Notes under the pieces: generated by a model | Told to the model about the DNA's origin: nothing | The model's database searches: none | The model's input: only the letters and a program-made list of their open reading frames with translations | Shown here: positions 1-64,000 of the stretch, piece after piece | Layout: each line of letters begins with the position of its first letter | Numbering within the stretch: position 1 is the stretch's first letter | From: Dictyostelium discoideum | Taxonomy: Eukaryota | Reading direction: 5' to 3' | Assembly: GCA_000004695.1 (NCBI GenBank) | Contig: CM000151.3 | Span: forward strand, 3,520,001 to 3,584,000 | Length of the DNA: 64,000 nucleotides | Position numbers and translations under genes: made by a program

Positions 1-321
1 GAATTCTACACTCAACCAGTACAAAGCTCAGTCACTCAAGTTGGTGCAGATATTTACACTGGCGATAACTGTGCCTTAAATACCGGTTCAGGTAAACGTG
101 AAGTTGTTGTCCCAGTTAAATTCCAATTTGAATTTGCTACTCTCCCAAAGGTTGCCCTCAACTTTGATCAAATCGATTGTACTGATGCTACCAATCAAAC
201 TCGTATTGGTGTTCAACCAAGAAACATTACCACCAAAGGTTTCGATTGTGTTTTCTACACTTGGAATGCTAACAAAGTCTATTCATTAAGAGCTGATTAC
301 ATTGCTACTGCTTTAGAATAA
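1..321 (+). CDS. Discoidin I paralog, 3'-terminal 106 codons plus stop. The 5' part lies before the window start.
   Basis: Near-identical at nucleotide level to 1486..1806 of the complete copy. In frame from nt 1 ([21 protein letters not shown]...ATALE*). Tandem with the next copy 724 bp downstream. Confidence 0.9.
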
Positions 322-666
322 ATTTTTAATCTTATTATTAAAATTGTAATTTAATTTTTAATCAAATTTAATAAAAAAAAAAAAAAAAAATCCAAATTCA
401 AGATTTTGTTTATTATATTTTTTCCATTTCTAAACTATTATTATTAAATTTGAAATAAAAAATGATAAAAAAAAAAAAAAAAAAACTGTATTTTTATAAT
501 ATCCAATCTAAATTAATTATCGTCAATCTTTAAGGAATAAAAACTTTTTTTTTCATTGAAAAAACAATAAAAAAAAAATAAAAAAAATCAATAAAAAAAA
601 AAAAATCATAAAAAAAAAAAAGATATAATTATTTTCAATCATAAAAATTCCAAATTTACAAATTTA

Positions 667-704
<38 letters not shown>

Positions 705-929
705 TTTAATAATCAAACCATTACAAAAAAAATTTACAATCATTTTAATTTTATTTTTTTTTTCACACCAATTGCGACAGCTAGGAAAAATCTGAAAAGT
801 GGGGTGATTTTTATTAAATTTTAAAAAATTTATACCCATTAATTTTTTCAATAAAAATAGTTGGTCATTTTACAAAATTAAAAAATTAAAAAAAAAATAA
901 ATTAAATCTTTAATTTTAATTGGAAAAAA

Positions 930-1044
930 AAAAAAAAAAAAACTATAAAAAGAAAATATGATTTTCATTTTAAAATCATTAAACTGAAAAATTAAAATTT
1001 CATTTATACAAATTATCTTTTTTTAAATTCAACACACAATTAAA
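930..1044 (+). promoter_or_regulatory. Discoidin I core promoter/5'UTR. TATA-like ctataaaaag at 943-952, about 100 bp upstream of the ATG.
   Basis: The 36412 copy has the same block order: ctataaa, aaatttcatt, caaattatcttt, aaattcaacaca, aaaATG. Confidence 0.5.
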
Positions 1045-1806
1045 ATGTCTACCCAAGGTTTAGTTACACTTCTCGGAAATGCTCAATGTCATTTAAGAAC
1101 CTCAACCAATTACAATGGTGTCCACACTCAATTTAATGCTGCTTTAAACTATAAAAACAAAGGTACCAATACTATTGATGGTTCAGAAGCTTGGTGTTCA
1201 TCAATCGTAGATACTAACCAATACATTGTTGCTGGTTGTGAAGTTCCACGTACTTTTATGTGTGTTGCTCTCCAAGGTCGTGGTGATCATGATCAATGGG
1301 TTACATCATACAAAATCCGTTATTCATTAGATAATGTTACCTGGTCTGAATATCGTAATGGTGCTGCTATTACTGGTGTAACTGATCGTAACACTGTTGT
1401 TAATCATTTCTTTGATACTCCAATTAGAGCTCGTTCAATTGCTATCCACCCATTAACCTGGAATAACCACATTTCATTAAGATGTGAATTCTACACTCAA
1501 CCAGTACAAAGCTCAGTCACTCAAGTTGGTGCAGATATTTACACTGGCGATAACTGTGCCTTAAATACCGGTTCAGGTAAACGTGAAGTTGTTGTCCCAG
1601 TTAAATTCCAATTTGAATTTGCTACTCTCCCAAAGGTTGCCCTCAACTTTGATCAAATCGATTGTACTGATGCTACCAATCAAACTCGTATTGGTGTTCA
1701 ACCAAGAAACATTACCACCAAAGGTTTTGATTGTGTTTTCTACACTTGGAATGAAAACAAAGTCTATTCATTAAGAGCTGATTACATTGCCACCGCTTTA
1801 GAATAA
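1045..1806 (+). CDS. Discoidin I (253 aa). N-terminal discoidin/F5-8 type C domain and C-terminal H-type lectin domain.
   Basis: MSTQGLV...[38 protein letters not shown]...ATALE. Single exon. Classic Dictyostelium discoidin I sequence. Confidence 0.95.
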
Positions 1807-1924
1807 ACAAATAATTTTTTAAAAAATTATTAAAATTGTAATTTAATTATTAATCAATTTTAAAAAAAAATAAAAACAAATAAAATTTAATTTTATTTTT
1901 TTTTATTATAAAACAAAAAGCTTT

Positions 1925-1981
<57 letters not shown>

Positions 1982-4331
1982 GTTAAACATATTTATATTA
2001 ATCAAAAATAATTATCTTTTTTTATTTTATTTTTTGATCAATAGACCAGATTATATAATTATTCTAACAGTATTCAAAAAAAATAAAAAAAAAAAACATG
2101 ATACACCCATAAAAACTAATGTCATAAATTTTTTTTTTTTTTTTTTTAAGGTGAATTATAATATTTATTTTTTCCATAAATTTTTTATTTACAGCAATAA
2201 ATAATTAAAATTAATTTTCGTTTTTTCATTTTTTTTCATTTTCCATTTTATTTTTTTTTTTAATTCCCAAACACTTTTTTTAATTTTTTCAATTTTTTTT
2301 TTTTTAATTCTCTTAACCAAATATCTATATATTTTAAATTTTTTTTTTAAATTCAAATAAATAAATAAATTAAAATGTTTTCAAAAGGAATCAATATAAT
2401 GGGTCACTCTTAAAATAAAAAAAATAAAACAATAATGATAAAAAAAAAATAAAAATATTAGTGTAATAGGAAATTTATGGACTCAGAAAAACAATATATT
2501 TATTTTTGAAATTGTACCCTCTACAAAGAAAAAAAAAAAAATAATCACACAGAAATAAAATAATTATTTTTTTAATTTATTTTTTTCTTTTTTTTTTTCA
2601 AAACTAATTTTTATATGAAATAAAAAAATAAAAGTAAAAAAAAATAAAAAAAAAGGCAACGAACATACACCAGCACCTCATAAAATTACTTTTCACCACT
2701 GAAATTTTTACATCCCTTACTAATTTTTAATTTCATTTTTTTATTTATTTTTTTCTTTTTTTTTTTTTTTCTTTTTTTTTTTTACTTTTTTTTTTGGTTA
2801 ATAAAAAAATAAATAAATAAATAAACAAATAAAAAAATAAATAAATTTTTTGAGTTAATCTATAAAGCAGGTTTAGCAAATGGAGTTTGGTTTTTAATAT
2901 TTTTAGGGGTATCATTGTTGGTAATTTAGGTACAGCGGCAATAATTGATATAGCAGGTTTAGCAAATGAAGTTTTATTTTTAGGTGATCATTATCGATAT
3001 TGGGATTTGCAACATTGGGTAAACCAGCAAAAGTTAATGGTAAAGGACAAATAGCAGAGAATCAAACTAAGTATTAATATGAACCATCATCAGGAGATAG
3101 GAACAAGATGATACAACAACAACAACAACAACAGGTAAAAGAAAAACTAAAGATACAGACAATAGTTCAAATAAAAAAAGAGTGTAAGTTTTATATTTAA
3201 AGATAGACCAATTCGATTACTGGTGACCATTACTTTATAGTGGTATAAGTCAATCATTCTTTTTTTGGTGTATTCCCTCAATTACTTAGTAAAGAATGGA
3301 TTGGTAAAGCTGTGGCTTTTTTTACGATGCTTCTGTTAGTAATTTCGGAGCTTCACCTGGTAAAGGTAAACAAGCTGCAAAGAATTAGAAAAGATTAAAT
3401 ATTTAGAAATGACATGACGTTAAGCTATTAAAGTTACAAAAATGTAAATAATCATAATAAATTAATAAATCAATAAATCAATAAATTAAAAAATAAATTA
3501 ATTAATAAATAAATAAATAAATAAATAATTAAATAATTTTTAAAAAGTACTCTAATTTTGGAATTATTTGTTTTTTTCTTTTTCTTTTTTTGCTCTAAAA
3601 CTTTTTTTTTTCTTATTTTCATATACACTACTTTTATTTTATTTATTAATTTTGTGCAAATAAAATTAACATAAGAAAATACTCGACACACGAGAAATTT
3701 ATTTTATATTATAATTTTTAATATTATGATTATTTTCATTCTTGAAACTTCTTTAAGTGCTTCACGACAAGCCATATCTGAACATTTAACCATCAAATCA
3801 TTCTATGCAGTTTGATTACCTTCATCAAGTGAAGCACCTAAATAACCACTTCAATAAAAACTATTTTATGTATGTTTTGGACACTTAAGAAAAACTACAG
3901 AGTTTATTTTTCAATTTATCACTATACTGCTCAAATTAACTTAATAAATGACTATATTTTTTAGAAAAAAAAAGTAAAAAATAAAGAAATTCATGACTTA
4001 ATAAAGTAAACAGTGAATCAAAAATGTAAACCGAAGTTATTTGAGGCCATGGTGGATCAGTTGAGACGGCTAATGTGTTTATACCTGAACATGTACATGT
4101 AGTATTGTTCTTCTGTTTATAGAGTTTGGAGTTGGTGATTATATGTACACATTATTATTAAAGAATGAAATTCTTGATTTATACCAATCACTAGATAATT
4201 CAGCATTAACACCAAATATAATACAAGGTCATAGAAAATATTTTGAATAATTGATTTTAAAAGCAAAAAAATTATAAGCATCACATGATAAATTATAAAC
4301 ATTACATGATAAATTTTAAACATATGCACAG

Positions 4332-4786
4332 TTTTTTTTTTTTTTTTTTTTGAATTGGATAACGCAATTATTATTTGCTTCTCCTTGAGATGCTAGATCT
4401 CATTTTATTTTATTTTTTTTTTTTTTTACAGGGTCTCTAAAAGAGGGGTTGGTTTACTTTTTTTTTTTTTTTTTTTTTTTGTTTCGAATTTTGAATTGTA
4501 TTATTACTTTTGATTAAAACATCTTTTTTGTCCAAACTTTTTTCTAAATCTTTTTTTATTTTATCGTCTGGTTCGTGATTGATGTTTATGACGTATTTGA
4601 ATTGTTTTTTTTTTAATTGAGTTTTATCCACAATTTCGCTTATTTTTTGTAGGCATTTGTGTTGCTTAATATTTGTGGTGTTGTTTGTGATTTTCATTTT
4701 ATTTTCTTTCTATTTTTTTTATTTTTCTTTAAAAAGTTAAAAATCTGGAAATTTTCTGATTAACTTGGGTTCCAGGTTTTTTTTTT
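4332..4786 (-). mobile_element. 5'-truncated TRE5-like non-LTR retrotransposon 3' end (C-module-like), flanked by an 18-bp target-site duplication. Itself interrupted by a roughly 115-bp insert (4376..4489).
   Basis: Poly(T) 4332-4350 is the element poly(A) on the minus strand. 4352-4375 and 4490-4560 are the reverse complement of 14366-14447 (the tail of the element next to tRNA-Glu). ttttaaacatatgcacag occurs at 4314-4331 and 4787-4804. The block ends 48 bp upstream of tRNA-Leu. Confidence 0.6.
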
Positions 4787-4787
4787 T

Positions 4788-4844
4788 TAAACATATGCAC
4801 AGGAGTTTGGTGAAAAAATTTTAAACATATGCACGGGAGATTGG
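4788..4844. repeat. Direct repeat taaacatatgcac(a/g)ggag(t/a)ttgg at 4788-4810 and 4822-4844. The second copy overlaps the first 10 nt of tRNA-Leu.
   Basis: Seen directly. A third partial copy at 4314-4331 borders the retroelement poly(T). Confidence 0.8.
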
Positions 4845-4913
4845 TCGAGTGGTTAAGACAATAGATTTAGGCTCTATCCTCCGGGGTCGCGGGTTCGAAC
4901 CCCGCATCTCTCA
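4835..4913 (+). tRNA. tRNA-Leu, anticodon TAG (UAG), class II with a long variable arm.
   Basis: GGGAGAT acceptor pairs with ATCTCTC (one G-U). D-stem GTC/GAC. Anticodon stem ATAGA/TCTAT. Loop TTTAGGC. T-arm GCGGG-TTCGAAC-CCCGC. Discriminator A. Confidence 0.85.
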
Positions 4914-5454
4914 CATTCTTTTTATCCATTTAAATATCTAGATTTCCCTGAAATTTACCTAATAAGGTTAAATAAAATTAAAAAAAGAATGAGGTCAACC
5001 ACATTAAATTGGTAGGAATTTATTTGAGTTTTTACTATTTACGAATAACATTTATTTATTTGATCTATAATTTCATTTTTTTATATATTAACATTATATT
5101 ATTAAGGTTTTTAAAATTTTATTTATTTTTTTTTTTTTTTTATTTTTTTTTTTTTTTTTGAAACTCACACATAATATTGCATGCAGAAATACAAATTTAA
5201 AAAAAATCCGAATTAACACCTATTATTACTAAAATATCTACATCTAGATCAAGTAAATAATTAATTAATATCAAATAAATAATAATAATAAAAATCATAC
5301 ACATTATATGTGCTCATTTTTGAGTAGCTAATCTAAAGAATCTGGTTAAACTTTATATTGTGTGATACTACTGTATGTTAGTATTAGTTGTGCATGTCCT
5401 TGCATCCACTTTACACTGAATGAATAGTAATCAATGTGGTTGGGTCAACTGACA

Positions 5455-5633
5455 TAATTTGCGATATTTGCATGGGAGGTTGGTCAGCTGACATTATTAA
5501 CATTGTTCGCAAGGGAGGTTGGTCAGCTGACATTATTAACATTGTTCGCAAGGGGTAGTTTAGCTGACATTATTAACAATATTGGCATGGGAGGATTGTC
5601 AACTGTCATTATTAACAATATTCACAAGGTCAT
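5455..5633. repeat. About 4 imperfect tandem copies of a roughly 40-bp unit (ggttggtcagctgacattattaacattgttcgcaaggga).
   Basis: Seen directly. Immediately abuts the discoidin pseudogene fragment. Confidence 0.7.
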
Positions 5634-5770
5634 GGTGCTGCTATTACTGGTGTAACTGATCGTATCACTGTTGTTAATCATTTCTTTGATACCCCTATTG
5701 ATGCTCGTTCAATTGCTATCCACTCATTAACCTGGAATAACCACGTTTCATTAAGATGTGATATCTATAG
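5634..5770 (+). pseudogene. Discoidin I internal fragment (about 45 codons, [45 protein letters not shown]) with no start or stop context.
   Basis: About 90% nucleotide identity to 1363..1499 of the intact gene. No flanking ORF continuity. Confidence 0.8.
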
Positions 5771-6452
5771 ATTATATAAATTATTATTAATTATTCAAGG
5801 GTCACACATCGTTTATTGATATATCCAAAATAATATAAGTATTCCATAAAGTTAGAATACGAGATTCATTACAATTTGTAAGGTATGCAGTAGTTCTTTG
5901 TTACAATAATTATTTATATTATTAAATTCATTTTCATTTATTATATTTATTCATTTACATTTTTCATTTGTAAATTAGTTTATTTTGTATATTCTTTATA
6001 AAGTTATTATTTTGAGTTTAATGTGCTGACGCTCCAACATAACAAATAAATCTTAATATATCGATATTAAATAAAAAAAAAATAAAAATAATAACTACAA
6101 GCAATAAAATTCATTTTGCCTTAAATTACTTCTTTCCTAGCTTAGCCCTCCCAAATAGTTTATTCGTGATACACAAATTACCTTTTTAAATCATCAAATT
6201 GTTCAATTTTATTTTGTAAATTAACCTTTTTCCATAATCAATCTCAATTGAAGATGGATTACCTCTAAACCAATGTTAATATATATATTATATAGTTTAC
6301 ATTAATAATAAAAATAAATTTATATATAAATATATCATATTAAATATAAAAAAAAAAGAAAATATTAATAATAAAAATTAAATTAAATATTTAATATATA
6401 ATATATTTTAAATTTATACTTTAAGTAAAAATATAAAACCAAACAACAAATT

Positions 6453-6495
<43 letters not shown>

Positions 6496-6532
6496 CATTA
6501 ATTATTACATTTATTGTATAATTTTATTTATT

Positions 6533-8833
<2,301 letters not shown>

Positions 8834-8916
8834 TATAATATTTGTGAGTGAGTGTGTTGTGTTGTGTAAATATATAATACCAGTTTTTGGTTTTTTTTTT
8901 TTTTTTTGGTATAAAA

Positions 8917-8966
<50 letters not shown>

Positions 8967-9157
8967 TAAGGATTCTAGTAATTAATTTGGTTCAAAAAAA
9001 AAAAAAAAAAAAAAATAAAAAAAAAATAAAAAAAATTTTAATAAAAAAACAGTTAAAACCATCTTTGAAAAAGGCTAAAAATTTCAAAAAAAAAAAAAAT
9101 ATTCCATGATATGAGATTTACTTTTTTTTTTTTTGATAAAGAAGATATTTATTTTTT

Positions 9158-9204
<47 letters not shown>

Positions 9205-10275
9205 AAAGGTTTTTTTATTATTATTAATAATCCAACCATAACAATAAAATTTAATCGGTTATTATTAATAAAAACAATCTAAAAAAAAAAAAAAAAAAAA
9301 AATATTGGTAACATTCAAACCAGACACCAAAAAAAAAAAAAAAAAAATTTTTAATTAAAATTTATTTAAATAAATTTTATTTTTCATTTTTTTTTTTTTT
9401 TTCAAACAATAATTTAAATTTATTAATAATTTATATAAATTAAGTATAGATAAATAGAGCACTCAAAAATACACAAAATGATATAAAATTAAAAAAAAAT
9501 GAATGTAATCATTCTGTTTTTTGAATTTTTTTTTTTTTATTTTTTAAAAAATTATCATTCATTTTCAATACTTTCAAAATTATTTTTTTTTTTTTTGAAA
9601 TTTTTTTTATCAATAATAACTGATTTAATTTTATCTATTTTTTAATATGAATTTAGTATAGATAAATAGAGTACTCAAAAAAAAAAAAAAATACACAAAA
9701 TGATATCATCAAATATTTGTCACAAAATTACCATATTATTTTCAGCATGCTGTTTTTAGGGTGAAATTATTTTTTAATTTCTCTTTTATTTTATAACTTT
9801 TTTTTTTTCATACAATCAGATTAAAATAAATTAAAAAAAAAAATAAAAATAAAATAAAATATAATTTTTATCACTATTTTTTAAATTAATTTTTATTTTG
9901 GAAATAATTAAAAGTGATTTTTTTTAGGGGACTTGTCTAATCGGGAAAAAAAAATTAAAATTATTTTTTTTTTTTTTTTTTTTTTATGCAATCAGATCAG
10001 AAATTTTTTACTTTTTTTGGTTTCTCCAAATCGGTGTAGTCTTTTAATAGAAAAATTCTATTTTATTTTTAGTATAAAAAGTAATTTTTTTTTTTTTTTA
10101 TTTCATTCAAAAAAGACAAAGTTATAACTTATAACTTATAATTATATAAAAAAAAAAAAAAAAAAAAAAATATACTTAAAAAAACAATAAAATTGTTATT
10201 AAAAAAAAAAAAAAATTATTTAAATAATTTTTTATATAATTTATTCTTTGACAAAATTAAAGAGGTAATTATTAT

Positions 10276-10327
<52 letters not shown>

Positions 10328-10835
10328 AACCAAACAAACAATAATTAATTTTTTTAAATAACTTTTTTTAGAAATAGGTTGTTTTATGTATATGTGGATT
10401 TTTTTATTTTTTTAATAAATATTTGTTTGGTTATTAGTTTATTTAGTATGAATCGGTACTAATCCAATTGCCAGAGAATCAAAGGATTTTATTCTTTTTT
10501 AAGATATATCTTTTCATTCTCGGGCATTGTTGAAAGGTAGATTGTATATTAAACAGCTGTTTCACTAAATAATATATTTCTTAATTAAATTTTTAAAAAA
10601 AAAACTTTTTTATAAATCATTAAACACAGAATAAAATATGGGAATTATTTAATTTTCAATCAAGGTAAATAATTAAAATACTTTTTATTCTAATAATTAT
10701 AATAATAATAAAAATAATTAGTTTTACTAATATTAATTAATATTATGGGTTGGTTGGTATAAAACTAAAATTAAAAAATCAAAGTTTAAAGAACTATATT
10801 TTTATGAAATCAGTGTTTCTGATTGTGTTGGATGA

Positions 10836-11040
10836 TCCCAAACAAAATCCCAAACAAAATCAAAATAAAACAAATAAAACAAATAAAAACAAATAAAAAC
10901 AAATATAAACAAAAACATAAACAAAATAAAATAAAATAAAATAAATAATTAAACAAAAAAGAAAAAAGAAAAAACAAAAAAATAAAAAACCAAAAACAAA
11001 AAACAAAAAAAAAAAAAAAAACAAAAACAAAATAAATAAT
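10836..11040. repeat. C/A-rich degenerate repeats (caaaacaaaat / aacaaataaaa units) in the intergenic region upstream of the 11220 gene's 3' end.
   Basis: Seen directly. Resembles the CA-rich elements found in some Dictyostelium promoters, but its function was not determined. Confidence 0.4.
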
Positions 11041-11219
11041 CCAAAATTTAATTAAATTTTTAAAGTTTAATTGTTTTGAAATTTCACAACGTTATCAATT
11101 AGAAATAATACTTTTATGGGAATTGGATTTTTTATTATTTTTAAAATTTTGAAAACTAATTATTTTTATTATTATTATTACTTTTTTTTTTATTTATTTA
11201 TTTTTTAATTATTATTTAT

Positions 11220-11990
11220 TTAATTTTGATTTAATTTAATTTCTCTTTTAAAAACTTTTAATTTTTCATTTTGATAAGAATTTTTTGAAAAAATATAAGT
11301 ATTTTTAATGAAATCAAAACTTTTAATATGTTGATATTCATTAATTAAACGATTTAAATCCAATAAATATTTATCAAAATCACAAGTACTATTAATTGCA
11401 CCTGTTTCAAAATGTGTAATCGTTTTATTACCACTCAAGAGTATTTCTTCAATCACTTGAGTAGTTGTTGAACTCCACATTAAAAATGTTGAAATTGATT
11501 TATTTGATGAAATTAATGAACCAATCTCTTTATTAAATGAAGTTGGAGTTTTTTTATTTTTTGGGAATTTTAAAATTCCACCTCTAACTCGGCACCAATG
11601 ATTAAATGTAACTTTTTTCATTGTTTTGTTCTCTTTAAATAATTGTTTAAAAACTTGCCAGTTATTTGAAAAAGTTTTATTCTCTACTAATAAACCTAAA
11701 CTACCACCACTACCATCTAAAAAACTATCACAACTACATCCTAAACCCAATTCTCTTCTTTCAACATTATTTGATAATAAATAAATTAAATTATCATAAC
11801 AAAAATTAATTGAAAATAATTTTAAATTTCTAAATGTTTTAAATAATGAATTTAAATCACCCAATGAAAATGTTGAATATAAATTTTCAAAATGTGATAA
11901 ATTTGATAAATAATATTTTAAATTATCTTCTTTTTTTTCTTCTTCTTTTTCTTTTTCTTTTTCTTTTTCTTTTTGTTGTTGTTGTTGTTT

Positions 11991-12033
<43 letters not shown>

Positions 12034-12377
12034 ATTGAATAAGATAATAATTTAATTATTGGTATACCATCAATATCACTCTCACCATTAATAACTAAAA
12101 AATCTAAATTTTTTGACCAAATATCTAATGATTTAAATAAAACTTCTTTTGATGGACAATATTCAGTAGAAATTGATAATACTTTTTGAACTCTTTTTCC
12201 AAATTCTTCAATTGATTCAACGGTTTGAAATCTTTTAAAATTAATTTTATATAATTTTAAATTAATCATTGTACTATTACTTTGATAAAGAGAATTTATA
12301 ATATCTAAAATTTGACTATTTTTTAAATTAATGTTTCTAACTATAAATTTTTTAAATATTATATTTTCTTTATTATT

Positions 12378-12408
<31 letters not shown>

Positions 12409-12959
12409 AGTTGTTGTTGATAATTAACTAATTTTTCAATACCTTTATTTGCTAAATTAAAATCAAAACAAACTTTAATACCATCTTTTTTATTTTTATA
12501 ATAAAATAATTCATCTGTATGATCAAAATGTAATTTTAATGTTTTTACATTTTCTTTTTTTATAATTGAAAATTTTCCAATTCTTTCAATAAAATCTTTT
12601 GATTCTGATGTTTTTATTTTTGTTGTCATTATTTCGGTGGTAGTATTATTATTATTATTATTATTATTAAAATTTTTTTCAAAATCTAAATTATAATTAA
12701 AATCAATTGAAACTGTTAAATTATTTGATAATGTTTTAAACCAATCATGATTCACTAATGCCAATGAAATCATTAATTCTTTAATTAACTTTTCATTATC
12801 TCTATAATCAATATCTTCAATTTTAATGAAATCAATTAATTTATTATTTCTATCAATATGTTTACATAATATTTTAATTATATATTTTTGAATATATAAT
12901 GGTAATTTTATAATTTTATTATTATTATTACTATTATTGTTAATATTGTCGGTTATCAT
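11220..12959 (-). CDS. Hypothetical protein, 579 aa. Paralog of 6533..8833 with shorter N/Q tracts and a (KE)n acidic-basic repeat.
   Basis: MITDNINNN...KLPLYIQKYIIKILCKHIDRNNKLID... C-terminal domain shared with the upstream paralog. Confidence 0.75.
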
Positions 12960-12988
12960 TTTGTGGTCATTTAAAAAATTGTTAATTT

Positions 12989-13027
<39 letters not shown>

Positions 13028-13420
13028 AATTCTTATTATTCTCAATGTCATAAAAACATTTTCATCGCCATATCGCAACATTTTTTAATAATATCTCCCA
13101 AACCATTTTTTTTTTTTTTTTTTTTTTTTCAAAACAATGGTTTATGAAAATTCCACAATTTGAATTTGTTTTGTTGAAAAATGAATATTTAAATTATTAA
13201 TCTTTAAAATTAAATCAAATTGTTAAATTTATAGATAAATATATATAAATCAAATTGAAGTTTAGTAACTTGCGAAAAACCTTACAAAATGTTGAATTTA
13301 TAAGTTATGCAATATAAATATATAAATAAAATATATGTTAAGAAAGAGATAATAATTACAACAAATAAAGAGTTTATTATTGTTATGAAAATTGTAAAAA
13401 CGAAAAACTGTTTATTTTTA

Positions 13421-13550
13421 TTTTTATATTTTCGGTTTTAACTTTTTTTTTTTACCTAAAAGCGGTGTATATTTTCGGTTTTAACCGTTTTTTTTTTTTT
13501 ACCTAAAAGCGGTGTATTTCGGTTTTAACCGAACTTCGTAAAAATATCAA
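13421..13550. repeat. 2-3 tandem copies of a roughly 45-bp unit (acctaaaagcggtgtat(at)tttcggttttaacc-Tn), in the 3' flank of tRNA-Glu.
   Basis: Seen directly. Each unit carries cggttttaaccg, a degenerate B-box-like GGTT...ACC motif. Confidence 0.6.
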
Positions 13551-13565
13551 TTTTAGTAAAAAAAA

Positions 13566-13637
13566 CTCCCCATTCGGGAATCGAACCCGAGGTACCAGTG
13601 TGAAAGACTAGAGTGTTACCGACTACACCAATGAGGA
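13566..13637 (-). tRNA. tRNA-Glu, anticodon TTC (UUC).
   Basis: Reverse complement TCCTCATTGGTGTAGTCGGTAACACTCTAGTCTTTCACACTGGTACCTCGGGTTCGATTCCCGAATGGGGAG. Acceptor TCCTCAT/ATGGGGA. Anticodon stem CTAGT/ACTGG. Loop CTTTCAC. T-loop TTCGATT. Confidence 0.85.
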
Positions 13638-13683
13638 ATTATATGGAAATATTTGATTAAACAAGAAAATTTAATTATTTTAT

Positions 13684-14457
13684 TTATATGAACACCATCC
13701 AAAATTAACTCCTGGCCAAAAAGAAATAATGATCAAAATGAATAGCAAACACCTTCCATTTAAAGAAATTAAAAAAATAATAAACATGGAAGGTAGAGAC
13801 CTATTATGGAGATACACACAGAAAGCACTACCAAAAATATACAACATGCCATGCCAACAGTATGGGGAAGATGAGACTTCAGAACATATATTCTTCAACT
13901 GCAAAGCCCACATCAAAAACACACAAGAAATCTTCAACTACACATTAACCAAGTGTGGACACACCTGGAATGTTAAGATTTTAAACCATCTACAAATTGC
14001 ACTAATATCCAATTTAATAGCTATTATATTCGAAAAAATTTGGCACAAAAGAAACAAACTCATCCACGATGAAATAGAAATAGTAATTCATAGACAACAA
14101 GTCATACGTGAACTAATTAAAACACAAAGAGTTGCATGGGATAGGACACAAGCGGTTATAAACAAAACATTAAGAATCAAATCAAAGCAATGGCCAGAAG
14201 AACAAAATAAATTAGACTCATTAATCTCTAAAGTTATTACAATTTAACAGACAATGGAACTCACCTCTTCACGCAATAGCACTTCCCAAACATCTCAAAA
14301 AATACAATAATTCACTCAGTACTCTCTATAAATGAAAAAAAAAAAAAAAAAAAAAAAATATAAAAAAAGATTTAGAAAAAAATTTGGACAAAAAAGATGT
14401 TTTAATCAAAAGTAATAATACATTCAAAATTGCGTTATCCAATTCAAAAAAAAAATA
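13684..14457 (+). mobile_element. 5'-truncated TRE5-like non-LTR retrotransposon: ORF2 C-terminal portion (13729..14247, Cys/His-rich tail HIFFNCKAHIKNTQEIFNYTLTKCGH), A-rich tract, then C-module-like tail and oligo(A).
   Basis: The element's 5' junction is about 46 bp upstream of tRNA-Glu on the opposite strand. The tail 14366-14447 is repeated inverted at 4352-4560. Candidate TSD ttaattattt at 13672-13681 and 14458-14468. Confidence 0.6.
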
Positions 14458-14820
14458 ATTATTTAATTTAATATTCAAAAGAAATAATTATTAAATTTCA
14501 ACAATTTACAAATATTAATCAAATCTCTTCTTTCAAAATCACTAAATTAATAATTTACAGTTTGATATTTATTCAAACTCTGTATTCATAAAAACTCAAT
14601 TATCAATTTACATATTACAAAAACCGATTAACATAATTATAAAAATCTAAAATTAATATCTAAATAATATTACAAAAATTTCAGTACAAAATTAAATTTT
14701 ATTTAAAATTCTATTAAAATAAATTAAAAATTGTATAAATAAATAAATAAATAAATAAAACTAAAAATTAAATTAAACTAAATAAATACCATATAAATAA
14801 ATAAATTAAAATTAGTTATA

Positions 14821-15040
14821 TTCACTGCAGCTTTACATTTTGTATTCAATAGCTATTGGCATAATTAGGAGATGTGATAAAGTCAGAATTAGATAAGGTC
14901 ATTCTATAGAAAAAGGATCGAATATTCCCTTTTGATATAATGGTCATCTCTGTAGATTATAACCAAAGTAGGCTATTACATTTGGCGACATTGCTTGTTA
15001 GAATCAACAACCAGCCCAAGTAAAAAAAAAAAAAAAAATA
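14821..15040 (+). mobile_element. GC-richer roughly 200-bp block ending in A16, possibly the 3' end of another retroelement. Identity unknown.
   Basis: Composition island followed by a poly(A) tract 15025-15040. No ORF. Confidence 0.25.
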
Positions 15041-15484
15041 TAAACAAAGTTTAATAAAAAAAAAAATATAAACAAAATTTAATTATTAAATTACATTGTT
15101 AATATTAATAAGTTTTTAATAAAATTAATAGTAATTGTAACAAGATCTCAAAAAAATATCTTGTTAATACTAATATTTATTTAATTTTATGAAATGTTCT
15201 AAACAGAACATTTAAAAAATAACTATTAATATTGAATTGATAATTCAATATTAATTATTACTAACTTAATTCATTTTAATAAATTGTTTCATTTTATATA
15301 ATAAACTCACTAAACACAACTAAACAATAATTCAAAAATAAATAATAATAATTTAGAATATAGTTTTGTTTCAACATTTTGTTATGACACATACAATTCA
15401 GAAAATAATAATAATTTATTTTATTGTTTTGTTTAAAGGGGTTTTCTCCCGTTGTAATTTAATTTTAAAATTAAATTTAATTTT

Positions 15485-15526
<42 letters not shown>

Positions 15527-15639
15527 AAATTAATTTGAATTTCACAAAAGTTTTCATAACAGATATTAGATACCAGATATTAAAAATGCCACACACAAAA
15601 TCACCATATAAAATAATAATTAAATTAAAATAATATAAT

Positions 15640-18600
15640 ATTGTAGTTTAAATTGGATCTAACCCTATCGGCCGAGGTTGGAGTAGTTAATAGATTTGAG
15701 TTCGCTCAAATCTAAGGACTATAAAAGGAAACTAGGTTTCCAATTCAACCTCAGTAGTAAATATATACAAACAATAAAAACACGATAGGGCTACGGTCAT
15801 TAATTAATTTTGTGTACATTTATTTCTTAAATAATTAATCATTTTACTTTAATAATAGAATAAATAAATAATTAAATTTTATTAAATAATTTATTTTAAG
15901 AGAATGTCAACTAATAATAACGAAGATATTGATAATGATGAATTGCAACAACAGGATAATGAGGAACAACAGCAACAACCACAGGTATCAACATTCAATG
16001 AACAGCAACGTCAGATAAGGGAACAGCAGCAGGTAATAGATAAACAAAATCAACTTCTTCAACAACACATTCAATTAATAAATCAACAATCTCAACAACA
16101 ATTGAATAATCATACGACACCACCATCATCACCCAACATTACAACACCAATAACTTCAGCAGCAATAACCAACACAATAAAGAAATCATTAGGAAAAATT
16201 AACACTGATGATACCGACCACCAGTTGTTACAGTAATGATTACAATTAAACAATAATAATTAAAATAATAATTTATTTAGTTTTATATAATTTAGAGTTT
16301 TCATTCGAAACTTCTCGGTCGAAAATTGTAAAAACTAAAAAAAAATAAAGTTAGTTCTGATTGACCTTTACAGCATTCTTATAATATTAATTGTTTTCCT
16401 TTGTTTACTAAGACAAAAACATTAAAGCATAACCCAAACACACTCAAACTCAAACACATATCAACAATTGATGGTAGAGCTATTTTAGCAGACGTTATAT
16501 TTCCAAATCAATTACCAATTGGTATTCTTGGAATTTATGCACCAGCATCAAATGATACCATCAAAAAGAATTCATAACAACTTCACTACAAACACTTCTC
16601 CACAACCACTCAACAAACCCAATACCAAACCAATCCCAACATGTATCTATTATCGCAGGCGATTTCAACTGTATCCACAACGACAATTCACTATTAGACG
16701 ATATTATCCAATCCTACACATACCAACACCATCTAATTGATCAAGGTGAATTTAAAAACACTCCAACTCATACACATGGCAACAGATTAGATAGAATATA
16801 TACTCATTACAATAGAATAGACCCTGAAAATTTATACACAAGTCCACCAAATTCCATCTTCATTATCAGATCATAATCCAGTATCAACAACAATTTCTTC
16901 ACCTTTTCAAATAAATAAACATAAGAAAAGATGGATATTATCACCTGGTACTGCAAATGACCATGAAGCAATCAATATTATCAATCATTTAATAACTAAT
17001 CACAATAACACATCAATCAATCAATTTACAAATTGGTCAAAAGTAAAATCAAAAATTATTAAAACTCTAAAAAACTATCAATATAACAAAGACAAACAAA
17101 CTCAACGTGCAAAACAAATACTATTAGAAAAAGCAGCAAAATTTAAACATCTTGAAAAACAATGCATCGCTGAATACAATATTATATGTAACAAAAACAA
17201 ATTACATCAAAACCACACAAACAAATAAAGGAGAAATACCTATAAGTATCTATCAGCAATACTAAACAAAGATCAAAAGATGCAAAAATTACCTTCTGAG
17301 AATACTTCCCTTCATCGTCAACATCAACCAAACTGGTTTCGTACCCTACAGATTTATCATAGACAACATCATCAACATCAATGAATTAATCAACTACCTC
17401 AAATCTAAAAACCTCCCTGGTAACATCACACTATTTGACTTCTTTAAAGCATTTGATTCTCACGATAGTATTAAAAGAACATTAATTCATATTGGTATAC
17501 CAATAAAATTAATAAATATAATCCACAAGCTTTTATCTGACTCACAAGCAAAAATTTCAATTAATGGTAAAACGACTAGAAAATTCGATATTAAAAGTTG
17601 TGTAAAACAAGGTGACCCAATCTCAGCCACTTTATTTGTAATTGTAATTGAAATATTAGCAAGAACAATAAATGCAGACAATACAATAATTGGATTACCA
17701 ATTTCACCCAATCCACAAATTAAAATCAAATTTACCCAATTTGCAGAAGACTCTACAACATACAACATCAACTACGAACAACAACAACAATCAATCAAAC
17801 ATTTCGATAATTTCTGCGCTTCAACATCATCATCATTAAATTTTGACAAAAGTGCAATAATAGAAATCAACCCCCACAAAATCACTGATAAACACTTAAT
17901 AAACAACATTCCACAATCAAAAAGAATACCAATAACCAAAAAAGATCAATCAGAAAGAGTTCTTGGCTATTTCTTTAATCATAATGGTTTACATAGGAAA
18001 TTACCAGAAACAATGAAAACACTGATCAAATCATTAGTACTATGGAAAACTAGTGGCACAACATTAAAAACAAAAACAACCATCATAAACACTTACTCAC
18101 TATCACCAATAACATATTTATCATACCTTGAAGAATTTACAAAAGATGAAGAAATTCAAATTAATAAATTAATCTCATGGTTTATGAATTCTCCCGCAAA
18201 TTCTGAATCACCAACTCTCAATACCAATTCCATTGAAAACAACACATCAACCATCCATTCACGTGCAAAAATACCTTTGATGTGTTATGATAGATCATTA
18301 AAACTATTAAAAGAAGGTGGTTGGGGTATGTGGAATATACAATTACGACAAGCTGCTCAAAAGATTTGGATATACAACATATTTTTACAAATGCATAAAT
18401 CTGCAAACAATTCAATATACATGATAAGTTGGATGGATCAAATCATCAACAAGTCAATCTCTTCTCCATTCCTTATAAAAATCAAAAAAGAATGGGAAAA
18501 CTATGCAACTCAAATTAGATATCTAAAAGATAAAATTCAAACCCTACAACCAATATTAATAAAAAACCAAACCACTCAAACATTAACCACAAATAATATT

Positions 18601-19647
18601 TCACTACCACCAACACTCAAAGAAATCTACTCGACAATACTCAACAATCACCAATGTAAATCAAAAGACTATATAGGAAAGAAATATTCAGATCTACTTC
18701 TTACTTCGCACCAACAATCAATATAACTATTATGGAAATACACATACGACCAACTATTTGTCAAAATTCAAAAATTAAAAGATCCAAAAGGCCGTGATAC
18801 AATGCAAAGATTCCATGCTAGATGTCTTCCGATTAATCATCTACACAACAAAGTTTGCTCCATTTGCAACAATGAAATGAATAATGATCCCTATGGTCAT
18901 TTGTTTTTCAATTGTCAGCACACAATCAACTTCATAAACCACGACAAATTAAAATATTTTATATATAAAAATTGCAATGGAAACAAAAACTGGTCACTAA
19001 CAAAAAACCAAACAACAAAATTATACACACTCATTTATAAACCACAAACAAACAACAAAGCATTTAAACCAGATCCAACTATCAATATTAATTTTCATTT
19101 TGCAGAAAACGCACAATATAAAAAATACAGGTTCAACTGGAATTATATAAACACAAATCTTGATCTAGTCAGAACACATGCATATTGGAACATAATCTCA
19201 TTAGTTATTCACCAAATATGGATATGGTTATGCAAATCATTATTTGACATCAATATAACTCAATCAATTGACAATTGGAACAACCAAATAAACAACACAA
19301 CACTAGATTATGATATATTAAAATCAAAATGGCACAAGCTAATAAGATTGGAATATTCCAGAACATTATCAAACTTTAACCAATACTCAATTAAAAACAA
19401 CCTCACAAAAACTCAAAAAGAAACCCAATGGCCCGAAACCATCAAAAAATTTAAAAAAGAATGGAGCATAAACACAAACCAATGCTGAAACCAATTCCAA
19501 CAATTACACCACCAATTAATTATTAATTACCTAATCTAAAATAACATACCATTTTAAATTCACAAAAACTAAAAAACCTAAAATAAATAAATAAAGTACT
19601 AATTGTATACTACAATAGTTTATTTATATCAAAAAAAAAAAAAAAAA
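15640..19647 (+). mobile_element. Degenerate TRE3-like non-LTR retrotransposon. It has a Q-rich ORF1-like ORF (15904..16236), an ORF2 with APE-type endonuclease (about 16440-16960, several stops), reverse transcriptase (about 17340-18000, FDFFKAFDS...CVKQGDPISATLFVIVIE), a Cys/His tail (about 18800-19490), a 3' module and A17.
   Basis: RT and EN motifs readable but interrupted by frameshifts and stops. Its poly(A) end lies about 50 bp from the 3' end of tRNA-Phe, i.e. downstream of the tRNA. The terminal region differs from the TRE5-like tails. Confidence 0.65.
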
Positions 19648-19654
19648 TTAAAGC

Positions 19655-19690
19655 AGAGATCGAACTTGCGATCAAAGGATTTTTGTGTGT
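19655..19690 (-). promoter_or_regulatory. External B-box (exB) downstream of tRNA-Phe: AGTTCGATCTC on the tRNA strand.
   Basis: Matches the pol III B-box consensus GGTTCGANTCC, about 25 bp 3' of the tRNA. Confidence 0.5.
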
Positions 19691-19697
19691 AAAAATT

Positions 19698-19771
19698 TGC
19701 CTCAGGCCGGGATCGAACCAGCGACCTTAAGATCTTCAGTCTCACGCTCGTACCAACTGAGCTACTAAGGC
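19698..19771 (-). tRNA. tRNA-Phe, anticodon GAA.
   Basis: Reverse complement GCCTTAGTAGCTCAGTTGGTACGAGCGTGAGACTGAAGATCTTAAGGTCGCTGGTTCGATCCCGGCCTGAGGCA, very close to canonical eukaryotic tRNA-Phe. Confidence 0.9.
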
Positions 19772-20441
19772 TTGGTGAAAATGTAAATTTTATTAGCAGT
19801 TACAATATTAAGAAAAATTCAAAAAAAAAAAATTATAATTTTTTTTTTCTATTTGTTCAGGATTACAATAACAAATTAATTTTAAATAAAAAATTTACTT
19901 TTATTCGAACAAAAATCAAATGAAATTTCAAAACTCAATATAAATAAAAAAAAATGGTTTTTGTTATTCCTTCGAATAAAATATAATAAAGATAAATATT
20001 CAGCGCACATTATTTAAATTATATTAAAATTTAAATATATATTAAAATAATAGTAATCCTTAGTATCACTAATCAAATATATATTTAGATATAATTTAAT
20101 TGTTTAATTAAATTTTATATTTAATTAAAAAAAAAAAGGAAAGGAAAGGAAAGGAAAGTATTTAAAGAATTCGGGACAATTCAACTATAAAAAGAAGCCA
20201 ACCTTCTAATTTACCAAGAAAAATCATAAAGAGGTTGGGTACGTAGCCAAATTTATATGTTATTTCTTTAAGTTTATTTAAAAAAAAAAAAAAAAAAAGT
20301 AATAAATGGCTTTAAAATTTATTTATTATTAGTATTACTATTATCTTTTTTTAATGAAACTTAAATAAATATGAAAACATATTATACAAATAATTGTTTA
20401 TTATTATTATTATTTTTTTTTTTTTTTTTTTTTTTTTTTTC

Positions 20442-24569
<4,128 letters not shown>

Positions 24570-24618
24570 TAAAATTTCACTATATATTAATCCATAATTG
24601 ATATTAATAATTTAGAGA

Positions 24619-24951
<333 letters not shown>

Positions 24952-24954
24952 TTT

Positions 24955-24988
<34 letters not shown>

Positions 24989-25112
24989 CTATTAATTTCA
25001 AAACAAAAATTAAAAAAATATATATATAAAAATAATAATATTGATGTGTATTTTTGTGTGTTTTATTTATCTATACTAAATTCATATTAAAAATTAAATT
25101 TAAATTGTTATT

Positions 25113-25144
<32 letters not shown>

Positions 25145-25737
25145 TGAAAAATAAAAAAAAAAAAATGAATATTTTTTTTTTTATTTTTTTTTTTTTTTTG
25201 GGTTTATAATTTGAATGTTACTACCATCAAACAAAAAAAAAAAAAATGAAAAAAAAAAAAAAAAAATATTTTGGGTGTGGGTAAACTTAAAAATTAATTA
25301 CATTATTAAATCTGAGTTTTGTGATTGAGTTAAAACAGTGTGGGTAAACTTAAAATAAAAAAATAAAAAATAATTTAATATAATTAAATTGGTTATTCAT
25401 GTGAATGCACAAAAAAAAAAAAAAAAGATTAAAGAAAAATTAAAAAAAATAAAAATAATTTAATATAATTAAATTGTTAAAAAAAACTATTTGTTTGAAA
25501 TATTTTATACTAAATTATCTTTTATTTTTCTTTTTCCAATAATAAAAAAAAATAAAAATAAAAATTGATACTTTTTTATTCTTAAACTGAGATATATATG
25601 TTTTTTTTTTAATTTTACTTTTTTTTTTATTTTTTTTTTGAAAACCTATTTAATCAATTTTTTTTTTTTTATTATTTTTAATTGTAAAATAAAATAGAAT
25701 CAATCTTTTTAATAATAAAAAAAAAAAAAAAAAAAAA

Positions 25738-26181
25738 ATGAAATATTCATTTACTTTAATCATTGTTTTATTATCATTACTTTCATTATGTAATTTATCA
25801 AATTCTCAAATGTTTGGTCAAAAATGCAATTTACCACCAATTTCACAAACTCTTGATAATGGTTCACAAGTTGTTATCTTATTAGCAGAATTATTACAAA
25901 ATGATAAAGTTATAAGTTCATATAATAATACATTTTCAAAAGGAACTGGTTCAACATTTTTCAGTGATCCAAATAATGTTTGTGTTTTTAATTCTGGTGA
26001 AAATCTTCATATTGAATATAAAGTTGTTAGTGGTAGTAGTGGTACTTTTTATTATGAAGATTGTAAAAGCAATGATTCAATTCCCACTAGTTCAAGTACT
26101 GTTAAATTATATAATGGTGGTTTTGTTTTTATGGGTAGTAAATTTACATATCAATATAAATTAACTTTAAAAACAAATTAA
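25738..26181 (+). CDS. Small secreted protein (147 aa) with an N-terminal signal peptide.
   Basis: MKYSFTLIIVLLSLLSLCNLSNS hydrophobic leader. Moderate-complexity ORF. Confidence 0.6.
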   Translation: MKYSFTLIIVLLSLLSLCNLSNSQMFGQKCNLPPISQTLDNGSQVVILLAELLQNDKVISSYNNTFSKGTGSTFFSDPNNVCVFNSGENLHIEYKVVSGSSGTFYYEDCKSNDSIPTSSSTVKLYNGGFVFMGSKFTYQYKLTLKTN

Positions 26182-26509
26182 AATAAACAAAAAGATAAAA
26201 ATAAATTTTCTTTTTTCAAATAATAGGAATAATTTTTTATTTTTTTTAATTTTTTATTTTTTTTATTTCAGTTGATTAAAATATTCAATAATGTTTTATA
26301 TATTTTATTCCCTACTCGTTTTTCTTAAAATAAAAAACAATTAAAAAAAATTAAATTAAAAAAACAGAATGATTCATTCAAAAAAAAAAAAAAAAAAAAA
26401 AAAAATGAAAATATTTTTTTTTTCTCCAATTAAATAAAAAATATCCAAAGGGAAATTAGTGAGATTTTTATTTTTATTTTTAATTTTGAGACAATTTATT
26501 ACATAAAAA

Positions 26510-26607
26510 ATGTCAGAACAACAACCAATAACCACAACAACAACAACTAACTCTCAACCTAAACAATTAACAAAAGAAGAAATTGAACAACAAGATAAAT
26601 GGATAGA
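26510..26607 (+). CDS. Endonuclease V (inosine-specific endonuclease) exon 1.
   Basis: MSEQQPITTTTTTNSQPKQLTKEEIEQQDKWI then GTAAAG donor at 26608. Phase 2. Confidence 0.75.
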
Positions 26608-26716
26608 GTAAAGTAAACTTTTTTTTTTTTTTTTTTTTTAATAAAGTAATAATTTAATTTCTAACATTTTTTTTCTTTTTTATATTTTTTATTTATTTAT
26701 TTTTTTTTTTTTTTAG

Positions 26717-27587
26717 AATTCAAAATGAATTAAAGAAAAGTTTAATTGAAAAAGATGATTTTAATTTTAAAATTGATGATGAAAATAAAATGAATACAAC
26801 ATTGAAATATATTGGTGGTGTTGATATTAGTTTTGTAAAAGATAATGATATTGATGCATGTGCATCATTAATTGTAATAGAATATCCATCATTGAAAATA
26901 GTTTATAAAGATATTGAATTTGTTAAATTAAGTGAATTATATATTCCAGGATTTTTAGCATTTAGAGAAACTCCTCATTTAATTAAATTAATTAATAAAT
27001 TAAAACAATCAATAACCTATAACCATTTATTACCTCAAATTATAATGATTGATGGTAATGGTATTCTACATCCACGTGGATTCGGTTTAGCTTCTCATTT
27101 AGGTGTTTTAATTGATATTCCAACAATCGGTGTTGGTAAAACTTTCTTTCATGTTGATGGTTTATCAACAAAAGAAATAAAATCAAAAGTTGAATCTGAA
27201 AGATTAAAATATTTATCAACAACAACTACCACTGATGTAACAACAACACCCTCACCCAATAATAATAAAAATAATAAAAATAATAAAATTAAAAACAATA
27301 ATAATAATATAAGAGAAGATATAAATATAGAAGTTCCATTAAAAGGTGAAAGTGGTAGAATTTGGGGTTCAGCAATATTAAGTAATAGTAACTGTAAGAA
27401 TCCAATTTATGTTTCAGTGGGACACCGAATTTCATTAGAGACAGCTTTAAAGGTTGTTAAATTAACTTCACCATACAGAGTACCTGAATCAATTAGACAA
27501 GCAGATTTATTATCAAGAGATTATATTAGATTAAATTTTAATAAAATACAAACCACTGCTACAACTACTACAACTACTACAAACTAA
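26717..27587 (+). CDS. Endonuclease V exon 2 (after a 109-nt intron). Total about 322 aa.
   Basis: [71 protein letters not shown] align with human ENDOV. N/T-rich insert. Confidence 0.85.
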
Positions 27588-27765
27588 TTGTAATAAATTT
27601 TTTAAACTTTTATCTACAATATATTATTATATTTTTTTTTTATTTAATTTTTTTTTTGTTTTTGTTTTTTTTTTTATTATTATTATTATTACTTGTGGTT
27701 TTATGTTTTGATTAATTGAGGTTACATTTTATAATTATATGATGAAAAATAATAAAAAAAAAATT

Positions 27766-28078
27766 TTAAACTTGACTAAAATTTTTAACAGCAGCTTCAC
27801 CACTATTCCAATGGAAAGTATCTAATTCAATTGGACCAGAAATTTCAATACCTTCTTCACCAGCGACAGAGATTTGAATCTTTTTAGAAGATCTAGCATC
27901 TCTGTAAAAAAGTACTCTTAAACAATCTTGAATTAATTGTTTAGCTTGTTCTAAATTCATATTTGGATTTTCATCTCTTGCTTTTCTTAATAATGGTAAT
28001 GCAATATGTGAACCATAACCAGTTGTAATAATATCATCTTTGTAACAAGTTCCAACTAAATCAACTTTACCTAAAAAG
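27766..28078 (-). CDS. psmB4: PSMB4-like exon 4. Total 259 aa.
   Basis: (S)FLGKVDLVGTCYKDDIITTGYGSHIALPLLRKARDENPNMNLEQAKQLIQDCLRVLFYRDARSSKKIQISVAGEEGIEISGPIELDTFHW... matches human PSMB4 C-terminus. Confidence 0.85.
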
Positions 28079-28195
28079 CTAAAATAAAAAAAAATAAAAA
28101 TGTATTTAAAATTTTACATTATATTAATATAAATATAAATATAATAATAATAATAATTTTAAAAAAAATAAAAAATTAAAAATTAAAATTTTTAC

Positions 28196-28342
28196 CTTTT
28201 ACCACCTTGATAACCCATAACAACTAAAGTATTCCAGAGTGGATTACCTCTATTTCTTTGATTGTATAAAACACGAGCTAAATAATTCCAGATTTCTTCT
28301 GAACTTAATTTTGAACCATCATCCATACAATGATCATCAGTA
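28196..28342 (-). CDS. psmB4: PSMB4-like exon 3.
   Basis: (V)TDDHCMDDGSKLSSEEIWNYLARVLYNQRNRGNPLWNTLVVMGYQGGK. The upstream intron contains (AAT)n 28425-28503. Confidence 0.85.
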
Positions 28343-28414
28343 CTATATTATTTCAAAATAAAATAAAATAAAAAAATGAAAATGTAAATTAGTAAATCAT
28401 ATAATTAATAATAT

Positions 28415-28424
<10 letters not shown>

Positions 28425-28503
<79 letters not shown>
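28425..28503. repeat. (ATT)n microsatellite inside PSMB4 intron 2.
   Basis: Seen directly. Confidence 0.95.
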
Positions 28504-28505
<2 letters not shown>

Positions 28506-28535
28506 ATATAGATTTTATATAAAATTATTACATAC

Positions 28536-28742
28536 ACTAAATCATTAAGAGTATTTGTAATTGATTGAAAATCACTATATTCACCACTTGCACCAACAAT
28601 AGTATAGCCACCAAATTTCTTCATTCTTTCAGTGCTATTAAATCTTGCTAATGAACCATATGATAATAACATATCTGAACCCATTACAACACCTTTATCA
28701 TATTTAATTGCAATAACTGATGTACCTGTAACAATTGGGTCT
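28536..28742 (-). CDS. psmB4: PSMB4-like exon 2.
   Basis: (L)DPIVTGTSVIAIKYDKGVVMGSDMLLSYGSLARFNSTERMKKFGGYTIVGASGEYSDFQSITNTLNDL. Acceptor tttatttAG, donor GTATGT. Confidence 0.85.
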
Positions 28743-28854
28743 CTAAATAAAATGATTCATTATAATTATTTAAATAGATAAATTAATAAGTGTTTGTTTT
28801 TATTGGTTATTTTTTTTTTTTATTTTATTTATCAGTTTATTTGATGATTATGTG

Positions 28855-28890
<36 letters not shown>

Positions 28891-28894
28891 TTAC

Positions 28895-29007
28895 AATGTT
28901 TTTTGTTTTCCACCTAAATGTGGATTATATTGTGGTTGTTGTGGTTGTTGTTGTTTAAAGTAATCTACTTGTCCATATACTGGAAAGTTAACATGTTCGT
29001 GTGACAT
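28895..29007 (-). CDS. psmB4: Proteasome subunit beta-7 (PSMB4-like) exon 1.
   Basis: MSHEHVNFPVYGQVDYFKQQQPQQPQYNPHLGGKQKT then GTAAAT donor. Confidence 0.75.
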
Positions 29008-29381
29008 TTTGTATGTTTAATATGTATTTGTGATGAAATAAAAAAAAAAAAATAAAAAAATAAAAAATGAAAAAATTAAAAAAAAAAAAATTTTGTGAAC
29101 AGCAAAAAATTTAATTAAAAAAAAAAAAAAAAATAAAAAAAAAAAAATAAAAAAAAAAAAAAATTAAAAAATAAATAAAAAAAAAAAAAAATTAAAATGG
29201 AGTTGCTTGGAAAAAAAAAAAAAAAAAAAAAATTATATATTTCTTTTTTTTTGAATGTATATTAAGATATATTATTATTAAAAAAATTATTATTTAGGTC
29301 AATTGTTTTTTTATTTATTTAATAAAAAAAAAAAAATTTTATTGATTTACTTTGTACTTTCATTTTTAATTTTATTATCAA

Positions 29382-29590
29382 TCAATTCTTTTGGATTACA
29401 AAAATTAAAATATAAATATATTTTTGGATTTCTTTGCATGTTGACAATACAAAATGAATCTTTAGCACTAAATCTCGTGACACTTTTATTTGGTTCAATA
29501 TATTGAATTTCACCCATTCTAAAATCAACTTCTTTAATAGGGTCATGGCTACGGCATTTAATTTCAAATGTATTTTTCCATTGTGTTCTT
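29382..29590 (-). CDS. Member 1 of a small ESFC(I/V)AN-motif gene family (TFEIKCRSHDPIKEVDFRMGEIQYIEPNKSVTRFSAKDSFCIVNMQRNPKIYLYFNFCNPKEL...). Start codon and any 5' exon unresolved.
   Basis: Frame differs from the six-frame track ORF. Homologous to 30001, 30540 and 31023 copies. Confidence 0.4.
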
Positions 29591-29684
29591 TATTTAATAA
29601 AATAAAATAAAAAAAAAAATATTTAAAAATTAATTAAAAGTATTATAAACTCTACAGATTATATTTTTTGAAATTAAATAAATG

Positions 29685-29717
<33 letters not shown>

Positions 29718-30000
29718 TATTTGATAAATAAGGAAATAATTTTAAAATAACCCTTTGTATAATTGTTTTCCAAATAAAGTTTTAATAAAGATCCCTCAAA
29801 TAATAATAATAAAAATTAACTTTATTTATCAACATTTTGGAAAATTATTTTGTTTAAAAAAAAAAAAATAATAATAAAAAATATAAACAGAAATTGAATG
29901 GTCAAAACAGAAAAAGTATCATATATTATTTGTAGTTCTTTCAATCATAATAGTCTTAATATTAATGTTATTTATCAACATTTTATTGTAACAATTAAAG

Positions 30001-30177
30001 ATGACTATTTTTTTTACAAACCATTATCAAAAGATTCAGATGGTAACTTTTGAAGATACTCATGCAAAAGAATCATTTTGTATAGCAAACATGGGTCTTT
30101 CTCCAAATGATTGTTTTTATTTTAAAAAATTACAAATATTAGAATTTTTAAAAAATGACCAATAAATCTCTCAGTAA
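30001..30177 (+). CDS. Member 2 (58 aa): MTIFFTNHYQKIQMVTFEDTHAKESFCIANMGLSPNDCFYFKKLQILEFLKNDQ.
   Basis: ATG-initiated ORF carrying the conserved D/E-rich-KESFCIAN core. Confidence 0.45.
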
Positions 30178-30539
30178 ATAAATTTTAATTTTAGTTTAGA
30201 AATGGTCTAATCTCTTTATTATGTTTATTAAATACCTTTTTTTTTTTTTTTTTTTTTTTTTTTATTTTGAATTTTAAAAAATTGTCAATGATAAATATTT
30301 GTAAAACAACTTAATTATTAAATATATAATTATATTGTTTTATTTTCAAACCTTTTAATATTAAAAGATTAAAATTAGAATTGGATAGTTATATCATACA
30401 AAGAAACTTAATTTTTAGTTTTAAAAAATAAAAATTTTAAAAAATTATAAAAATAAAAAATAGTGAAATTGTTTTGTTTATTTTTGTTATTTTTTAGTTT
30501 TAAATTCATTTTTTATAAAATGTAATACTTCACAAAGTT

Positions 30540-30790
30540 TAAAATGCAAACACAAATTTGGAGTACGATTTACATTTGCTATACAAAATGATTCTTTATA
30601 TGAGTATCTTGGGAAGTATCATCTGGTTCACAGTAATCGATTTGATAAATTTTCATTGTATTTGGAATACCATAATGGGAATTAATATTAGTACAGGAAA
30701 TTTCAAATGTTTTATTCACAATTTTAATATAAGGGGCAGTGATTATATCAAATCTTGGGTAGGAATTTGTGTCTTTTGAAAATAATTATT
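30540..30790 (-). pseudogene. Member 3, with a 1-nt deletion that separates ...IDYCEPDD from ESFCIANVNRTPNLCLHF.
   Basis: The nucleotide alignment with the 31023 copy shows agtttctcaagatac versus acttcccaagatac. Confidence 0.5.
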
Positions 30791-31022
30791 ATAAATAAAA
30801 CAATTCTTATTTTATAATTTTTGTTTACATTATTATTTTACTCAATTAAATTATTTTTATTCTTTATGGCAAATATATTAATTATTCATTTTATTTTAAA
30901 AAAAATATAAATAAAATAAAAAAATAAATAAATAAATAAAAAAATAAAAAAATAAAATAACCACAACTTCAAATAAAACAAAATTGAATAAGAAAAATTT
31001 AATTGTAAATTTATTTATTGAG

Positions 31023-31419
31023 TTATTTTTTTTTAAAAAACTTTAGCCCATCACAAGTTTTAAAAGCCAAACCAACCATTGGATTACAATTAACGTTTGC
31101 TACACAAAATGATTCTTTGTATGAGTATCTTGAGAAACTATCATCTGGTTCGCAATAATCAATTTCATGAATTACCATTACAGGAGAATAGTAGTTAGGG
31201 GCATTAAATGCAAGAAAGCTCAAAAGTTTTCTCTTGAATTTTAATATAAGGTTTAGAGTCTATTAATAATTTAGAGGGGTTATTTGAATTATTTGATAAT
31301 GGCTTGCAATAAAGTTCTTCCTCTTTAATTGATAATATAAAACTTTCACTAGTTATAGGAAATCGACCATTGACGTATGTTATAGATATAATATATGATA
31401 TATTATCAATGATGCCCAT
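31023..31419 (-). pseudogene. Member 4: two overlapping frames (…KTFELSCI* and FLAFNAPNYYSPVMVIHEIDYCEPDDSFSRYSYKESFCVANVNCNPMVGLAFKTCDGLKFF) separated by a frameshift.
   Basis: Colinear with the single-frame reading of the 30540 copy (…KTFEISCTNINSHYGIPNTMKIYQIDYCEPDD). Confidence 0.45.
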
Positions 31420-31740
31420 TTGTTTAATTATTGATTATTTTTTAATATTTTTTTTTTTTTTTATTTTTTCAATTAAGAAATTAAAATTTTATTATTTTAA
31501 TCTAAATTTTTTAGATGATAAATTACAAATTTGTATTTCGACTATTTATGGATAAACTTTTATTTATAAAAAAAGAATGAGATCATGGGTTTAATTACTT
31601 AAATTTTTAAAAAAAAAATACATTGGTCTATTTGATTTGTCAATTAATTGTAAAATAAAACATTACAATTGATCCTTATTAAAATTTATTTATTTTATTA
31701 TTATTTGTACAAAATTATTTTTTATTTTTTATTATTTATT

Positions 31741-32754
31741 TTATTGATTTAAGGTTAATTTACAATTTCTAATTGACTGTTTTTGAATACAATAACCAGT
31801 TGCGGCAGTATAACCAAAATAGGCAAATTTTGGGAAAGTTATATTTGCAGATGGTATTTCTATATTAGTTAATAAGATTTGACCATTATAAATGATTTTA
31901 ATTGATGAATTTAAATGATTATATTCAATTCTAACATTATTTGTATTATTTATAATTGAGTTATTTGTCATTGAATAACTATGAATTACATTTGTTAATA
32001 AATTATTATTATTATTTTTTGTTTTAATTATTATTTGATTTGAATTTGGTGAATTAATATTATCATTTAATGATGTTTTAAATTCAATTGCTAATATACC
32101 ACCATTTGCACTATTTAAATGATCATCATTATATTCTAATTGACCACCTTCTAATAGTTTATAATGTTGATATGATTGTGGTGACTCTTTTGAATTATGT
32201 AATATAAATGTTAAACCATCAGTACCATTTGTTTCAACAGTATATGTAAATTCATTTATCCAACTTTTATTTTCAATATTAATCTCTTTATTATAAAAAC
32301 ATGATCCAATCTTATCAGTTGTTGAATTTGTCAAAACCATCGTATTACAATTTTCCCATATTGTTGATCCATTAATAACACTATTTGATTCAATTAATCT
32401 ATAAATTGATGTTGATATTGTGTTTGGAATAATTGGTTGTGTTTGTTGTTGTGTTTGTTGAATTTGTTGTGTTTGTTGTTGTGTTTGTTGTTGTGTTTGT
32501 TGTTGTGTTAGTTGTTGTGTTTGTTGTTGTGTTTGTTTTGCAATAATTGGTTGTTGTTGAATATTATTATTTATGATTAATTTTGGTGATGATGATGAAA
32601 ATTTTGATTTTGAAATTGATTTTTGTGAGGTTGTTTTTTTTACTTTTTTATAAATTCTTGGTAATGGTGAGTAGAGTAATTCATGTAAGTCAAACAATTG
32701 GACTCTATTTCTTTTTGATAATTTGGTTGAACTTCTTGTTGCAATTTTAACCAT
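31741..32754 (-). CDS. Legume-type (L-type/ConA-like) lectin domain protein, 337 aa, with an N-terminal (TQQQ)n repeat.
   Basis: DGLTFILHNS (legume lectin DGLAFVL-like) and FGYTAATG (legume lectin beta signature VGFSA(A/S)TG). Confidence 0.6.
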   Translation of the reverse strand: MVKIATRSSTKLSKRNRVQLFDLHELLYSPLPRIYKKVKKTTSQKSISKSKFSSSSPKLIINNNIQQQPIIAKQTQQQTQQLTQQQTQQQTQQQTQQIQQTQQQTQPIIPNTISTSIYRLIESNSVINGSTIWENCNTMVLTNSTTDKIGSCFYNKEINIENKSWINEFTYTVETNGTDGLTFILHNSKESPQSYQHYKLLEGGQLEYNDDHLNSANGGILAIEFKTSLNDNINSPNSNQIIIKTKNNNNNLLTNVIHSYSMTNNSIINNTNNVRIEYNHLNSSIKIIYNGQILLTNIEIPSANITFPKFAYFGYTAATGYCIQKQSIRNCKLTLNQ

Positions 32755-33185
32755 TTTGTTTTTTTTTTTATTTTTATTTTTTTATTAATATATTTAATTT
32801 ATTTGTTGTTATTTGTTAATGTTGGAAAAAAAAAATAAATAAAAAACATTTTATACTTGGGCTAAAAAAAAAAAAATAAAAAAAATAAAAAAAAAATAAA
32901 AAAAAATAAAAAAATTTCTGCGAAAAAGTATTTTTAAAAATAAAGCTTGTTTTTTTTGTTTGTTGTTTATTTTTATAAATTTTAATCGAAATTAATTTTT
33001 ACAACCAAGATAATCAGTGTTACTTTACGAAAAAAAGAAAAATTTATAGGAAATAAAAAAAAAAAAAAAAAAACTTTTGTTTTTATTTAATTTTATTTTA
33101 TTTTCAATTTTTATTTTTTTAATTTTATATTTTTTTTACTTTTTTATTTTTTTATTTTAATTTTATTTCACGACGACATCCGATT

Positions 33186-33186
33186 T

Positions 33187-33244
<58 letters not shown>
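33186..33244. repeat. T59 homopolymer.
   Basis: Seen directly. One of many A/T homopolymers longer than 40 nt (also 1931-1978, 55437-55490). Confidence 0.95.
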
Positions 33245-33791
33245 CTAATAATAAATTGGCGGTTAATAAAAAAAATAAAAAAAAATAAAAAAGTGTTATT
33301 AAATTTAATAAATCACGTGATTCTGTGAAGAAATTTATTTATTTATTTATTTATTTATTTTATTTTATTTGATTAAAATAAAATATATATTTAAACTTGA
33401 ACTTTTAAAAAAATTTAAAGTGGGTGGACCCACTTAAAAAAAAAAAAAATAGTTTTTTAATAATCACCTTAATTTTTTTTTTTTACACTTTTTTTTTTGA
33501 AATTAGGTCCTAACGACAAAAAATAGAATGGAGCCTTTTTTTTTTTTTATAGTCAACGGTTTTTTTTTTCATTATTTTTTTTTTTTTTTCATTATTTTTT
33601 AATTTTTTTATTTTACTATTTTTTTTGTTTTTTGGGTTTTTTTTTTTTTATTTTATTTTCTTTTTTTTGGGTTTTTTTCAATGCATTAAACAAATATTGG
33701 AGATATTTATATATAAATATATATATATTACTTCACACAAGCACACACTTCCACATTATCTAGACATATATATAAAAATAATTTCAATTCA

Positions 33792-34031
33792 ATGGATTCC
33801 GATAACACAAAAAGAACAAAGGTAATATGGCCATCTGATATTGGGAATGAATTATTTGAATACTATGAAAAATATAGGGCATCAGGAAATTATGCCAATC
33901 AAAGAGAAGTTGTAGAAGCATTAGCTGAAATTGAAAGATTTAAATCATACACTCAAGATCAAATTTTTTCAAAAGTTAAAAATATGTCCTCAAGAAGTAG
34001 TAAACAAAATTATTCAAATACTCCAACAAAA
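33792..34031 (+). CDS. Hypothetical protein exon 1 (80 codons).
   Basis: MDSDNTKRTKVIWPSDIGNELFEYYEKYRASGNYANQREVVEALAEIERFKSY... then GTAAAT donor at 34032. Phase 0. Confidence 0.55.
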
Positions 34032-34179
34032 GTAAATTTAATTTAATTTTTTTTAAAAAAAAAAAATTATTTATTTAAAAAAAATATATACAGAAAAAAA
34101 TAAAAAAAAAATAAAATAAAAAAAAATTTTAATTTTATACTTACATTTTTTTATTATTTTTTTATTGTTTTTTTTTAAG

Positions 34180-35544
34180 GAAGGTGAAATTTCAAAGAAA
34201 GTAACAATAGAAACTGAAAATGGTATTTTAACACCCGATAAAAAAAATGAAATTGAAAGTAAAAAAAGGAGACAAGATTCACCAATCTTAACCACACAAC
34301 CACAAATTTTAAAAAAAAGACAATTTAAAAATATTGACGATGATTCTGATCATGTAATCACAAGAAATGAATATTATTTTCAAGATGATGATTCTGAAGA
34401 TTATAATGAAGATTTTAATGATTTAGAATTTATAACTACTTCAACCACTACATCTTCTTCAAAGAATAATGAAATTAATAATAATAATAATAATAATATC
34501 AATAATATCAATAATAATAGTTCAAATAATAATAATCCAAATAATATCAATAATAATTCAAATAACAATAATTTAAATAATAATAATAATAATAATAATA
34601 ATTCACACAACAAAATAGATCATCAAGAATTAATGATTTCAAAAGAAAAGAATAAATTTTTATCGGAACAATTATTGATTTTAAAAGAAAAAAATAAATA
34701 TTTAAATGATCAATTATTCATAGAGAAAGAGAGTAATAAAAATAGAGATATTATAATATCAAAACTTAAAATAGAAAATCAATCACATGTAAAAAAGAAT
34801 CAATTACTCGATGAATTGGGTTATCATGATTCTGTAAGAGTATTCTCATCAAATTCAATCATTTCTAAAAGGGATGACCAAGGTAACTTGGTATACTTCT
34901 TTCCAATTCTTTCTCAAAATGGTACACAATCTTTAAAAATAGTTTCACCAAATACAATAACAGGTTCAATACCTACACCTATAATTTCTCAACCAACTTC
35001 AACCTCAACTTCAACTTCAACTACAACTTCAACTTCAATTCCAGCAAATAACTCGATTTCAAATTCAAATTCAAATTCAAATACAAATTCAAATACAAAT
35101 TCAAATACAAATACAAATGAAAATATAAATACAAATACAGTGACAACAACAACAACACCAACTTCTTCAGCTCCATTGGTACCATCAAATACAAATTCAA
35201 CATCAAATTCATCATCTTCTTCACCATCACCACCATCAACTTCAATTACCCAAATCAATACTAATACAACAACAACAGCAGCAGCAGCACCAACAACAAC
35301 AACAACACCAATTATAACATCTGGTGGCTCAACCCCAGTATGTAATGACTTTTTTAAAATTATAGTGGACGAGATTGAAAATGATAAAATTCGAACTCAA
35401 GTATTTTTACTTAAAAGAATCAATGATTACTCTCCACCTATAGTTTGTAAGTATGGTAAGAAAATGGCAGTACAAATGAAACATATACCACCTCCACCTA
35501 TTCAAATTCCAACATTTAGTGAAAGTAGTTTAAAAGATCTCTAA
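34180..35544 (+). CDS. Hypothetical protein exon 2. S/T/N-rich with a C-terminal Cys-containing segment. Total about 534 aa.
   Basis: Acceptor tttttttaAG at 34178-79. Phase-0 continuation EGEISKKVTIETENGIL... A 148-nt AT-rich intron. Confidence 0.55.
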   Translation, partial: EGEISKKVTIETENGILTPDKKNEIESKKRRQDSPILTTQPQILKKRQFKNIDDDSDHVITRNEYYFQDDDSEDYNEDFNDLEFITTSTTTSSSKNNEINNNNNNNINNINNNSSNNNNPNNINNNSNNNNLNNNNNNNNNSHNKIDHQELMISKEKNKFLSEQLLILKEKNKYLNDQLFIEKESNKNRDIIISKLKIENQSHVKKNQLLDELGYHDSVRVFSSNSIISKRDDQGNLVYFFPILSQNGTQSLKIVSPNTITGSIPTPIISQPTSTSTSTSTTTSTSIPANNSISNSNSNSNTNSNTNSNTNTNENINTNTVTTTTTPTSSAPLVPSNTNSTSNSSSSSPSPPSTSITQINTNTTTTAAAAPTTTTTPIITSGGSTPVCNDFFKIIVDEIENDKIRTQVFLLKRINDYSPPIVCKYGKKMAVQMKHIPPPPIQIPTFSESSLKDL

Positions 35545-35666
35545 AAAAAAATAAAAATAAAAATAAAAATAAAATAAAAAAAAAAAAAAAAAAATCTTAA
35601 ACAAATTAATGTTTTTATTTTATTTTATTATTTTTTATTTTTATAACTAATTTTTATGATAATCAC

Positions 35667-35698
<32 letters not shown>

Positions 35699-36299
35699 AT
35701 TTGGATTTTTTTTTTTTTTTTGATTATTAATTTTTTTTTGATTATTAATTTTTTTTTTTTTTTTGTGGTTATTGTAAAAATGTATTATCTAAGAAAAAAA
35801 AAAAATCATTGGATAATCCAAATTAAGTGCAAATATTTAAAAAAAAAATTTTTAAATAAAAAAAAAAGGATTCAAGCAAATCAAATCAAATTAAAAAAAA
35901 AAAAAAAAATTTAAAAATAAAAAAAAATAAAATCAATTATTAAAATTTATTTTTTAACGCCCAAACACAAAAAAAAAAAAAAATGCAAAGATTGAAATTA
36001 ATAAGTGGTTTATTGGAGTGAAGTTGATTTTTCTTTTCAGAAACTAACCAAAAATAAATTAATTTTTTGATTATTATTTTTTTTTTCATTAAATTTTTGG
36101 ATATCATTAAGTTTAGGGGTGGTGTTGATTTTTTTTTTATAAAATAAGGAAATTTCACACTCTGTTAAAAATGGTGAGTGGTTTTTTTTTCTAAATAAAT
36201 CATGGTTGGTTTACAAAAAAAAAAAAAAAAAAAAATTAAAAAAAAAATAAAATCTAATTACAAAGTAGTTTAACTTCATAGTGTTAAAAAATCAATAAT

Positions 36300-36411
36300 A
36301 AAAAAAAAACTATAAATAAAAGAAGTTTTTTTTTTTTTTAATCATTAAATTGAAAATCAAAATTTCATTAATTCAAATTATCTTTTAAATATTAAATTCA
36401 ACACAAATAAA
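36300..36411 (+). promoter_or_regulatory. Discoidin I core promoter/5'UTR, with ctataaataaaag about 100 bp upstream of the ATG.
   Basis: Same ordered sequence blocks as 930-1044. Confidence 0.5.
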
Positions 36412-37173
36412 ATGTCTACCCAAGGTTTAGTTCAACTCCTCGCAAATGCTCAATGCCATTTAAGAACCTCAACCAATTACAATGGTGTCCACACTCAATT
36501 TAATTCTGCCTTAAACTACAAAAACAATGGTACCAATACCATTGATGGTTCAGAAGCTTGGTGTTCATCAATCGTAGATACCAACCAATACATTGTTGCT
36601 GGTTGTGAAGTTCCACGTACTTTTATGTGTGTTGCTCTCCAAGGTCGTGGTGATGCTGATCAATGGGTTACATCATACAAAATCCGTTATTCATTAGATA
36701 ATGTTTCCTGGTTTGAATATCGTAATGGTGCTGCTGTTACTGGTGTAACTGATCGTAACACTGTTGTTAATCATTTCTTTGATACTCCAATTAGAGCTCG
36801 TTCAATTGCTATCCACCCATTAACCTGGAATGGTCACATTTCATTAAGATGTGAATTCTACACTCAACCAGTACAAAGCTCAGTCACTCAAGTTGGTGCA
36901 GATATTTACACTGGTGATAACTGTGCCTTAAATACCGGTTCAGGTAAACGTGAAGTTGTTGTCCCAGTTAAATTCCAATTTGAATTTGCTACTCTCCCAA
37001 AGGTTGCTCTCAACTTTGATCAAATCGATTGTACTGATGCCACCAATCAAACCCGTATTGGTGTCCAACCAAGAAATATTACCACCAAAGGTTTTGATTG
37101 TGTTTTCTACACTTGGAATGAAAACAAAGTTTACTCATTAAGAGCTGATTACATTGCTACCGCTTTGGAATAA
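36412..37173 (+). CDS. Discoidin I, third copy (253 aa). About 95% nucleotide identity to 1045..1806.
   Basis: [42 protein letters not shown]...ATALE. Confidence 0.95.
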
Positions 37174-37232
37174 ATTATTTAAATAAATTTTCATACTCTT
37201 AATACTTTTGTATTATTACTCAATTTAAATTT

Positions 37233-37272
<40 letters not shown>

Positions 37273-37949
37273 AATAGTTAATAATAATAATAATTGTAAT
37301 ACCTTTTTAGATCATCATGATTTAAAAAAGTATTATAATTTTTATAAATTTTTCCACGATTACTAAGATTGTATTTTGTAAGGCTTAGCTTGGAAGACAG
37401 TAAGCTTTGGGAATTTGAATTTTATTATTTTAATTTTAATTTTAATTTAAAATAATCATTAAAAATATTATTCGGCAAAATAAAAAATAAATTATTAAGC
37501 AATCATAAAAAATATAATTCTCGTCCACTTCAAAACATTGGTTTAATAATCACCCTTTCTCTTAGTGATCAATGTTGTAAATTGTAAAAAATAAAATAAA
37601 AAATAAAAAAAGAAACAAAGAAACAAAGAAAAATCATAAAATTATGGAGGGATATCTTATTTTTTTTAAATGACTTTGAAATTACAAGTAAAAAAAGAAA
37701 ACTATTAATTAAAAAAAGGTTAATTTAAATTTTAAAATCTTTTTTTATTTATTTTCCATTAAAAAGGTTAATTCAAATTCTAAATACAAATTTTTTTTTT
37801 TTTTTTTTTTTTAATTTAAGTTCAAAATAACTAATTTTATTTTATTTTAATTTAATTTTCTTTTCTTCTTTTAGATTTTAATTTTAATTTTAATTTTTTT
37901 TTTTTTTTCTAATTTTAATTTTTTTTTTTTTTTTTTTTTTTCTAATTTT

Positions 37950-37989
<40 letters not shown>

Positions 37990-38113
37990 CCTTGGATCTA
38001 TTAAAATAGTTCTCTTGTTCAAATTTTTAGTTTTTTTTTAAAATTTTAAATATTTAATTTTATAATTATAAATCTTATAATAAAATAAACCAAATAAAAA
38101 AAAAAAAAAAAAA

Positions 38114-38258
38114 ATGTCAATGAAAGCGGCTGTGTTCAAAGAAAAGAATGGGAAATTAGAGGTAGTACAAATGCCAATTCCAGAACCTCAACCAGGATGG
38201 GTTAGAATTAAAGTTGAAGCATGTGGAGTTTGCCATAGTGATTTCTTTGTTAAATATG
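38114..38258 (+). CDS. Zinc-dependent alcohol dehydrogenase (MDR family) exon 1.
   Basis: MSMKAAVFKEKNGKLEVVQMPIPEPQPGWVRIKVEACGVCHSDFFVKY(G). Donor GTAATT. Confidence 0.8.
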
Positions 38259-38372
38259 GTAATTAATTTTTTTATTTATTTATTTTTTTAATTTAATTTT
38301 TAATTAACTAATTTTTATTTTTATAATTTAATATTAAATTAACAAATTTTTTTTTTTTTTAAAAAAAAAAAG

Positions 38373-38398
38373 GTGGAATGGGAAATAAATTTCCAAGG
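38373..38398 (+). CDS. ADH micro-exon 2 (26 nt, GMGNKFPR).
   Basis: Restores the frame between exon 1 (phase 1) and exon 3 (phase 0). Flanked by aaaaaaaaAG and GTAATT. Confidence 0.7.
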
Positions 38399-38465
38399 GT
38401 AATTTTTCTAATATATAATAATATTAATTTAAAATAAATAATAAATAAATAACTTATTTTCTTTT

Positions 38466-38496
<31 letters not shown>

Positions 38497-38507
38497 CAAT
38501 AAAAAAG

Positions 38508-39340
38508 GTACCAGGTCATGAAGTAATTGGAAAAGTTGATAAATTAGGACAAGGTGTTAATAATGAAGAATATGGAATTGGTAAAATGGTAGGAGTTGGA
38601 TGGTTTGGTGGTAATCATTGTGGTAAATGTGAAGATTGTAAAGAGAATGAATGGGTACATTGTAAAGAATCCTATGTTTGTGGAATTCATTATGATGGTG
38701 GATATGCAGAGTATATGACAGCACCAGCAGATTCACTAGTTCCCATACCAGATTGTATGGATCCAGTTGAAAGTGCACCATTGTTATGTGCAGGTGTAAC
38801 TGTATTCAATTCATTTAGAAATCAAAAAGTTAAAGCACCTGCATTAGTTGGAGTTCAAGGTATTGGTGGATTAGGTCATTTGGCAATTCAATTTTGTAAG
38901 AAAATGGGTTTTGAAGTGATTGCTCTATCAAGTGGAAATTCAAAAGAACAATTAACCAAAGAATTGGGTGCTCATTATTATGTTGATACTTCAAAAGATG
39001 GATACATTGATAAAGTTAAATCAATTGGTTCAGTCAAATGTATTTTAGTAACTGCTCCATTTGCATCGGCTGTACCAGGTCTATTAGAATGCTTAGGTAC
39101 AAATGGTAAATTAGTCATCCTTGCCGCATTTAATGAACCATTTAATGCAAGTTCTATAGCAATGATTGGTGGTTCGAAATCAATTATTGGTTGGGCTTCT
39201 GGAGATTCTCGTGACTCTTCTGATACCTTTAACTTTGCTCGTAATAACCAAGTTAGACCAATGGTAAAATCATTCACATTAGAAGAAGCAAATGAAGCAT
39301 TAGATGGAATTAATAATGCTAGATTTAGAAATGTTATTAA

Positions 39341-39347
<7 letters not shown>
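38508..39347 (+). CDS. ADH exon 3. Total 336 aa.
   Basis: VPGHEVIGKV, GGNHCGKCEDCKENEWVHC (structural zinc Cys cluster), GVQGIGGLGHLAIQFCKKMG (Rossmann GxGxxG). Confidence 0.85.
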
Positions 39348-39375
<28 letters not shown>

Positions 39376-40970
39376 GAATTTCTAAATTTAATTTTATTAA
39401 AATTTAATAAAATTAGTTTAATTTAATACTTATTTTTAAATTCATATAAAAAATAATAATAAATAAAAAATAAAAAAATAATAAAAATCGAAAAGAGAAA
39501 AAAGAAATAAAAAAATTATTTGATTTGATTTTTTTTTTTTATTTTTTATTTTAATTTTTTTTTTTTTTGTAAAATTTATATTTTTTACTTTATTAGAATT
39601 ATTTTCTTATATTTTAAAATTTTAAGGTATACAGATAATCTAGATATTTTCAAACTCTTGTTTTTAAATGGATTAATTAAAAAATAAACAATTCGTAATT
39701 TCCTATTATGTCAAAATATTGTTAAAAAGGTTAAAAATAACTTTATTCGGAAAAAAAGTGGGTTATATTTAAAAAATTTGTAAACACAAAAAAGGGAAGT
39801 TATAGAAATTTATAAATCTTTTTTTTATTTTTTTTTTTTTTTTATTTTTAATTTTTTATTTTTTTATTTTTAATTTTTATTTTTTTTTTTCTTTTTTTTT
39901 TTCTAAGCAATTTTGTCGGCCATTTTTCTTTTTTCATTTTTTTTTTTTTTTTTTTTTTAAATTAAGAATTATTTTGGTAAATTAATATATCTAAGTGAAT
40001 AACAATATGAGCTAACAAAATTATTTAAATTATTTTCTCCTTGAAGAATTTTATTAGAACAATAATTATTATTAATTGAAATTAAAGATGATTTTGATTG
40101 AATTGGTTTATTTATAATTGATTCTAAATTTAGAAAAAAGAAAAACAATTTTAAATTAGAATATTTTCATTCCAGAATTTTTTTTTAAAATAATTTACAA
40201 ATTAAAAAATTACATACTAAAAATAGACATTTTGGGAAATTAAGTATTTTAGTTTATTAGTTAATTTAAAATTTCTTCTTTTTTTAATTTTGGTTGTTAT
40301 TTTTTTCTTTTTTTTTTTTTAATGAAATAATTTATTTTTTTTTTCTTCTTTAAATATTAATTTTTTTTTAAAGAAATAAAATAAAATAAAATAAAAATAA
40401 AAATAAAAATAAAATAATAATTTTATAAATAAAATTACAATAATTATAGTAAAAAAATAAAATTAACCAATTATATGTTGATGTAATTTTAATACTTACT
40501 TAAATTGCTAAATACGGTTATGTTGATAATACATTTCAAACTCCCTTCATTGCTACCAACACTTATATAAGTGGGTATTTTCTAATTGTTTTTTTTTTTT
40601 CTTTTTTCGGGCGAGTGATAATAATTTTAATATTTAAAATGATGTCGTTAATTCATATAGAATTAAGTTATATATCATCATCATTTCCACGTGAACCCTA
40701 ATGAAATAAAAGTATTATTTTTGAATAGAAATTAGAAAACAAAATAATATATATACCCTATTATTATATACTTTCAAAACCAACAACTAAATATTTATCA
40801 TGATAACGACCAACTTTTTATAATTAACTGACTTTATACTTATAATTTACCAACAATGTTTATCAAATATTAACTTTGAATGTGTGTGTTGGTTTGGATG
40901 TATAATTTTGTGTATGCGTGGGGAAAAAATTATTGTTATTTTTAATAAAATAAAATAATATTAAGAAATA

Positions 40971-41014
<44 letters not shown>

Positions 41015-41435
41015 AAAAAAGAAAAATAAAAAATAAAAATAAAAAAAGTAGTAATTATTATAATAATTGTAAAAAAAAAAATCAAATTTATTATAAAGAT
41101 AAAATAAAACATTTTTGACACACACTTAATACGATTAACGATTTTAATTAAAAAAAAAAAAAAAAAAATTTTACTAATTACAGGATTACAATTTGTAATT
41201 TTTATTGCATTTATTAATTTTATTTTTTTAATAAAAGATGAGCTTTAAGATTGAAATTTGTAGTATGTACTTTTTTTGACAAGAAAAAAACCTTTTTTTT
41301 TTTTTTTGGCAATGAATAAATAATATTATTATATATTATCTTTTTTAAATGGTTTTTTTTTTTTTTTTTTTTTTTTTTAAACAGTTTTAATTATTATTTT
41401 TTTTTTTTTTTTTTATATTTTGGTTTTTGTTAAAT

Positions 41436-41471
<36 letters not shown>

Positions 41472-41477
<6 letters not shown>

Positions 41478-41754
41478 TATTAGTTGTGAAGATTGAGAAT
41501 TTATATTATTACTATTAATAAATTCAGAAACTGATTTATTTGATAGGAAATGTAGTTTTAATCTTTCAAGATGTGGATATTTTTCATTAAAATGATGTGC
41601 CAAATGACCATGATTTTCCAAGTATCTTAAAGTTATATCGTATAAAATAAATAAATATAAATCAGCCAAGGTTGTACTATCGCCGGTGCTGAAAATGTTG
41701 ATTTTGATAATTGATTTTCGAAATCATTGAAATGTGTACATAATAATTTTGTAA
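41472..41754 (-). pseudogene. GST-like exon 2 with an internal -1 frameshift. The GST C-terminal helices are present (FSTGDSTTLADLYLFILYDITLRYLENHGHLAHHFNEKYPHLERLKLHFLSNKSVSEFI).
   Basis: NEEITKLLCTHFNDFENQLSKSTF is in one frame. It continues in the next frame after a T4 run (caacattttcagc). Confidence 0.5.
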
Positions 41755-41859
41755 TTTCTTCATTCTATTTATTTAATTAAAAAAAAAAAAAAAAAAATTA
41801 AATTAAAATTGGTACTAAAAAAAAAATAAAAATAAAAAAAATAAAAAAAATCTAAAAAT

Positions 41860-41907
<48 letters not shown>

Positions 41908-41917
41908 AAAAACATAC

Positions 41918-42229
41918 AATAATATTTGAATTAATAATTGGTAAAACATATTCTTCAATTATTTCTAAAACTGATTCTACAATATCATCAACACGAGCGC
42001 TTTCTTGTAATGATTTACCAGAAAAATTATGATTATTTGAAATATATCTAGAAATGACAGCAGATTGGCCCAATAAATAATCTTCATCTTTTTGTGTATG
42101 TTTTATAAATTGATTATATGATTCCAATTTATTTGTAAATTCTTGGTTAATTTCACTTAATTGATTTATTTCATATTCTACACCCAAATATGATAATAAA
42201 ATTTTAAAAATATAAATTGATGATATCAT
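41918..42229 (-). CDS. Glutathione S-transferase-like exon 1 (N-terminal thioredoxin-fold part, 104 codons).
   Basis: MISSIYIFKILLSYLGVEYE... Donor GTATGT. Confidence 0.55.
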
Positions 42230-42889
42230 AATTTTTTTATTATTTCTTCTTTTATTATAATTATTATTTTTATTATTAATTTTTATTTTTTATTTTTTTT
42301 ATTATTATTTTATTTTTTTTTAAACAGTTCTAGTTTTATTTTAAAATAAAATTAAAATTTTTTAAAACAATAACTACTACAATAATAAATAATTATATAT
42401 TATTTTTTTATTTTTAATTATAAATATAAATATAAATATAAAAAAAAAAATTGCAAAATTATTTAATAAAATAAAATAATTTTTTTTTTTTTTTTTATAT
42501 TAAAATTTTAAATAAGGAAAAAATGTGTGTGTGGAATATATATAGATTGTAGTTTTGTTTGGTTTTAAACATAATTATGTGGATCTAGATGATAACATAA
42601 AAAAACACAAAAACTTTAAAATTTTATAATAACTAAAAATTACTAAAAAGACGTAAAATTATAAAACACAAAAAAGACTGAAAAAAAAAAATTTTATTAT
42701 TATGGTAATTATAAAAAAGGAAAAATAAAAAGAAAAAATAAAAATCAAATAAAAAAAAAAAAAACAAAAATAAAACTACTGAAAATAATGAAAAATAATT
42801 AAATAAATATTAAAATAATAATAATAATAATGATAATAATTATTATTTTTTGATGGGTTGTGGGTTATTATTATAATAGTTGATTTTTT

Positions 42890-42938
<49 letters not shown>

Positions 42939-43813
42939 TGTATATATAAAATTTAGAAATGATGGCACTACTGTTTAAATAATATTTATATATTTATTTA
43001 TTTATAATTATTATATTGTTTTTGTTGTGTTGTCTTTGAGCAGAAATTTGGTTTTCAAATTCAAATAAATTTAAAATTAATAATTATTAAAAAAAAAAAA
43101 TATTTTGATATTTTTTTTTTTTTTAATTTAATTTTAATTTTTTTTAATTTTTTTTTTTAATTTTTTTTTTTTTTTATTATTATCTTAAAAATCGATGATA
43201 GAACGTCAAGAATATTGGTGGGAGTGTTGAAATTTTGCACCAGCGTGTGAAAGTTTAAAATTAGGTGTTTTGTTTTTTTTTTTTCCAATTTTTTTAAATC
43301 ACGCCAAAAGGTTGGATTTTTTTTTTTTAAAATTTTATTATAATGTATAATGCTATCGTGGGTGAACAAAGAAAAAAAAAATATATTGTAGAATGAAAAG
43401 AATATTGTGTGTGTGTGAGTGTGTGTGTGTGTAAGAAAATAAAAAATAAAAAAATAAAAAATAAAAAATAAAAAATAAAAAATAAAATAATAAAACAAAA
43501 TTTAAATATGTATGAGAGAATACAAAAAAAATTAAATAAAAATAAAAAAAAAAAATAAAAAATAAAATAAAATAATAAAATAAAATTACAATGAAAATTG
43601 AATCTTCAGTTTCAAATAATAAAATAATATTCACCAAAAAAACTTTTTTTTTTTTTTTTTATTTTATTTTATTTTTTTTTTATTTTTATTTTTTTTTTTT
43701 GATTGACAACTTAATCTATACTAATTATTAGAAAAAGATAATTATTTGTTTTTACATTTTTTGAAAAGAAACAAATTAAAACCATTTTTTCACCAAGTAA
43801 CCGGAAAAGAAGT

Positions 43814-43891
<78 letters not shown>

Positions 43892-44871
43892 CTAATATTC
43901 CAAAAGGTATTGACGTGGAATTTTTTTTTTTTTTTTTTAATTGAATCATTTATTATTATTATTATTATTTTCTTATTATTTATTACGCAATCAATATTGT
44001 GATTTTTTCAATCATTATTAAAAAAAAATAATAATAATGTGGGAAGAAATTTAAATTAATTTATTTAGTAAGGAATACATTACTTGTTTGAAAACATTTT
44101 TATTTGGCATTATTACGTAAATTTTATAATAAAAACTCTAATAAAAAAAACAAAAAAAACTACAATAAAATCTTATTTTCCTGTCATCTAAATTATTTAC
44201 AAAATAATTTTGTCAATTTCGAATAAATATAACGAAAACAAATTTTTTAAAAAAATGACTCTTTTTAAAAAGTTCATAATTTCACATTCAAATATTAATT
44301 ACTTATTATGAATAAGGATGAAATAAAAAAAAAAAAAAATAAAAAATAAAAAAAAATTGTTTTGTTACCCAAAGATAAAAGATCAAAAAAAAAAAAAAAT
44401 TAAAAAAAAATTAAATTAAAAAAAAAAAATTTAATTTTTAAAAAAAAAAAATTAAAAATAATTAAAAACGGAACTAAAAATCATTTTCATGAAAATGCAT
44501 ACCTGGTAGTTTTTTTTTTTTTAATATTTTTAGTCGAAAAAAAAAAAAAAAAATAAAAAAGTGTGACAAAAATAAATTAATTTATTATAATTTATTTATT
44601 TATTTATTAATTATTTATTTATTTAAAAACTTTTACACATAAAAAAAAAAAAAAAAAAAATTCAATTTTCACACATTTCTCCCAATACAAATAAAACTTT
44701 TTTTTTTAATAATTTGTATTTTTTAAATTTTCACACTACAACGACAACAAATATAATTCTTCATTATACAATACTTATATAATATACCACCTTATACAAA
44801 CATACATACATACATACAAACATACATACATTCATAATATATAATCAATACATATAATTTTAAAATAAGAA

Positions 44872-45195
<324 letters not shown>

Positions 45196-45282
45196 TAGAA
45201 ATAATATAAATATATATAAATATAATTTTCATAAAACTTACAATATTAATTTATATTTATTCATATATTTAGAATTGAAAAT

Positions 45283-45597
45283 CAATTAAAAATATTATCA
45301 GAGACAGCATTAAATGAACATCAACAAGCAGAAAAAGAGAAATTAGAAAAGATGTTAAAAGAAAGAGTGAAACCATCAGTTGAAAAAATGGATAAAGAAA
45401 TTGATATACTTACAAAGAAACTATTAGATTTATATCATAAGAGAGATTTATTAACACAAAAGAAAGTTTATACAGAGGATTCCGCTGAGGATGCAACAAA
45501 GATAAATACACCTGAACAAAAAGAATATATACCATTCGATACAATTTCAAAAGGTAGTGATGACGTTGTTGGTTCAACAACTCCAAAAGAAGTTTAA
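45283..45597 (+). CDS. Putative exon 2 of the same gene (IENQLKILSETALNEHQQAEKEKLEKMLKERVKPSVEKMDKEIDILTKKLLDLYHKRDLLTQKKVY...).
   Basis: Open frame begins at acceptor atatttAG (45281-82). Confidence 0.35.
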   Translation, partial: QLKILSETALNEHQQAEKEKLEKMLKERVKPSVEKMDKEIDILTKKLLDLYHKRDLLTQKKVYTEDSAEDATKINTPEQKEYIPFDTISKGSDDVVGSTTPKEV

Positions 45598-46227
45598 AAA
45601 AAGAATAACGAAATATAAAAGGAAAAAAAAAAAAAAATTAACAATTCAATCATATATAAACTCATACAAACAAACAACAACAACAACAACAACAGCAGTA
45701 AAACATCAATAATATACTTCATACAAATCTTTGGATAATTAAAAGCGCATACTTTTTTATTTTTATTTTTTTTTTTTTTTAAAAAAAAGCAATAACAACA
45801 ATAATAAACCTGTAAATAAATAAAACACAACTGAATACAAATTATAAATTTTACTTTATATATTATTTTTTTTTATTTTTCTTTTTATTTTCATTTTACA
45901 AAAAAGTAATTATGAATTAGCTTAAGATTTTTTAAAAATAAAATCATGATTAAATAAATAAAAAGTTTAAAATTTTTAGAAACTCATTAAAAAAAAAGGA
46001 ATATTTTATTTGTTTATAATTTTTAATTATGCAAACCCACATCAAAACATATCACATCACATCACATCACACATTCAGATATTAATCTTATTTTTATTTT
46101 CTTTATTTTTTTATTTTTTTTATTTTTTTTTTTTAATTTTACAAAAATAACCCACAAAATATCTAACATCATCCCTAATTCTATATTATTCTTCAATTTA
46201 ATAAACTTTTTAAATCATATTGAACTT

Positions 46228-46328
<101 letters not shown>

Positions 46329-46829
46329 GTAAAAATAATAATAATAATAAATTTTTTTTTTTTTAATTTTAGAATTTAATATTTTTATAAAGTTTATCTT
46401 AACATACCATATTTTATAATTTAATTTCAAAAAGTAATTACTTGATTTAAAATTAATTTTTTGAAATATTTTTTTTCTTATAACCCCTTCCATTCCACCA
46501 TCTACCACTATTAATAAAAATAAAATTTCAAATAAACAGTTTATTAATTATTTCATAAAAAATGAGATATTTCAAATAATTTGATAATTAATACCATACA
46601 TTTTAATCATTAGTATTGAATAGTGTAAAAATAGTCTTTAAAAATTTTAATTGAAAAAAAAAAAAAAAAAATTATTGGTGAGAGTATGTGTGTAGGTGGG
46701 GGTGATTATATTTGTGTGGGTTCAATTAAAATTTTAAATTGTCTAGAATTGAAAATTGAAACCTTTTATAAATTATTATTTCTAATAAAAATACTATTTT
46801 TAATTCTATTTTAATAGATTTAATTGTCA

Positions 46830-47942
46830 ACAAATGAAAAAGTGTTGCTATTAGTATTCTAAAATCACTTTATAATATTACTTCAATTAATATGGTAAAC
46901 TCTTCAAACACTTTAATTGTGAGCCAGGATCTCAGTTTTTTCACCAACTATATTAAATTAAAAATTAAACTTGTTACTTCATTTTATAATAAATCTCTTC
47001 CTCAATTAAAGAAATTAGATAATTTGTAAATATAAATTATTATTTTACATTTACCTTATATAATATAATTACATTAATTTAATTTTTTTTTTTTTTTTTT
47101 TTAATTAATAGGGAAATTTCTAAAATCTTATTATAAAAACAAATATATTATTCAAAAACAGTTTCTTTAAGAAATATTTCTACAAAAATAAAAATAAAAA
47201 ATTTTTTATATTTTTCATTGATAAAATTTAAATTAATTTCCATTCATAAATATATAACCTTACTTTTAATCATTTTGATATATATAGTCTTAAAATAGAA
47301 AAAAAACATTTCTTGTGAGTGATTATTTTAGTGTTTTTTATTAAAAAAATAAAAAAATAATAATAAAAAATTTATAATATATTATAATTTATTATTATAA
47401 TTATTTATTTTTATAATTAAATTTTTATTATTATTATTTTTTTTTTTTCTTAATTTTTTTTTCTTTATAAATAATTTGAAATTAATTTTTTTTTTTCCTA
47501 ACTAAATTGTTAAAAAAATGAAATATATTAAATTAATTTTTATTATAATCTGTTTTTATATAAATTATCAAAGTATTAGTTCTCTTGGAAATCAAGTATC
47601 CATAAATGAAGCTCTTGTTGCTATAGGTATTCTAAAATCACTTTATAATATTGGCACAAACAATTTTAAAGAAGTTTGTGATTATAATGATTGTTTTAAA
47701 TGTTCATTATATAATGTTTCAAAACTATATACTATAACTTCAATTAAAATGCAAAAATCTTGAAATATTTTTATTGTTACCCAGGATCCCAATGTTTTTA
47801 AATCCTTAACTAAATTAGTAATTGGTGAAAAAGTTCAACTAACAACTTTGTTTTATAATGAAACACTCCCTTTATTAAAAAATTTAAAAAAATTGTAAAT
47901 ATGTATTATAATTACTCAACTTTGTTATAATAACATTATTTT

Positions 47943-48001
<59 letters not shown>

Positions 48002-48790
48002 AATAGAGAAATTTCAAACCAAGAACATCCTTTCCCAGATAAATTTAATATCCCAGATAAATTGTCAGGAGTTCAATTTAATTCAATTTTTGTACCATTA
48101 AGTTCAATTTGGTTTTAGGCAAATATTTATTCATTATATGTTTATAATACATTACCTGGTTTTATATATCCAAAATTAACAAAAAAAATATAAATTTAAA
48201 TATAAATGGATTTATATTTGACACTCAATCATATTGATAGTAATGTACCATCATTGAAATTAATCAAAAATTTATTAGGATTGGGATTTGGAATTTATAA
48301 TGAAATGTCTCAAAAAGGTTACAAGAATTTTTCAATTGATTCAATTAATCGAGTATATAAATGTGGCATTGGAGTTCAATTTCATTAACTCTGGTAATGA
48401 AGCAACAATTCAAAAATTCACATCACAACAATCATTAATTTCAAAATTTAAACTTTGTTGGTTGGTTTTCAAAGGAATTAGTTTTACTCTTGATCCATCT
48501 ATTGGTTATTTATTTAATAATTTTTCAAAGATGGATGATATATATGGTATTGATTTATATGTATAAATATATTGCTTTTAAAAATTTTTTTTTTATGTAT
48601 TATTAATGTAATTTATAATATTTTTTATTTTTAAAATAGGAAAATAAATGGAACTTGTGATCTGGTTAATGAATGTAAAGTTACAAATTGTGTTGTACTA
48701 CCTACTGTTACATCAACCTCACATAATACATTTAGAAATATTTGTTGTAAAACTACCTCGGTAACACCAGTTGATTATTTGATTGTTTAT
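46830..48790 (+). pseudogene. Degenerate copies of the secreted Cys-rich family (see 49600..50828). There is an exon-1-like fragment 46830-47040 without a start, an exon-1-like ORF 47518..47763 with a premature stop, an exon-2-like segment 48000-48570 with a frameshift, and an exon-3-like segment 48640-48790.
   Basis: Colinear by eye with the intact downstream copy. The reading frame is broken at several points. Confidence 0.55.
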
Positions 48791-49599
48791 TAAAAAAAAA
48801 AAAAATGGAATGTTTGGCTTTCCAACTCCACAATGGTAATAGCAATGTAAGAGGATTATCTTTAGCACTAAATCTGATCCCCTCCCTTCTTTAAAATTAA
48901 AAAATTGATCATTTTTATTTAATTTTAGAATTTAATATTTTATAATGTTTTTCTTTATATCACAAATATTTAAAAATTTTAATTAAATTGCATCCATAAA
49001 CAGTTTCATAAATCTAGGATGTTTTAAATAAATTAGTGTAATTATTATGAAATTATTTCGATCTATTAATTATACCATACTTTTAATCGATACAATAAAC
49101 ATATTATTTATTATTAAAATAGTTTTTAAAATTTGGAAAAAAAAAAAATAATTTTAGTGGGGTATGTGCAGGTGAGGGTGAGATTGTATCCGTGTGAAGT
49201 GTTAATTGGGGTTGAATTAAAATTTATTACCATTCACTAATATTTAAAGCCATACTTTTAATCATTATGATATATAGTCTTAAAACAATAGCAAAAAAAA
49301 TTTTAGTGGGGGGGTGTGATTATTTCTGTGTTTATGTGTGTAGGTCAAGGTGTGATTATTTCTGTGTAAATATTTTTAAAGGGGTTGGATATAAATTATC
49401 ATTTATCAAGAATTATATGTCTTAATAAAATTATATTATAATTCATTTATTATTATTTTTATATAATTTTAATTATTATTATTTTTTTTTAATTTTAATT
49501 ATTGTTGTTTTTTTTATTTTTATTTTTTTTTTTTTTCCTTTATAAATAATTTGAAATTAGTTTTTTATTTTTTTATTTAAAATTAAATTTTATAAAAAA

Positions 49600-49970
49600 A
49601 TGAAATATATTAACCTAATTTTTATTTTAATTTGTTTTTATATAAATTATCAAAGTATTGGTGCTGATAGAAATGAATTCCCCATAAATGAAATTCTTGC
49701 TGCTAAAAGTATTCTAAAATCACTTTATAATTTTGAAGCAAAAACTTTAGAAGAAATTTGTTTTTATGGTTGTTTTGTATGTTCACCTATTTATGAACCA
49801 AAAACATATGGTATAACTACAATTAGAATAAACTCTACAAGATTATCTTTTGTTTCTTATGATTTCAGTATTTTTCGATATTTATCTGAATTAATAATTG
49901 AAGAAAATATTCAAATACAAACCGTATTTTATGAAAAAACACTTCCTTTATTAAAAAATTTAGAGCTTTT
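49600..49970 (+). CDS. Secreted Cys-rich protein, intact copy, exon 1 (signal peptide MKYINLIFILICFYINYQSIGA).
   Basis: Donor GTAAAT at 49971. Phase 2. Confidence 0.6.
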
Positions 49971-50018
49971 GTAAATATAAATGATAATTACTCTCATTTG
50001 TTATAATTTCATTATTTT

Positions 50019-50068
<50 letters not shown>

Positions 50069-50083
50069 CTCTAATTGATATAG

Positions 50084-50626
50084 AGAAGTTTCAAAACAAG
50101 AACAACCTTTCCCAGATAATTTTAGTCCCCCAGAAAAATTGAAAACTGTTCAATTTAATTCAATTTCTGTGCCATTAAGTTCAATTTGGTTTGAGGGAGT
50201 TATTAATAGAATAATTGTTAAAAAAACATTACCTGGTTTTAAATATCCAAAACTAACAAAAATAAATACATATATAAATACATTGAGTTTATCACTCAAT
50301 CATATTGATACAAATGTACCATCAATGGATTTATTCCCAAATTTAGAATTAATAAATTTTCAAATTCATAATGAAATGTCTCAAAAAGGTTACAAGAATT
50401 TTTCAATAGATTCAATTAATCAAGATTGGTATAAAAGAGTCAATGCAATGGAAATCCAATTCATAAACTCTGGTAAAGAAGCAACAATTCAAAAATTCAC
50501 ATTACAACAATCATTAATTTCAAGATTTAAACTTGACTATTTACTTATAGATGGAATTGGTTTTACTGTTGATCCATCTATTGGTTATTTAAATTTTTCA
50601 AAGATGACTGATAAAGGTTTTGTTTT
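50084..50626 (+). CDS. Secreted Cys-rich protein exon 2.
   Basis: Acceptor gatatAG. (L)EVSKQEQPFPDNFSPPEKLKTVQFNSISVPLSSIWF... Donor GTATGT. Confidence 0.6.
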
Positions 50627-50704
50627 GTATGTATATATATATTCTTTTTAAATAATGTTTTTTTAATATCTTATTAATGAAATTATTATTATTTTTTAAA
50701 ATAG

Positions 50705-50828
50705 ACATATAGTAGGAGATTGTGATCTAATTAAAAAATGTAAAATTTCTAATTGTGTTGTAATGCCTAATGTTGCAGGAAAAAAATACCAAAATGAAAT
50801 TATAGGTCCTTGTATTACTGGTCGCTAA
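50705..50828 (+). CDS. Secreted Cys-rich protein exon 3 (HIVGDCDLIKKCKISNCVVMPNVAGKKYQNEIIGPCITGR). Total about 345 aa.
   Basis: Acceptor aaaatAG. Six Cys in the last 40 residues. Confidence 0.6.
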
Positions 50829-51367
50829 CACCAAATATAATTGATTCATCATCTAAAACTACCTATTGAACAACAAACAACAGCAACAACAGGAACTAAT
50901 TCAACACAGCTTGATGATAATAATTTTCATTAAATTAAACCTATCATTGATATTTAATAAAAGTTTATATTATAATTATATATATTACATATTATATAAT
51001 ACAGTTTAAAAAGAAATATGAGTGCATTAATTTGATTACTTAAAAAAATGGTTTTAACACAATTGTGTTTTGTCTTTTAATTTCCAATTTATTAAGAAAA
51101 TTGTAAATGTTGCAGGGAATTTTCAATAAAATTTCTTTCCAGTGAATTTTTTAATTTAATTTCCCTACACTAACTGAGAGAAAAAAAAAAATCATTGACC
51201 ATTAATTTTTTTTTTTTTAAAAAAACAAATAAAGTTTATTATTTTTTGTTTTTCAATTATTATTTATTTGTTTATTATTATTAAAATCCCTCAGGTGATT
51301 TTTTTTTTTTTTTTTTTTTATTTTTTTTATTTTTTTTTTAATTTTTTTTTTTATTATATTGAAATTC

Positions 51368-51413
<46 letters not shown>

Positions 51414-51467
51414 TTTTTGGTTCAAGAAAAAAAAAATGTAATATAATTTTTATAAAATACAATTAAA

Positions 51468-51484
51468 ATGAGTAAAGAATATGA
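51468..51484 (+). CDS. Rab1-like small GTPase exon 1 (17 nt: MSKEY + 2 nt).
   Basis: Donor GTAAGA. Splicing gives MSKEYEHLFKFVLAGDSGVGK, matching the Rab N-terminus (EYDYLFKLLLIGDSGVGKS). Confidence 0.6.
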
Positions 51485-51538
51485 GTAAGAATCTATTTTT
51501 TATTTTTTTCTTTTTTTTTTTTGTTGAAAAAATATTAA

Positions 51539-51581
<43 letters not shown>

Positions 51582-51584
51582 TAG

Positions 51585-51625
51585 ACACTTATTCAAATTT
51601 GTACTTGCAGGTGATAGTGGAGTTG
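51585..51625 (+). CDS. Rab1-like exon 2 (P-loop).
   Basis: Acceptor tatAG. HLFKFVLAGDSGV + 1 nt. Donor GTAAAT. Confidence 0.7.
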
Positions 51626-51707
51626 GTAAATATTAACTGCAATAAATAATAAATAATAATAATTAATAATTAAATAAATAAATTAATTATTAATTATTAA
51701 AAAAAAG

Positions 51708-52222
51708 GTAAAACAAGCATTTTATTTAGAATTACAGATGATACATTTACTGAAACACATATAACAATTGGTATTGAGTTTAAAATAAAGACAGTTTATA
51801 TTGAAGGTAAACCAATAAAACTTCAAATTTGGGATACAGCTGGAGAAAAGCGATTTAGAGTTCATAATTCACATTATAGAGGTTGTCATGGAGTTATTAT
51901 AGTTTATGATGTTACAGATCAAAGATCATTTGAAAATGTTCCCTCATGGATAGAAGATATCCGAAGATATGCAAATGAAAATGTCATTAAAATTATAATT
52001 GGAAATAAAAATGATTTAGTCTCACAAAAAGTGGTTGACCCTTTTTTAGCTCAAGAATTTGCCGATTCTTTAGATATTCCATTCAAAGAAATAAGTGCAA
52101 AACAATCAATTAACATTGAAGAGGCTTTTATCTCTTTAGTAAAGCTTTGTATAAATAGAATTGAAGAAACTTCTCTAAAAAAAACACAATCCCCCGAAAA
52201 AAATAATTGTATAATAAATTAA
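51708..52222 (+). CDS. Rab1-like exon 3. Total 190 aa. C-terminal CIIN.
   Basis: GKTSILFRITDDTFTETHITIGIEFKIKTV, WDTAGEKRF (Gln to Glu), GNKNDL, ISAK. Confidence 0.8.
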
Positions 52223-52715
52223 TAAAAAAAAAAGGATTTACACTTACACAAACCAATTATTACTAGATATTTTTTTTTTTTTTTTAATAAAATTCAAATC
52301 ATTTTTAAAATTTTTTTTGGATATTTTAAAAGATGCAAAGCAACACATTTTTTTTTAAAAAAATACACACCTTTTTATAATACTCTTTTTTTAGGGATTA
52401 CAATTGACACAAATTTTTTTCGAGTGCAAAACGGTATTTTTTTTTTTTTTTTTTATTTAGTTTTAAAAACAAATAATAATACTTAAATATAAATAATTTT
52501 TTGTAATATATTATTATTTTTTTTTTTTTTTTTAATATTATAAAATTTCTTTTTGATAAAAAAGTTAAAAAAAAAAAAAAAAAAATTCCCAAAAAAAAAA
52601 AAAAATCCCAAAAAAAAAAAAATATCAGTTTTTTATTATTATCATAAACAAATCGATTTTACCAAGAATTTAATAATTAATAGTAAATATAACGAGACTC
52701 TTTTGAAATAAAAAT

Positions 52716-52747
<32 letters not shown>

Positions 52748-52850
52748 CTTTAACACACTACTTTTTATTTTTTTTTTTTTTTATTTTTTTTATAATTATT
52801 CATCACAAACTTCATCGTTGAGCAAGTTAAAAAAAAAAAAATAAAATAAA

Positions 52851-53429
52851 ATGGAAAATTATTTATTTCGCGATGCAAATTCAGAAGAATTAAAAGAAAT
52901 AGAAGGATTAAAACCAATTAAAAAATTAGAAAATATTTTAAAAGATATTGGTGCACCAAATAAACAAATTACAACATTAGAAAATTATAAAAATTATTTA
53001 AAAGAAGATGCATTATCTAAAAAATCATGGGGATTAGAATCATTTAATCAACCAAATCAAACTGACGATGATTTATTTAAAGAGACTGTATTAATTGAAG
53101 GTGGTGATAATACTAAACATGTATATTGTTTCATTGATGCCTATACTGCAAATCCTGTAACTATTAAAGTAACAAGACCAGATGCAAATTCATTACAACC
53201 CTTGACCAATGTTGAATTATTAGCAATTTATTCAAAAGCTTTTCAATTCATCTATGAAGAAGAGGAAAAAGAAGTAGGTAATCCTGGTCACATTCAAGGT
53301 ATGCTTAATAGAGGTGTTTCTCATGGCAGATATGGAATTTGGGGTCACGATCTTTCAGATTTAGTTTACAATGGTTTTTCAGATGTTTTAATCTATAAAG
53401 ATTTCATTTTTTGTGAATTTAGAGTAGAT

Positions 53430-53435
<6 letters not shown>
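52851..53435 (+). CDS. Hypothetical protein, 194 aa. Paralog of 54169..54855.
   Basis: Shared C-terminal core HVYCFIDAYTA...IKVTRPD...LLAIYSKAFQF...GIWGHDLSDLVYNG...C.F.VD. Confidence 0.6.
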
Positions 53436-53472
<37 letters not shown>

Positions 53473-53727
53473 ATAATAAATAAAATATCTAAAAAAAAAA
53501 AAAAATATTACAAAAATAGAAAAATTTAGATTTTTTTATTTTTTTTATTTTTTATTTAATTTTCTTTTAATCTATTTTTGTAATTTTTTTGTTTTTTTTT
53601 TTTAGAAATTTTGATTTTTTTTTTTTTTTTTATTTATATTTTCTTTTAATCTTTTTAATTAAATTTTTTATAATTTCCATTTTAAGCACCAAGATCCTGG
53701 CTCTTTTTCATATTGCCTCTTGAATTG

Positions 53728-53783
<56 letters not shown>

Positions 53784-54168
53784 TTTAAATTTTTTTTTTT
53801 TTTTTTTTTATTATTTTTTTTTTATTTTAACAAAAATGGAAGATTACTAAAAATATATATTTGTATTATTTTAGAAATTTTTTTCATAAAAAAAGATCCA
53901 TAGAACATGATATATAACCTTTAAAATAAACTTTGTTTTATTTTATTTTATTTTATTTTTTTTTTTTTTTTTATTTTTTTTTTTTTTTTTATTTTTTTTT
54001 TTTAAAAATAAAACCTCATATTAAAATTAAACTATAAATAAGGATTTTAAAATTGAAATTTTCATTTTCATTTTCATTTTAATTTAAATAAATTGAAAAA
54101 CAAAAAACAAAAAAAAAAAAAAAAAAAAATATTGTTTCATAATAAAAAATAACCAAATAATAAATAAA

Positions 54169-54855
54169 ATGTTTGAAATTAATAAAATTTATATGGATAA
54201 TGCATCAGAAGATGAAAGAAAAATAATTTCAAAATCAAAAATTCAAAAAATTGATAAAGAGATATTACCAGTTTGTGCATCACCAGCATCTAATGTTAAT
54301 GATATTGATAATTTTCAAAATAAATTAAATAATCAATTAAATGAAAAGAAAAAGAAGATTAAAAATCAAGGTATTGTATCAATCGATAGTAATTCATTAC
54401 CAATAAAGAATAAGAATGAATTAATTCAATTCAATAAGCTATTATCAGAATCAAATGGTAATTTAAAAAATGAAAAAACAGAGTCATTTATTAATGACAA
54501 ATTAATCGTTGACAAGGATAAAAACCTGTATGGTGTTGGTAGATATGTGGATCATGTCTATTGTGTTTTTGGTAAATATCAATTAAAGAAATCCGTTATT
54601 AAAGTCACAAAACCTGATCCAAACATTCCAATTTCCTCTTTGGATTTATTGGCAATTTATACCAAAGCATATCAATACATGTACAAGGAGCAAAAACAAT
54701 GGTTTGACTATAAGAAAACTAGAATTAACATTTCAAATTCTCCTCATGGTATTTATCGTTATGGTATTAACGATATTCATTATAACGGTCTTTCAACAAT
54801 CATAGAGTTTGATACTTTTTTAGTTTGCTCTTTTGATGTTGACCCAATTAAATAA
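54169..54855 (+). CDS. Hypothetical protein, 228 aa. Paralog of 52851..53435.
   Basis: DHVYCVFGKYQLKKSVIKVTKPD...LLAIYTKAYQY...GIYRYGINDIHYNG...CSFDVD. Confidence 0.6.
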   Translation: MFEINKIYMDNASEDERKIISKSKIQKIDKEILPVCASPASNVNDIDNFQNKLNNQLNEKKKKIKNQGIVSIDSNSLPIKNKNELIQFNKLLSESNGNLKNEKTESFINDKLIVDKDKNLYGVGRYVDHVYCVFGKYQLKKSVIKVTKPDPNIPISSLDLLAIYTKAYQYMYKEQKQWFDYKKTRINISNSPHGIYRYGINDIHYNGLSTIIEFDTFLVCSFDVDPIK

Positions 54856-55066
54856 TTAAAATTACTGGTCTTTTTAATATTAAAAAAAAAAAAAAAAATA
54901 AAATAAAGTTAATAATAAAAGATTATAAATTTAACACAAGATTTTTTTTTTATTTTTTTTGTAATTTTAAAAATTTTTTTTTTTTTATTTTTCTCCTCTG
55001 TCCCATTTCCCCTCTTTTTTTATATAAAAATTAATTATTATTATTATTTTATTTATATTATAATTA

Positions 55067-55117
<51 letters not shown>

Positions 55118-55431
55118 TTTTTTTTTTTTTTTTTTTGATTAATATTTGACAATTGTCAAGGGATATTTATTGGGTTTTCATTTGTTAATTATATATTAAG
55201 ATTTTTTTATTGGGTGGTATAGAATTTTAATTAAAAAAAAAAAAAAAAAAATGATAAAAAAAAAATATTTTATTTTTATAAAAAACATGTTAAAGAAGTA
55301 AAAAAGAATTTAATACAAAAAAACAATTTGTTTATGTGTATTTTAATTATATAATTAATTTTTTATTATTAATTGGTTTTTTTAATAGATAAAGATTTTA
55401 ATTCGTACCACAGATTAATTAAATAAAATTG

Positions 55432-55493
<62 letters not shown>

Positions 55494-55666
55494 TGGCATT
55501 TAATTTTTTAGGATTGACCCCAAGATTTTTTTTTGAAAATAAATTAATTTTTTTATTTTTAATTTTTGTAATTTTTTTTTTTTTATTTTTTATTTTTTAT
55601 CTATTATATAATTTTAAAAAAAAAAAAAAAAAAAATTTATTGCAATAAAACTACAAGTAAAACATA

Positions 55667-55723
55667 ATGGAGTTTTTAAAATTAATATTGTTTCTAATAA
55701 TTTTTTATATAATCCATAATACT
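55667..55723 (+). CDS. Cytochrome P450 copy 1, exon 1 (membrane anchor MEFLKLILFLIIFYIIHNT).
   Basis: Donor GTTTGT. Same position as in copies 2 and 3. Confidence 0.6.
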
Positions 55724-55824
55724 GTTTGTATTTTTTCTTTAATTTTAATAAAAAAAAAAAAAAAAAAAGGATAATAATAATAATTATACTTTTTTCTAAA
55801 CACAGATATGGTAAAATTTAAATA

Positions 55825-55868
<44 letters not shown>

Positions 55869-55891
55869 GAAATTAAATCAATTTTTATCAG

Positions 55892-56177
55892 TATATTAAA
55901 TTTAAAAAAATAAATAAAAATGAATTAAAAGGACCAATTCCAATTCCAATTTTAGGAAATTTATATCAACTTACAAGTGGTTTACCACACAGAGATTTAA
56001 CTAAAATATCTGAAAAATATGGTGGAATTTATAGATTTTGGTTTGCTGATTTATACACTGTTGTATTATCTGATCCAATTTTGATTAGAGAAATGTTTGT
56101 TAACAATGGTGATTATTTCCTAGACAGACCAAAAATACCTTCAATAAGACATGCAACTCATTATCATGGTATTGCAA
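55892..56177 (+). CDS. P450 copy 1, exon 2.
   Basis: [27 protein letters not shown]...[18 protein letters not shown]. No intron after DRPKIP. Donor GTTAGT. Phase 1. Confidence 0.7.
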
Positions 56178-56182
56178 GTTAG

Positions 56183-56219
<37 letters not shown>

Positions 56220-56280
56220 AAAAAACTAAAAAAAAAATTAATTATTAATTTTTTTTTTTTTTTTTTTTTAAAAAAAAAAG

Positions 56281-56808
56281 CATCTTCTGGTGAATATTGG
56301 TTAAAAATTAGAGATATAATTAATAAAGCAATGAGAAAAACCAATTTAAAATTAATTTATGATTCATTAGATCAACAAGTTGATAATTTAATTGAATCAA
56401 TGAATAAAATTGAAAGTGATGGACAAGTATTTGAACCACGTATTTATTTTAAAAAATATACAATGGCAGCAATGTATAAATTCATTTTCAATGAAGAAAT
56501 AAATTTTAATAATGAAATATCTGAATTAATTGGGCCAATTGAACAAGTTTTCAAAGATTTAGGAAGTGGTAGTTTATTTGATGTTTTATTAATATCAAGA
56601 CCATTATATTATCAATGGATTGAACATACTGATAAAAATTATCCAAAAATTTTAAATTTTTTAAAAAAAAAATATCATCAACATTTAAAAACTTATAATC
56701 CAGAAATTCAAAGAGATTTATTAGATTTATTAATTAAAGAATATTATAGTGGAAGTGATGATGATATTTTAACAATTATTGCAACTATAAATGATTTATT
56801 TTTAGCTG
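56281..56808 (+). CDS. P450 copy 1, exon 3.
   Basis: (T)[23 protein letters not shown]...NDLFLAG. Donor GTTTGT. Confidence 0.7.
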
Positions 56809-56878
56809 GTTTGTATTAAATTAGTTTTATTATTTTTTATTAAAAAATTTCAATTATTAATAAATTTATTTAAAATAG

Positions 56879-57281
56879 GTACTGATACAAGTAGTGCTTC
56901 ATTAGAATATATGGTTATGATGTTAGTTAATTATCCAGAAATTCAAGAGAAAGTATATGATGAAATTAAATTAACTGTTAACGGTAGAAATAAAGTTTTA
57001 TTATCTGATAGACAATTTACACCATATACAGTTTCATTTATTAAAGAAACATTAAGATATAAACCACCATCTTCTGTTGGTGTACCAAGAACTACTTCTC
57101 AAGATATTATAATTGGTGATAAATTCATTCCAAAAGATGCTCAAATTTTTATAAATTATTATGGACTTTCAAGAAATCAAGATTATTTTGAAAATCCTGA
57201 ACAATTTGAACCATCAAGATTTATGAATCCAGATACAAATATTGCATTTTTACCATTTAGTATTGGTACAAGAAATTGTGT
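56879..57281 (+). CDS. P450 copy 1, exon 4.
   Basis: (G)[24 protein letters not shown]...ETLRYKPP...[12 protein letters not shown]. Donor GTAAGT inside the heme-binding motif. Confidence 0.8.
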
Positions 57282-57367
57282 GTAAGTAAAAAAAAATTAT
57301 TTATTTTATTATTTTTTTTAATTATTTATTTAAAAATTGTTAAATTAATTTTTTTTTTTTTTTTAAG

Positions 57368-57533
57368 TGGTCAAAATTTTGCATTAGATGAAATGTTTCT
57401 TGCATTTTCAAATATAATTTTAAATTTTAAATTTAGTTCAATTGATGGGAAACAAATTGATGAAACTGAATTGTATGGAGTTACATTAAGATGCAAGAAT
57501 AAATTTAATGTATCCATTAAAAAAAGAATTTAA
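57368..57533 (+). CDS. P450 copy 1, exon 5. Total 479 aa.
   Basis: (V)[22 protein letters not shown]...KKRI*. Confidence 0.8.
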
Positions 57534-57577
57534 TTCATTGTAAAATTTAATAAAAAATAATTAATTATAATAAATAA

Positions 57578-57630
<53 letters not shown>

Positions 57631-58371
57631 CTGTGAGCGTGTAAATATTGGATTAAATTTTATTGAATATTATTGTGTCCAAATTTAACCCAATACAAAA
57701 AAAATTATAATTTTTTATTATTTTTATTATTATTTTCATTATTTTTTTTATTTTTTTTTTTATTTTTTATTTTTTATAAAATCTCAAAAATTGAGAATAA
57801 CAATGAAAAAAAAAAAAAAAAAAAAAAAGAAAAAAAAAGAAAAGAAAAAAAGTGTGTGTATTTTTTGTGCATATTGAATAGAAAATGTGTGGGGATCTTA
57901 AAATTTTTTTTTAATTTTTTTTTTTTAATAATGGTGTTAGTATTATTTTTTTATTTTTTATTTTTTTTTTATTTTTTTTATTTTTTTTATTTTTTTTTAT
58001 TTTTTTTTTTTGTACATTAGATTGTGAGGAGACATCTTACTCAGTTGAGAAAACAATAATTTATTTTTATGATTCATAGATTTACTATGTTAATCATCTA
58101 TGTTGTCAGTTTTAATTCAAACATTATTAAAATAATTTTTTTTTTTTAATTTTTTTTTTTTTATTTTTTTTTTTTTTTTTTAAACTGTTGTTGAACAAAA
58201 AAAAAAAAAAAAAAAAAAACAAAAACAAAAACAAAAAAATATTTAAACCAAAAATTAAAAATATAAATAAAAATATAAAAAATAAAAATATAATTGTTGA
58301 AAAGAAAAAAAAAAAAAAAACAAAAAAACAAAAAAAAAAATTACTTGCACACAAGTGGTAATTTAAAAAAT

Positions 58372-58428
58372 ATGGCTTTATTTGAAATTATTATTTCATT
58401 ATTTGTTGTTTATATTATACATAATGCT
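58372..58428 (+). CDS. P450 copy 2, exon 1 (MALFEIIISLFVVYIIHNA).
   Basis: Donor GTAAGT. Confidence 0.7.
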
Positions 58429-58566
58429 GTAAGTCCTATTATTTTATATTAAAAAAAATAAAAATAAATATAATTAATCTAAATTATTATTATTATTATT
58501 TTTAAAAATAATCATTTTTTAATTTTTTAATTTTTTATTTTTAAAATAATTATTTTAATTAATCAG

Positions 58567-58812
58567 ATTTCAAAATATAAAAAAATTCATGTTAATGAGT
58601 TATGTGGTCCAACCCCAATTCCAATTTTAGGAAATCTCCATCAATTTGGAGAATTACCTCATAGAGTATTAACAAAGATGACTAAAAAGTATGGCCATAT
58701 TTTAAGGGTTTATATGGCAGACATGTACACTGTTGTTGTATCTGATCCATTATTAATTAGAGAAATGTATGTTGATAATTCTGATATTTTCACCGATAGA
58801 GTTAAAAAACCA
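58567..58812 (+). CDS. P450 copy 2, exon 2.
   Basis: [82 protein letters not shown]. Donor GTATGT. Confidence 0.8.
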
Positions 58813-59071
58813 GTATGTATCAAAATTAAATAATTAATAAATTGTGTGTTAATTTATTTTTTTTTTAATTATTAATTATTTATTTATTAATTATTAATTA
58901 TTAATTATTTTATTTAAAAAATAAAAAATTTATAAATAATTAATAATAATAATTAATTAAAATAATTAATAATTTAAAAAAAAAAAAAAAATTAATTATT
59001 AATTATTAATTATTTATTTATTAATTATTAATTATTAATTATTTTATTTAAAAAATTAAAAATTTAAATAG

Positions 59072-59651
59072 TCAGTTGAACATGGAACATTTTATCATGG
59101 TACAGTTACAAGTTATGGTGAACATTGGAAAAACAATAGAGAAATTGTTGGTAAAGCAATGAGAAAAACAAATTTAAAACATATTTATGAATTATTAGAT
59201 AAACAAGTTGATGTATTAATAAGATCAATGAAATCAATTGAAACCAGTGGTAAAACATTTGATACTCGTTATTATATTACAAAATTTACAATGTCAGCAA
59301 TGTTTAAATTTCTTTTCAATCATGATATTCCAGAGGATGAAGATATTAATAAAGGTGATACACAAAAATTGATGGGTCCAATGTCTGAGGTTTTTCAAAA
59401 TGCTGGTAGAGGTAGTTTATTTGATGTCATAAATATTACTCAACCACTTTATCTTTTATATTTAGAAATGTTTGATCAAAGTTTTAAAGATATTATGAAA
59501 TATCATAGAGAGAAATATAATGAACATTTAAAAACCTTTGATCCAGATGTTGAAAGAGATTTACTTGATATTTTAATTAAAGAATATGGTACTGATAATG
59601 ATGATAAAATTTTATCAATTTTGGCAACAATTAATGATTTTTTCTTAGCAG
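59072..59651 (+). CDS. P450 copy 2, exon 3.
   Basis: [36 protein letters not shown]...NDFFLAG. Donor GTTTGT. Confidence 0.8.
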
Positions 59652-59703
59652 GTTTGTATTTATAAGTATTTATTATTATTATTATTTAAAAAAATAATAT
59701 TCT

Positions 59704-59739
<36 letters not shown>

Positions 59740-60142
59740 GTGTTGATACAAGTTCAACTGCTTTAGAATCAATGGTATTGATGTTAACAAATTATCCAGA
59801 AATTCAAGAAAAAGCATTTGATGAAATAAAGACAGTTGTAAATGGTAGAAGTAAAGTTAATTTATCAGATAGACAATCAACACCTTATTTAGTTGCTGTA
59901 ATAAAAGAAACATTAAGATATAAACCAATGTCACCATTTGGTTTACCAAGATCTTCATCAAAGGATTGTATGATTGGTGGTCATTTCATTCCAAAGAATG
60001 CACAAATTTTAATTAATTATCAAGCACTTGGAATGAATGAAGAATATTATGAAAATCCAGAACAATTTGATCCATCAAGATTTTTAAAAGTTGAATCAAA
60101 TGTTGCATTTTTACCATTTAGTATTGGTATTAGAAGTTGTGT
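59740..60142 (+). CDS. P450 copy 2, exon 4.
   Basis: (G)[24 protein letters not shown]...[15 protein letters not shown]...[12 protein letters not shown]. Donor GTATGT. Confidence 0.8.
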
Positions 60143-60215
60143 GTATGTATAATTAATTTTTAAAAAAAATTAAAAAATAAACAATTAATTAATCAATTAA
60201 ATTATTTTTTTATAG

Positions 60216-60384
60216 GGGTCAAAGTTTTGCTCAAGATGAGCTATACATTTGTATTTCAAATATTCTTTTAAATTTTAAATTAAAATCAATTGACGGTAAA
60301 AAGATTGATGAAACTGAGGAATATGGCCTCACACTAAAAACTAAAAATAGATTCAATGTAACTCTTGAAAAAAGAATTATCTAA
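60216..60384 (+). CDS. P450 copy 2, exon 5. Total 484 aa.
   Basis: (V)[55 protein letters not shown]. Confidence 0.8.
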
Positions 60385-60419
60385 TTTTTATATTTATTTA
60401 AATAATTATAATAATAATA

Positions 60420-60465
<46 letters not shown>

Positions 60466-60567
60466 AATTTAAAAAAAAACTATTTAACTTCAAAAACAAA
60501 AAAAAGGATTCATTGTGACTCAAAAAAGAAATAACAAATTTTTTAATATATTTTTTAAATAATTAAA

Positions 60568-60600
<33 letters not shown>

Positions 60601-60949
60601 AATTAAAAATATAAAATTAATAAAAATACTAGTTAACGCGATAACCTTATTTTTATTGGTTTGATATTTAACTTTATTATTCAAGAATTTCATTTTTTAC
60701 TTTCAAATTTAATAAAGATTTTTTTTTATTTTTTTTTAAAAAAGAGGGTTGGTTTTTTTTTTTTTTTTCAATTTGAAAAGAATCTTTACTTTTGAAGATA
60801 TTTATAAATTACTATAATTAATTTTTATTTTTTTTAATTTTATTTTTTTATTTTTTTTTGGCATATTTTATGGTTTTTTTTTTTGATTTTATAATTAAAT
60901 TTTTTTTTTTTTTTTTTTTTTTAATTTCATAAAATCAATTTTTAAAAAA

Positions 60950-61003
60950 ATGATATTTGGCATCATTGTGTATCTATTTTTAATTTATATTTTACATAAT
61001 GCT
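60950..61003 (+). CDS. P450 copy 3, exon 1 (MIFGIIVYLFLIYILHNA).
   Basis: Donor GTAAGT. Confidence 0.7.
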
Positions 61004-61119
61004 GTAAGTATTTTTTTATTATTTTTTCTTTTTTTTATTTTCTAAAAAATTTAAAAAACATGTTAGTCTACCAAAAAAAAAAAAAAAAAAAAATAAAAAA
61101 AAAAAAATAAAAATAAAAG

Positions 61120-61365
61120 TATTCAAAATATAAAAGATTAAATGAAAATCAATTACCAGGTCCTTTTCCAATTCCTATATTGGGCAACATTTATCAGTTA
61201 ACCAATTTACCTCATTTTGATTTAACAAAGATGAGTGAAAAATATGGTAAAATCTTTAGAATTTATTTAGCAGACTTATATACAGTTATTGTTTGTGATC
61301 CAATAATTGCAAGAGAGCTATTTGTTGACAAGTTTGACAATTTCATTGACAGACCAAAAATACCA
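61120..61365 (+). CDS. P450 copy 3, exon 2.
   Basis: [82 protein letters not shown]. Donor GTATGT. Confidence 0.8.
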
Positions 61366-61467
61366 GTATGTAAAATTTTTTTTTTTTTTATAATAGTTTT
61401 TATTTCTTTTTTTTTTAATAATAATAAATAAGATTAATTAATTAAATAAATAAAATAAAATAAATAG

Positions 61468-62486
61468 TCAGTAAAACATGGAACATTTTATCATGGTACA
61501 GTAGCATCAATGGGTGATAATTGGAAAAATAATAAAGAGATTGTTGGTAAGGCAATGAGAAAGACCAATTTAAAACATATTTATCAATTATTGGATGATC
61601 AAGTTGATGTATTAATTGAATCGATGAGAACCATTGAATCCAGTGGTGAAACATTTGATCCACGTTATTATTTAACCAAATTTACAATGTCAGCAATGTT
61701 TAAATATATTTTCAATGAAGATATTTCCAAAGATGAAGATGTGCATAATGGTCAATTAGCACAATTAATGAAACCAATGCAAAAGGTATTCAAAGATTTC
61801 GGTACTGGTAGTTTATTTGATGTTTTAGAGATAACAAGACCATTGTATTTCTTATATTTAGAATGGTTTACAAGTCATTATTATCAAGTTATTAATTTTG
61901 GTAAAATGAAAATTTATAAACATTTAGAAACTTACAAACCAGATGTTCAAAGAGACTTAATGGATCTATTGATTAAAGAATATGGTACAGAAACTGATGA
62001 TCAAATTTTATCAATCTCTGCAACAGTTAGTGATTTCTTTTTAGCTGGTGTTGATACTTCTGCAACTTCTTTAGAATTAATTGTAATGATGTTAATTAAT
62101 TATCCAGAATATCAAGAGAAAGCTTATAATGAAATTAAATCAGCATTATCATCAAATGGTGGCGGTGGTGGTGGTGGTTTAACTCAGAGAAATAAAGTTT
62201 TGTTATCAGATAGACAATCAACACCATTTGTTGTATCATTATTTAAAGAAACATTAAGATATAAACCAATATCACCATTTGGTTTACCAAGATCAACTAC
62301 CTCTGATATCATTTTAAATAATGGTCAATTTATTCCAAAGAATGCTCAAATTTTAATTAATTATCATGCATTATCTAGAAATGAAGAATATTTTGAAAAT
62401 CCAAATCAATTTGATCCAACTAGATTTTTAAATTCTGATTCAAATCCAGCTTTCATGCCATTTAGTATTGGTCCAAGAAATTGCGT
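61468..62486 (+). CDS. P450 copy 3, exon 3 (long; it contains the FLAG|VDTS position without an intron).
   Basis: [36 protein letters not shown]...[14 protein letters not shown]...[15 protein letters not shown]...[12 protein letters not shown]. Donor GTAATG. Confidence 0.85.
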
Positions 62487-62586
62487 GTAATGTATCTAAA
62501 TTATATTCTCACTCAATTACTTAATTGATTTGAGTATTATCATGTATATATTTTCAGATATTAATTTTTTATTTTTAATAATTTAG

Positions 62587-62749
62587 TGGAAGTAATTTTG
62601 CCCAAGATGAAATTTATATTGCATTATCAAATATGATATTAAATTTCAAATTTAAATCAATTGATGGTAAACCAGTTGATGAAACTCAAACTTATGGTTT
62701 AACATTAAAACCAAACCCATTCAAAGTAATTCTTGAAAAAAGAAAATAA
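62587..62749 (+). CDS. P450 copy 3, exon 4. Total 493 aa.
   Basis: (V)[53 protein letters not shown]. Confidence 0.8.
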
Positions 62750-62852
62750 AAAAAATAAATAAATAAATAAATAAATAAAAATATATTTATTAATTTAAAA
62801 GTACAAAACATATTTTTTATTTATTGTTTTATTATTATTATTTTAAAATTTA

Positions 62853-64000
62853 TTATTTTGTCCCCATAATAATTTTAACTTTTGGTGGAAATGGTACTTT
62901 ATCTTCAAATTTATAATTAATTAAATGAATTGTTTTTAAAGATGATGGGAAATTTTTAATTGGGTGGATAATGTTATCAAGATAAAGAGTTTCAAGTTGA
63001 TCAGGTAATTCAATTGATTCATTATTGAATTGATTATGAAGGTATAATATTTTAATTGAGCTTGGTATTGACAATGCTTGTCTTTTAATATCATATAAAT
63101 GTAATTCTTGAATTGATGATGGTAAAACACCATATCCTAATGATTTTGAAAATCCATCATGTATATGAAGACATTTTACATTCTTACCAATTGATTCAGT
63201 TGTTAATGGTTCATTAATTCTATAAAAGTGAACTGTTTTAGCTGAATCTGGTATAACATTCTTTGTGAATTTAATTTTACAATTATCATGAAAATGAATT
63301 TCATTAACTGAACTGCATTGAATATAGAATGCATGTGATTTTTTAATATCACCAATGTGTAGTACTTTAATTGATTTTGGAACAGAGTATACCAATTCTT
63401 TAAATCCATCTAATAATATTAATGTGTCAACTGAATTTGGTAAATTACCTTTAACAATTGGCCATGTATCTGCATAATCTCCATCAATCGATACACTCTT
63501 AACACCTGATTCAACTTTACCAATTACATATTTATTACTATTATTTTTAAAAATTTCAATTGATGCTACTTTTTTAATTTCAACCGGTGTAATTTTATCC
63601 AATGAAATTGTTGTTGTTGTGGTTGTTGTGGTGGTTGTATTTCTATTATCATACATTGTTGTTGAGTCTGGTAATGGAGCAGTTGGAATTGGTTGATAAT
63701 AAATTGGAGAACTCAAATTTGGTGTTGATAATGCTGATGATGATGAAATTATTGATTCTAAATAATTTATTTTTTCTAATAAAAATGAGGTGGTTTTTTG
63801 ATTACTGATATCTAATTGTTGGATTTTATCATATAATTTATTGAGTATTGGCGATAATGCAATGTAATGACAATTTGATTCATGTGATTGCAATTCTTTA
63901 ATTGGACCAACCCATGAACACATTAATGAACTTGCATTACATTTAACTGATTTTGAAGTACATTCATTTGAGTGTAATTTTAATTGTTCTCTTGTAAATT
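62853..64000 (-). CDS. FNIP-repeat-containing protein, 3' part. The gene continues upstream beyond the window end. The N-terminal readable portion has a Cys/His-rich zinc-finger-like segment.
   Basis: Repeated units of about 22-24 aa: LP.SI..L.FG..FN..I..LP.SL..L (FNIP repeats). The ORF is open to nt 64000 (...ECTSKSVKCNASSLMCSWVGPIKELQSHESNCHY). Confidence 0.7.
   Translation of the reverse strand, partial: FTREQLKLHSNECTSKSVKCNASSLMCSWVGPIKELQSHESNCHYIALSPILNKLYDKIQQLDISNQKTTSFLLEKINYLESIISSSSALSTPNLSSPIYYQPIPTAPLPDSTTMYDNRNTTTTTTTTTTISLDKITPVEIKKVASIEIFKNNSNKYVIGKVESGVKSVSIDGDYADTWPIVKGNLPNSVDTLILLDGFKELVYSVPKSIKVLHIGDIKKSHAFYIQCSSVNEIHFHDNCKIKFTKNVIPDSAKTVHFYRINEPLTTESIGKNVKCLHIHDGFSKSLGYGVLPSSIQELHLYDIKRQALSIPSSIKILYLHNQFNNESIELPDQLETLYLDNIIHPIKNFPSSLKTIHLINYKFEDKVPFPPKVKIIMGTK

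Follow-up and report, generated by a model that had tools for sequence, protein, structure and literature searches.

The tRNA-Leu(UAG) locus and its upstream insert

In the window, which is the whole 64,000-nucleotide (64-kb) stretch of Dictyostelium discoideum DNA that was analysed, a plus-strand tRNA-Leu(UAG) gene is preceded by a short minus-strand block enclosed by an exact direct repeat. The window matches assembly GCA_054883475.1 at 99.6% identity and is not identical to it. A scan of metagenomes for the tRNA-Leu(UAG) sequence gave no match, and a search for neighbouring genes with a 766-aa open reading frame of the window was dominated by low-complexity candidates and returned a single distant match. 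The features of the locus are listed below, with L005 denoting a locus of the same species that holds a full element.

4269..4310, plus strand: two 21-bp tandem units, AAATTATAAGCATCACATGAT and AAATTATAAACATTACATGAT (repeat family D8, 90%)
4314..4331, plus strand: TTTTAAACATATGCACAG, target-site duplication on the poly(A) side (left copy), abutting the T20 run exactly
4332-4784, minus strand: element block, 453 bp, bracketed by the 18-bp direct repeat
4332..4351, minus strand: poly(A) tail (T20 on the plus strand)
4352..4485, minus strand: C-module assigned to TRE5-A, 134 nt, by alignment to L005; 3′-terminal hairpin region at 4352-4405
4486..4774, minus strand: B-module assigned to TRE5-A, 289 nt, by alignment to L005
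4775..4784, minus strand: ten A's (T10 on the plus strand), the 5′ truncation point, remnant of an A-run of ~35-40 nt
4785..4802, plus strand: TTTTAAACATATGCACAG, target-site duplication on the tRNA side (right copy); the four T's at its start could equally belong to the A-run of the element
4785..4813, plus strand: pseudo-copy, with a leader (4785-4800) and tRNA nt 1-13, AGGAGTTTGGTGA (4801-4813); no B box
4819..4834, plus strand: real 5′ leader of tRNA-Leu(UAG), 16/16 identical to the leader of the pseudo-copy
4835-4914, plus strand: tRNA-Leu(UAG) gene (ARAGORN), with A box TGGTCGAGTGG at +8 and B box GGTTCGAACCC
4919-4923: T5 terminator of tRNA-Leu(UAG), read from the sequence

The first 13 nt of the 21-bp units are similar to the tRNA leader motif, and the segment at 4311-4331 forms a third such unit, in phase with the other two. 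The leader motif AAATTWTAARCAT, a pattern derived post hoc, occurs four times in the 64-kb window, in every case immediately 5′ of tRNA-Leu(UAG).

Structure and identity of the element

Judged from its sequence, the block is the 3′-terminal B-module, C-module and poly(A) tail of a TRE5-A element. The reference element at L005 has the complete order B-ORF1 (444 aa)-ORF2 (1047 aa, with reverse transcriptase)-B-C, so that B sequence is found again after ORF2 and before C, and tandem units at L005 share B-modules. Read in the sense direction, nt 1-444 of the block align to L005 9913-10358 at 97.3% identity, and nt 1-299 align at 99% to L005 140-438 and 5025-5323, which are B-modules opening the 444-aa ORF1. 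The B-module of the block includes the ORF1 start codon (ATG, 4697-4695), which aligns with the start of the L005 ORF1, and the first 73 ORF1 codons, and copies of the N-terminal peptide encoded there were found in several genomes. An A-run of ~35-40 nt precedes every B-module, standing in L005 before “cctgggaaccc”.

The measured module sizes (B 289 bp, C 134 bp, A-module repeating every 199 bp) agree with the published TRE5-A organization of AB-ORF1/ORF2-BC, in which B is 290 bp and carries the ORF1 start, C is 134-137 bp and A is 200 bp (PMC3159450). The published C-module has hairpin stems I and III and was mutated at T15, C26, A35 and C38, with numbering from the 3′ end (PMC3159450), and all four of these nucleotides match in the block. 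Its 54-nt hairpin region (4352-4405) is predicted to fold at -11.3 kcal/mol (z -3.1), with C38 and A35 in one stem and C26 and T15 in another. The name TRE5-A is a putative assignment, drawn from this match in structure and numbers to published descriptions and from the four published nucleotide identities.

The parent TRE5-A family encodes ORF1 (~51 kDa) and an ORF2 with APE, reverse transcriptase and zinc-finger domains. In the 1047-aa ORF2 of L005, Pfam detected RVT_1 at E 2.5e-33 and detected neither an APE nor a zinc-finger domain at E <= 0.01. As the block has no A-module promoter, only 73 ORF1 codons and no ORF2, transposition on its own is impossible, and the fragment is non-autonomous and probably inert; it retains the C-module hairpin and, going by the literature, a weak antisense promoter. 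Elsewhere in the window, another TRE5-A-type copy behaves alike: it precedes tRNA-Glu(UUC), with a 15-bp target-site duplication (one mismatch) and its 5′ end at -48. By eye, a C-terminal Cys/His motif was seen in that copy. A literature search for the name “TRE5-A.3” found no record.

Target-site duplication and insertion position

The 18-mer TTTTAAACATATGCACAG is 18/18 identical between 4314-4331 and 4785-4802, and both copies stop exactly at the element junctions. Because four T's are common to the repeat and to the A-run of the element, the target-site duplication is 14-18 bp long. The junction of the element 5′ end with the flank lies 50 nt from tRNA nt 1, or 46 nt if the four shared T's are assigned to the element, and the element on the minus strand, with its poly(A) tail distal, faces the 5′ end of the plus-strand tRNA gene with its own 5′ end. 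TRE5-A is reported to integrate in head-to-head orientation, 47±3 bp before the first nucleotide of a tRNA gene, 5′ truncation is described as typical, and tagged elements produced target-site duplications of 10-16 bp. The 46-50 nt junction falls within this spacing, and the exact repeat agrees with a target-site duplication of variable length, its lower bound of 14 bp lying inside the published range and its upper bound of 18 bp slightly above it.

The first-pass annotation had described a minus-strand, 5′-truncated tail of TRE5 type, and this description was borne out by the B- and C-modules of TRE5-A, the poly(A) tail, the target-site duplication, the canonical spacing and the head-to-head orientation. 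Its start of the tRNA gene at 4835 agrees with the ARAGORN prediction, while several other positions needed correction. The 18-bp duplication is indeed an exact repeat, with the right copy at 4785-4802 rather than 4787-4804 and with the ambiguity in length given above; the poly(A) tail is a T run bounded by the repeat, and is T20 at 4332-4351 rather than T19 at 4332-4350; and the block exists but, following from the corrected repeat, ends at 4784 instead of 4786. A spacing of “exactly 48 bp” captured the canonical position, and the figure falls within the 46-50 nt ambiguity. The annotation had also named, as a point against its own reading, that the repeat might be a common genomic motif, which it is not: the 16-mer core TTTTAAACATATGCAC occurs exactly three times in the 64 kb (4314, 4785 and 4819), a count matched by 0 of 100 shuffles, and a search of other Dictyostelium loci, about 95 kb in all, did not find it.

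A duplicated stretch of tRNA leader and 5′ end

The right copy of the target-site duplication is also the beginning of a partial duplicate of the tRNA gene, as had been claimed at first reading. Positions 4785-4811 and 4819-4845 are 25/27 identical (93%) at an offset, or period, of 34 bp, the pseudo-copy reaching a local alignment score of 50 where the null gave at most 24, and the second of these segments extends into tRNA nt 1-11. The left copy of the target-site duplication carries an A that is specific to the pseudo-copy (CACAG, compared with CACGG in the real leader), and the duplicate was therefore present in the target before TRE5-A landed. The 34-bp partial duplicate is thus a separate and older tandem duplication of the target at the DNA level, and since it is the real tRNA gene, with its B box, that sets the insertion distance, the element happened to land inside this duplicate. 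The pseudo-copy itself was rejected as the TRE5 target, since it lacks a B box and the observed distance suits the real gene. Also rejected was an origin of the pseudo-copy by 5′ transduction or template switching onto the pre-tRNA, which predicts a position between the element body and the right target-site duplication and an orientation that do not fit, and against which the pseudo-copy-specific base already present in the left copy also speaks.

Syntenic loci in other genomes were located through identical or near-identical discoidin I proteins. Two further genomes of the D. discoideum complex (L004 and L006) also carry the duplicate at their syntenic tRNA-Leu locus, and each of them has a different TRE5-type insert, the one in D. 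cf. discoideum (L006) being an A′-B-C copy without ORFs; the D. citrinum locus has neither the duplicate nor a TRE5-type insert. Independent hits on this tRNA-Leu gene, each by a different TRE5-type element and all at -47 to -50, have occurred in three lineages. The pseudo-copies in the three genomes comprise the leader and the first ~13-17 tRNA nt with a period of 34-38 bp, and further decayed copies lie upstream. The pseudo leader equals the real leader within each genome, and the leaders are strongly divergent between genomes. The 5′ boundary of tRNA-Leu(UAG) may conceivably be a hotspot of recurrent or concerted partial tandem duplication, a tentative suggestion that we regard as rather doubtful. 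If true, it would imply either repeated independent duplication of one segment or ongoing gene conversion, with replication forks that stall or break at the pol III complex, or repair following abortive TRE5 endonuclease nicking, as possible causes.

Proposed insertion route and alternative readings

Very probably, the block arose when a 5′-truncated copy of the D. discoideum non-LTR (L1-clade) retrotransposon TRE5-A inserted upstream of tRNA-Leu(UAG), with the pol III complex directing it to the site and target-primed reverse transcription as the mechanism. The individual steps are inferred from the junctions and from published TRE5-A and L1 biology. The ORF2 endonuclease would nick the sense strand of the tRNA gene at -33/-32, just behind ...CACAG, where the poly(A) tail would prime synthesis of cDNA from the C-module through the 3′ B-module. 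The cDNA would then end, or be joined, within the long A-run between the ORF2 3′ UTR and the B-module, a joining probably aided by AAAA/TTTT microhomology with a second nick at about -50, and filling in of the staggered nicks would produce the target-site duplication. By this route, the unoccupied site would have read one TTTTAAACATATGCACAG followed by GAGTTTGGTGAAAAAATTTT....

It could instead be supposed that the block is what remains of a longer TRE5-A, either full-length or an A-B-C derivative, after a later deletion such as recombination between B-modules with loss of the A-module. The ORF-less A′-B-C copy that D. cf. discoideum carries at its syntenic site and the tandem units with shared B-modules in L005 indicate that B-module recombination does occur in the TRE5-A family. 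However, the right copy of the target-site duplication is intact and directly adjoins the A-run of the element, and a later deletion would need to have stopped exactly at this junction; 5′ truncation is, moreover, described as typical of TRE5-A, and we judge a secondary deletion to be very unlikely. The 18-bp repeats might alternatively be two older members of the local leader-like tandem array between which the element landed, with no target-site duplication at all. The four occurrences of AAATTWTAARCAT immediately upstream of the tRNA gene do make the region repetitive, but the two 18-bp copies are completely identical and end precisely at the element junctions, their length fits published target-site duplications, no other target-site duplication is visible and the remaining leader-like units are merely about 60-90% alike, making this reading extremely improbable.

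The partial duplicate was at first attributed, as the probable origin, to an earlier cycle of insertion and deletion, and the locus was taken to record, with unusual clarity, that pol III-targeted integration had happened repeatedly. That the duplicate could be the scar of a previous TRE or other mobile element is a thought invited by tRNA genes being recurrent TRE targets and by the three genomes with the duplicate all having a TRE5-type element at -47 to -50, D. citrinum being without both. Nothing at the locus was found in support of such a cycle, and several observations oppose it. The duplicated unit, from about -20 to +14, matches no TRE5 nick position, the TRE5 target-site duplications here lying at about -50 to -33; recombination between target-site duplications would restore a single copy rather than leave two; no element remnant lies between the two leader copies; and the diagnostic A in the left copy of the target-site duplication places the duplicate in the target beforehand. 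Just one TRE is present at tRNA-Leu(UAG) within the window, and the notion that this locus records repeated integrations is very unlikely to be correct.

Relation to known elements and significance

The block shares with TRE5-A (formerly DRE) the B-module of 289 nt with the ORF1 start, the C-module of 134 nt with its hairpin and four published nucleotides, the oligo(A), a target-site duplication of 14-18 bp, a junction 46-50 bp upstream of the tRNA gene and a 5′ end facing that of the tRNA. Its B-C 3′ end is of the TRE5-A.1 type; compared with a full TRE5-A it is without the A-module, nearly all of ORF1 and the whole of ORF2, being truncated in the A-run at the boundary of the ORF2 UTR and B. 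The non-autonomous TRE5-A.2 (AB-ORF1-BC) belongs to the same family and has the same type of 3′ end, but carries a 72-bp deletion over the B/C junction that leaves 87 bp of C (PMC3159450). This deletion pattern is seen in a copy from the same species (L008), whereas the B-C junction of the block is undeleted. TRE5-B and TRE5-C likewise target positions about 50 bp upstream of tRNA genes, and TRE5-C ends in a C-module; both are without a 3′ B-module and TRE5-B is also without a C-module (PMC3159450), and since B lies directly upstream of C in the block, it belongs to neither. The 5′-truncated L1/LINE insertions of animals have in common with it the same target-primed reverse transcription, poly(A), a variable target-site duplication, 5′ truncation and microhomology at the 5′ junction, yet they use loosely defined AT-rich sites, whereas TRE5-A is directed to pol III genes via the TFIIIC/TFIIIB complex.

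The element is of a known kind, an ordinary dead TRE5-A fragment comprising the last ~450 bases at the usual landing site. Descriptions of TRE5-A (DRE) fragments some 50 bp upstream of D. discoideum tRNA genes go back to the late 1980s, and roughly one in four tRNA genes of this species has one. The locus alone matters little, other than as a clean textbook case with an exact target-site duplication, an inferred first nick at -33 and a truncation within the A-run, and the small pseudo-copy of the tRNA 5′ end, whose leader equals the real one in each genome, is of minor curiosity value. The comparison across genomes provides one modest addition, in that the hits at -47 to -50 by TRE5-type elements, independent in each of the three lineages, illustrate how exactly the pol III complex sets the site.

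Genomic setting of the tRNA-Leu(UAG) locus

The window, which has a G+C content of 20%, is 99.6% identical to D. discoideum assembly GCA_054883475.1 (contig JBTAPE010000001.1), with 100% identity across 3732-6480. The open reading frame at 1045-1806 matches discoidin I chain D from strain AX4 exactly, so the window holds the D. discoideum discoidin I locus; a third copy of the discoidin I gene is present at about 36286-37182. Between tRNA-Leu and a 766-aa gene is a 139-bp piece (5629-5767) that shares 92% identity with an internal stretch of the discoidin I genes and is probably a pseudogene remnant. Three tRNA genes were predicted, and sequence inspection of the tRNA-Leu(UAG) gene, with its A box at +8, B box and T5 terminator, indicates that it looks intact.

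tRNA genes in the window (ARAGORN)
4835-4914, + strand, tRNA-Leu(UAG)
13565-13638, - strand, tRNA-Glu(UUC)
19698-19771, - strand, tRNA-Phe(GAA)

A TRE5-A B+C tail upstream of tRNA-Leu(UAG)

The first-pass annotation recognized a TRE5-type retroelement tail here, and the evidence both supports this and sharpens it to a TRE5-A B+C tail. In minus-strand orientation the block at 4332-4784 consists of A10, a 289-nt segment, a 134-nt segment and A20, where the 289-nt segment starts with cctggaaccc and holds an ATG (4697) followed by 73 sense codons. A search with the 5' B-module peptide returned six short copies that are annotated in D. discoideum and D. cf. discoideum, and through one of these a D. 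discoideum locus with longer TRE5-A copies (L005) was fetched, whose gene map reads B-ORF1 (444 aa)-ORF2 (1047 aa, RVT_1)-long A-run-B-ORF1-ORF2-long A-run-B-C-A10. The block is 97.3% identical to the terminal B-C of this locus over 444 nt, and its nt 1-299 match at 99% the B segments with which ORF1 begins. Across 140-10358 of L005, TRE5-A units stand in tandem via shared B-modules (B-ORF1-ORF2-B-ORF1-ORF2-B-C). In a further D. discoideum locus (L008, 4512-6169), an array of at least eight A segments repeating every 199 bp precedes a copy resembling TRE5-A.2. This copy begins with B and ORF1, its ORF2 is almost entirely deleted, and it closes with part of B and the final 72 nt of C.

TRE5-A.1 has been described as AB-ORF1/ORF2-BC, with A of 200 bp, B of 290 bp including the ORF1 start and C of 134-137 bp, and TRE5-A.2 as AB-ORF1-BC with a deletion at the B/C junction (PMC3159450); these sizes and arrangements agree with the block and both longer loci. 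Four C-module nucleotides named by their distance from the 3' end, T15, C26, A35 and C38 (PMC3159450), are all present in the block at the published positions. When the final 54 nt are folded in silico (-11.3 kcal/mol, z -3.1), C38/A35 fall into one stem and C26/T15 into a second, in agreement with the publication. TRE5-B and TRE5-C were ruled out because neither has a 3' B-module (PMC3159450).

Target-site duplication and junction spacing

The window contains the 16-mer TTTTAAACATATGCAC exactly three times (4314, 4785 and 4819), a count reached in 0 of 100 shuffles, and the 16-mer was not found in the other Dictyostelium loci fetched. Extended to the 18-mer TTTTAAACATATGCACAG, the repeat is identical at 4314-4331 and 4785-4802, confirming the exact 18-bp direct repeat of the first-pass annotation, although its right copy had been placed two bases too high. 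The left copy is followed by a T20 run (4332-4351), one base longer than the T19 first read as poly(A). The proposed 48-nt spacing to tRNA nt 1 measures 50 nt from the right junction, or 46 nt when the four T's common to the repeat and to the A-run at the element's end are counted as part of the element. Published TRE5-A integration sites lie upstream of tRNA genes, about 47±3 bp from nt 1, and the element 5' end points toward the tRNA 5' end; TSDs of 10-16 bp are described, 5' truncation is frequent, and the block shows these traits of spacing, orientation, TSD and truncation.

A second TRE5-A-type copy lies upstream of tRNA-Glu(UUC) (13687-14455, + strand), with its 5' end at -48, and behaves like the block in siting and TSD. 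It is truncated at the 5' end within ORF2, retaining a 172-aa open reading frame (13729-14247) whose ORF2 C-terminus has 93% DNA identity to the L005 ORF2 3' end; a large deletion takes most of B and C, and the terminal GCGTTATCCAATTC(A)10 is retained, the block sharing this GCGTTATCCAATTC(A)n end. Its 15-bp TSD (13672-13686 and 14456-14470; TAATTATTT[T/A]ATTTA) has one mismatch. Next to tRNA-Phe(GAA), a reverse-transcriptase-encoding element (about 15858-19647, +), annotated with a 959-aa RVT_1 gene in the near-identical assembly, is TRE3-like in its position; the end of its A17 tail lies downstream of this tRNA, 50 bp from the tRNA 3' end and just past a B-box-like GTTCGATCT motif.

Origin of the duplicated tRNA 5' segment

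The near copy of the tRNA 5' segment noted upstream of the gene is indeed present: 4785-4811 matches 4819-4845 at 25 of 27 positions with a 34-bp offset, the second copy extending into the tRNA. The reconstructed pre-insertion target reads ...AAATTTTAAACATATGCACAGGAGTTTGGTGAAAAAATTTTAAACATATGCAC|GGGAGATTGGTCGAG... As the left TSD copy ends in CACAG, the version of this pseudo-copy, and the real leader has CACGG, the pseudo-copy is older than the TRE5-A insertion. It had been explained as the probable product of an earlier insertion and deletion cycle, a scar of previous integrations. That account is unsupported, since TRE5 nick positions do not match the duplicated unit, which spans about -20 to +14, since nothing separates the pseudo-copy from the real copy, and since an element lost through recombination between its TSDs would leave a single copy behind. 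The simplest account is a DNA-level tandem duplication of the target. By patterns derived post hoc, further decayed units lie upstream, of 21 bp in the window and as GGTCAAnTrACAwAA motifs in D. cf. discoideum ACTFIY (L006).

The syntenic locus, a tRNA-Leu(UAG) gene followed by a convergent gene of the same family, was compared in three other genomes. Strain ACTFIR (L004) has the 34-bp-period pseudo-copy as in the window, TAAACATGTACAC-GGGAGATTGGTCGA and then TAAACATGTACAC-GGGAAGTTGGTCGAG, abutted 48 bp upstream of tRNA-Leu nt 1 by a different, tandemly repeated element with one to three tandem 5' units of about 245 bp, which was absent from the window and the other loci fetched. Its second copy lies about 62 bp upstream of a tRNA-Met gene. 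Nested at the poly(A) end of this repeat is a C-module-only fragment (3381-3520; 15-bp TSD GGTACATTCTGGTGG).

Copies of the L004 repeat (about 0.6-1.35 kb, poly(A) end)
1993-3345
13445-14071

L006 combines a pseudo-copy of period 38 with an A'-B-C element that resembles TRE5-A and has T13, a 14-bp TSD (AATTTAAGTGGGAG) and its 5' junction at -47, and neither TRE nor pseudo-copy was found at the D. citrinum locus. Between the window and L006 the elements share 88% identity and the tRNA-side flank only 73%, and the distal flanks bear no relation to each other; as TSDs and truncation points also differ, the two insertions are independent events at the same site.

Within one genome, pseudo and real leaders are identical or all but identical (16/16, 13/13 and 21/22), whereas tRNA-Leu leaders differ strongly between genomes; the tRNA parts of the pseudo-copies have diverged, pooled pseudo-versus-real differences numbering 1/53 in the leader and 7/42 in the tRNA part. 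This pattern suggests either gene conversion between tandem copies or independent, recurrent duplications. The L004 tRNA acceptor stem carries compensatory changes (G5-C68/A6-T67 to A5-T68/G6-C67), and its pseudo-copy retains the window-type 5' strand.

Pseudo and real leader regions
Window, 4785-4845
L004, 1944-1992
L006, 18148-18161 and 18664-18720

Immediately upstream of the TRE/tRNA-Leu region, synteny among D. discoideum strains is lost, as seen by comparing the window from 4257 onward with L003 (a further locus) at about 15300 and L004 at about 13170. In strain ACTFIR, tRNA-Leu and its neighbour gene are inverted and on the opposite side of the discoidin genes, and a tRNA-Leu-like fragment, AGATTAAGGCTCTATCCTCTGG, stands at the corresponding place in L004 (about 13370-13395). 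Together these suggest a rearrangement with breakpoints at TRE/tRNA sites.

Proposed route of integration

TRE5-A is known to integrate by target-primed reverse transcription, with its ORF1 protein contacting TFIIIB and a functional B box being needed, and the block's insertion may be ascribed to this established route. Judging from the TSD, the first, priming nick would have fallen between -33 and -32 of the tRNA-sense strand, and the second near -50. The block's 5' end falls within the 35-40-nt A-run that stands before every B-module, and its AAAA/TTTT overlap with the target is a 4-nt microhomology; cDNA synthesis or joining probably stopped within this run. The block is a known kind of element, and such copies are abundant in this genome and were catalogued long ago. 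By its sequence content it is immobile by itself, because it has no promoter module, most of ORF1 is missing and so is all of ORF2. It keeps the C-module, which has been reported as a weak antisense promoter and which, in the block's orientation, would point at the tRNA gene.

Follow-up and report, generated by a model that had tools for sequence, protein, structure and literature searches.

Retroelement insertions directed at tRNA genes, by TRE5 elements on one side and TRE3 elements on the other, are a textbook feature of Dictyostelium discoideum. Of the tRNA genes of this species, about 61% have one or more such elements and 13% have both kinds (PMC5006619). TRE5 elements are found opposite in orientation to a tRNA gene, 44-54 bp upstream of it, and TRE3 elements in the same orientation as the gene, 40-150 bp downstream (PMC5911963), and in TRE5-A the spacing is 47+/-3 bp in 59% of the genomic copies (PMC5391098). 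The ORF1 protein of TRE5-A makes contact with TFIIIB, whose position is set by TFIIIC on the B box, and target-primed reverse transcription typically leaves a 5' truncation, a target-site duplication and an oligo(A) tail (PMC3159450, PMC5391098, PMC5911963). The published layout of TRE5-A.1 is AB-ORF1/ORF2-BC, with a B-module of ~290 bp and a C-module of 134-137 bp, the latter containing a hairpin with stems I and III, in which stem mutations abolish retrotransposition (Siol et al., PMC3159450).

Within the 64-kb stretch of D. discoideum DNA analysed here (the window, G+C ~20%), a tRNA-Glu(UUC) gene was very probably struck on both sides by tRNA-gene-targeted non-LTR retrotransposons, with a TRE5-A copy left upstream of it and two TRE3-type tails downstream, a reading based on sequence identities, architecture, target-site duplications, and the spacing and orientation of insertions at several loci. 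ARAGORN located three tRNA genes in the window, for Leu(UAG), Glu(UUC) and Phe(GAA) (Table 1), and together with Rfam it bore out the original prediction of tRNA-Glu(UUC); at E<=1, Rfam returned only two tRNAs between 12500 and 20500 and no other RNA family in the flanks. The tRNA-Glu gene looks intact, with an A box, an exactly matching B box and then a T8 run that, from established Pol III biology, would serve as the RNA polymerase III terminator. The region 13300-14600 was 100% identical to another D. discoideum assembly (GCA_054883475.1, contig JBTAPE010000001.1), and over 6.7 kb the two differed by no mismatches and two gaps, of which the one inspected was a difference in T-run length. 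A homolog search with the neighbouring 579-aa gene, intended to find orthologous loci, returned only ~30% identical paralogues, and one with its C-terminal part, free of low complexity, gave no matches; an exact match at the protein level was present in the same assembly only.

Table 1. Features of the tRNA-Glu locus, of the tRNA-Leu locus in the same window and of the loci compared with them; positions are those of the window unless a locus is named, and family names are our assignments from comparison of sequences.
Feature	Position	Strand	Basis or remark
Target-site duplication of the tRNA-Leu remnant, aaacatatgcacag	4318-4331 and 4790-4803		perfect
TRE5-A remnant at tRNA-Leu(UAG)	4332-4788	(-)	post-ORF2 A-run, B-module 296 bp, C-module 129 bp and A20 only
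tRNA-Leu(UAG)	4835-4914	(+)	ARAGORN
Target-site copy 3, gttaaaaccgaaaatat	13426-13442	(-)	similarity stops sharply after it
Putative TRE3-type mini-insertion 1, ACACCGCTTTTAGGT + A11	13443-13468	(-)	
Target-site copy 2, cggttaaaaccgaaaatat	13469-13487	(-)	
Putative TRE3-type mini-insertion 2, (T)ACACCGCTTTTAGGT + A13	13488-13515	(-)	same orientation as tRNA-Glu
Target-site copy 1, cggttaaaaccgaaa(t)	13516-13531	(-)	contains B-box-like GTTAAAACC; starts 35 nt after tRNA-Glu 3' end
T8 run directly 3' of tRNA-Glu	13558-13565	(-)	sequence read
tRNA-Glu(UUC)	13566-13637	(-)	Rfam RF00005, 56.3 bits, E=2.3e-10; ARAGORN 13565-13638
Internal B box of tRNA-Glu, GTTCGATTC	13578-13586	(-)	exact B-box match
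A box of tRNA-Glu, TGGTGTAGTCG	13620-13630	(-)	fits TRRYNNARYNG motif quoted in PMC5391098
Proximal target-site duplication, taattattTtattta (also given as taattattTattta)	13672-13686	(+)	
Junction bases tat between proximal duplication and element	13687-13689	(+)	
Whole TRE5-A copy	13690-14455	(+)	opposite strand to tRNA-Glu, 5'-truncated
First base with TRE5-A homology	13690	(+)	
ORF2 C-terminal remnant, ~215 codons	13690-14335	(+)	stop TGA 14333-14335
A-run (A24) after ORF2 stop	14335-14358	(+)	comparison with L003 8773-8813 and L008 10540-10597
Last ~73 bp of 3' B-module	14359-14431	(+)	part duplicating ORF1 codons (..IKKDLEKNLDKKDVLIKSNN..)
Last 14 nt of C-module, gcgttatccaattc	14432-14445	(+)	
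Oligo(A) tail, A10	14446-14455	(+)	
Distal target-site duplication, taattattAattta	14456-14470	(+)	
Tail-deletion junctions			A-run/tataaaaaaagattt and caaaatt/gcgttatcc
tRNA-Phe(GAA)	19698-19771	(-)	ARAGORN
~113-nt copy of putative TRE3-type element	L008 12824-12952	(-)	
TRE5 at tRNA-Leu(UAG)	window		spacing 46 nt
TRE5 at tRNA-Glu(UUC)	window		spacing 49 nt
TRE5 at tRNA-Arg(UCU)	L002		spacing 45 nt
TRE5 at tRNA-Thr(AGU)	L003		spacing 49 nt
TRE5 at tRNA-Leu(CAA)	L004		spacing 48 nt
TRE5 at tRNA-Leu(AAG)	L008		spacing 47 nt
TRE5 at tRNA-Ser(GCU), first	L010		spacing 47 nt
TRE5-C-like element at tRNA-Ser(GCU), second	L010		spacing 44 nt

The element upstream of tRNA-Glu retains only ~770 bp of the 5.7 kb of a full TRE5-A. 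Its distance from the tRNA gene, put at ~46 bp in the original prediction, measures 49 nt when taken up to where the proximal duplication ends and 52 nt when taken up to 13690, where TRE5-A sequence begins. The duplication that brackets it is 15 bp long with one mismatch and lies in very AT-rich DNA, where 15 nt with at most one mismatch were found in 2.2% of AT-matched control window pairs. The ORF at 13729-14247 (+) is present, within an open frame that spans 13687-14247, and was originally taken to encode the Cys/His domain of the ORF2 C-terminus; the ORF2 C-terminus is indeed there, but its frame ends at 14335 and its knuckle is mutated. Thus, ancestral ORF2 ran past 14247 to the TGA at 14333-14335, and the homologues likewise continue beyond the 14247 stop; near 14227, 2 bp are deleted, and coding resumes in another frame at 14225-14329, as seen by tblastn and DNA alignment. 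The alignment further revealed a 9-bp deletion near 13960. Intact copies harbor a CCHC knuckle (CQQCGEDETSEHIFFNC), in which CQQC has become CQQY at tRNA-Glu by a Cys-to-Tyr change near 13861, breaking the knuckle; the zinc knuckle was identified from its CCHC motif in alignments, because Pfam called no domain in the ORF2 fragment or in P0003 and P0007, the two proteins that stand for the families compared below. The gene model ACTFIT_002844 rests on this dead retrotransposon fragment, and its 'intron' spans a frameshift.

Beyond the ORF2 stop, the element does not end with the A-run at 14335-14358 but runs on to 14455. The tail had been described as C-module, and it does run to the C-module end, but most of it is B-module and 14 nt of C-module are left. 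With L003 8814-9110 (from another locus of the same genome) as the reference structure, the B-module remnant is 88-89% identical to window 4463-4562 (inverted) and to L008 10812-10911. Two deletions account for what is missing: one of ~220 bp within the B-module, which fuses the post-ORF2 A-run to the B-module end, and one of ~125 bp, which removes most of the C-module including the hairpin, and the junctions of both consist of short A-rich and AATT microhomologies. The tRNA-Glu copy is devoid of promoter, ORF1, endonuclease and reverse transcriptase, with only the C-terminal ~215 codons of ORF2 left, and we infer that it is an inert relic. The absence of ORF1, of ORF2 domains and of the A-module promoter is expected of a 5'-truncated relic, and counts against activity, not against ancestry.

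The protein matches of the ORF fragment were to C-terminal ORF2 fragments of Dictyostelium retroelements only (E down to 1.6e-88), annotated 'hypothetical' or 'RT zinc-binding', with identities of 100% to P0002 (the local gene model), 92% to P0003 (a TRE5-A-type representative) and 80% to P0001; its DNA was ~92-94% identical to same-genome copies with ORF2-B-C architecture. Identity to the TRE5-C-like family (P0007-like) was 49%, and P0003 compared with the neighbouring non-LTR element gave 34% over 47 aa. Better similarity to an element outside the TRE group, which would have spoken against the original prediction, was not what we found: the closest relatives are TRE5-A-type copies. In the reference copy (L003 8285-9260, same genome), the ORF2 stop is followed by a long A-run, a 297-bp segment that holds the ORF1 start (MKITNNTTNI...), a further A-run, a 136-bp segment ending ...gagatctagcatctc...gcgttatccaattc, and then oligo(A). 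This is the TRE5-A 3' end layout, with a B-module of 296-297 bp and a C-module of 129-136 bp in the same-genome reference copies, and residue 10 of its ORF1 is Ile, in agreement with the I10* mutant of PMC3159450. All four of the nucleotides mutated in that study (C38, A35, C26 and T15, numbered from the 3' end) occur at those positions in the tRNA-Leu copy of the window and in L003, and folding of the last 54 nt places every one of them in a predicted stem (-11.3 kcal/mol, z = -3.1, 0/200 shuffles as good); the segment that carries them is deleted from the tRNA-Glu copy itself. L003 also has a TRE5-A.2-like copy, with an ORF2 deletion and a B/C junction deletion.

These same-genome copies, together with the published descriptions, speak indirectly for TRE5-A (DRE), over TRE5-B and TRE5-C, as the family of the upstream element. 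That it is instead TRE5-C, TRE5-B or another family such as DGLT-A is highly improbable in our view. Its short tail, without most of the B- and C-modules, superficially resembles that of families lacking a 3' B-module, and Pfam found no domain in the fragment; nevertheless, a 73-bp B-module remnant is present, whereas TRE5-B and TRE5-C have no 3' B-module (PMC3159450), and the protein is 92% identical to copies with both modules as against the 49% given above. Moreover, the P0007-like family (L004 8562-9086) has a diverged C-module of its own and no B-module, and this C-module is 76% identical to that of TRE5-A, near the published 78% between TRE5-C and TRE5-A (PMC3159450), so that the family fits the published description of TRE5-C. 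As to DGLT-A and other LTR elements, these are ruled out by the oligo(A) end of the element and its non-LTR ORF2 similarity. LTR elements do not end in an oligo(A) tail, and DGLT-A is one of them (PMC5006619). The element shares with TRE5-A its ORF2 C-terminus with the CCHC knuckle, post-stop A-run, B- and C-module sequence and oligo(A) tail, as well as a target-site duplication of ~15 bp, a position ~47-50 nt upstream of a tRNA gene, opposite orientation and 5' truncation; unlike an intact TRE5-A, it has the frameshift, the Cys-to-Tyr change in the knuckle and the 9-bp deletion, and is without ~220 bp of B-module and ~125 bp of C-module including the essential hairpin.

The same geometry recurs. 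The 5' end of the TRE5-A remnant at tRNA-Leu(UAG) lies 46 nt upstream of that gene, and the predicted inverted reuse of the tRNA-Glu tail at this locus was recovered as a match of 14357-14458 to 4562-4463 (88% over 103 bp), found because B- and C-module sequence is common to both remnants. An element on the opposite strand with its 5' end towards the tRNA gene, as originally described, was seen at seven loci besides tRNA-Glu, so that 8/8 insertions are opposite to the tRNA in orientation and have spacings of 44-49 nt (Table 1). Clear target-site duplications accompany seven of the eight; at the second Ser(GCU) locus of L010, the duplication copies share 8 exact bases, with one difference when read at 14 nt.

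Most likely the two tail deletions post-date integration, because the second of them removes the hairpin that is essential for retrotransposition. Mobile deletion derivatives of TRE5-A are known, namely TRE5-A.2 (PMC3159450), and the doubly deleted tail could by analogy belong to a distinct, still mobile, non-autonomous subfamily; the chance of this seems to us very small, as the C-module stems, which cannot be mutated without loss of retrotransposition (PMC3159450), are in the deleted part, both junctions fall in short homologies typical of slippage, and neither junction occurs in the other TRE5-A 3' ends examined (the Leu locus of the window, L003 twice, L008 and L010). Further copies of the upstream target, sought in 14471-15640 under a TRE-TRE tandem model, yielded ambiguous matches in AT-rich DNA, and BLAST of this segment against all loci examined returned nothing useful.

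On the other side of the tRNA gene, the original prediction reported two to three copies of a 45-bp unit. The repeat is real, and TRF describes it (13426-13531) with period 47, 2.4 copies, 89% matches and a score of 161, but it does not appear to be a slippage repeat. Read in the tRNA sense, the flank consists of T8, 26 nt, cggttaaaaccgaaat, acaccgcttttaggt + A13, cggttaaaaccgaaaatat, acaccgcttttaggt + A11, gttaaaaccgaaaatat and then unrelated sequence, so that each 'insert' ends in oligo(A), and the third, partial TRF copy breaks off abruptly where its 'target' part ends. The sequence CGGTTTTAACCG occurs twice in this flank and nowhere else in the 64 kb (0.05 expected), and the exact 19-mer of mini-insertion 2 is found in the window only here. 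The tails start 51 nt after tRNA-Glu and lie on the same strand. If two insertions are assumed whose staggered cuts lay 2 nt apart (target copies CGGTTAAAACCGAAA and GTTAAAACCGAAAATAT), every base of the flank is accounted for without any indel, down to the 3 nt 'missing' from unit 1 and the CG absent from copy 3. Accordingly, the 'tandem repeat' is best explained by two TRE3-type tails with target-site duplications stacked around them, in which the 15-16 nt insert TACACCGCTTTTAGGT is probably the 3' end of a TRE3-type retroelement. The suggestion of a former TRE3 landing pad is thereby supported, and more literally than it was meant, with what seem to be two actual TRE3-type tails between target copies. 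Like TRE3 (TRE3-A to TRE3-D), the mini-insertions lie at least 50 nt 3' of the tRNA in its orientation and have oligo(A) ends, with target copies of 15-19 bp on either side; unlike full TRE3 elements, they comprise only 15-16 nt. RNA folding gave no significant structure for the tail (z ~ -0.5). One of the two downstream units could still be the product of unequal crossing-over between target copies, not a second insertion.

A different account of the 47-bp units would be that a degenerate external B box underwent ordinary tandem duplication (through slippage or unequal exchange), with cggttaaaaccg providing possible extra TFIIIC sites. External B boxes are found at 66-80% of D. discoideum tRNA genes (PMC3159450, PMC5911963), those of the GTTCGAT.. 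type lay at +31 to +36 in four of six other tRNA genes examined, and the B-box-like nonamer GTTAAAACC lies 36 nt behind tRNA-Glu, much as an external B box (ex B) would, the usual distance being about 35-41 nt. Compared with GTTCRANYC, however, this nonamer at +36 has its one mismatch at the C of GTTC, a position that does not vary in the consensus, and such one-mismatch matches occur at chance density (100 observed in the window, 97.6 expected), so that statistically it is no better than chance and the original proposal of degenerate external B boxes is weak. Slippage would moreover require extra indels for the differences between the units; the sharp end of the partial third copy coincides exactly with the end of a target copy; and outside the target copies each unit consists of a retroelement 3' end with oligo(A), which elsewhere has target-site duplications of its own. 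We consider tandem duplication of this kind unlikely. Target-site duplication accounts for the repetition of GTTAAAACC; a decayed external B box may lie inside the target, but the repetition can be explained without it.

The order and timing of events, as we infer them, would be as follows. A TRE5-A copy would have inserted by target-primed reverse transcription at the canonical site, ~47-50 nt 5' of tRNA-Glu, in opposite orientation, duplicating ~15 bp of target and becoming 5'-truncated within ORF2; it would later have decayed through the frameshift, the 9-bp deletion, the Cys-to-Tyr change and the two deletions between short A-rich or AATT homologies. Downstream, two separate abortive TRE3-type insertions, each retaining the last 15-16 nt (TACACCGCTTTTAGGT) and oligo(A), would have occurred at almost the same site with cuts 2 nt apart, giving the order target, tail, target, tail, target, in which TRF sees 2.4 copies of a 47-bp unit.

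The tRNA-Glu locus is ordinary in itself, a known element at a known site, and has little importance beyond annotation. Two points are mildly new, namely the new reading of the 'tandem repeat' and the finding that one and the same 15-16 nt truncation recurs. The former calls for caution in annotation, as a 'tandem repeat' behind a tRNA gene can consist of stacked target-site duplications around tiny retroelement tails, and such stacks would constitute a record of repeated, position-specific targeting of one tRNA gene; the latter may be a small lead on the handling of 3' ends by the TRE3 reverse transcriptase.

The tail also occurs behind tRNA-Val in L008, the one locus besides tRNA-Glu that has it among the ~170 kb of Dictyostelium DNA examined; L006, L007, L009 and L010 held no further copies. 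In L008, CACCGCTTTTAGGTAAAA occurs three times (twice exact, once with one mismatch) and, with oligo(A), makes up the 3' terminus of retroelement copies on the minus strand that are ~75 nt, ~113 nt and 15 nt long. The 15-nt copy has A15 and its own target-site duplication, aggagaagcaac, and the ~75- and ~113-nt copies can be interpreted as bracketed by similar duplications (aggagaagcaac and aattgcgttatc). All lie inside a TRE5-A C-module, ~60-120 nt downstream of tRNA-Val(AAC) and in its orientation, and both these copies and the tails at tRNA-Glu match the TRE3 geometry, every copy being at most 113 nt long and free of ORFs. Three apparently independent insertions, two of them at tRNA-Glu and the third in L008, are truncated at an identical base, and the ~75- and ~113-nt copies are not. 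The notion that the 15-16 nt tail with oligo(A) is a discrete, recurrent retrotransposition product, and not the outcome of random 5' truncation, is one we hold only tentatively, and we lean against it; if true, it would point to a set position at which the TRE3 reverse transcriptase releases early or switches template, or to a minimal unit of 3'-end recognition. The units in the tRNA-Glu flank resemble a tiny TRE5-A remnant in L004, which reads gggacaaccacatg, ccaattc + A22, gggacaaccacatg and has a 7-nt element end, in the order of target copy, element end with oligo(A), and target copy. L008 also has the 19-nt end of a second tail type.

Between the tRNA-Glu(UUC) and tRNA-Phe(GAA) genes we found a degenerate non-LTR retroelement that carries many frameshifts and in which endonuclease, reverse transcriptase and CCHC parts can be delimited. 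The tail, an A17 run, stops 50 nt 3' of tRNA-Phe; seen from the tRNA gene, this end lies 9 nt past the gene's external B box (GTTCGATCT). The element and tRNA-Phe are in opposite orientation, which is at odds with the published TRE3 rule (PMC5911963); relative to tRNA-Glu, the element's orientation matches that of TRE5. It resembled a TRE3-type ORF2 end found in L008, one of the further Dictyostelium loci used for comparison, at 38% over 73 aa, and TRE5-A at 34% over 47 aa.

Positions of retroelement remnants and associated features
Feature	Locus	Position	Strand	Remark
Gene model ACTFIT_002844 (P0002)	window	13786-14330		161-aa 'hypothetical protein' in the public annotation
A17 run	window	15022-15038		directly after a G+C-richer block, 14820-15021
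A39 run	window	15487-15525		
Degenerate non-LTR element	window	15640-19647	+	
Endonuclease part	window	16365-17225	+	
Reverse transcriptase part	window	17266-18723	+	
CCHC part	window	18727-19485	+	
External B box of tRNA-Phe	window	19657-19665		
Extremely short TRE remnant	L004	8172-8229		7 nt of C-module plus A22
Two extremely short TRE remnants	L008	12964-13014 and 11106-11152		

The large element is separated from the TRE5-A relic at tRNA-Glu by an AT-rich stretch (14471-15640). The A17 and A39 runs within this stretch may be further decayed retro-tails of a TRE-TRE tandem. At 15074-15093, a candidate further copy of the target upstream of tRNA-Glu was not significant, given the AT-rich DNA.

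Of the two L008 remnants, one consists of 19 nt plus A13 of a second TRE3-type tail (TGAAGGTCTGATCACAGGT) and the other is a 15-nt copy of the first; the latter, like the 7-nt remnant of L004, another comparison locus, has a clear target-site duplication of its own, and the 19-nt remnant, as read from the sequence, appears to have one as well. In L004 (8138-9100), the 14-bp target gggacaaccacatg is present in two exact copies and in a third, 11-bp copy that reads gggacaaccac; the copies surround a stub of the C-module and a fragment of TRE5-A ORF2, an arrangement suggesting that one site was struck repeatedly. The A-run of the ORF2 fragment passes straight into a TRE5-C-like fragment, possibly a chimeric or template-switched copy.

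Upstream of tRNA-Leu(UAG), aaattttaaacatatgcac occurs three times (window 4311-4834). A TRE5-A remnant comprising only the B- and C-modules has two of these copies as its target-site duplication, and the third adjoins the 5' end of the tRNA gene; a direct repeat was therefore already present in the upstream region before insertion. About 50 nt upstream of tRNA-Phe, an A12 run (19822-19833) follows ..aaaaattc; it shows no clear target-site duplication and could be another minimal TRE5-A stub.

ACTFIT_002844 sits on the dead TRE5-A ORF2 remnant, and its intron, probably an annotation artefact, spans the 2-bp frameshift. The protein models P0013 and P0014 are similarly chimeric over TRE fragments. 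The window probably derives from a different assembly version than the D. discoideum assembly GCA_054883475.1, or from a strain almost identical to that one. Compared around position 13016 with the matching locus L001 of GCA_054883475.1, it showed two gaps and 0 mismatches over 6.7 kb, the one gap inspected being a difference in T-run length.

Follow-up and report, generated by a model that had tools for sequence, protein, structure and literature searches.

The DNA downstream of the tRNA-Phe(GAA) gene in the discoidin-I region of chromosome 2 of Dictyostelium discoideum AX4 raises three questions: to which retrotransposon family the element found there belongs, where this element begins, and how it came to point toward the tRNA gene. 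Tdd-2/Tdd-3 elements near discoidin genes were reportedly described by Poole and Firtel. A first-pass annotation of the window (the whole stretch of DNA that was analysed, 64 kb) had described the element as a near full-length TRE3-like copy of about 4 kb starting at 15640. The best overall explanation, to which we assign a probability of about 0.8, is that positions 16420–19647 are a dead-on-arrival copy of a TRE3 non-LTR retrotransposon of D. discoideum, and positions 15136–16232 are an independent element, further referred to as element X. The studied element is already known: it is a defective member of a retrotransposon family that has been well described, and it is annotated in the reference genome of this model organism as gene model P0003 (DDB_G0273263). 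Coordinates of all features are given in Table 1.

Table 1. Features identified at the locus (positions are those of the window)
Feature	Position	Strand	Remarks
Element X, separate mobile element	15136–16232	+	1097 bp; termini TGTAACAA...TTGTTACA; not part of TRE3
5'-truncated TRE3-family copy	16420–19647	+	3228 bp, ~61% of the 5.26-kb full-length element; AX4 annotation DDB_G0273263
Target-site duplication TTAAAGCA	left 16412–16419, right 19648–19655 (span 16412–19655)		directly flanks the TRE3 copy
APE endonuclease remnant, C-terminal ~60% only	16422–16885	+	interrupted by two deletions, 1 bp after 16576 and 2 bp after 16829
Reverse transcriptase remnant	17287–17889	+	Pfam PF00078 (RVT_1), E=1.1e-14
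In-frame stop codon TAA, replacing the CAA of intact copies	18724–18726	+	frame unchanged across it, no indel in the alignment
Cys/His zinc-knuckle motif CX2CX10HX4C, CSICNNEMNNDPYGHLFFNC	18856–18915	+	read from the translation; conserved in P0001, P0010 and P0011
A17 tail of the TRE3 copy	19631–19647	+	same 3' end ...TAGTTTATTTATATC-A(n) in 8 other copies
External B box of tRNA-Phe, TTGATCGCAAGTTCGATCTC	19656–19675	-	starts 33 nt after the tRNA end
tRNA-Phe(GAA) gene	19698–19771	-	ARAGORN; Rfam RF00005, 62.5 bits

For the blastn comparison, a full-length reference element (5256 bp) was built from locus L001. Its positions 1559–2434 and 2906–5250 were matched at 94–97% DNA identity, and tblastn with the ORF2 protein P0001 covered amino acids 80–377 and 533–1259 in the studied copy. 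Identity to a four-copy consensus is 98.2% with indels excluded. The closest named protein is the D. discoideum 'pol' (AAD43057.1 / Q9Y1H5 / DDB_G0291958), to which ORF2 is 96% identical, and the DNA is 94–97% identical to 5.26-kb elements located downstream of tRNA genes; these values uphold the earlier assignment to TRE3 rather than to TRE5. The copy shares with TRE3 (TRE3-A, which is Tdd-3, and TRE3-B) an ORF2 with APE, reverse transcriptase and C-terminal Cys/His regions, a poly(A) 3' end (A17) and a target duplication of the variable-length kind (TTAAAGCA). It belongs to either TRE3-A or TRE3-B (~5.2–5.3 kb each): full-length copies measure ~5.23–5.26 kb against published consensus lengths of 5229 and 5279 bp, and the lengths do not discriminate between the two. 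TRE3-C (4734 bp) was ruled out by length. [quoted passage not shown] Neither this placement nor a TRE5-type ORF2 was found here, and a comparison of ORF2 with the TRE5 C-terminal ORF of the window gave no similarity of 70% or more. TRE5 was therefore rejected as the family of the copy, given that its ORF2 matches a family whose other copies are found on the 3' side of tRNAs.

Homology to six full-length or long copies starts at 16420, corresponding to position ~1560 of 5256 in the consensus and to ORF2 codon ~80. Hence the supposedly near full-length element of about 4 kb is reduced to 3.2 kb of 5.26 kb. Truncation from the 5' end is another trait shared with TRE3 and is typical of target-primed reverse transcription; unlike an intact TRE3, the copy is left without ORF1 and without 39% of the element. 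The intact ORF1 is 402 aa long in locus L004 and overlaps ORF2 by ATGA. Only intact elements have this two-ORF arrangement, in which ORF1 overlaps the beginning of ORF2. The studied copy, being 5'-truncated, lacks ORF1 and hence the arrangement; the 402-aa protein had no match anywhere in the 64-kb window. A search for a target-site duplication had been proposed around 15640 and 19648. The right-hand TTAAAGCA is indeed found at the latter position, and its partner adjoins the truncation point rather than lying near 15640. The probability for a random 8-mer to recur at such a junction is at most 0.006 in this window. The duplication spans only 8–9 bp of AT-rich DNA, with a chance of up to ~0.6%.

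Element X lies 187 bp from the TRE3 copy, in the old downstream flank of tRNA-Phe. Its ends are TG...CA, with 8 bp inverted, and are flanked by a 5-bp duplication GTAAT (15131–15135 and 16233–16237). A second copy of X interrupts the TRE3 ORF2 in L001 (7192–8329, duplication AACT), the corresponding site being continuous in the TRE3 copy of the window and in other copies. Because X has a 5-bp duplication of its own and a second copy inside the L001 ORF2, it is separate from TRE3. It contains an A38 tract, a strongly folding 146-nt segment (15655–15800, fold z=−8.3) and a 110-codon ORF (15904–16236) whose stop codon is supplied by the flank. It is this ORF that had been taken for an ORF1-like region; compared with the real 402-aa ORF1, its product gave a best blastp E-value of 1.9, and only four homologues of it were found, all weak or partial and all unnamed. 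One could still read 15640–19647 as a single near full-length TRE3 with its own ORF1, inserted canonically by tRNA-Phe, since the ORF2 remnant is preceded on its strand by the 110-codon ORF, and both are fused in one automatically generated gene model (P0058) of a different assembly. This is scarcely credible: homology to the six full-length or long copies begins only at 16420, the true ORF1 is unrelated to the 110-aa ORF, the X segment is bounded by inverted termini and a 5-bp duplication of its own and recurs inside the ORF2 of another copy, the TRE3 duplication is at 16412–16419 and not near 15640, and canonical copies are oriented the other way.

Taken as an element of its own, X presumably resembles small non-autonomous TG...CA transposons (thug-S, or Tdd-4/DDT-type derivatives), a lead given by structural traits only: a length of ~1.1 kb, short TG...CA inverted termini, duplications of 4–5 bp and a location in or beside transposons. 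The open-ended 110-codon ORF distinguishes X from them. No Rfam match was obtained for X. No miRNA sequence from Table 2 of PMC4894637 is present in the window; the thug-S-derived miRNAs are absent from that table.

The ORF2 remnant of the TRE3 copy retains the domain order APE–RT–Cys/His. The motifs SDHNPV, FDFFKAFDS and CVKQGDPIS and the Cys/His tail noticed at first reading are all present, and Pfam matches both the APE and RT domains. The APE match (PF03372, Exo_endo_phos, E=3.5e-7) is confined to profile positions 134–225 of 225, and the corresponding tblastn pieces are spread over three frames. A 469-bp deletion (junction 17290/17291) took the N-terminal RT motifs, amino acids 378–532 of P0001 being absent; the RT remnant also has a 6-bp deletion after 17457, and its active site is FAED instead of FADD (D>E), by comparison with the proteins of other copies. 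Frameshifting deletions of 1, 2, 14, 1 and 1 bp occur after positions 16576, 16829, 17226, 17242 and 17267, respectively, and an 8-bp insertion is found at the ORF2 end. No indel exists between 18726 and 18802, where a frameshift had been assumed; what interrupts the reading is the in-frame CAA>TAA change at 18724–18726. With the 469-bp deletion, five frameshifting deletions and the in-frame stop, the copy is dead, as had been stated.

The distance between the A17 tail and the 3' end of tRNA-Phe, formerly estimated at about 50 bp, is exactly 50 nt. The B-box-like element reported beside the tail and outside the tRNA is real: AGTTCGATCTC at 19656–19666 on the minus strand carries the extended signature GATCGCAAGTTCGATC, and the core GTTCGATCT matches the B-box consensus GTTCRAnYC (PMC3159450) at 8 of 9 positions. 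The same motif occurs 29–50 nt after 9 of the 11 tRNA genes examined, with ~0.03 occurrences expected per 40 nt. The TTAAAGCA duplication begins 1 nt beyond the core of the external B box. The downstream flank of tRNA-Phe also includes ...AAAAACATTAAAGCAGAGATCGAAC.... Other copies of the family, whose genomic context was taken from a D. discoideum assembly other than AX4, start 32–73 nt past their tRNA, and their duplications are either located inside the external B box or follow it by no more than ~30 nt. The site thus agrees with the TRE3 habit of inserting tens to ~200 bp downstream of a tRNA gene, often past the external B box, and the 50 bp observed here fits the published range of 14–228 bp (PMC5006619, Table 1; PMC5911963), in line with the placement proposed initially.

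Other tRNA genes of the region are occupied as well. Both tRNA-Leu and tRNA-Glu have TRE5-type fragments on their upstream side (at 13687–14458 for tRNA-Glu), and two tiny poly(A) insertions are located downstream of tRNA-Glu, which agrees with the description of the region as a nest of tRNA-associated elements. The interval 14458–15136 was also considered as a candidate element; none of the compared loci showed similarity to it.

The orientation of the TRE3 copy differs from that of its relatives. The plus strand carries the copy and the minus strand carries tRNA-Phe; the two are thus convergent, with the tail proximal to the tRNA, which had escaped the first-pass annotation. The orientation comparison rests on five tRNA-adjacent copies of the family (L003, L004, L005, L006 and L009), and all five are downstream of the tRNA, co-oriented with it and have the 5' end proximal. 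The same co-orientation with the tRNA is shown by four mini poly(A) insertions that belong to a different family. TRE3 is described as having the 'same transcription orientation' as the targeted tRNA (PMC5911963); the studied copy does not follow this rule.

Assembly is difficult where TREs are abundant, and segments could be flipped when inverted TRE copies recombine. The convergence might accordingly be secondary: an originally canonical insertion could have been inverted or recombined afterwards, or this repeat-rich region could have been misassembled. We consider this very unlikely. Matching direct duplications at both ends argue for an intact insertion in situ, the flanks are unique sequence, and in an independent assembly (GCA_054883475.1) the orthologous 19.6 kb are 99.6% identical, collinear and arranged in the same way. 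As this assembly is collinear at 99.6% identity, the convergent arrangement is not an assembly error.

The copy would be co-oriented in the usual way if it had been directed by a plus-strand Pol III target to the left of 16420, the closeness of its tail to tRNA-Phe being incidental. This target could have been a tRNA gene that has meanwhile disappeared, or else a cryptic B box, for example ATTCGAAAC at 16299–16307 (7/9 positions, ~110 nt upstream of the 5' junction). There are precedents for the components of such a scheme: the L001 copy is inserted without a tRNA gene, ~65 nt downstream of the B-box-like GAGATCGATTC, and D. discoideum tRNA genes can form inverted pairs (L002). On the other hand, the plus strand of 13300–20000 contains no tRNA-like sequence even at E<=5, and the 186 nt to the left of the junction have neither a B-box core matching at 8 or more of 9 positions nor a GATCG signature. 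Moreover, the distances of the insertion point from tRNA-Phe and from its external B box fall exactly into the range that other copies occupy, which would be expected by chance for ~0.1% of genomic sites (an estimate from 418 tRNA genes and a ~34-Mb genome). A left-hand target is therefore improbable, less so than a secondary rearrangement.

Since the copy is convergent while other copies of the family are co-oriented, we propose that it appears to represent a rare integration at the usual site with the opposite DNA strand nicked first. The sequence itself shows the family of the copy, its boundaries, duplication and lesions, and where it lies with respect to tRNA and B box; the route to this state is a reconstruction. 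The copy would have been made by target-primed reverse transcription. Recognition of the site would have proceeded via a Pol III factor bound to the B boxes, as suggested by published knowledge of TREs, and the endonuclease of the element would have introduced a nick 43–50 nt downstream of tRNA-Phe(GAA), immediately beyond the external B box. Copying of the poly(A) RNA would have started from this nick, and copying or joining would have ended early, at nucleotide ~1560 of the element; therefore the 5' UTR, the whole ORF1 and the first 79 ORF2 codons would not have been inserted. Staggered nicks would have produced the TTAAAGCA duplication. The loss of 469 bp of the RT region probably came later, as did the five small frameshifting deletions, the in-frame stop, the 8-bp insertion and the D>E replacement in the active site. 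In a more general form, put forward tentatively and at less than even odds, the proposal holds that the TRE3 integration machinery can dock where it normally does, just past the external B box of a tRNA gene, and yet nick the opposite strand first, thereby yielding an inverted copy.

Apart from the exception in orientation, the TRE3 copy is ordinary and of low interest. For annotation, the analysis corrects the boundaries of TRE3, separates the 1.1-kb element and identifies gene models that wrongly fuse both. To our knowledge, TRE3 targeting, unlike that of TRE5-A, has never been dissected experimentally. Inverted TRE3 copies may be less rare than the five-of-five sample implies. A clean copy that keeps the usual distance to the external B box but is reversed provides natural evidence on how strictly the Pol III machinery imposes an orientation on the integration complex. 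If the proposal is true, the choice of site and the choice of strand would be separable steps of TRE3 integration, and inverted copies would mark how rigidly Pol III factors hold the complex of the element.

The two intact discoidin-I genes of the window (A+T content 80–85%) are listed in the table. Together with the AX4 gene model of the studied locus (P0003; DDB_G0273263 / DDB_G0273901), which matches it residue for residue, private changes included, they identify the window as the discoidin-I region on chromosome 2 of AX4. The studied copy is thus a known element already annotated in the reference genome. A short discoidin-I-like pseudogene fragment (~5630–5760, plus strand), preceded by ~55-bp direct repeats (5440–5620), lies between the two genes.

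Features of the studied TRE3 copy, element X and their surroundings (window coordinates unless indicated)
Feature	Position	Strand	Details
Discoidin-I gene 1	1045–1806
TRE5-type 5'-truncated 3' fragments	4334–4790	minus	upstream of tRNA-Leu
Two mini poly(A) insertions	13440–13530	minus	downstream of tRNA-Glu, tandem
TRE5-type 5'-truncated 3' fragment	13687–14458	plus	~49 bp upstream of tRNA-Glu
Element X	15136–16232		1097 bp
Element X in L001	7192–8329 of L001		duplication AACT
First-pass ORF	15904–16236		runs to last base of X; stop codon from flank
Duplication, left copy	16412–16419		TTAAAGCA, directly left of 16420
TRE3 homology block 1	16420–17289		consensus 1559–2434
Deletions of 1, 2, 14, 1, 1 bp	after 16576, 16829, 17226, 17242, 17267
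469-bp deletion	after 17290		N-terminal RT motifs removed
TRE3 homology block 2	17293–19647		consensus 2906–5250
6-bp deletion	after 17457
In-frame nonsense	18724–18726		CAA>TAA
8-bp insertion	19480
6-bp deletion	3' UTR
A17 tail	19631–19647	plus	TAGTTTATTTATATC directly 5'
Duplication, right copy	19648–19655		TTAAAGCA, after A17 tail
tRNA-Phe(GAA)	19698–19771	minus	ARAGORN and Rfam agree
Discoidin-I gene 2	36412–37173

The first-pass annotation is borne out in part, both in what it recorded and in how this was read. It described a near full-length element of ~4 kb starting at 15640. TRE3 homology is confined to the two blocks in the table; the expected target-site duplication was found, as an 8-mer flanking these blocks and not near 15640. 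A random 8-mer would recur at such a junction within the window with p ≤ 0.006. The duplication at both ends and the start of homology at 16420 point to a 5'-truncated target-primed insertion of 3228 bp (16420–19647), from which the 5' UTR, ORF1 and ORF2 codons 1–79 are missing.

Lesions were called against a consensus of four TRE3 copies, to which the fragment is 98.2% identical. The active-site motif FADD is changed to FAED. A frameshift had been reported between 18726 and 18802; it was misplaced, since the nonsense codon is in frame and the alignment to the four-copy consensus contains no indel in that interval. This copy cannot have been autonomous at any time.

The APE, RT and Cys/His regions noticed earlier were recovered by three-frame translation (SDHNPV, FDFFKAFDS, CVKQGDPIS and a CX2CX10HX4C motif), in agreement with Pfam matches to Exo_endo_phos (C-terminal part only) and RVT_1. 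Full-length TRE3 copies were taken from nine comparison loci (L001–L009) of an independent D. discoideum assembly; they are ~5.26 kb long, and the 402-aa ORF1 overlaps the 1275-aa ORF2 by ATGA. Assignment to TRE3 holds: relatives among them lie downstream of tRNA genes, and DDB_G0291958, whose 90% cluster includes GenBank 'pol' AAD43057.1 (Q9Y1H5), shares 96% identity with the RT-to-tail translation. By length, TRE3-A (5229 bp) and TRE3-B (5279 bp) are both compatible and TRE3-C (4734 bp) is excluded (PMC5006619 Table 1). We lean towards TRE3-B, inferring this from the deposition of AAD43057 in 1999, after the 1998 Tdd-3/TRE3-A publication.

The supposed ORF1-like region belongs to element X. 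The first-pass ORF does not resemble the real ORF1, which was matched nowhere in the window. Positions 15125–16252 align with L001 7183–8348 at 93.5% identity, and the L001 block interrupts a full-length TRE3 ORF2 at a site contiguous in the window and other copies (between TAATAACT and AATCAC). X starts with TGTAACAA and ends with TTGTTACA; its flanking duplications are AACT in L001 and GTAAT in the window (15131–15135, 16233–16237). Given these ends, flanking repeats and the insertion within ORF2, X is an independent mobile element. The 187 bp between X and TRE3 (16233–16419) are old tRNA-Phe downstream flank. Inside X are an A38 tract and a Q-rich ORF of 110 codons, which lacks its own stop and reads out of X; the automatic gene models P0002 and P0058 fuse X with TRE3 ORF2, and two of the three X copies seen lie in or beside TRE3. 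Our guess is that X is perhaps a thug-S or Tdd-4-type derivative. Its GC-richer 146-nt segment 15655–15800 (plus strand) is predicted to form a multi-branched fold (−50.3 kcal/mol, z = −8.3 vs shuffles) including a perfect hairpin GATTTGAG-TTCG-CTCAAATC; Rfam gave no match for this segment.

The description of the region as a retroelement nest was fair, as TRE5-type fragments adjoin tRNA-Glu and tRNA-Leu, and mini poly(A) insertions adjoin tRNA-Glu. The fragment next to tRNA-Glu matches the published TRE5 head-to-head arrangement and carries a C-terminal ORF2 piece and a shared ~100-bp 3' module. AAACATATGCACRG occurs three times by tRNA-Leu (4320, 4790, 4823), which suggests two successive insertions. 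The mini insertions, found also in L004 (~5798) and L009 (~10369), consist only of TACACCGCTTTTAGGT and a poly(A) run, each flanked by a 13–15-bp duplication (in the window, CGGTTAAAACCGAAA); their appearance suggests a third TRE3-like family whose copies have undergone extreme 5' truncation.

The tail and tRNA-Phe(GAA) are placed as first described: A17 is followed on the plus strand by TTAAAGCAGAGATCGAACTTGCGATCAA, with the tRNA 3' end 50 nt past the tail. Read on the tRNA-Phe strand, the flank is tRNA-N32-GTTCGATCTC, with GATCGCAA preceding. The external B-box core consensus GTTCRAnYC (PMC3159450) was scored downstream of 11 tRNA genes from the window and the comparison loci. Nine have a match of at least 8/9 that starts 29–50 nt past the tRNA, mostly sharing a GATCG-NN prefix, against a background expectation of 0.03 per 40 nt. 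The B-box-like element earlier noted beside the tail is therefore a genuine external B box in a canonical place.

What we document here is the family to which the copy belongs, its truncation, duplication and lesions, and where it lies with respect to the tRNA and the B box. The integration itself would have occurred through target-primed reverse transcription, with Pol III factors bound to B boxes acting as guides, a mechanism experimentally established for TRE5-A only (PMC3159450, PMC5911963). Five tRNA-adjacent copies of the same family (L003, L004, L005, L006 and L009, beside tRNA-Gln, tRNA-Lys, tRNA-Thr, tRNA-Asn and tRNA-Ala, respectively; L004 is a tandem) are all co-oriented with the tRNA, their 5' ends lying 32–73 bp past it and their duplications within the external B box or at most ~30 nt beyond. 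The mini insertions, another family, are also co-oriented (4/4), and TRE3 is reported to insert 'in the same transcription orientation' (PMC5911963). At L004 (400–520 and 5770–5860) the only external-B-box-like sequence, GGTTCAAATCC, comes downstream of the outer duplication CTATATTTTTAG, so this box seems to lie inside inserted DNA, possibly as a 5' extension from another locus or through rearrangement. The full-length TRE3 of L001 (5054–11450, duplication TCATCATTTC) lies within a polyketide-synthase-like gene; ARAGORN found no tRNA gene in this 19-kb locus, and a B-box-like GAGATCGATTC occurs ~65 nt upstream of the 5' end.

The duplication of the studied copy lies at +43 to +50 from tRNA-Phe, 1 nt past the B-box core, and the copy is convergent with the tRNA, tail proximal. 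Compared with other TRE3 copies, it thus occupies the canonical position but in reversed orientation. A canonical plus-strand target left of 16420 would account for this; however, no plus-strand tRNA-like sequence was found upstream even at E ≤ 5, and the 186-nt left flank contains no good B box. Matching direct duplications speak against a later inversion. Misassembly is argued against by an independent assembly, in which the orthologous 19.6 kb are 99.6% identical and collinear, with the same junctions. Since no left Pol III target was found, the duplications match and the independent assembly is collinear, we read the copy, on a small sample, as a probable genuine integration at the normal site in which the opposite strand would have been nicked first. 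The reversed orientation is a modest curiosity, and so is element X.

Follow-up and report, generated by a model that had tools for sequence, protein, structure and literature searches.

A probably fully decayed tandem array of a taxon-restricted, small-protein gene family on chromosome 2 of Dictyostelium discoideum

We consider it very probable, from comparison with related genomes, that positions 29347-31420 of the stretch of Dictyostelium discoideum DNA analysed here (64 kb in all, and referred to below as the 'window') hold a fully decayed tandem array, made up of four non-processed pseudogenes of a taxon-restricted family with single-exon genes for proteins of 129-139 amino acids. In agreement with the original prediction of four related units within about 2 kb and on both strands, tblastn finds four mutually related units at 29347-31420, with copies 1, 3 and 4 on the reverse strand and copy 2 on the forward strand. 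When copy 3 or a repaired copy 4 serves as the query within the window, the other units are recovered at E-values of 1e-10 to 1e-14 (better pairs) and short pieces of copy 2 at 0.004-0.005; there is no fifth unit in the 64-kb window (tblastn; best unrelated match E > 0.1). The window has a GC content of ~20% and contains poly-Q ORFs.

The array and its neighbours are listed below in window order, where L001 is a second D. discoideum assembly (GCA_054883475.1, contig JBTAPE010000001.1), 99.6% identical to the window over 20.6 kb, and L002 to L005 and L008 are assemblies from related lineages.

26790-27587: endonuclease V gene
28891..29007, reverse strand: first exon (gene start) of a proteasome-subunit gene, one boundary of the array; from its ORF and its position against L001
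29347..29581, reverse strand: copy 1, putative E-type pseudogene; from alignment and comparison of its junction with the E-type genes of L002 and L005
29898..30165, forward strand: copy 2, putative inverted I-type pseudogene; from alignment with intact inverted genes
30487..30782, reverse strand: copy 3, putative D-type pseudogene; from alignment with the intact gene 2 of L005 (10765-11175, P0012)
31023..31419, reverse strand: copy 4, putative A-type pseudogene, nearly full length; from codon-level DNA alignment
31741..32754, reverse strand: L-type-lectin-like gene for a Q-rich protein of 337 aa, the other boundary of the array; from its ORF and synteny
beyond the lectin-like gene: gene of ~460-534 aa with no assigned identity
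36412-37173: discoidin gene
after the discoidin gene: zinc-ADH gene

The proteasome boundary was set through the 99.6% alignment with L001, where the counterpart gene lies at 12162-13399 (PF00227). At the other end, synteny identifies the 337-aa protein as the ortholog of a 320-aa L-type-lectin-domain protein whose gene flanks the array in every lineage; the window protein has no Pfam match, and its L002 ortholog matches PF18483 at an E-value of 1.2e-9, under the Pfam cut-off. Read from the lectin-like gene, the units run A (copy 4), D (copy 3), inverted I (copy 2) and E (copy 1). They occupy the ancestral locus with colinear flanks, show no poly(A) tail or other hallmark of retroposition, and in copies 1, 2 and 4 retain the native 5' context and ATG, as is expected of non-processed pseudogenes.

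Six-frame translation shows K(E/D)SFC(I/V)(A/V)N(V/M) to be common to all four units, and to this extent the shared core of the original prediction stands; its other half, IDYCEPDD, is however exact in copies 3 and 4 only, with IQYIEPNK in its place in copy 1 and a deletion in copy 2. The count of disrupted copies also has to be raised. Two had been described as frameshifted, but alignment with intact orthologs shows that all four are disabled, and none retains an intact single-exon ORF of ~129-139 codons from the native ATG. The number of lesions is unequal, with one each in copies 1 and 4, two in copy 3 and three in copy 2.

Copy 4 was aligned with the A-type copies of L002 and L005, both intact, and with that of L003. 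From its native ATG at 31419 to the ancestral-frame stop at 31023-31025 it spans ~131 codons, reading MGIIDNISYIIS...KTFELSC, then, after a change of frame, FNAPNYY...IDYCEPDD...KESFCVANV...KKK. Its single lesion, which bears out the predicted frameshift at a position different from that in copy 3, is a 5-bp deletion within an AT-repeat run (TGCA[TATAT]TTTA, junction 31208/31209), placed directly after ...KTFELSC; once repaired, the copy matches P0001 with 77% amino-acid identity over 100% of its length (E 7.7e-58).

Copy 3 has lost, or has allowed to decay, its ATG and first ~38 codons, such that homology begins at FSKDTNSY... and tblastn matches only residues 39-104 of the D-type protein. 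The predicted 1-nt deletion is present at ~30613-30616, and alignment with L005 gene 2 locates it directly after EPDDT, with the KESFC motif ~20 nt further downstream; the ancestral-frame stop lies at 30487-30489. By blastn, window positions 30735-30037 are colinear with L005 10923-11667, and on the 5' side of the copy 257 AT-rich nt between 30992 and 30735 stand in for 496 nt of L005.

Copy 2, for which the references were L003 10621-11028, reverse strand (P0008), and L005 11552-11956, reverse strand, runs from an ATG at 29898 to a final-frame stop at 30163-30165. It carries a 144-bp in-frame deletion (junction 30036/30037, CA microhomology, with blastn matches on both sides), a nonsense codon (TCA to TGA at 30051-30053) and an insertion of one extra A in the A-run at 30066-30069. 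Copy 1 keeps its ATG (29581-29579) together with the native 5' context but has lost 185 nt (junction 29571/29572, AAT microhomology), which puts codon 66 directly after codon 4 and leaves the native frame reading MEKYI and a stop; the remainder, 74 codons to the stop at 29347-29349, is 87% identical to P0010 (E 8.4e-39).

With no intact gene among the four units, the short Cys-containing ORFs from which the array was originally recognised are stop-to-stop fragments of pseudogenes, and the description of 'tiny' or micro-protein genes has to be withdrawn: the units are pieces of ORFs of ~133 aa, and the functional unit is a single exon of 129-139 codons. Some of the original peptides are not in the ancestral frame at all. 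'TSQDTHIK' in copy 3 is an out-of-frame reading of FPRYSYK, and the peptide proposed as a search query, MTIFFTNHYQKIQMVTFEDTHA-KESFC..., is a hybrid that follows the ancestral frame only from KESFC onward, its first 22 residues being an out-of-frame reading of ...DDYFFYKPLSKDSDGNF-stop-RYSC in copy 2.

Genomic context and a tblastn census show that the slot bounded by the lectin-like and proteasome genes is conserved across lineages, with the following contents.

L002: A, B, C, inverted I (a fragment truncated at the 5' end) and E; four are intact
L003: A (interrupted by an in-frame stop), B, C, inverted I and E; four are intact
L005 ('cf. discoideum'): A/C-like, D, inverted I and E; all four are intact
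L004 ('cf. discoideum'): a fragment of A, one C-like gene that is intact and a fragment of I; E is absent
L008 (D. citrinum): E alone, intact

The arrangement in the window matches that of L005, and all intact members, wherever they occur, are uninterrupted ORFs in a single exon. In L004 the gene caller has merged the A fragment with the lectin gene, and in some lineages the duplicated segment took along the 3' end of the adjacent lectin-like gene. Repaired copy 4 matches proteins of 132-140 aa in other genomes of the D. discoideum complex, and copy 1 matches proteins of 132-138 aa. These relatives, annotated as 'hypothetical protein', include ACTFIW_011830/011831, ACTFIR_009670/009671/009641, ACTFIZ_010830/010832/010861 and ACTFIV_007145 of D. 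citrinum; the ACTFIW_011830-type family resembles the window copies in TFE(I/L)(S/K)C, in (I/Q)DYCEPD, in SFC(V/I)(A/V)N and in its syntenic slot, but differs from them in that every window copy is disrupted. Judging from labels and divergence, we infer that the comparison assemblies are those of Holland et al. 2025 (PMC12745789), who described long-read genomes of AX2-214, of two diverged but mating-compatible D. discoideum isolates, of two 'possible cryptic species' and of D. citrinum. D. discoideum in the narrow sense is represented only by the NC4-derived genomes of the window and L001. We considered, and rejected, locus-specific hyper-divergence or balancing selection, as the ~12% divergence from L002 and L003 is uniform over 20 kb, housekeeping genes included, and reflects a deep lineage split.

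The predicted lineage restriction holds in both protein and profile searches: among 5.8 billion proteins searched by word seeding, members occur solely in D. citrinum and the D. discoideum complex, and the seven matches to the family profile among 1.84 billion representatives all belong to D. citrinum, D. discoideum or 'cf. discoideum'. The absence of homologs elsewhere had been named, together with a lack of transcription, as a sign of decayed repeat as opposed to genes; homologs do exist in related genomes, and so this test fails to refute the proposal of a gene family. Equally well founded was the suggestion of birth-and-death, with 1-5 recognisable units per lineage, one of them inverted, and independent pseudogenes in several lineages.

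We take the intact ORFs of the relatives to be real coding sequence. For each of the 16 intact ORFs, no more than one of 20,000 shuffled versions of matched composition is open; GC content is 24-28% in these ORFs as against 11% in the adjoining intergenic DNA; and the ORFs remain open across lineages at dS values of up to ~0.4-0.5. The β-strand segments that carry TFE, IDYCEP and SFCxxN are nearly invariant, with three loop segments highly variable, and two cysteines are conserved. Pairwise dN/dS among intact orthologs (NG86, giving rough estimates in so AT-biased a genome) is 0.3-0.9, with I-type at 1.28; the pooled value of 0.80 (bootstrap 95% CI 0.64-1.04) indicates that protein-level constraint is weak even in intact genes, and it is mainly ORF preservation, composition and motif conservation that would support their status as genes. 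The segments retained in the window give dN/dS values against orthologs of 0.4-0.65 (copy 2, 1.15), no higher than among intact genes; taken with the unequal lesion counts already given, these values suggest that inactivation was stepwise and partly recent.

The comparison shows that the array grew by local duplication, with one unit inverted, possibly expanding from a single copy, and that in the NC4-derived lineage of AX4 and AX2 every copy is disabled by one or more lesions. Besides a nonsense codon, these include indels of one base within short homopolymer runs and a set of deletions, of which the large ones in copies 1 and 2 have short microhomologies (AAT and CA) at their junctions. We infer that the chromosome 2 locus encodes no functional family member in the AX4/AX2 strain, in which case the array would be dispensable for laboratory growth and development. 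A residual function might reside in the C-terminal remnant of copy 1, 74 codons long (with an internal Met and a 56-aa ORF), or in an annotated 99-aa chimera described below.

The alternative that survives best, though we regard it as improbable, is that the four units are functional genes for micro-proteins of ~45-65 aa, of which two have recently acquired frameshifts. ORFs of 54-71 aa that start with ATG are indeed present, the AX4 annotation retains one protein-coding model here (P0009), and the dN/dS of the retained parts, given above, could be read in the same way. However, the orthologs are single ORFs of 129-139 codons and no other lineage conserves any of the short forms as such; the ends and starts of the window ORFs coincide exactly with the mapped deletions, frameshifts or nonsense codon; and part of the copy 2 peptide first proposed, like the first exon of the AX4 model, is an out-of-frame or antisense reading.

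Far less credible is the proposal that the genes are intact, with frameshifts introduced by faulty sequencing or assembly of a genome rich in AT and in homopolymers. The extra A of copy 2 does lie in an A-run, and the differences between the window and L001 are mainly ones of homopolymer length, but L001, an independent long-read assembly, shows the same lesions in all four copies, and these are thus real and not sequencing artefacts. Across the 4 kb examined the two assemblies differ by three SNPs and four homopolymer lengths, none at a frameshift or deletion site, and homopolymer miscalls do not account for the three deletions (5, 144 and 185 bp) or for a substitution to TGA.

We give just as little credence to the units being non-genic dispersed repeats or transposon debris with chance ORFs. 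Several copies on both strands within 2 kb, with no known domain, might give that impression, but the family occupies only two fixed syntenic loci per genome, with none elsewhere in the 64 kb, and its ORFs have exon-like GC and stay open across lineages over the range of dS noted above. Finally, Dictyostelium introns are short and AT-rich, and gene callers have spanned the fragments with introns (P0007, P0009), but the chance that the frame changes are introns and the copies intact split genes is vanishingly small, in that the intact orthologs are all uninterrupted, changes of -5, -1 and +1 nt leave no room for an intron, and the bridging 'introns' link different copies or an antisense to a sense segment.

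Reading the array as four probable pseudogenes bears directly on existing gene models. DDB_G0273161, identical to DDB_G0273911 (AX4 chromosome 2; P0009, UniProt Q556P9, 99 aa), is the sole annotated AX4 gene at the array and is encoded in the window at 100% identity. Comparison of P0009 with the window ORF at 30014-30106 (reverse strand) and with the frame-0 translation of copy 1 places its first exon as follows.

30017..30076, reverse strand: exon 1 of DDB_G0273161/DDB_G0273911, MILLHEYLQKLPSESFDNGL, an antisense reading of copy 2

Exon 2 (29587-29347), separated from exon 1 by an intron of ~430 nt, is the truncated copy 1, whose native ATG the frame passes through as ..Q-W.. The model is a chimeric salvage of an antisense and a sense reading, and not a true family member. 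Similarly, ACTFIT_002822 (P0007, in L001) combines the tail of copy 4 with copy 3, and is a salvage model that fuses two pseudogenes. AX4 carries the dead array twice, via the known duplication on chromosome 2 (PMC12745789). A literature search for DDB_G0273161, DDB_G0273911 and DDB_G0290385, the last a paralog at a second locus, found no papers.

At that second locus a single gene adjoins an ASCC3-type helicase gene; its representatives are DDB_G0290385/Q54G59 of AX4 (chromosome 5), ACTFIY_001251, ACTFIW_008583 and ACTFIR_002495 (P0015-P0018), which fall in the same length class as the array family at ~30% identity (profile E 7.5e-14), but differ from it in being without the P of the EP motif. 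The Logan contig L010 contains DDB_G0290385 as an uninterrupted ORF of 127 codons, whereas the 117-aa AX4 model cuts out a 30-nt GT..AG stretch, an intron that we consider dubious and likely to be spurious. As L010 holds intergenic DNA and the neighbouring gene, and ends in A-runs, it gives no evidence of transcription. With its chromosome 2 array dead, the AX4 lineage probably keeps one family member, DDB_G0290385.

What the intact proteins might do can be approached only through their predicted properties. The original statement that no known domain is recognisable holds in Pfam and PDB searches: Pfam gives nothing for the window copies, and 14 family members gave four different, single-member chance matches. 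The domains PF00754, PF09458 and PF18483 (discoidin F5/8C, H-lectin and L-type lectin) are absent from the family in Pfam searches; the neighbouring lectin genes themselves do match. The co-location with lectin genes is uninformative on function, since the second locus has no lectin neighbours. Inspected by eye, the N-termini (MEVIGNISYIIS..., MEKSSYLIYQDG...) appear to lack a hydrophobic h-region, and we see no signal peptide or transmembrane segment; the proteins are apparently cytosolic. An internal repeat, pairing the 'LYCK' N-terminal half with the 'DYCEP' half, was considered and rejected (hhalign probability 0.4%).

An AlphaFold2 model built from 14 sequences (pLDDT 79.9, pTM 0.74) has ~10 β-strands followed by a C-terminal helix, reminiscent of the β-sandwich and C-terminal helix of the PH-like/Ran-binding-domain fold, with the Ran-binding domain of RanBP2 as the top Foldseek match. 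A first model (pLDDT 59) gave only GFP-like noise with Foldseek against the PDB (E > 0.1), a profile search against PDB sequences gave one chance match (E 0.56), and the predicted β-rich fold has no match among PDB structures. Our guess, made with low confidence, is that the intact proteins could be small, soluble, non-enzymatic binding modules with a conserved β core around the TFE, IDYCEP and SFCxxN motifs and rapidly evolving surface loops. More speculative still, and in our view rather unlikely, is that they represent a new small β-rich fold, recently born or evolving extremely fast in the discoideum/citrinum clade, with conflict-driven diversifying selection on the loops; the opponents in such a conflict may be other strains, bacteria or symbionts. 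The tgrB/tgrC cluster (bioRxiv 10.1101/2025.10.22.684067; PMC12745789) likewise combines a tandem arrangement, copy gain, inversion and lineage-specific pseudogenes with high dN/dS and with conserved and hypervariable segments. The Tgr proteins, however, are large transmembrane proteins with Ig/IPT repeats, whereas members of this orphan family are small and have no sequence or domain relation to Tgr; nothing in the comparison ties the orphan family to recognition.

We regard this as a modest observation in evolutionary genomics, drawn from sequence comparison: the birth-and-death process is an ordinary one, and what modest novelty there is lies in the unnamed family and its unmatched predicted fold. 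For the reference genome, it points to mis-annotation in the DDB_G0273161/DDB_G0273911 chimera, in the apparently spurious 30-nt intron of DDB_G0290385 and in the ACTFIT_002822 pseudogene fusion. For the family, it offers a compact, fully resolved case of birth-and-death in a taxon-restricted group, with an inversion and independent inactivations by microhomology deletion. For the organism, the standard laboratory lineage is without a whole small gene array that related wild lineages retain. If the family has an ecological or social role, AX2 and AX4 would be natural nulls, with wild isolates as a source of intact alleles to complement them; and should the conflict reading be true, the NC4 lineage, having lost the whole array, would amount to a natural knockout, with a phenotype that may have been overlooked in laboratory work.

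The neighbourhood of the array is lectin-rich, comprising discoidin-type genes together with an L-type-lectin-like gene. At least two full discoidin-type genes, plus a partial third, are present in the window, and the copies are 94-96% identical to one another at the DNA level:

1045-1806, + strand: discoidin-type gene, 253 aa, F5/8 type C and H-type lectin
36412-37173, + strand: discoidin-type gene, 253 aa, F5/8 type C and H-type lectin
1-329: discoidin-type gene, partial copy at the window edge

The gene flanking the array (31741-32754, - strand) encodes a 337-aa Q-rich protein, for which a Pfam search returned no matches at E<=1; its 320-aa ortholog in L002, a diverged D. discoideum isolate, matches the legume-lectin beta-barrel family PF18483 with an E-value of 1.2e-9, scoring under the Pfam gathering score (38.8 vs 78.3 bits). 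The flanking protein is a divergent L-type-lectin-like protein, with a poly-Q insert that varies by lineage.

In L002 and in L003, a second diverged isolate, the stretch of the array from unit B to unit C contains ~380 bp copied from the 3' end of this lectin-like gene (L002:11376-11740; L003:9489-9824), which share 77-82% identity with the corresponding segment of the window (31715-32089). The extra array units thus evidently arose by duplication that took along part of the neighbouring gene, and the copied piece marks the duplication unit.

When window positions 20000-42000 were compared across isolates, L002 and L003, both deposited as 'D. discoideum', proved to be only ~87-88% identical to AX4-type sequence over 20 kb that includes housekeeping genes; the 'cf. 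discoideum' isolates L004 and L005 stand at ~84-89%, and D. citrinum at ~72-84%. Such levels of identity fit earlier accounts of deeply separated lineages and of possible cryptic species (PMC12745789; bioRxiv 10.1101/2025.10.22.684067). Against L001, an independent lab-strain assembly, two of the three SNPs in the 4 kb compared fall in the inverted pseudogene, copy 2 (window 30040-30100; L001:11060-11130), the other differences being in homopolymer length; the AX lineages may have drifted apart neutrally here, or the placing may reflect sequencing error or chance.

The D. discoideum chromosome 5 paralog, DDB_G0290385, retains an uninterrupted ORF of 127 codons (L010:83-466), from which gene models cut out pieces (AX4, 117 aa; ACTFIT_001518, 99 aa). 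The AX4 'intron' is just 30 nt (GTAGAAATT...AAAG), and is likely to be a gene-prediction artefact.

Dead copies are also found in the other lineages:

L003:8128-8538: A-type copy with an in-frame TAA (IDYC*PDD), masked by the gene caller with an intron
L002:12447-12746: inverted copy, 5'-truncated, unannotated
L004:9298-9627 and 11092-11199: A and I fragments, at an array locus with no E unit

These dead copies are independent, and loss has been recurrent across the clade.

Follow-up and report, generated by a model that had tools for sequence, protein, structure and literature searches.

RabF1 of Dictyostelium discoideum, a probable young paralogue of RabA with glutamate at the G3 glutamine position

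The locus at positions 51468 to 52222 of the 64-kb window (the whole stretch of 64,000 nucleotides analysed here) is rabF1 of D. discoideum AX4, a three-exon gene on chromosome 2 that encodes a 190-residue Rab-family GTPase. The best explanation overall, and one that we consider probable, is that RabF1 is a young RabA-derived Rab, intact and under selection, that would respond poorly to GAPs and would persist in a long-lived GTP form. No second Rab was detected in the window by tblastn.

Splicing of three plus-strand exons (51468-51484, 51585-51625 and 51708-52222) gives 573 nt in frame, or 190 codons plus a stop, and the product matches EAL71090.1 / XP_645088.1 / UniProt Q558I0 (record P0121) residue for residue. 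As the product is identical to UniProt RabF1, the gene is already known and catalogued, and nothing new arises at the annotation level. Its parts are as follows.

51468..51484, plus strand: exon 1, 17 nt (ATG AGT AAA GAA TAT GA), encoding MSKEY and the first two bases of the E6 codon; the same in the ACTFIR allele
51485..51584, plus strand: intron 1, 100 nt, GTAAG...TATAG, 8% GC with a long A run; 20 indel columns between alleles, adjoining exons intact
51585..51625, plus strand: exon 2, 41 nt, encoding HLFKFVLAGDSGV and the start of the P-loop
51626..51707, plus strand: intron 2, 82 nt, GTAAAT...AAAAG, splitting the P-loop codon G20; alleles 27% diverged
51708..52222, plus strand: exon 3, 515 nt including the TAA stop, encoding the remaining G domain, the hypervariable tail and CIIN

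The donors read GTAAG and GTAAAT, the acceptors TATAG and AAAAG, and the two introns (100 and 82 nt) contain 6-8% GC; retention of intron 2 would bring an immediate in-frame stop (GGT AAA TAT TAA). A start codon within a 17-nt first exon, as proposed in the first-pass annotation, was confirmed, and it fits the 17/41/rest exon plan recovered in 7 of the 7 related loci for which gene models were solved. Comparison of the AX4 and ACTFIR alleles shows a difference of 0-3% in the exons, where all indels are multiples of 3, as against 6-27% in the introns and flanks, where indels of other lengths occur.

Motifs of the G domain and relatives of RabF1

RabF1 matches Pfam PF00071 (Ras) over residues 10-166 with E = 4.8e-53 (179.5 bits), and TIGR00231 (small_GTP) with E = 1.3e-24. 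The following features lie within the G domain.

51610..51715, plus strand: G1/P-loop GDSGVGKT, residues 15-22, intact, interrupted by intron 2; its G, K and T/S columns are invariant in an 85-sequence alignment
51737..51781, plus strand: switch I DDTFTETHITIGIEF, residues 30-44, with Y37H, V42I, D43E and a 3-nt deletion (ACT TCA to ACA) in the AX4 lineage
51836..51883, plus strand: switch II TAGEKRFRVHNSHYRG, residues 63-78, one residue shorter than in RabA and Rab1
51845..51847, plus strand: Glu66 codon GAA at the catalytic G3 position, which is CAA (Gln) in all RabA-clade relatives
52004..52015, plus strand: G4 box NKND, residues 119-122, intact
52094..52102, plus strand: G5 box SAK, residues 149-151, intact

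The G1 pattern GxxxxGK[ST] is present, and so is the switch I Thr before IG (T39-I-G in AX4), a column that is invariant in the 85-sequence alignment. The AX4-lineage deletion places T39 directly before IG and makes the loop one residue shorter; other D. discoideum strains have I-T-S-I-G, in which the aligned residue is Ser, and the in-frame indel is polymorphic within the species. In G3, DTAG is followed by Glu66 rather than by the Gln of the DxxGQ pattern, which occupies at least 90% of that column in the same alignment. The change from Gln to Glu within WDTAGEKRF (residues 61-69), already noticed on the first pass, was confirmed by the GAA codon at 51845-51847, and the next codon, AAG, gives Lys67 in place of Glu, making a paired change from QE to EK (CAA GAA to GAA AAG). 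E66 is present in four D. discoideum assemblies (the window, L001, L002 and P0123), and on this ground a sequencing error or a laboratory-strain mutation was rejected.

Among 281 sequences sampled, Gln followed DxxG in 256 motif matches, and Glu was found solely in RabF1 and in three others (P0245, P0242 and P0266), which represent independent Gln-to-Glu events in unrelated organisms; no Glu-bearing one of these is characterised. One of them, the uncharacterised Rab1-like P0245, reads WDTAGEERF and has a CaaX-like end, CRIM. Rab24 and Rab25 also naturally lack the switch II Gln.

By inspection, the Rab-family motif positions of RabF1 read IGIEF, KLQIW, RFRVHN, HYRGC and IVYDVT. The consensus strings that Pereira-Leal and Seabra reportedly gave in 2000 are IGVDF, KLQIW, RFrsiT, YYRGA and LVYDIT. 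KLQIW is thus an exact match, IVYDVT a near match and the other three are variants, with RFRVHN and YRGC common to the whole RabA clade; the five motifs are named in PMC10913462.

The best PDB matches of RabF1 are Rab1A and Rab1B (E ~2e-64, against ~1e-50 for Rab35, Rab8 and Rab10), and outside Dictyostelium its best-named database matches are Rab1/Ypt1, so that the earlier description of a Rab1-like GTPase is borne out. Human Rab1A and Rab1B and yeast Ypt1 share with RabF1 the G1, G4 and G5 boxes, KLQIW and VYDVTDQ at 52-57% identity; unlike RabF1, Rab1 has a GGCC end with two Cys, the catalytic Gln and RFRTITSSYYRGAH in switch II. The Rab1-type double-Cys C-terminus and switch II (QERFRTITSSYYRGAH) were not found in RabF1, which ends in CIIN and reads EKRFRVHNSHYRGCH in switch II. 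With 53-57% identity to the Rab1s and a grouping within a Dictyostelium-only clade, RabF1 was rejected as a Rab1 orthologue, and it is better described as a lineage-restricted paralogue. D. discoideum has separate Rab1A-D genes. The nearest relative is RabA and not Rab1A-D, with which an alignment had been suggested on the first pass, and the gene is the annotated RabF1.

As judged from these comparisons, RabF1 is a young paralogue of RabA within a Rab1-derived dictyostelid clade. RabA of D. discoideum (UniProt P34141) and its relatives, compared from D. cf. discoideum, D. citrinum, D. firmibasis and D. dimigraforme, are ~79% identical to RabF1. RabF1 carries the signature of this clade, namely an N-C-[IT]-I-N end, a switch II of the form RFRVH(N)N..YRGCH and the 17/41/rest exon plan; RabA-type proteins and RabF1 have these in common (RFRVH..YRGCH, N-C-I-I-N) on a Rab1-like core. 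Unlike RabF1, RabA has WDTAGQERF, Tyr37, ISTIGVDF, full-length switch loops and a tail 11-14 residues longer. Within the clade, the change from Q to E was found only in RabF1, where it is accompanied by a change from E to K in the adjacent residue, by the loss of one residue from each switch and by a shorter tail.

The AlphaFold2 model of RabF1 (mean pLDDT 76.6) draws helix alpha1 as a strand and reaches a TM of 0.6-0.7 against Rab1b. A canonical RabA-type control protein (P0002), modelled with the same alignment, shows the same defects (pLDDT 72.4), and the model therefore says nothing specific about RabF1.

Nucleotide cycle of RabF1

As G1, the switch I Thr, DTAG, NKND and SAK are intact, RabF1 presumably still binds guanine nucleotide and Mg. 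The first-pass annotation expected the change from Gln to Glu to lower both intrinsic and GAP-stimulated hydrolysis. The GAP-stimulated part is plausible in the light of mutant data for Rab1, in which mutation of the switch II Gln greatly reduced TBC1D20-stimulated hydrolysis but changed basal hydrolysis less than 1.5-fold, the substitutions being other than Q to E (PMC3919270). The lower intrinsic rate is without such support. Increased intrinsic GTPase activity of Ras Q61E is stated in PMC2987813 and PMC10515638, each with reference to Frech et al. 1994, whereas according to Der et al. 1986, as summarised in PMC6813200, Q61E is as impaired as other Q61 mutants. Since these reports conflict and the basal change in the Rab1 Gln mutant is below 1.5-fold, a fall in the intrinsic rate cannot be predicted safely. 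A TBC GAP provides both an Arg and a Gln in trans, with the Rab's own Gln contacting the GAP backbone (PMC5902221), and the switch II Gln has a further role when some GEFs release GDP (PMC3919270).

On the reading that we favour, the remodelled switch surfaces of RabF1 would fit the regulators and effectors of RabA differently. Most likely, Glu66 would lead to poor stimulation by TBC-type GAPs, and perhaps to altered use of GEFs, with little basal change, and RabF1 would be a slower-cycling Rab with a longer-lived GTP form and a diverged set of partners. The first-pass annotation had named, as grounds against its view, a known Rab with the same residues and normal GTPase activity: the known Rab exists, but no measured GTPase activity was found for RabF1. 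In the searchable literature we found no transcript, protein, localisation or enzymatic data and no functional study of RabF1, and queries on Dictyostelium RabF1, RabF2 and RabA led only to plant RABF genes or to the motifs of the Rab family that are called 'RabF1-5'.

A bolder version, which we hold to be unlikely, is that this recently born, species-restricted and selected Rab, with Glu-Lys for Gln-Glu and re-sized switch loops, has a GTPase cycle unlike that of any characterised Rab, acting either as a GAP-independent, self-hydrolysing timer in which Glu is the general base or as a membrane tag almost permanently in the GTP form and immune to TBC GAPs. If true, RabF1 would show, as an experiment of nature, how a new Rab identity arises within a few million years.

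Glu66 could instead act as a built-in general base, which would give RabF1 faster intrinsic hydrolysis and GAP-free cycling, that is, a self-timing Rab. The reports of raised intrinsic activity in Ras Q61E point this way, and the change from QE to EK keeps one acidic residue while adding a basic one, resembling compensated remodelling rather than simple loss. However, the impaired Q61E of Der et al. stands against it, as do the lack of a characterised Rab with Glu at this position, the switch II that is one residue shorter, and AlphaFold2 models that are uninformative there, the control alike; we regard this mechanism as improbable.

RabF1 is, at any rate, a naturally occurring case of Gln to Glu in an active site of the Rab1 type, a change on which the published Ras data disagree. 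It is only mildly unusual and touches no long-standing open question, and in a genetically easy organism it makes a small and tractable project.

Origin of rabF1 and selection on it

The introns of rabF1 are kept, which argues for a duplication at the DNA level, and an origin as a retrocopy was rejected for this reason. The two genes that flank rabF1 in D. discoideum lie next to each other in sister species. When the syntenic positions were located via orthologues of these neighbouring genes in three sister species (L008-L010), no Rab was found there by tblastn at E<=1, and the intergenic gap was ~0.4-0.5 kb, as against 2.2 kb at the rabF1 locus. RabA lies elsewhere and, unlike rabF1, adjoins an ABCA transporter gene. 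The rabF1 locus had no neighbours in common with the RabA locus (L004, L007), locus B (L003, L005) or the D. firmibasis locus (L006), and the orthology of rabF1 is therefore not assignable from the Rab loci of its relatives.

The dS between RabF1 and RabA is 0.26; a neighbouring gene has a dS of 0.15 in the comparison with D. cf. discoideum and of 0.51 in that with D. citrinum. On this measure, the duplication was shown to fall after the split from D. citrinum and before that from D. cf. discoideum; gene conversion among the paralogues could distort such dS-based dating. In D. cf. discoideum, a RabF1-like gene (ACTFIY_003799) occurs at another locus, and its predicted protein is without the G1, G3 and G4 boxes, apparently a decayed relic. 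As this copy appears decayed, the RabF1 lineage seems dispensable in a close relative.

In a relative-rate test on amino acids, 30 changes were specific to RabF1 and 9 to RabA (p = 0.0008). With D. citrinum as the outgroup, branch dN/dS was ~1.06 for RabF1 and 0.16 for RabA, RabF1 being higher in 99.7% of bootstrap replicates; with D. firmibasis as the outgroup, the values were 0.63 and 0.30, a difference that was not significant. The dN/dS of RabA was 0.12-0.16; the ACTFIR RabA allele stood in for AX4 RabA DNA. Changes at clade-invariant sites were enriched in the switches, with 7 of 18 such sites falling in 31 of the 190 residues (Fisher p = 0.014).

These data raise the question of whether RabF1 is a redundant and decaying duplicate on its way to becoming a pseudogene, in which the change from Q to E and the switch deletions would be degenerative and functionless. 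The branch dN/dS of ~1 would fit, and so would the changes at positions that normally do not vary (Y37H, Q66E and the loss of one residue from each switch), the polymorphic indel in switch I, the loss of boxes in ACTFIY_003799 and the absence of rabF1 from the syntenic locus in the three sister species. Against this, each of the four D. discoideum assemblies, like every assembly examined, preserves the reading frame and the four splice sites, with no frameshift, premature stop, lost splice site or neutral pattern. Between the AX4 and ACTFIR alleles of rabF1 there are 12 synonymous and 6 non-synonymous changes, giving a dN/dS of 0.12 (binomial p = 2.5e-5 against neutrality), the same as that of the neighbouring gene (dS 0.09, dN/dS 0.12), and rabF1 is therefore constrained in D. 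discoideum. The indels also argue against decay, those in the exons being all multiples of 3 and those in the introns not, and G1, DTAG, G4, G5 and the CaaX box are unchanged. Degeneration is thus a quite improbable account of RabF1.

Once duplicated, rabF1 accumulated amino-acid changes ~3 times faster than RabA, enriched in both switches (among them Gln66 to Glu, Glu67 to Lys, Tyr37 to His and the one-residue deletions); purifying selection among D. discoideum strains followed. RabF1 represents a dated Rab birth, after the D. citrinum split, with mainly the switch surfaces remodelled; D. discoideum then kept the gene in a stable form, and the D. cf. discoideum counterpart apparently decayed.

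The C-terminus and the 3' gene model

Three features bear on the C-terminus.

52145..52207, plus strand: hypervariable tail, residues 166-186, ~11-14 residues shorter than in RabA-type relatives
52208..52219, plus strand: CaaX-type box CIIN, residues 187-190, in which Cys187 is the sole Cys near the C-terminus
52209..52460, plus strand: alternative extra intron of EAL70401.1, 252 nt, giving a 194-residue AX4 GenBank model that ends in NNFLKTNNNT and was reproduced by splicing

EAL70401.1 (194 aa, AX4) represents the same locus as Q558I0 with a different 3' model, and its 3' intron, which deletes the prenylation signal in one of the two AX4 GenBank models, is probably false. That this record gives the true product, a soluble, non-prenylated Rab-like protein made by a GT...AG intron (52209-52460) that turns CIIN into FLKTNNNT, is hardly credible, since NCIIN ends every clade member in five species, the 26-nt terminal exon is of low complexity and is not conserved in strain ACTFIR, where its frame and content change, the UniProt entry and two newer assemblies use the 190/192-residue form, and the 252-nt intron is 2.5-3 times as long as the other two introns of the gene.

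The last four residues of RabF1 fit the CaaX pattern of a Cys, two aliphatics and any residue. The first-pass annotation was right that the protein ends in CIIN, without CC or CXC, but this is no peculiarity of rabF1: an NC[IT]IN end was found in 12 of the 12 RabA-clade relatives aligned, and since all members of the clade end in N-C-[IT]-I-N, the single-Cys end is inherited and not new. Cys187 is the putative prenylatable Cys, although Asn in the 'X' position is not known as a classic determinant for either CaaX prenyltransferase. CaaX-type Rabs are a recognised class (PMC5716267, PMC5902221), and PMC5716267, citing Leung et al. 2007, describes them as singly prenylated, then cleaved and methylated. 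RabF1 may likewise be anchored to membranes by a single prenyl group on Cys187, probably with removal of -IIN and carboxyl-methylation. Rab8, Rab13, Rab18 and Rab23 are of this type, with a lone Cys in the fourth position from the end and two aliphatics after it, as is Drosophila Rab26, which has one Cys and ends in CRMN; these belong to unrelated subfamilies, and their likeness to RabF1 is confined to the kind of C-terminus.

The rabF1 gene model and its database records

The object at window 51468-52222 is the known gene rabF1. Its translation was identical, by cluster look-up, to the 190-aa protein EAL71090.1 / XP_645088.1 / UniProt Q558I0, “Ras-related protein RabF1”, so the gene was already annotated; a database search also matched a D. 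discoideum AX4 “Rab GTPase” at 99% identity. The protein carries a Ras-family domain (Pfam PF00071, E = 4.8e-53), and among solved structures Rab1A/1B match it best (E about 2e-64), followed by Rab35, Rab10 and Rab8 at about 1e-50. Extreme AT-richness, broken by short GC-richer blocks, gives the window a Dictyostelium-like composition. The gene consists of three exons:

51468-51484, +, exon 1 (17 nt)
51585-51625, +, exon 2
51708-52222, +, exon 3

Joined, these exons form a 573-nt ORF whose 190-aa product is MSKEYEHLFKFVLAGDSGVGKTSILFRITDDTFTETHITIGIEFKIKTVYIEGKPIKLQIWDTAGEKRFRVHNSHYRGCHGVIIVYDVTDQRSFENVPSWIEDIRRYANENVIKIIIGNKNDLVSQKVVDPFLAQEFADSLDIPFKEISAKQSINIEEAFISLVKLCINRIEETSLKKTQSPEKNNCIIN. 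The donors are GTAAG and GTAAAT, the acceptors TATAG and AAAAG, and the introns (100 and 82 nt) have 6-8% GC; retention of intron 2 brings an immediate stop in the frame. Support for this structure is comparative. When each annotated protein was aligned onto its own locus by splice-aware threading, the same plan of 17 nt, 41 nt and 515-557 nt was recovered in all seven loci solved, namely RabF1 of two other D. discoideum assemblies (one identical to AX4, the other from strain ACTFIR), RabA, two D. cf. discoideum paralogues, and the D. citrinum and D. firmibasis loci. The 17-nt first exon proposed in the first-pass annotation is thus borne out, as are WDTAGEKRF and the CIIN end in the translation. 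Between AX4 and ACTFIR, identity is 17/17 in exon 1, 40/41 in exon 2 and 97% in exon 3, the two exon 3 indels being exactly 3 nt each; both introns and both flanks are 6-27% divergent, with indels of other lengths. Very long T and A homopolymer runs, varying in length between strains, lie upstream of the gene (window 51290-51415) and in intron 1 (51541-51576).

A second AX4 record on the same 8.48-Mb chromosome record, EAL70401.1 (194 aa), has the same sequence but ends in NNFLKTNNNT instead of NNCIIN. This end could be reproduced only if a 252-nt intron (52209-52460) and a 26-nt terminal exon were added to the model (window 52209-52486 together). As this exon is low-complexity and not conserved in ACTFIR, while the NCIIN end is conserved across five species, the 194-aa model was set aside and the 190-aa model taken as correct. 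With the extra intron the CIIN prenylation box is lost, and this copy of the gene was probably misannotated. The presence of two AX4 records on one chromosome record is in keeping with the known chromosome 2 duplication of AX4.

Family relations, age and rates of change

RabF1 had been described as Rab1-like, which agrees with its best solved relatives, but its nearest relative is RabA (UniProt P34141; about 79% identity) and not Rab1A-D. The cluster of RabA also includes D. cf. discoideum proteins. Together with homologues from D. cf. discoideum, D. citrinum, D. firmibasis and D. dimigraforme, RabA and RabF1 make up one clade, apart from the Rab1/Ypt1 proteins of other eukaryotes (53-57% identical). 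The switch II sequence RFRVH(N)N-x-YRGCH is common to this clade, and all members end in N-C-I-I-N (N-C-T-I-N in D. dimigraforme), so the single-Cys end is ancestral to the clade and conserved. The CIIN end is therefore confirmed without being peculiar to RabF1; like the 17-nt first exon, it was inherited with the family. Rabs with a CaaX-type end are an acknowledged minority class that receives a single prenyl group, followed by cleavage and methylation (PMC5716267, PMC5902221); one fly Rab has the C-terminus CRMN (PMC5716267, Table 1).

Two relatives showed further peculiarities. In the predicted D. dimigraforme protein (P0008, ACTA71_004695), the P-loop-end/switch I/beta2 segment is repeated internally (…STIGIDFKIKTVYIDGKSSILSRF…STIGVDFKIKTVYIEGK…), through either duplication of an exon or an artefact of the gene model. 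The D. firmibasis RabA-like locus (L006) contains a tandem pair of small GTPases for which the D. discoideum loci showed no counterpart: downstream of the RabA-like gene, at a distance of 0.9 kb, follows a second Ras-family gene (7767-8360; 197 aa, 49% identical to RabF1).

In D. cf. discoideum ACTFIY, D. citrinum and D. firmibasis, the genes on either side of rabF1 are conserved in the same order: upstream, a member of an unannotated tandem family, and downstream a 194-aa gene, then a 228-aa gene and P450 genes. The two inner neighbours are about 0.4-0.5 kb apart in these three sister species and 2.2 kb apart in D. discoideum, and tblastn (E<=1) revealed no Rab-like sequence at the three syntenic loci. 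The dS between RabF1 and RabA is 0.26; for the neighbouring 194-aa gene it is 0.09 to ACTFIR, 0.15 to D. cf. discoideum and 0.51 to D. citrinum. As 0.26 falls between the last two values, the duplication is dated to the interval between the D. citrinum split and the later D. cf. discoideum split. This agrees with the presence in D. cf. discoideum ACTFIY of a RabF1-like predicted protein, ACTFIY_003799 (P0278), encoded away from the syntenic locus on another contig (4,711,929 bp). It bears RabF1-specific residues (ILFRI, EPH, IGIEF, KQS, the short tail and TQSPEKNN). The P-loop, NKxD and the CIIN end are missing from it, as is the entire DTAG/switch II block. Most simply, the predicted protein would come from a decayed RabF1 copy spliced around by the gene caller; at the level of the predicted protein, it is probably a decayed orthologue of rabF1.

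Rates of change in rabF1 and rabA
Amino-acid changes since duplication (outgroup D. citrinum): RabF1 30, RabA 9; p = 0.0008
Branch dN/dS (outgroup D. citrinum): RabF1 1.06, RabA 0.16; RabF1 higher in 99.7% of bootstrap replicates
Branch dN/dS (outgroup D. firmibasis): RabF1 0.63, RabA 0.30; not significant
AX4 vs ACTFIR, rabF1 alleles: 12 synonymous, 6 non-synonymous; dN/dS 0.12; p = 2.5e-5 against neutrality
AX4 vs ACTFIR, neighbouring 194-aa gene: dS 0.09, dN/dS 0.12

These values point to a burst of change following duplication and then to constraint, and rabF1 is best seen as a young paralogue of rabA that diverged fast and is now constrained.

The remodelled switches and the G3 glutamate

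At 18 positions RabF1 departs from a residue common to five other clade members (21 substituted or deleted residues in all).

Changes peculiar to RabF1
N-terminal part: F13L, L26F, F28I
Switch I: Y37H, S-T rearranged, V42I, D43E
Switch II: Q66E, E67K, one Asn lost
Later: M83I, V84I, Q102E, E103D, I115 (AX4 only), A153S
Tail: 11-14 residues shorter

Seven of the 18 sites fall within 31 switch residues (Fisher p = 0.014), and G1, DTAG, NKND and SAK are unaltered. A further clean 3-nt deletion in switch I of the AX4 lineage (window 51764-51766 vs about 6310-6320 of L002, the locus with the ACTFIR allele) turned ACT TCA into ACA, giving H-I-T-I-G in AX4 and leaving the longer H-I-T-S-I-G in strains ACTFIR and ACTFIW; the longer form aligns Ser with the invariant switch I Thr column. 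In G3, CAA GAA (Gln-Glu) became GAA AAG (Glu-Lys). Since all four D. discoideum sequences have Glu66, a sequencing error or laboratory mutation was ruled out, and the sequences indicate that the Gln-to-Glu change is real, lineage-specific and fixed in the species.

The AF2 model of RabF1 was mediocre (pLDDT 76.6), with Foldseek matches that were all Rab1 (TM 0.6-0.7). As a canonical RabA-type control behaved alike, no RabF1-specific conclusion was drawn from it.

With its intact nucleotide- and Mg-binding boxes, CaaX-type end, remodelled switch surfaces and Glu at the catalytic position, RabF1 is probably a membrane-anchored, singly prenylated Rab switch with partners unlike those of RabA. TBC GAPs insert Arg and Gln fingers in trans; the role of the Gln in the Rab itself is limited to a contact with the GAP backbone (PMC5902221). 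Mutation of this Gln in Rab1 greatly reduced TBC1D20-stimulated hydrolysis and altered the basal rate less than 1.5-fold; the same residue is also involved in GDP release by some GEFs (PMC3919270). From these data and those on Ras mutants, our best guess is that Glu66 would confer weak GAP sensitivity with a near-normal basal rate, yielding a slower-cycling Rab. A real alternative is that Glu66 might act as a “general base”, making RabF1 self-hydrolysing: PMC2987813 and PMC10515638 cite Ras Q61E as increasing intrinsic GTPase activity, although in an older study it was as slow as other Q61 mutants (PMC6813200). The first-pass annotation had expected both intrinsic and GAP-stimulated hydrolysis to be lowered; the latter is plausible from the Rab1 data, whereas the former is not backed, given the small basal effect in Rab1 and these conflicting Ras reports.

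The rarity of this residue was assessed in 281 fetched sequences, made up of the 120 top-ranking homologues, 150 cluster representatives (clusters at 50% identity) and a few additional members of clusters. Gln follows DxxG in 256 motif matches, and another residue (H, L, D, R, T, S, N, A or others) does so in roughly 10-15%, making non-Gln Rabs a known minority. Glu occurs there only in RabF1 entries and three unrelated, unnamed sequences, one of which, the database protein P0245, resembles Rab1, reads WDTAGEERF and ends in a CaaX-like CRIM. Glu after DxxG is thus rare, not unique. CaaX-like ends were present in 22 of the 281.

Other features of the window

1045-1806, 36412-37173 and 38586-39347, +, three 253-aa ORFs
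20442-24569, -, protein kinase ORF (1375 aa)
26790-27587, +, Endonuclease V ORF
about 45400-50650, +, unannotated tandem paralogues with no Pfam match, directly upstream of rabF1
about 55700-62500, +, tandem cytochrome P450 genes, downstream of rabF1
62853-63923, -, FNIP-repeat ORF

Both of the 253-aa ORFs that were scanned encode an F5/8 type C domain followed by an H-type lectin domain, the discoidin I architecture, and the three appear to be a set of discoidin genes, dispersed or in tandem. Within the tandem family upstream of rabF1, which is also found at the syntenic loci of the three sister species, blocks 47754-48550 and 49770-50642 are alike at about 60-80% amino-acid identity. The P450 cluster is conserved: D. 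cf. discoideum, D. citrinum and D. firmibasis each have three consecutive P450 genes. Window 4341-4778 and 13963-14333 match, at 67-89% protein-level identity, an intergenic stretch beside the gene at the D. cf. discoideum RabA locus (L004 7705-8613); these common sequences are probably copies of a mobile element.

Follow-up and report, generated by a model that had tools for sequence, protein, structure and literature searches.

Three cytochrome P450 genes lie head to tail on the + strand of chromosome 2 of Dictyostelium discoideum AX4 (Table 1), beginning with the ATG of copy 1 at position 55667 of the window (the whole 64-kb stretch of DNA analyzed) and ending with the final base of the copy 3 stop codon at 62749. 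The exon models were made by eye and then independently recovered by a spliced-alignment dynamic program. All three open reading frames are stop-free and agree with the D. discoideum AX4 database entries at every residue. Pfam p450 (PF00067) was matched with E values of 3.3e-94 (copy 1), 8.6e-104 (copy 2), and 3e-90 (copy 3), the matches spanning profile positions 2-445 through 2-461 of 462, and each copy carries the heme-ligand motif FxxGxRxCxG, the K-helix ETLR, a PSRF or PTRF meander, and an AGTDTS or AGVDTS I-helix motif. As judged from these predicted proteins, the three copies belong to the cytochrome P450 superfamily. The spliced models, the Pfam matches, and the identity to CYP508A3, CYP508A1, and CYP508A2 bear out a previous sequence-only reading of this stretch, which had proposed three tandem P450 paralogs.

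Members of one P450 subfamily share approximately 55% identity or more. Pairwise identity among the three copies is 59-65%, within the range of the CYP508A subfamily, and the closest matches beyond the dictyostelids are animal CYP2J and plant CYP71-type proteins, at approximately 24-32% identity. CYP508A1, A2, and A3 are named among full-length CYP genes in eLife 2019 (PMC6524965), and an RNA-seq study (bioRxiv 10.1101/2022.07.08.499268) includes CYP508A3-2 in a list of genes. The reference annotation already contains all three with their exon structures, and there is nothing new about them as genes; we found no discussion of the intron differences of cyp508A1/A2/A3 in the searchable literature.

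Table 1. Genes, exons, introns, and intron-free sites of the three P450 copies, in window positions; in motifs and codons a slash marks the intron position.
Feature	Positions	Strand	Description
Copy 1, cyp508A3	55667-57533	+	479 aa; protein identical to XP_001134606.1, 'Probable cytochrome P450 508A3'
Copy 1 exons	55667-55723, 55892-56177, 56281-56808, 56879-57281, 57368-57533	+	stop included
Copy 1 intron 1	55724-55891	+	phase 0, past membrane anchor (HNT/Y), donor GTTTGT
Copy 1 site without DRPKIP intron	56140/56141	+	CCT/TCA, no GT; no indel
Copy 1 intron 2	56178-56280	+	phase 1, 103 nt, donor GTTAGT, 4.9% G+C, splits HYHGIA/T
Copy 1 intron 3	56809-56878	+	phase 1, splits I-helix motif FLA/G-TDTS, donor GTTTGT
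Copy 1 intron 4	57282-57367	+	phase 2, within Val codon of heme-binding motif
Copy 2, cyp508A1	58372-60384	+	484 aa; protein identical to XP_644330.1, 'Probable cytochrome P450 508A1'
Copy 2 exons	58372-58428, 58567-58812, 59072-59651, 59740-60142, 60216-60384	+	
Copy 2 intron 1	58429-58566	+	phase 0
Copy 2 intron 2	58813-59071	+	phase 0, DRPKIP position (KKP/S), 259 nt, internal TTAATTA-type tandem repeats
Copy 2 intron 3	59652-59739	+	phase 1, FLA/G, donor GTTTGT
Copy 2 intron 4	60143-60215	+	phase 2, heme motif
Copy 3, cyp508A2	60950-62749	+	493 aa; protein identical to XP_644331.1, 'Probable cytochrome P450 508A2'
Copy 3 exons	60950-61003, 61120-61365, 61468-62486, 62587-62749	+	
Copy 3 intron 1	61004-61119	+	phase 0
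Copy 3 intron 2	61366-61467	+	phase 0, DRPKIP position
Copy 3 site without FLA/G intron	62047/62048	+	GCT G^GT GTT read straight through
Copy 3 intron 3	62487-62586	+	phase 2, heme motif, donor GTAATG, also GTAATG in A2 orthologs

The three models differ in their intron complements, largely as the sequence-only reading had described. An intron following the membrane anchor and a phase-2 intron in the heme motif are common to all three copies. The DRPKIP phase-0 intron is present in copies 2 and 3 and missing from copy 1, which has no GT at the site, and the FLA/G phase-1 intron is present in copies 1 and 2 and missing from copy 3, where the codons are read through (Table 1). Exon sizes recur as proposed (246 nt in copies 2 and 3; 403 nt in copies 1 and 2). 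The phase-1 intron that had been placed in copy 1 only, after HYHGIA, was also recovered; its distance from the DRPKIP site, given previously as 13 codons, is 12 full codons plus 1 nt (37 nt), so that it falls inside the 13th codon.

All 11 introns have GT...AG ends, contain 3-16% G+C, and would, if left in the transcript, bring a stop into frame; in the 56178-56280 intron of copy 1 this stop is a TAG at 56180 (the second codon), and the length of that intron is not divisible by 3. The donors GTTTGT and GTTAGT, which had been called weak, do differ from the common hexamers GTAAGT and GTATGT (23 each in a tally of 78 donors), and on that ground copy 1 might be suspected of being a pseudogene, or a mis-modeled gene in which 56178-56280 is no spliced intron. 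The ortholog donors reduce this doubt: GTTTGT at FLA/G is kept in 6/6 A1 and A3 orthologs, the D. firmibasis and D. citrinum orthologs of copy 1 have GTATGT at intron 1, and the sister species carry GTAAGT or GTATGT at the site of intron 2. Further against an artifact or decay, frame, boundaries, and exon sequence are kept in three species while intron length and sequence vary, dN/dS for A3 is 0.17-0.22, the model equals a curated RefSeq protein, and RNA-seq data include the gene (bioRxiv 10.1101/2022.07.08.499268); we consider this reading very improbable. The only Logan sequencing-run contig in the A3 protein cluster covers exon 4 alone and is hence unspliced. At the level of sequence, the gene models can be regarded as well established.

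Introns were mapped across 23 dictyostelid CYP508-family genes, including those of D. discoideum, D. citrinum, D. firmibasis, and D. purpureum; further CYP508A-named D. purpureum genes exist outside the set used for the map and the tree. The anchor-position intron was found in 23/23 genes. The DRPKIP phase-0 intron occupies the same alignment column in A1 and A2 (three species each), an A4-like gene, Dpur_43840, and Dpur_83390, and the FLA/G phase-1 intron occurs in A1 and A3 (three species each) and in Dpur_43840. Among the genes mapped, only the three A3 orthologs have the HYHGIA phase-1 intron, which varies in sequence as well as in length (103 nt in D. discoideum, 375 nt in D. firmibasis, and 99 nt in D. 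citrinum), and none carries the DRPKIP and HYHGIA introns together. The A4-like gene lacks both 3' introns (FLA/G and heme). The structure of D. purpureum 43840 equals that of copy 2 (anchor phase 0, DRPKIP phase 0, FLA/G phase 1, heme phase 2), and this gene branches outside the A1-A4 clade in a tree built by neighbor joining (NJ) only: (Dpur_83390,(Dpur_43840,(A4,(A3,(A1,A2))))), with bootstraps of 83, 82, 79, 44, and 94, the branching order of A4 versus A3 resting on the value of 44.

An outgroup comparison had been suggested as the means of telling gain from loss; it was run, and the D. purpureum genes polarize the changes in a manner that appears secure. The opposite polarity at HYHGIA would make that intron ancestral, kept by A3 alone, with separate losses in A1, A2, A4, the D. 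purpureum genes, and all other CYP508 members. Repeated intron loss is frequent in Dictyostelium (PMC4683709), and the D. purpureum CYP508 gene beside 92912 carries an intron of phase 1 (K/G of NFKGIS) that lies 9 nt further upstream; however, the latter is in another codon, in a distant subfamily, and in a homology-only model. One gain would have to be replaced by no fewer than four or five exact losses, each independent of the others, and an ancestor that carried introns at both DRPKIP and HYHGIA would have had an exon of only 37 nt between them. We therefore give ancestral status of this intron very little weight.

The same three-gene cluster is found in D. firmibasis and D. citrinum, in the D. 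discoideum order and with the same FNIP-repeat gene after it. Ortholog by ortholog, the introns of the three species agree in position and phase, and the FLA/G intron is likewise missing from the D. firmibasis and D. citrinum A2 orthologs. Because the three structures are identical in D. citrinum and D. firmibasis, the events are not recent and predate the species split. Every ortholog group has 100% support in the NJ tree, which argues against recent gene conversion. Ortholog dN/dS (omega) is 0.06-0.22; as estimated from the coding sequences, purifying selection acts on all the genes, and all three have remained functional since the species split. The P450 motifs (FxxGxRxCxG, ETLR, AGxDTS, PxRF) are intact in the three genes and in nearly all orthologs; the D. 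citrinum A3 ortholog has Ala, not Gly, after the heme-motif Cys-Val, so the strict motif pattern fails.

We favor, with a probability of roughly 0.85, an account in which two old losses and one old gain occurred in the known CYP508A array. Duplications after the split from D. purpureum would have produced the tandem array cyp508A3-A1-A2, starting from an ancestral CYP508A gene with four introns (anchor, phase 0; DRPKIP, phase 0; FLA/G, phase 1; heme Val codon, phase 2), all of which are present in cyp508A1. The FLA/G intron would have been lost exactly from cyp508A2, and the DRPKIP intron, just as exactly, from cyp508A3, which would also have gained a phase-1 intron 37 nt further downstream, by pure insertion between the A and the CA of a Thr codon. 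Where the sequence-only reading had counted at least two gain or loss events since the duplications, we thus count three, all of them already fixed when D. discoideum, D. citrinum, and D. firmibasis split from one another. There are no gaps among CYP508A members at the four sites, so that the losses are exact and the gain is a clean insertion. Each loss hit a single internal intron (intron 2 of 4 in A3, intron 3 of 4 in A2). Recombination with reverse-transcribed spliced mRNA, the mechanism preferred for Dictyostelium, is the most likely route. The gained intron probably came from AT-rich sequence whose source is no longer traceable; within the window and 11 loci, a search for further copies of its sequence, as expected of an introner or a transposon-derived intron, returned only A/T-run matches, and the introns are of low complexity. 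Tandem duplication of a proto-splice site, which should leave an AG/GT exon junction and intron ends that repeat the flanking exon, was considered as a route of gain and rejected, the junction being GCAA/CATC in all three species, with no exon-like intron ends.

In A3, only 37 nt separate the lost intron from the gained one; the chance of this under independence is about 75/1440, or 5%, and the proximity hints that the two events may be non-independent. In one such scenario, a single event relocated the DRPKIP intron in the A3 ancestor, loss and gain being one mutation; for example, reverse splicing could have placed the excised intron 37 nt further along in the spliced mRNA from which it came, and reverse transcription of that product, followed by recombination, would then have returned it to the gene. 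The old and new positions exclude each other and are close (about 5% by chance in a 1440-nt coding sequence), a two-intron intermediate would require a 37-nt micro-exon, and the 12 intervening codons are colinear and homologous, as expected if the intron alone moved. In addition, the 17-mer AAAATTAATTATTAATT occurs exactly in both the new A3 intron and the A1 DRPKIP intron, with no other exact copy in the 64-kb window. This 17-mer is, however, of low complexity, the DRPKIP introns are no outliers against other introns in local-alignment z-scores in any of the three species, and the exon junction, CAA/CAT, does not have the form of a proto-splice site. Between species, introns of one and the same gene have mostly lost their similarity (z = 4.7, -0.3, and -2.2), so that present-day resemblance is uninformative about anything that happened before the species split. 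On balance, we consider a single relocation event unlikely. Stepwise shifts of donor and acceptor, by which the DRPKIP intron would have slid to the HYHGIA position, could also yield close, mutually exclusive positions, which serve as the signature for detecting sliding (PMC2891723). Sliding swaps exon and intron, yet the 12 intervening codons align gap-free with 6/12 identical, about the whole-gene level, and the intron would have had to shift by 37 nt and pass from phase 0 to phase 1; this route is the least credible of those considered.

Short distances between intron positions were also observed elsewhere in the family. Within the six codons of the I-helix A-G-x-D-T-S motif, five distinct intron positions occur across family members. 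The unusual donor GTTTGTAT is found at the A1/A3 position and also, in D. firmibasis gene 6352, at a position 5 nt further downstream. Whether the A3 move, the I-helix positions, and the common rare donor together record real short-range intron relocation in dictyostelid CYP508 genes is, in our judgment, doubtful.

The intron differences of the CYP508A trio are a real but ordinary example of a known phenomenon, and, with genes and exon structures already annotated, they have little consequence for P450 biology. To the study of intron evolution they add one well-polarized, well-dated gain for Dictyostelium and two precise losses in one tandem array. Because it lies 37 nt from a lost intron, the gain is a possible test case for coupled relocation, given denser sampling of group-4 dictyostelids; were one relocation mechanism true, the CYP508 family would offer a natural series, of a kind seldom available, in which to study intron transposition.

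Tandem P450 paralogs elsewhere, such as the Arabidopsis CYP genes, commonly show lineage-specific intron losses, occasional gains, and conserved core positions; the CYP508A pattern is similar, in a dictyostelid family. A survey of D. discoideum reported 441 precise losses and 40 putative gains, with a source found for two of the gains, and described adjacent-intron loss and cDNA-mediated loss as typical of this species (Ma et al. 2015; PMC4683709). The CYP508A losses are likewise precise, and the A4-like gene is without two adjacent 3' introns; in contrast, the two single losses affected internal rather than 3'-terminal introns. The CYP508A outgroup gene, DPU 43840, is not in Table S1 of that study (PMC4683709), and a survey of orthologs across five genomes would probably skip a paralog family such as CYP508A, whose polarity was here obtained from paralogs and three newer genomes. 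The near intron pairs of Drosophila, defined by a separation of <32 nt (Lehmann et al. 2010; PMC2891723), resemble the old and new A3 positions, which are close and mutually exclusive, the old having gone in favor of the new; the A3 separation, however, is 37 nt (56141 to 56178). Of the two mechanisms proposed for such pairs, sliding is excluded for A3 because the intervening codons are conserved, and proto-splice duplication because the junction is CAA/CAT and the intron ends are unlike the flanking exons.

Three genes lie head-to-tail on the forward strand at 55667-62749 of the window, which is very AT-rich (G+C ~20%). Exon models were built from three-frame translations and checked with a spliced-alignment dynamic programme that required GT..AG and permitted all three phases; its exon boundaries were identical to those of the hand-built models, whose ORFs comprise 479, 484, and 493 aa. 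Exact-sequence look-up identified copies 1 to 3 as cyp508A3, cyp508A1, and cyp508A2 (hereafter A3, A1, and A2) of D. discoideum AX4, on an 8.48 Mb contig. All three match Pfam p450 (E 3e-90 to 9e-104) and carry the heme-ligand, ExxR, PxRF, and I-helix motifs; these genes and their exon structures were therefore already known and annotated. The laboratory strains AX3/AX4 have a duplicated segment of chromosome 2. Two AX4 GenBank accessions exist for each of the three proteins (e.g., EAL70405.1 and EAL71160.1), and the name 'CYP508A3-2' is used in a published RNA-seq gene list (bioRxiv 10.1101/2022.07.08.499268); both fit a location of the cluster inside that segment.

The sequence-only reading had described shared and copy-specific introns in this cluster, and its observations were accurate in every specific statement, with one numerical correction. 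As it claimed, all three copies have an intron after the membrane anchor (phase 0, following HNT or HNA, in models and spliced alignment) and a phase-2 intron in the heme motif, within the Val codon of FxxGxRxC-V-G. The phase-0 DRPKIP intron assigned to copies 2 and 3 follows (K/I)P of DR(V/P)K(K/I)P; copy 1 lacks it, CCT TCA being uninterrupted there, with no GT. Copy 1, alone among the three, has a phase-1 intron after HYHGIA, which does lie downstream of the DRPKIP site, at 37 nt (12 codons + 1 nt) rather than the 13 codons given. A phase-1 intron in the I-helix, FLA/G (the slash marks the junction), is present in copies 1 and 2 and absent from copy 3, where GCT GGT GTT is continuous. The recurring exon sizes that had been noted, 246 nt and 403 nt, are likewise correct.

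The 11 introns have a G+C content of 3-16%, versus 14-29% in exons, and retention of any one of them (11/11) would bring in an in-frame stop; in the HYHGIA intron this stop comes at the second codon, and the 103 nt length would shift the frame as well. Around this A3-specific intron, exon sequence, frame, and GT/AG boundaries are conserved across D. discoideum, D. firmibasis, and D. citrinum, with intron lengths of 103, 375, and 99 nt and intron sequence that is largely unalignable. Among orthologues, dN/dS is 0.17-0.22 for A3, 0.06-0.10 for A1, and 0.12-0.17 for A2. The HYHGIA donor is GTTAGT in D. discoideum, GTAAGT in D. firmibasis, and GTATGT in D. citrinum; similarly, A3 intron 1 begins with GTTTGT in D. 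discoideum and GTATGT in the other two. The FLA/G donor is GTTTGT in 6/6 A1 and A3 orthologues, which supply six of the eight GTTTGT donors among 78 introns tallied; it is a stable feature rather than a doubtful call. The sole Logan (sequencing-run assembly) member of the A3 protein cluster, P0003, consists of exon 4 alone and is therefore unspliced; looking up the A3 protein of the window itself yielded no recorded gene. Conservation, together with the published RNA-seq gene listing of CYP508A3-2, makes a strong indirect case for the predicted introns.

Some introns and models differ between species in other respects. The A1 DRPKIP intron (78 nt in D. firmibasis, 121 nt in D. citrinum) is expanded in D. 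discoideum by tandem repeats of the TTAATTA type, among them a near-exact 29-nt unit that is repeated twice, and the D. firmibasis A3-specific intron owes its length to a long (AAT)n run. For the D. firmibasis A3 orthologue, RB653_010522, the model on deposit (467 aa) is missing 12 residues that follow the anchor; a better fit (411/479 identical, gap-free) is given by a 479-aa model whose exon 2 begins at the D. discoideum position.

An Rfam scan of the P450 region and the whole window found three tRNAs only. The A3-A1 intergenic DNA showed ~74% identity over 858 nt to D. citrinum by blastn, which is ordinary synteny, and nothing notable beyond it. The FNIP-repeat gene downstream of the cluster is also found there in D. 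firmibasis and D. citrinum. Elsewhere, two 253-aa ORFs ~35 kb apart look like discoidin-I-type lectin paralogues; the one scanned (1045-1806) has F5/8 type C and H-type lectin domains.

Table. Positions of genes and introns in the window and in the comparison loci (L-numbers)
Feature	Location	Strand	Remarks
cyp508A3 (copy 1)	55667-57533	+	XP_001134606.1, 'Probable cytochrome P450 508A3'
A3 HYHGIA intron	56178-56280	+	103 nt
A3 heme-motif intron	57282-57367	+	C[2]V
cyp508A1 (copy 2)	58372-60384	+	XP_644330.1, '508A1'
A1 DRPKIP intron	58813-59071	+	259 nt
cyp508A2 (copy 3)	60950-62749	+	XP_644331.1, '508A2'
I-helix introns, window	56809-56878, 59652-59739	+	
I-helix intron, L006	6952-7033		
I-helix intron, L011	11044-11115		
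I-helix introns, L005			both genes
I-helix intron, L010			neighbour gene
H. album heme-motif introns, L009	8136-8217, 10543-10638		CVAS[2]
RB653_010522, L001 (D. firmibasis cluster)	10001-12114		
Intronless 253-aa ORFs	1045-1806, 36412-37173	+	245/253 identical
tRNA Leu(TAG)	4835-4914	+	
tRNA Glu(TTC)	13565-13638	-	
tRNA Phe(GAA)	19698-19771	-	
Large protein kinase	20442-24569	-	
Endonuclease V homologue	26790-27587	+	
FNIP-repeat protein gene	62853-63923	-	directly downstream of cyp508A2

Comparison genomic DNA was obtained by homology search and contig look-ups, and comprised the syntenic clusters of D. firmibasis (L001) and D. citrinum (L002), the D. discoideum CYP508A4-like gene (A4; L004), D. 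purpureum 43840, 83390, 92912, and the neighbour of 92912, and further CYP508-family genes from D. firmibasis, Polysphondylium violaceum, Cavenderia fasciculata, and Heterostelium album. Spliced alignment gave 100% identity to the annotated protein wherever a locus's own protein was the query. We placed all introns of the 23 genes on one protein alignment, which is gap-free at the four sites among CYP508A members. The anchor intron (phase 0) is present in 23/23 genes. The DRPKIP intron (phase 0) occurs in A1 and A2 of all three species, the A4-like gene, and D. purpureum 43840 and 83390, and is absent from 3/3 A3 orthologues. The FLA/G intron (phase 1) occurs in A1 and A3 of all three species and in D. 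purpureum 43840, and is absent from A2 and from the A4-like gene; the latter also lacks the heme intron and has one of its own, 71.2 (after A1 residue 71, phase 2). The HYHGIA intron (phase 1) is confined to the three A3 orthologues.

The NJ tree was (Dpur_83390,(Dpur_43840,(A4,(A3,(A1,A2))))), with bootstraps of 83, 82, 79, 44, and 94. Every orthologue trio received 100% bootstrap support, and therefore no recent gene conversion has taken place among the tandem copies. A1 and D. purpureum 43840 agree in all four intron positions and phases, and each position also occurs in other lineages, so the A1 structure is that of the ancestral CYP508A gene. Relative to this ancestor, A2 has lost the FLA/G intron, and A3 has lost the one at DRPKIP and acquired the one at HYHGIA. 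Because each orthologue has the same structure in D. citrinum and D. firmibasis, these events predate the split of the three species. Polarising with outgroup dictyostelid CYPs, as the sequence-only reading had proposed, thus gives two losses and one gain, and upholds its claim of at least two gain or loss events since the duplications; its interpretation is supported and now has a direction. Two candidates were rejected in this comparison. D. purpureum 83390, named CYP508A3_Dp in PMC6524965, falls outside the A1-A4 clade as a whole; the DRPKIP intron is present in it and the HYHGIA intron is not. An apparent second HYHGIA intron, in the gene adjoining D. purpureum 92912, proved to lie at K/G, 9 nt upstream. 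That minus-strand P450 (L005) has a phase-1 intron, NFK[1]GIS, of the same phase as HYHGIA[1]T, in a homology-based model with only 40% identity and one stop near the N-terminus.

A genome-wide survey of Dictyostelium intron loss and gain, based on orthologues from five genomes, has been published (Ma et al. 2015; PMC4683709); its Table S1 does not contain the outgroup gene DPU 43840. The genes described here are annotated ones, and they have evolved in a way familiar from gene families. Both introns were lost exactly, as would fit recombination with cDNA of spliced mRNA; the DRPKIP intron of A3 and the FLA/G intron of A2 would have been lost by this route, the model favoured for Dictyostelium by Ma et al. 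(2015). The gain is a clean insertion splitting a Thr codon between A and CA, with the exon junction GCAA/CATC in three species. Three origins were rejected: (i) tandem duplication of a proto-splice site, as there is no AG/GT junction and the intron ends are without exon-like sequence; (ii) intronization of coding sequence, as the spliced protein is colinear with its paralogues; and (iii) classical sliding, as the 12 intervening codons are gap-free with 6/12 identical, and phase 0 has become phase 1. The A3-specific intron of each of the three species was compared by blastn with the window and all 11 loci, and matched only A/T runs; lack of a traceable source is the usual result in intron-gain studies (PMC4683709).

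Loss and gain in A3 could also be a single relocation, by reverse splicing and then cDNA recombination. The lost and gained sites are 37 nt apart, a spacing with a chance of ~5% under independence, and an intermediate carrying both introns would require a 37-nt exon; such a relocation is therefore possible. An exact 17-mer is common to the new A3 intron and the A1 DRPKIP intron. It is not significant versus other introns, the DRPKIP introns being no outliers by Smith-Waterman z-score in any of the three species, and was rejected as a source trace and attributed to low-complexity coincidence. As similarity between orthologous introns is mostly gone, present-day sequence cannot decide between relocation and separate loss and gain.

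Other introns of the family also lie at closely spaced sites. In the CYP508-family I-helix motif A-G-x-D-T-S/T, introns occupy five different positions across a stretch of six codons: A[1]G, AG[2]T, AGN[0]D, AGTDT[1]S, and GGIDTS[1]A (bracketed numbers are phases). The rare donor GTTTGTAT is common to the A1/A3 intron and the D. firmibasis 6352 intron, the latter 5 nt downstream. This diversity and the common donor may reflect either a hotspot or real short-range intron movement. At the heme motif, the introns of both H. album genes have the same phase as that of Dictyostelium and lie 9 nt downstream of it.

Ma et al. (2015) found a tendency toward joint loss of adjacent introns, and the A4-like gene, from which both 3' introns are absent, matches this pattern. 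The DRPKIP/HYHGIA position pair of A3 resembles the near intron pairs described in Drosophila (PMC2891723), although its 37 nt exceed their distance criterion of <32 nt and neither mechanism of that study suits it. The lasting interest of the cluster is possible short-range intron relocation in the CYP508 family.
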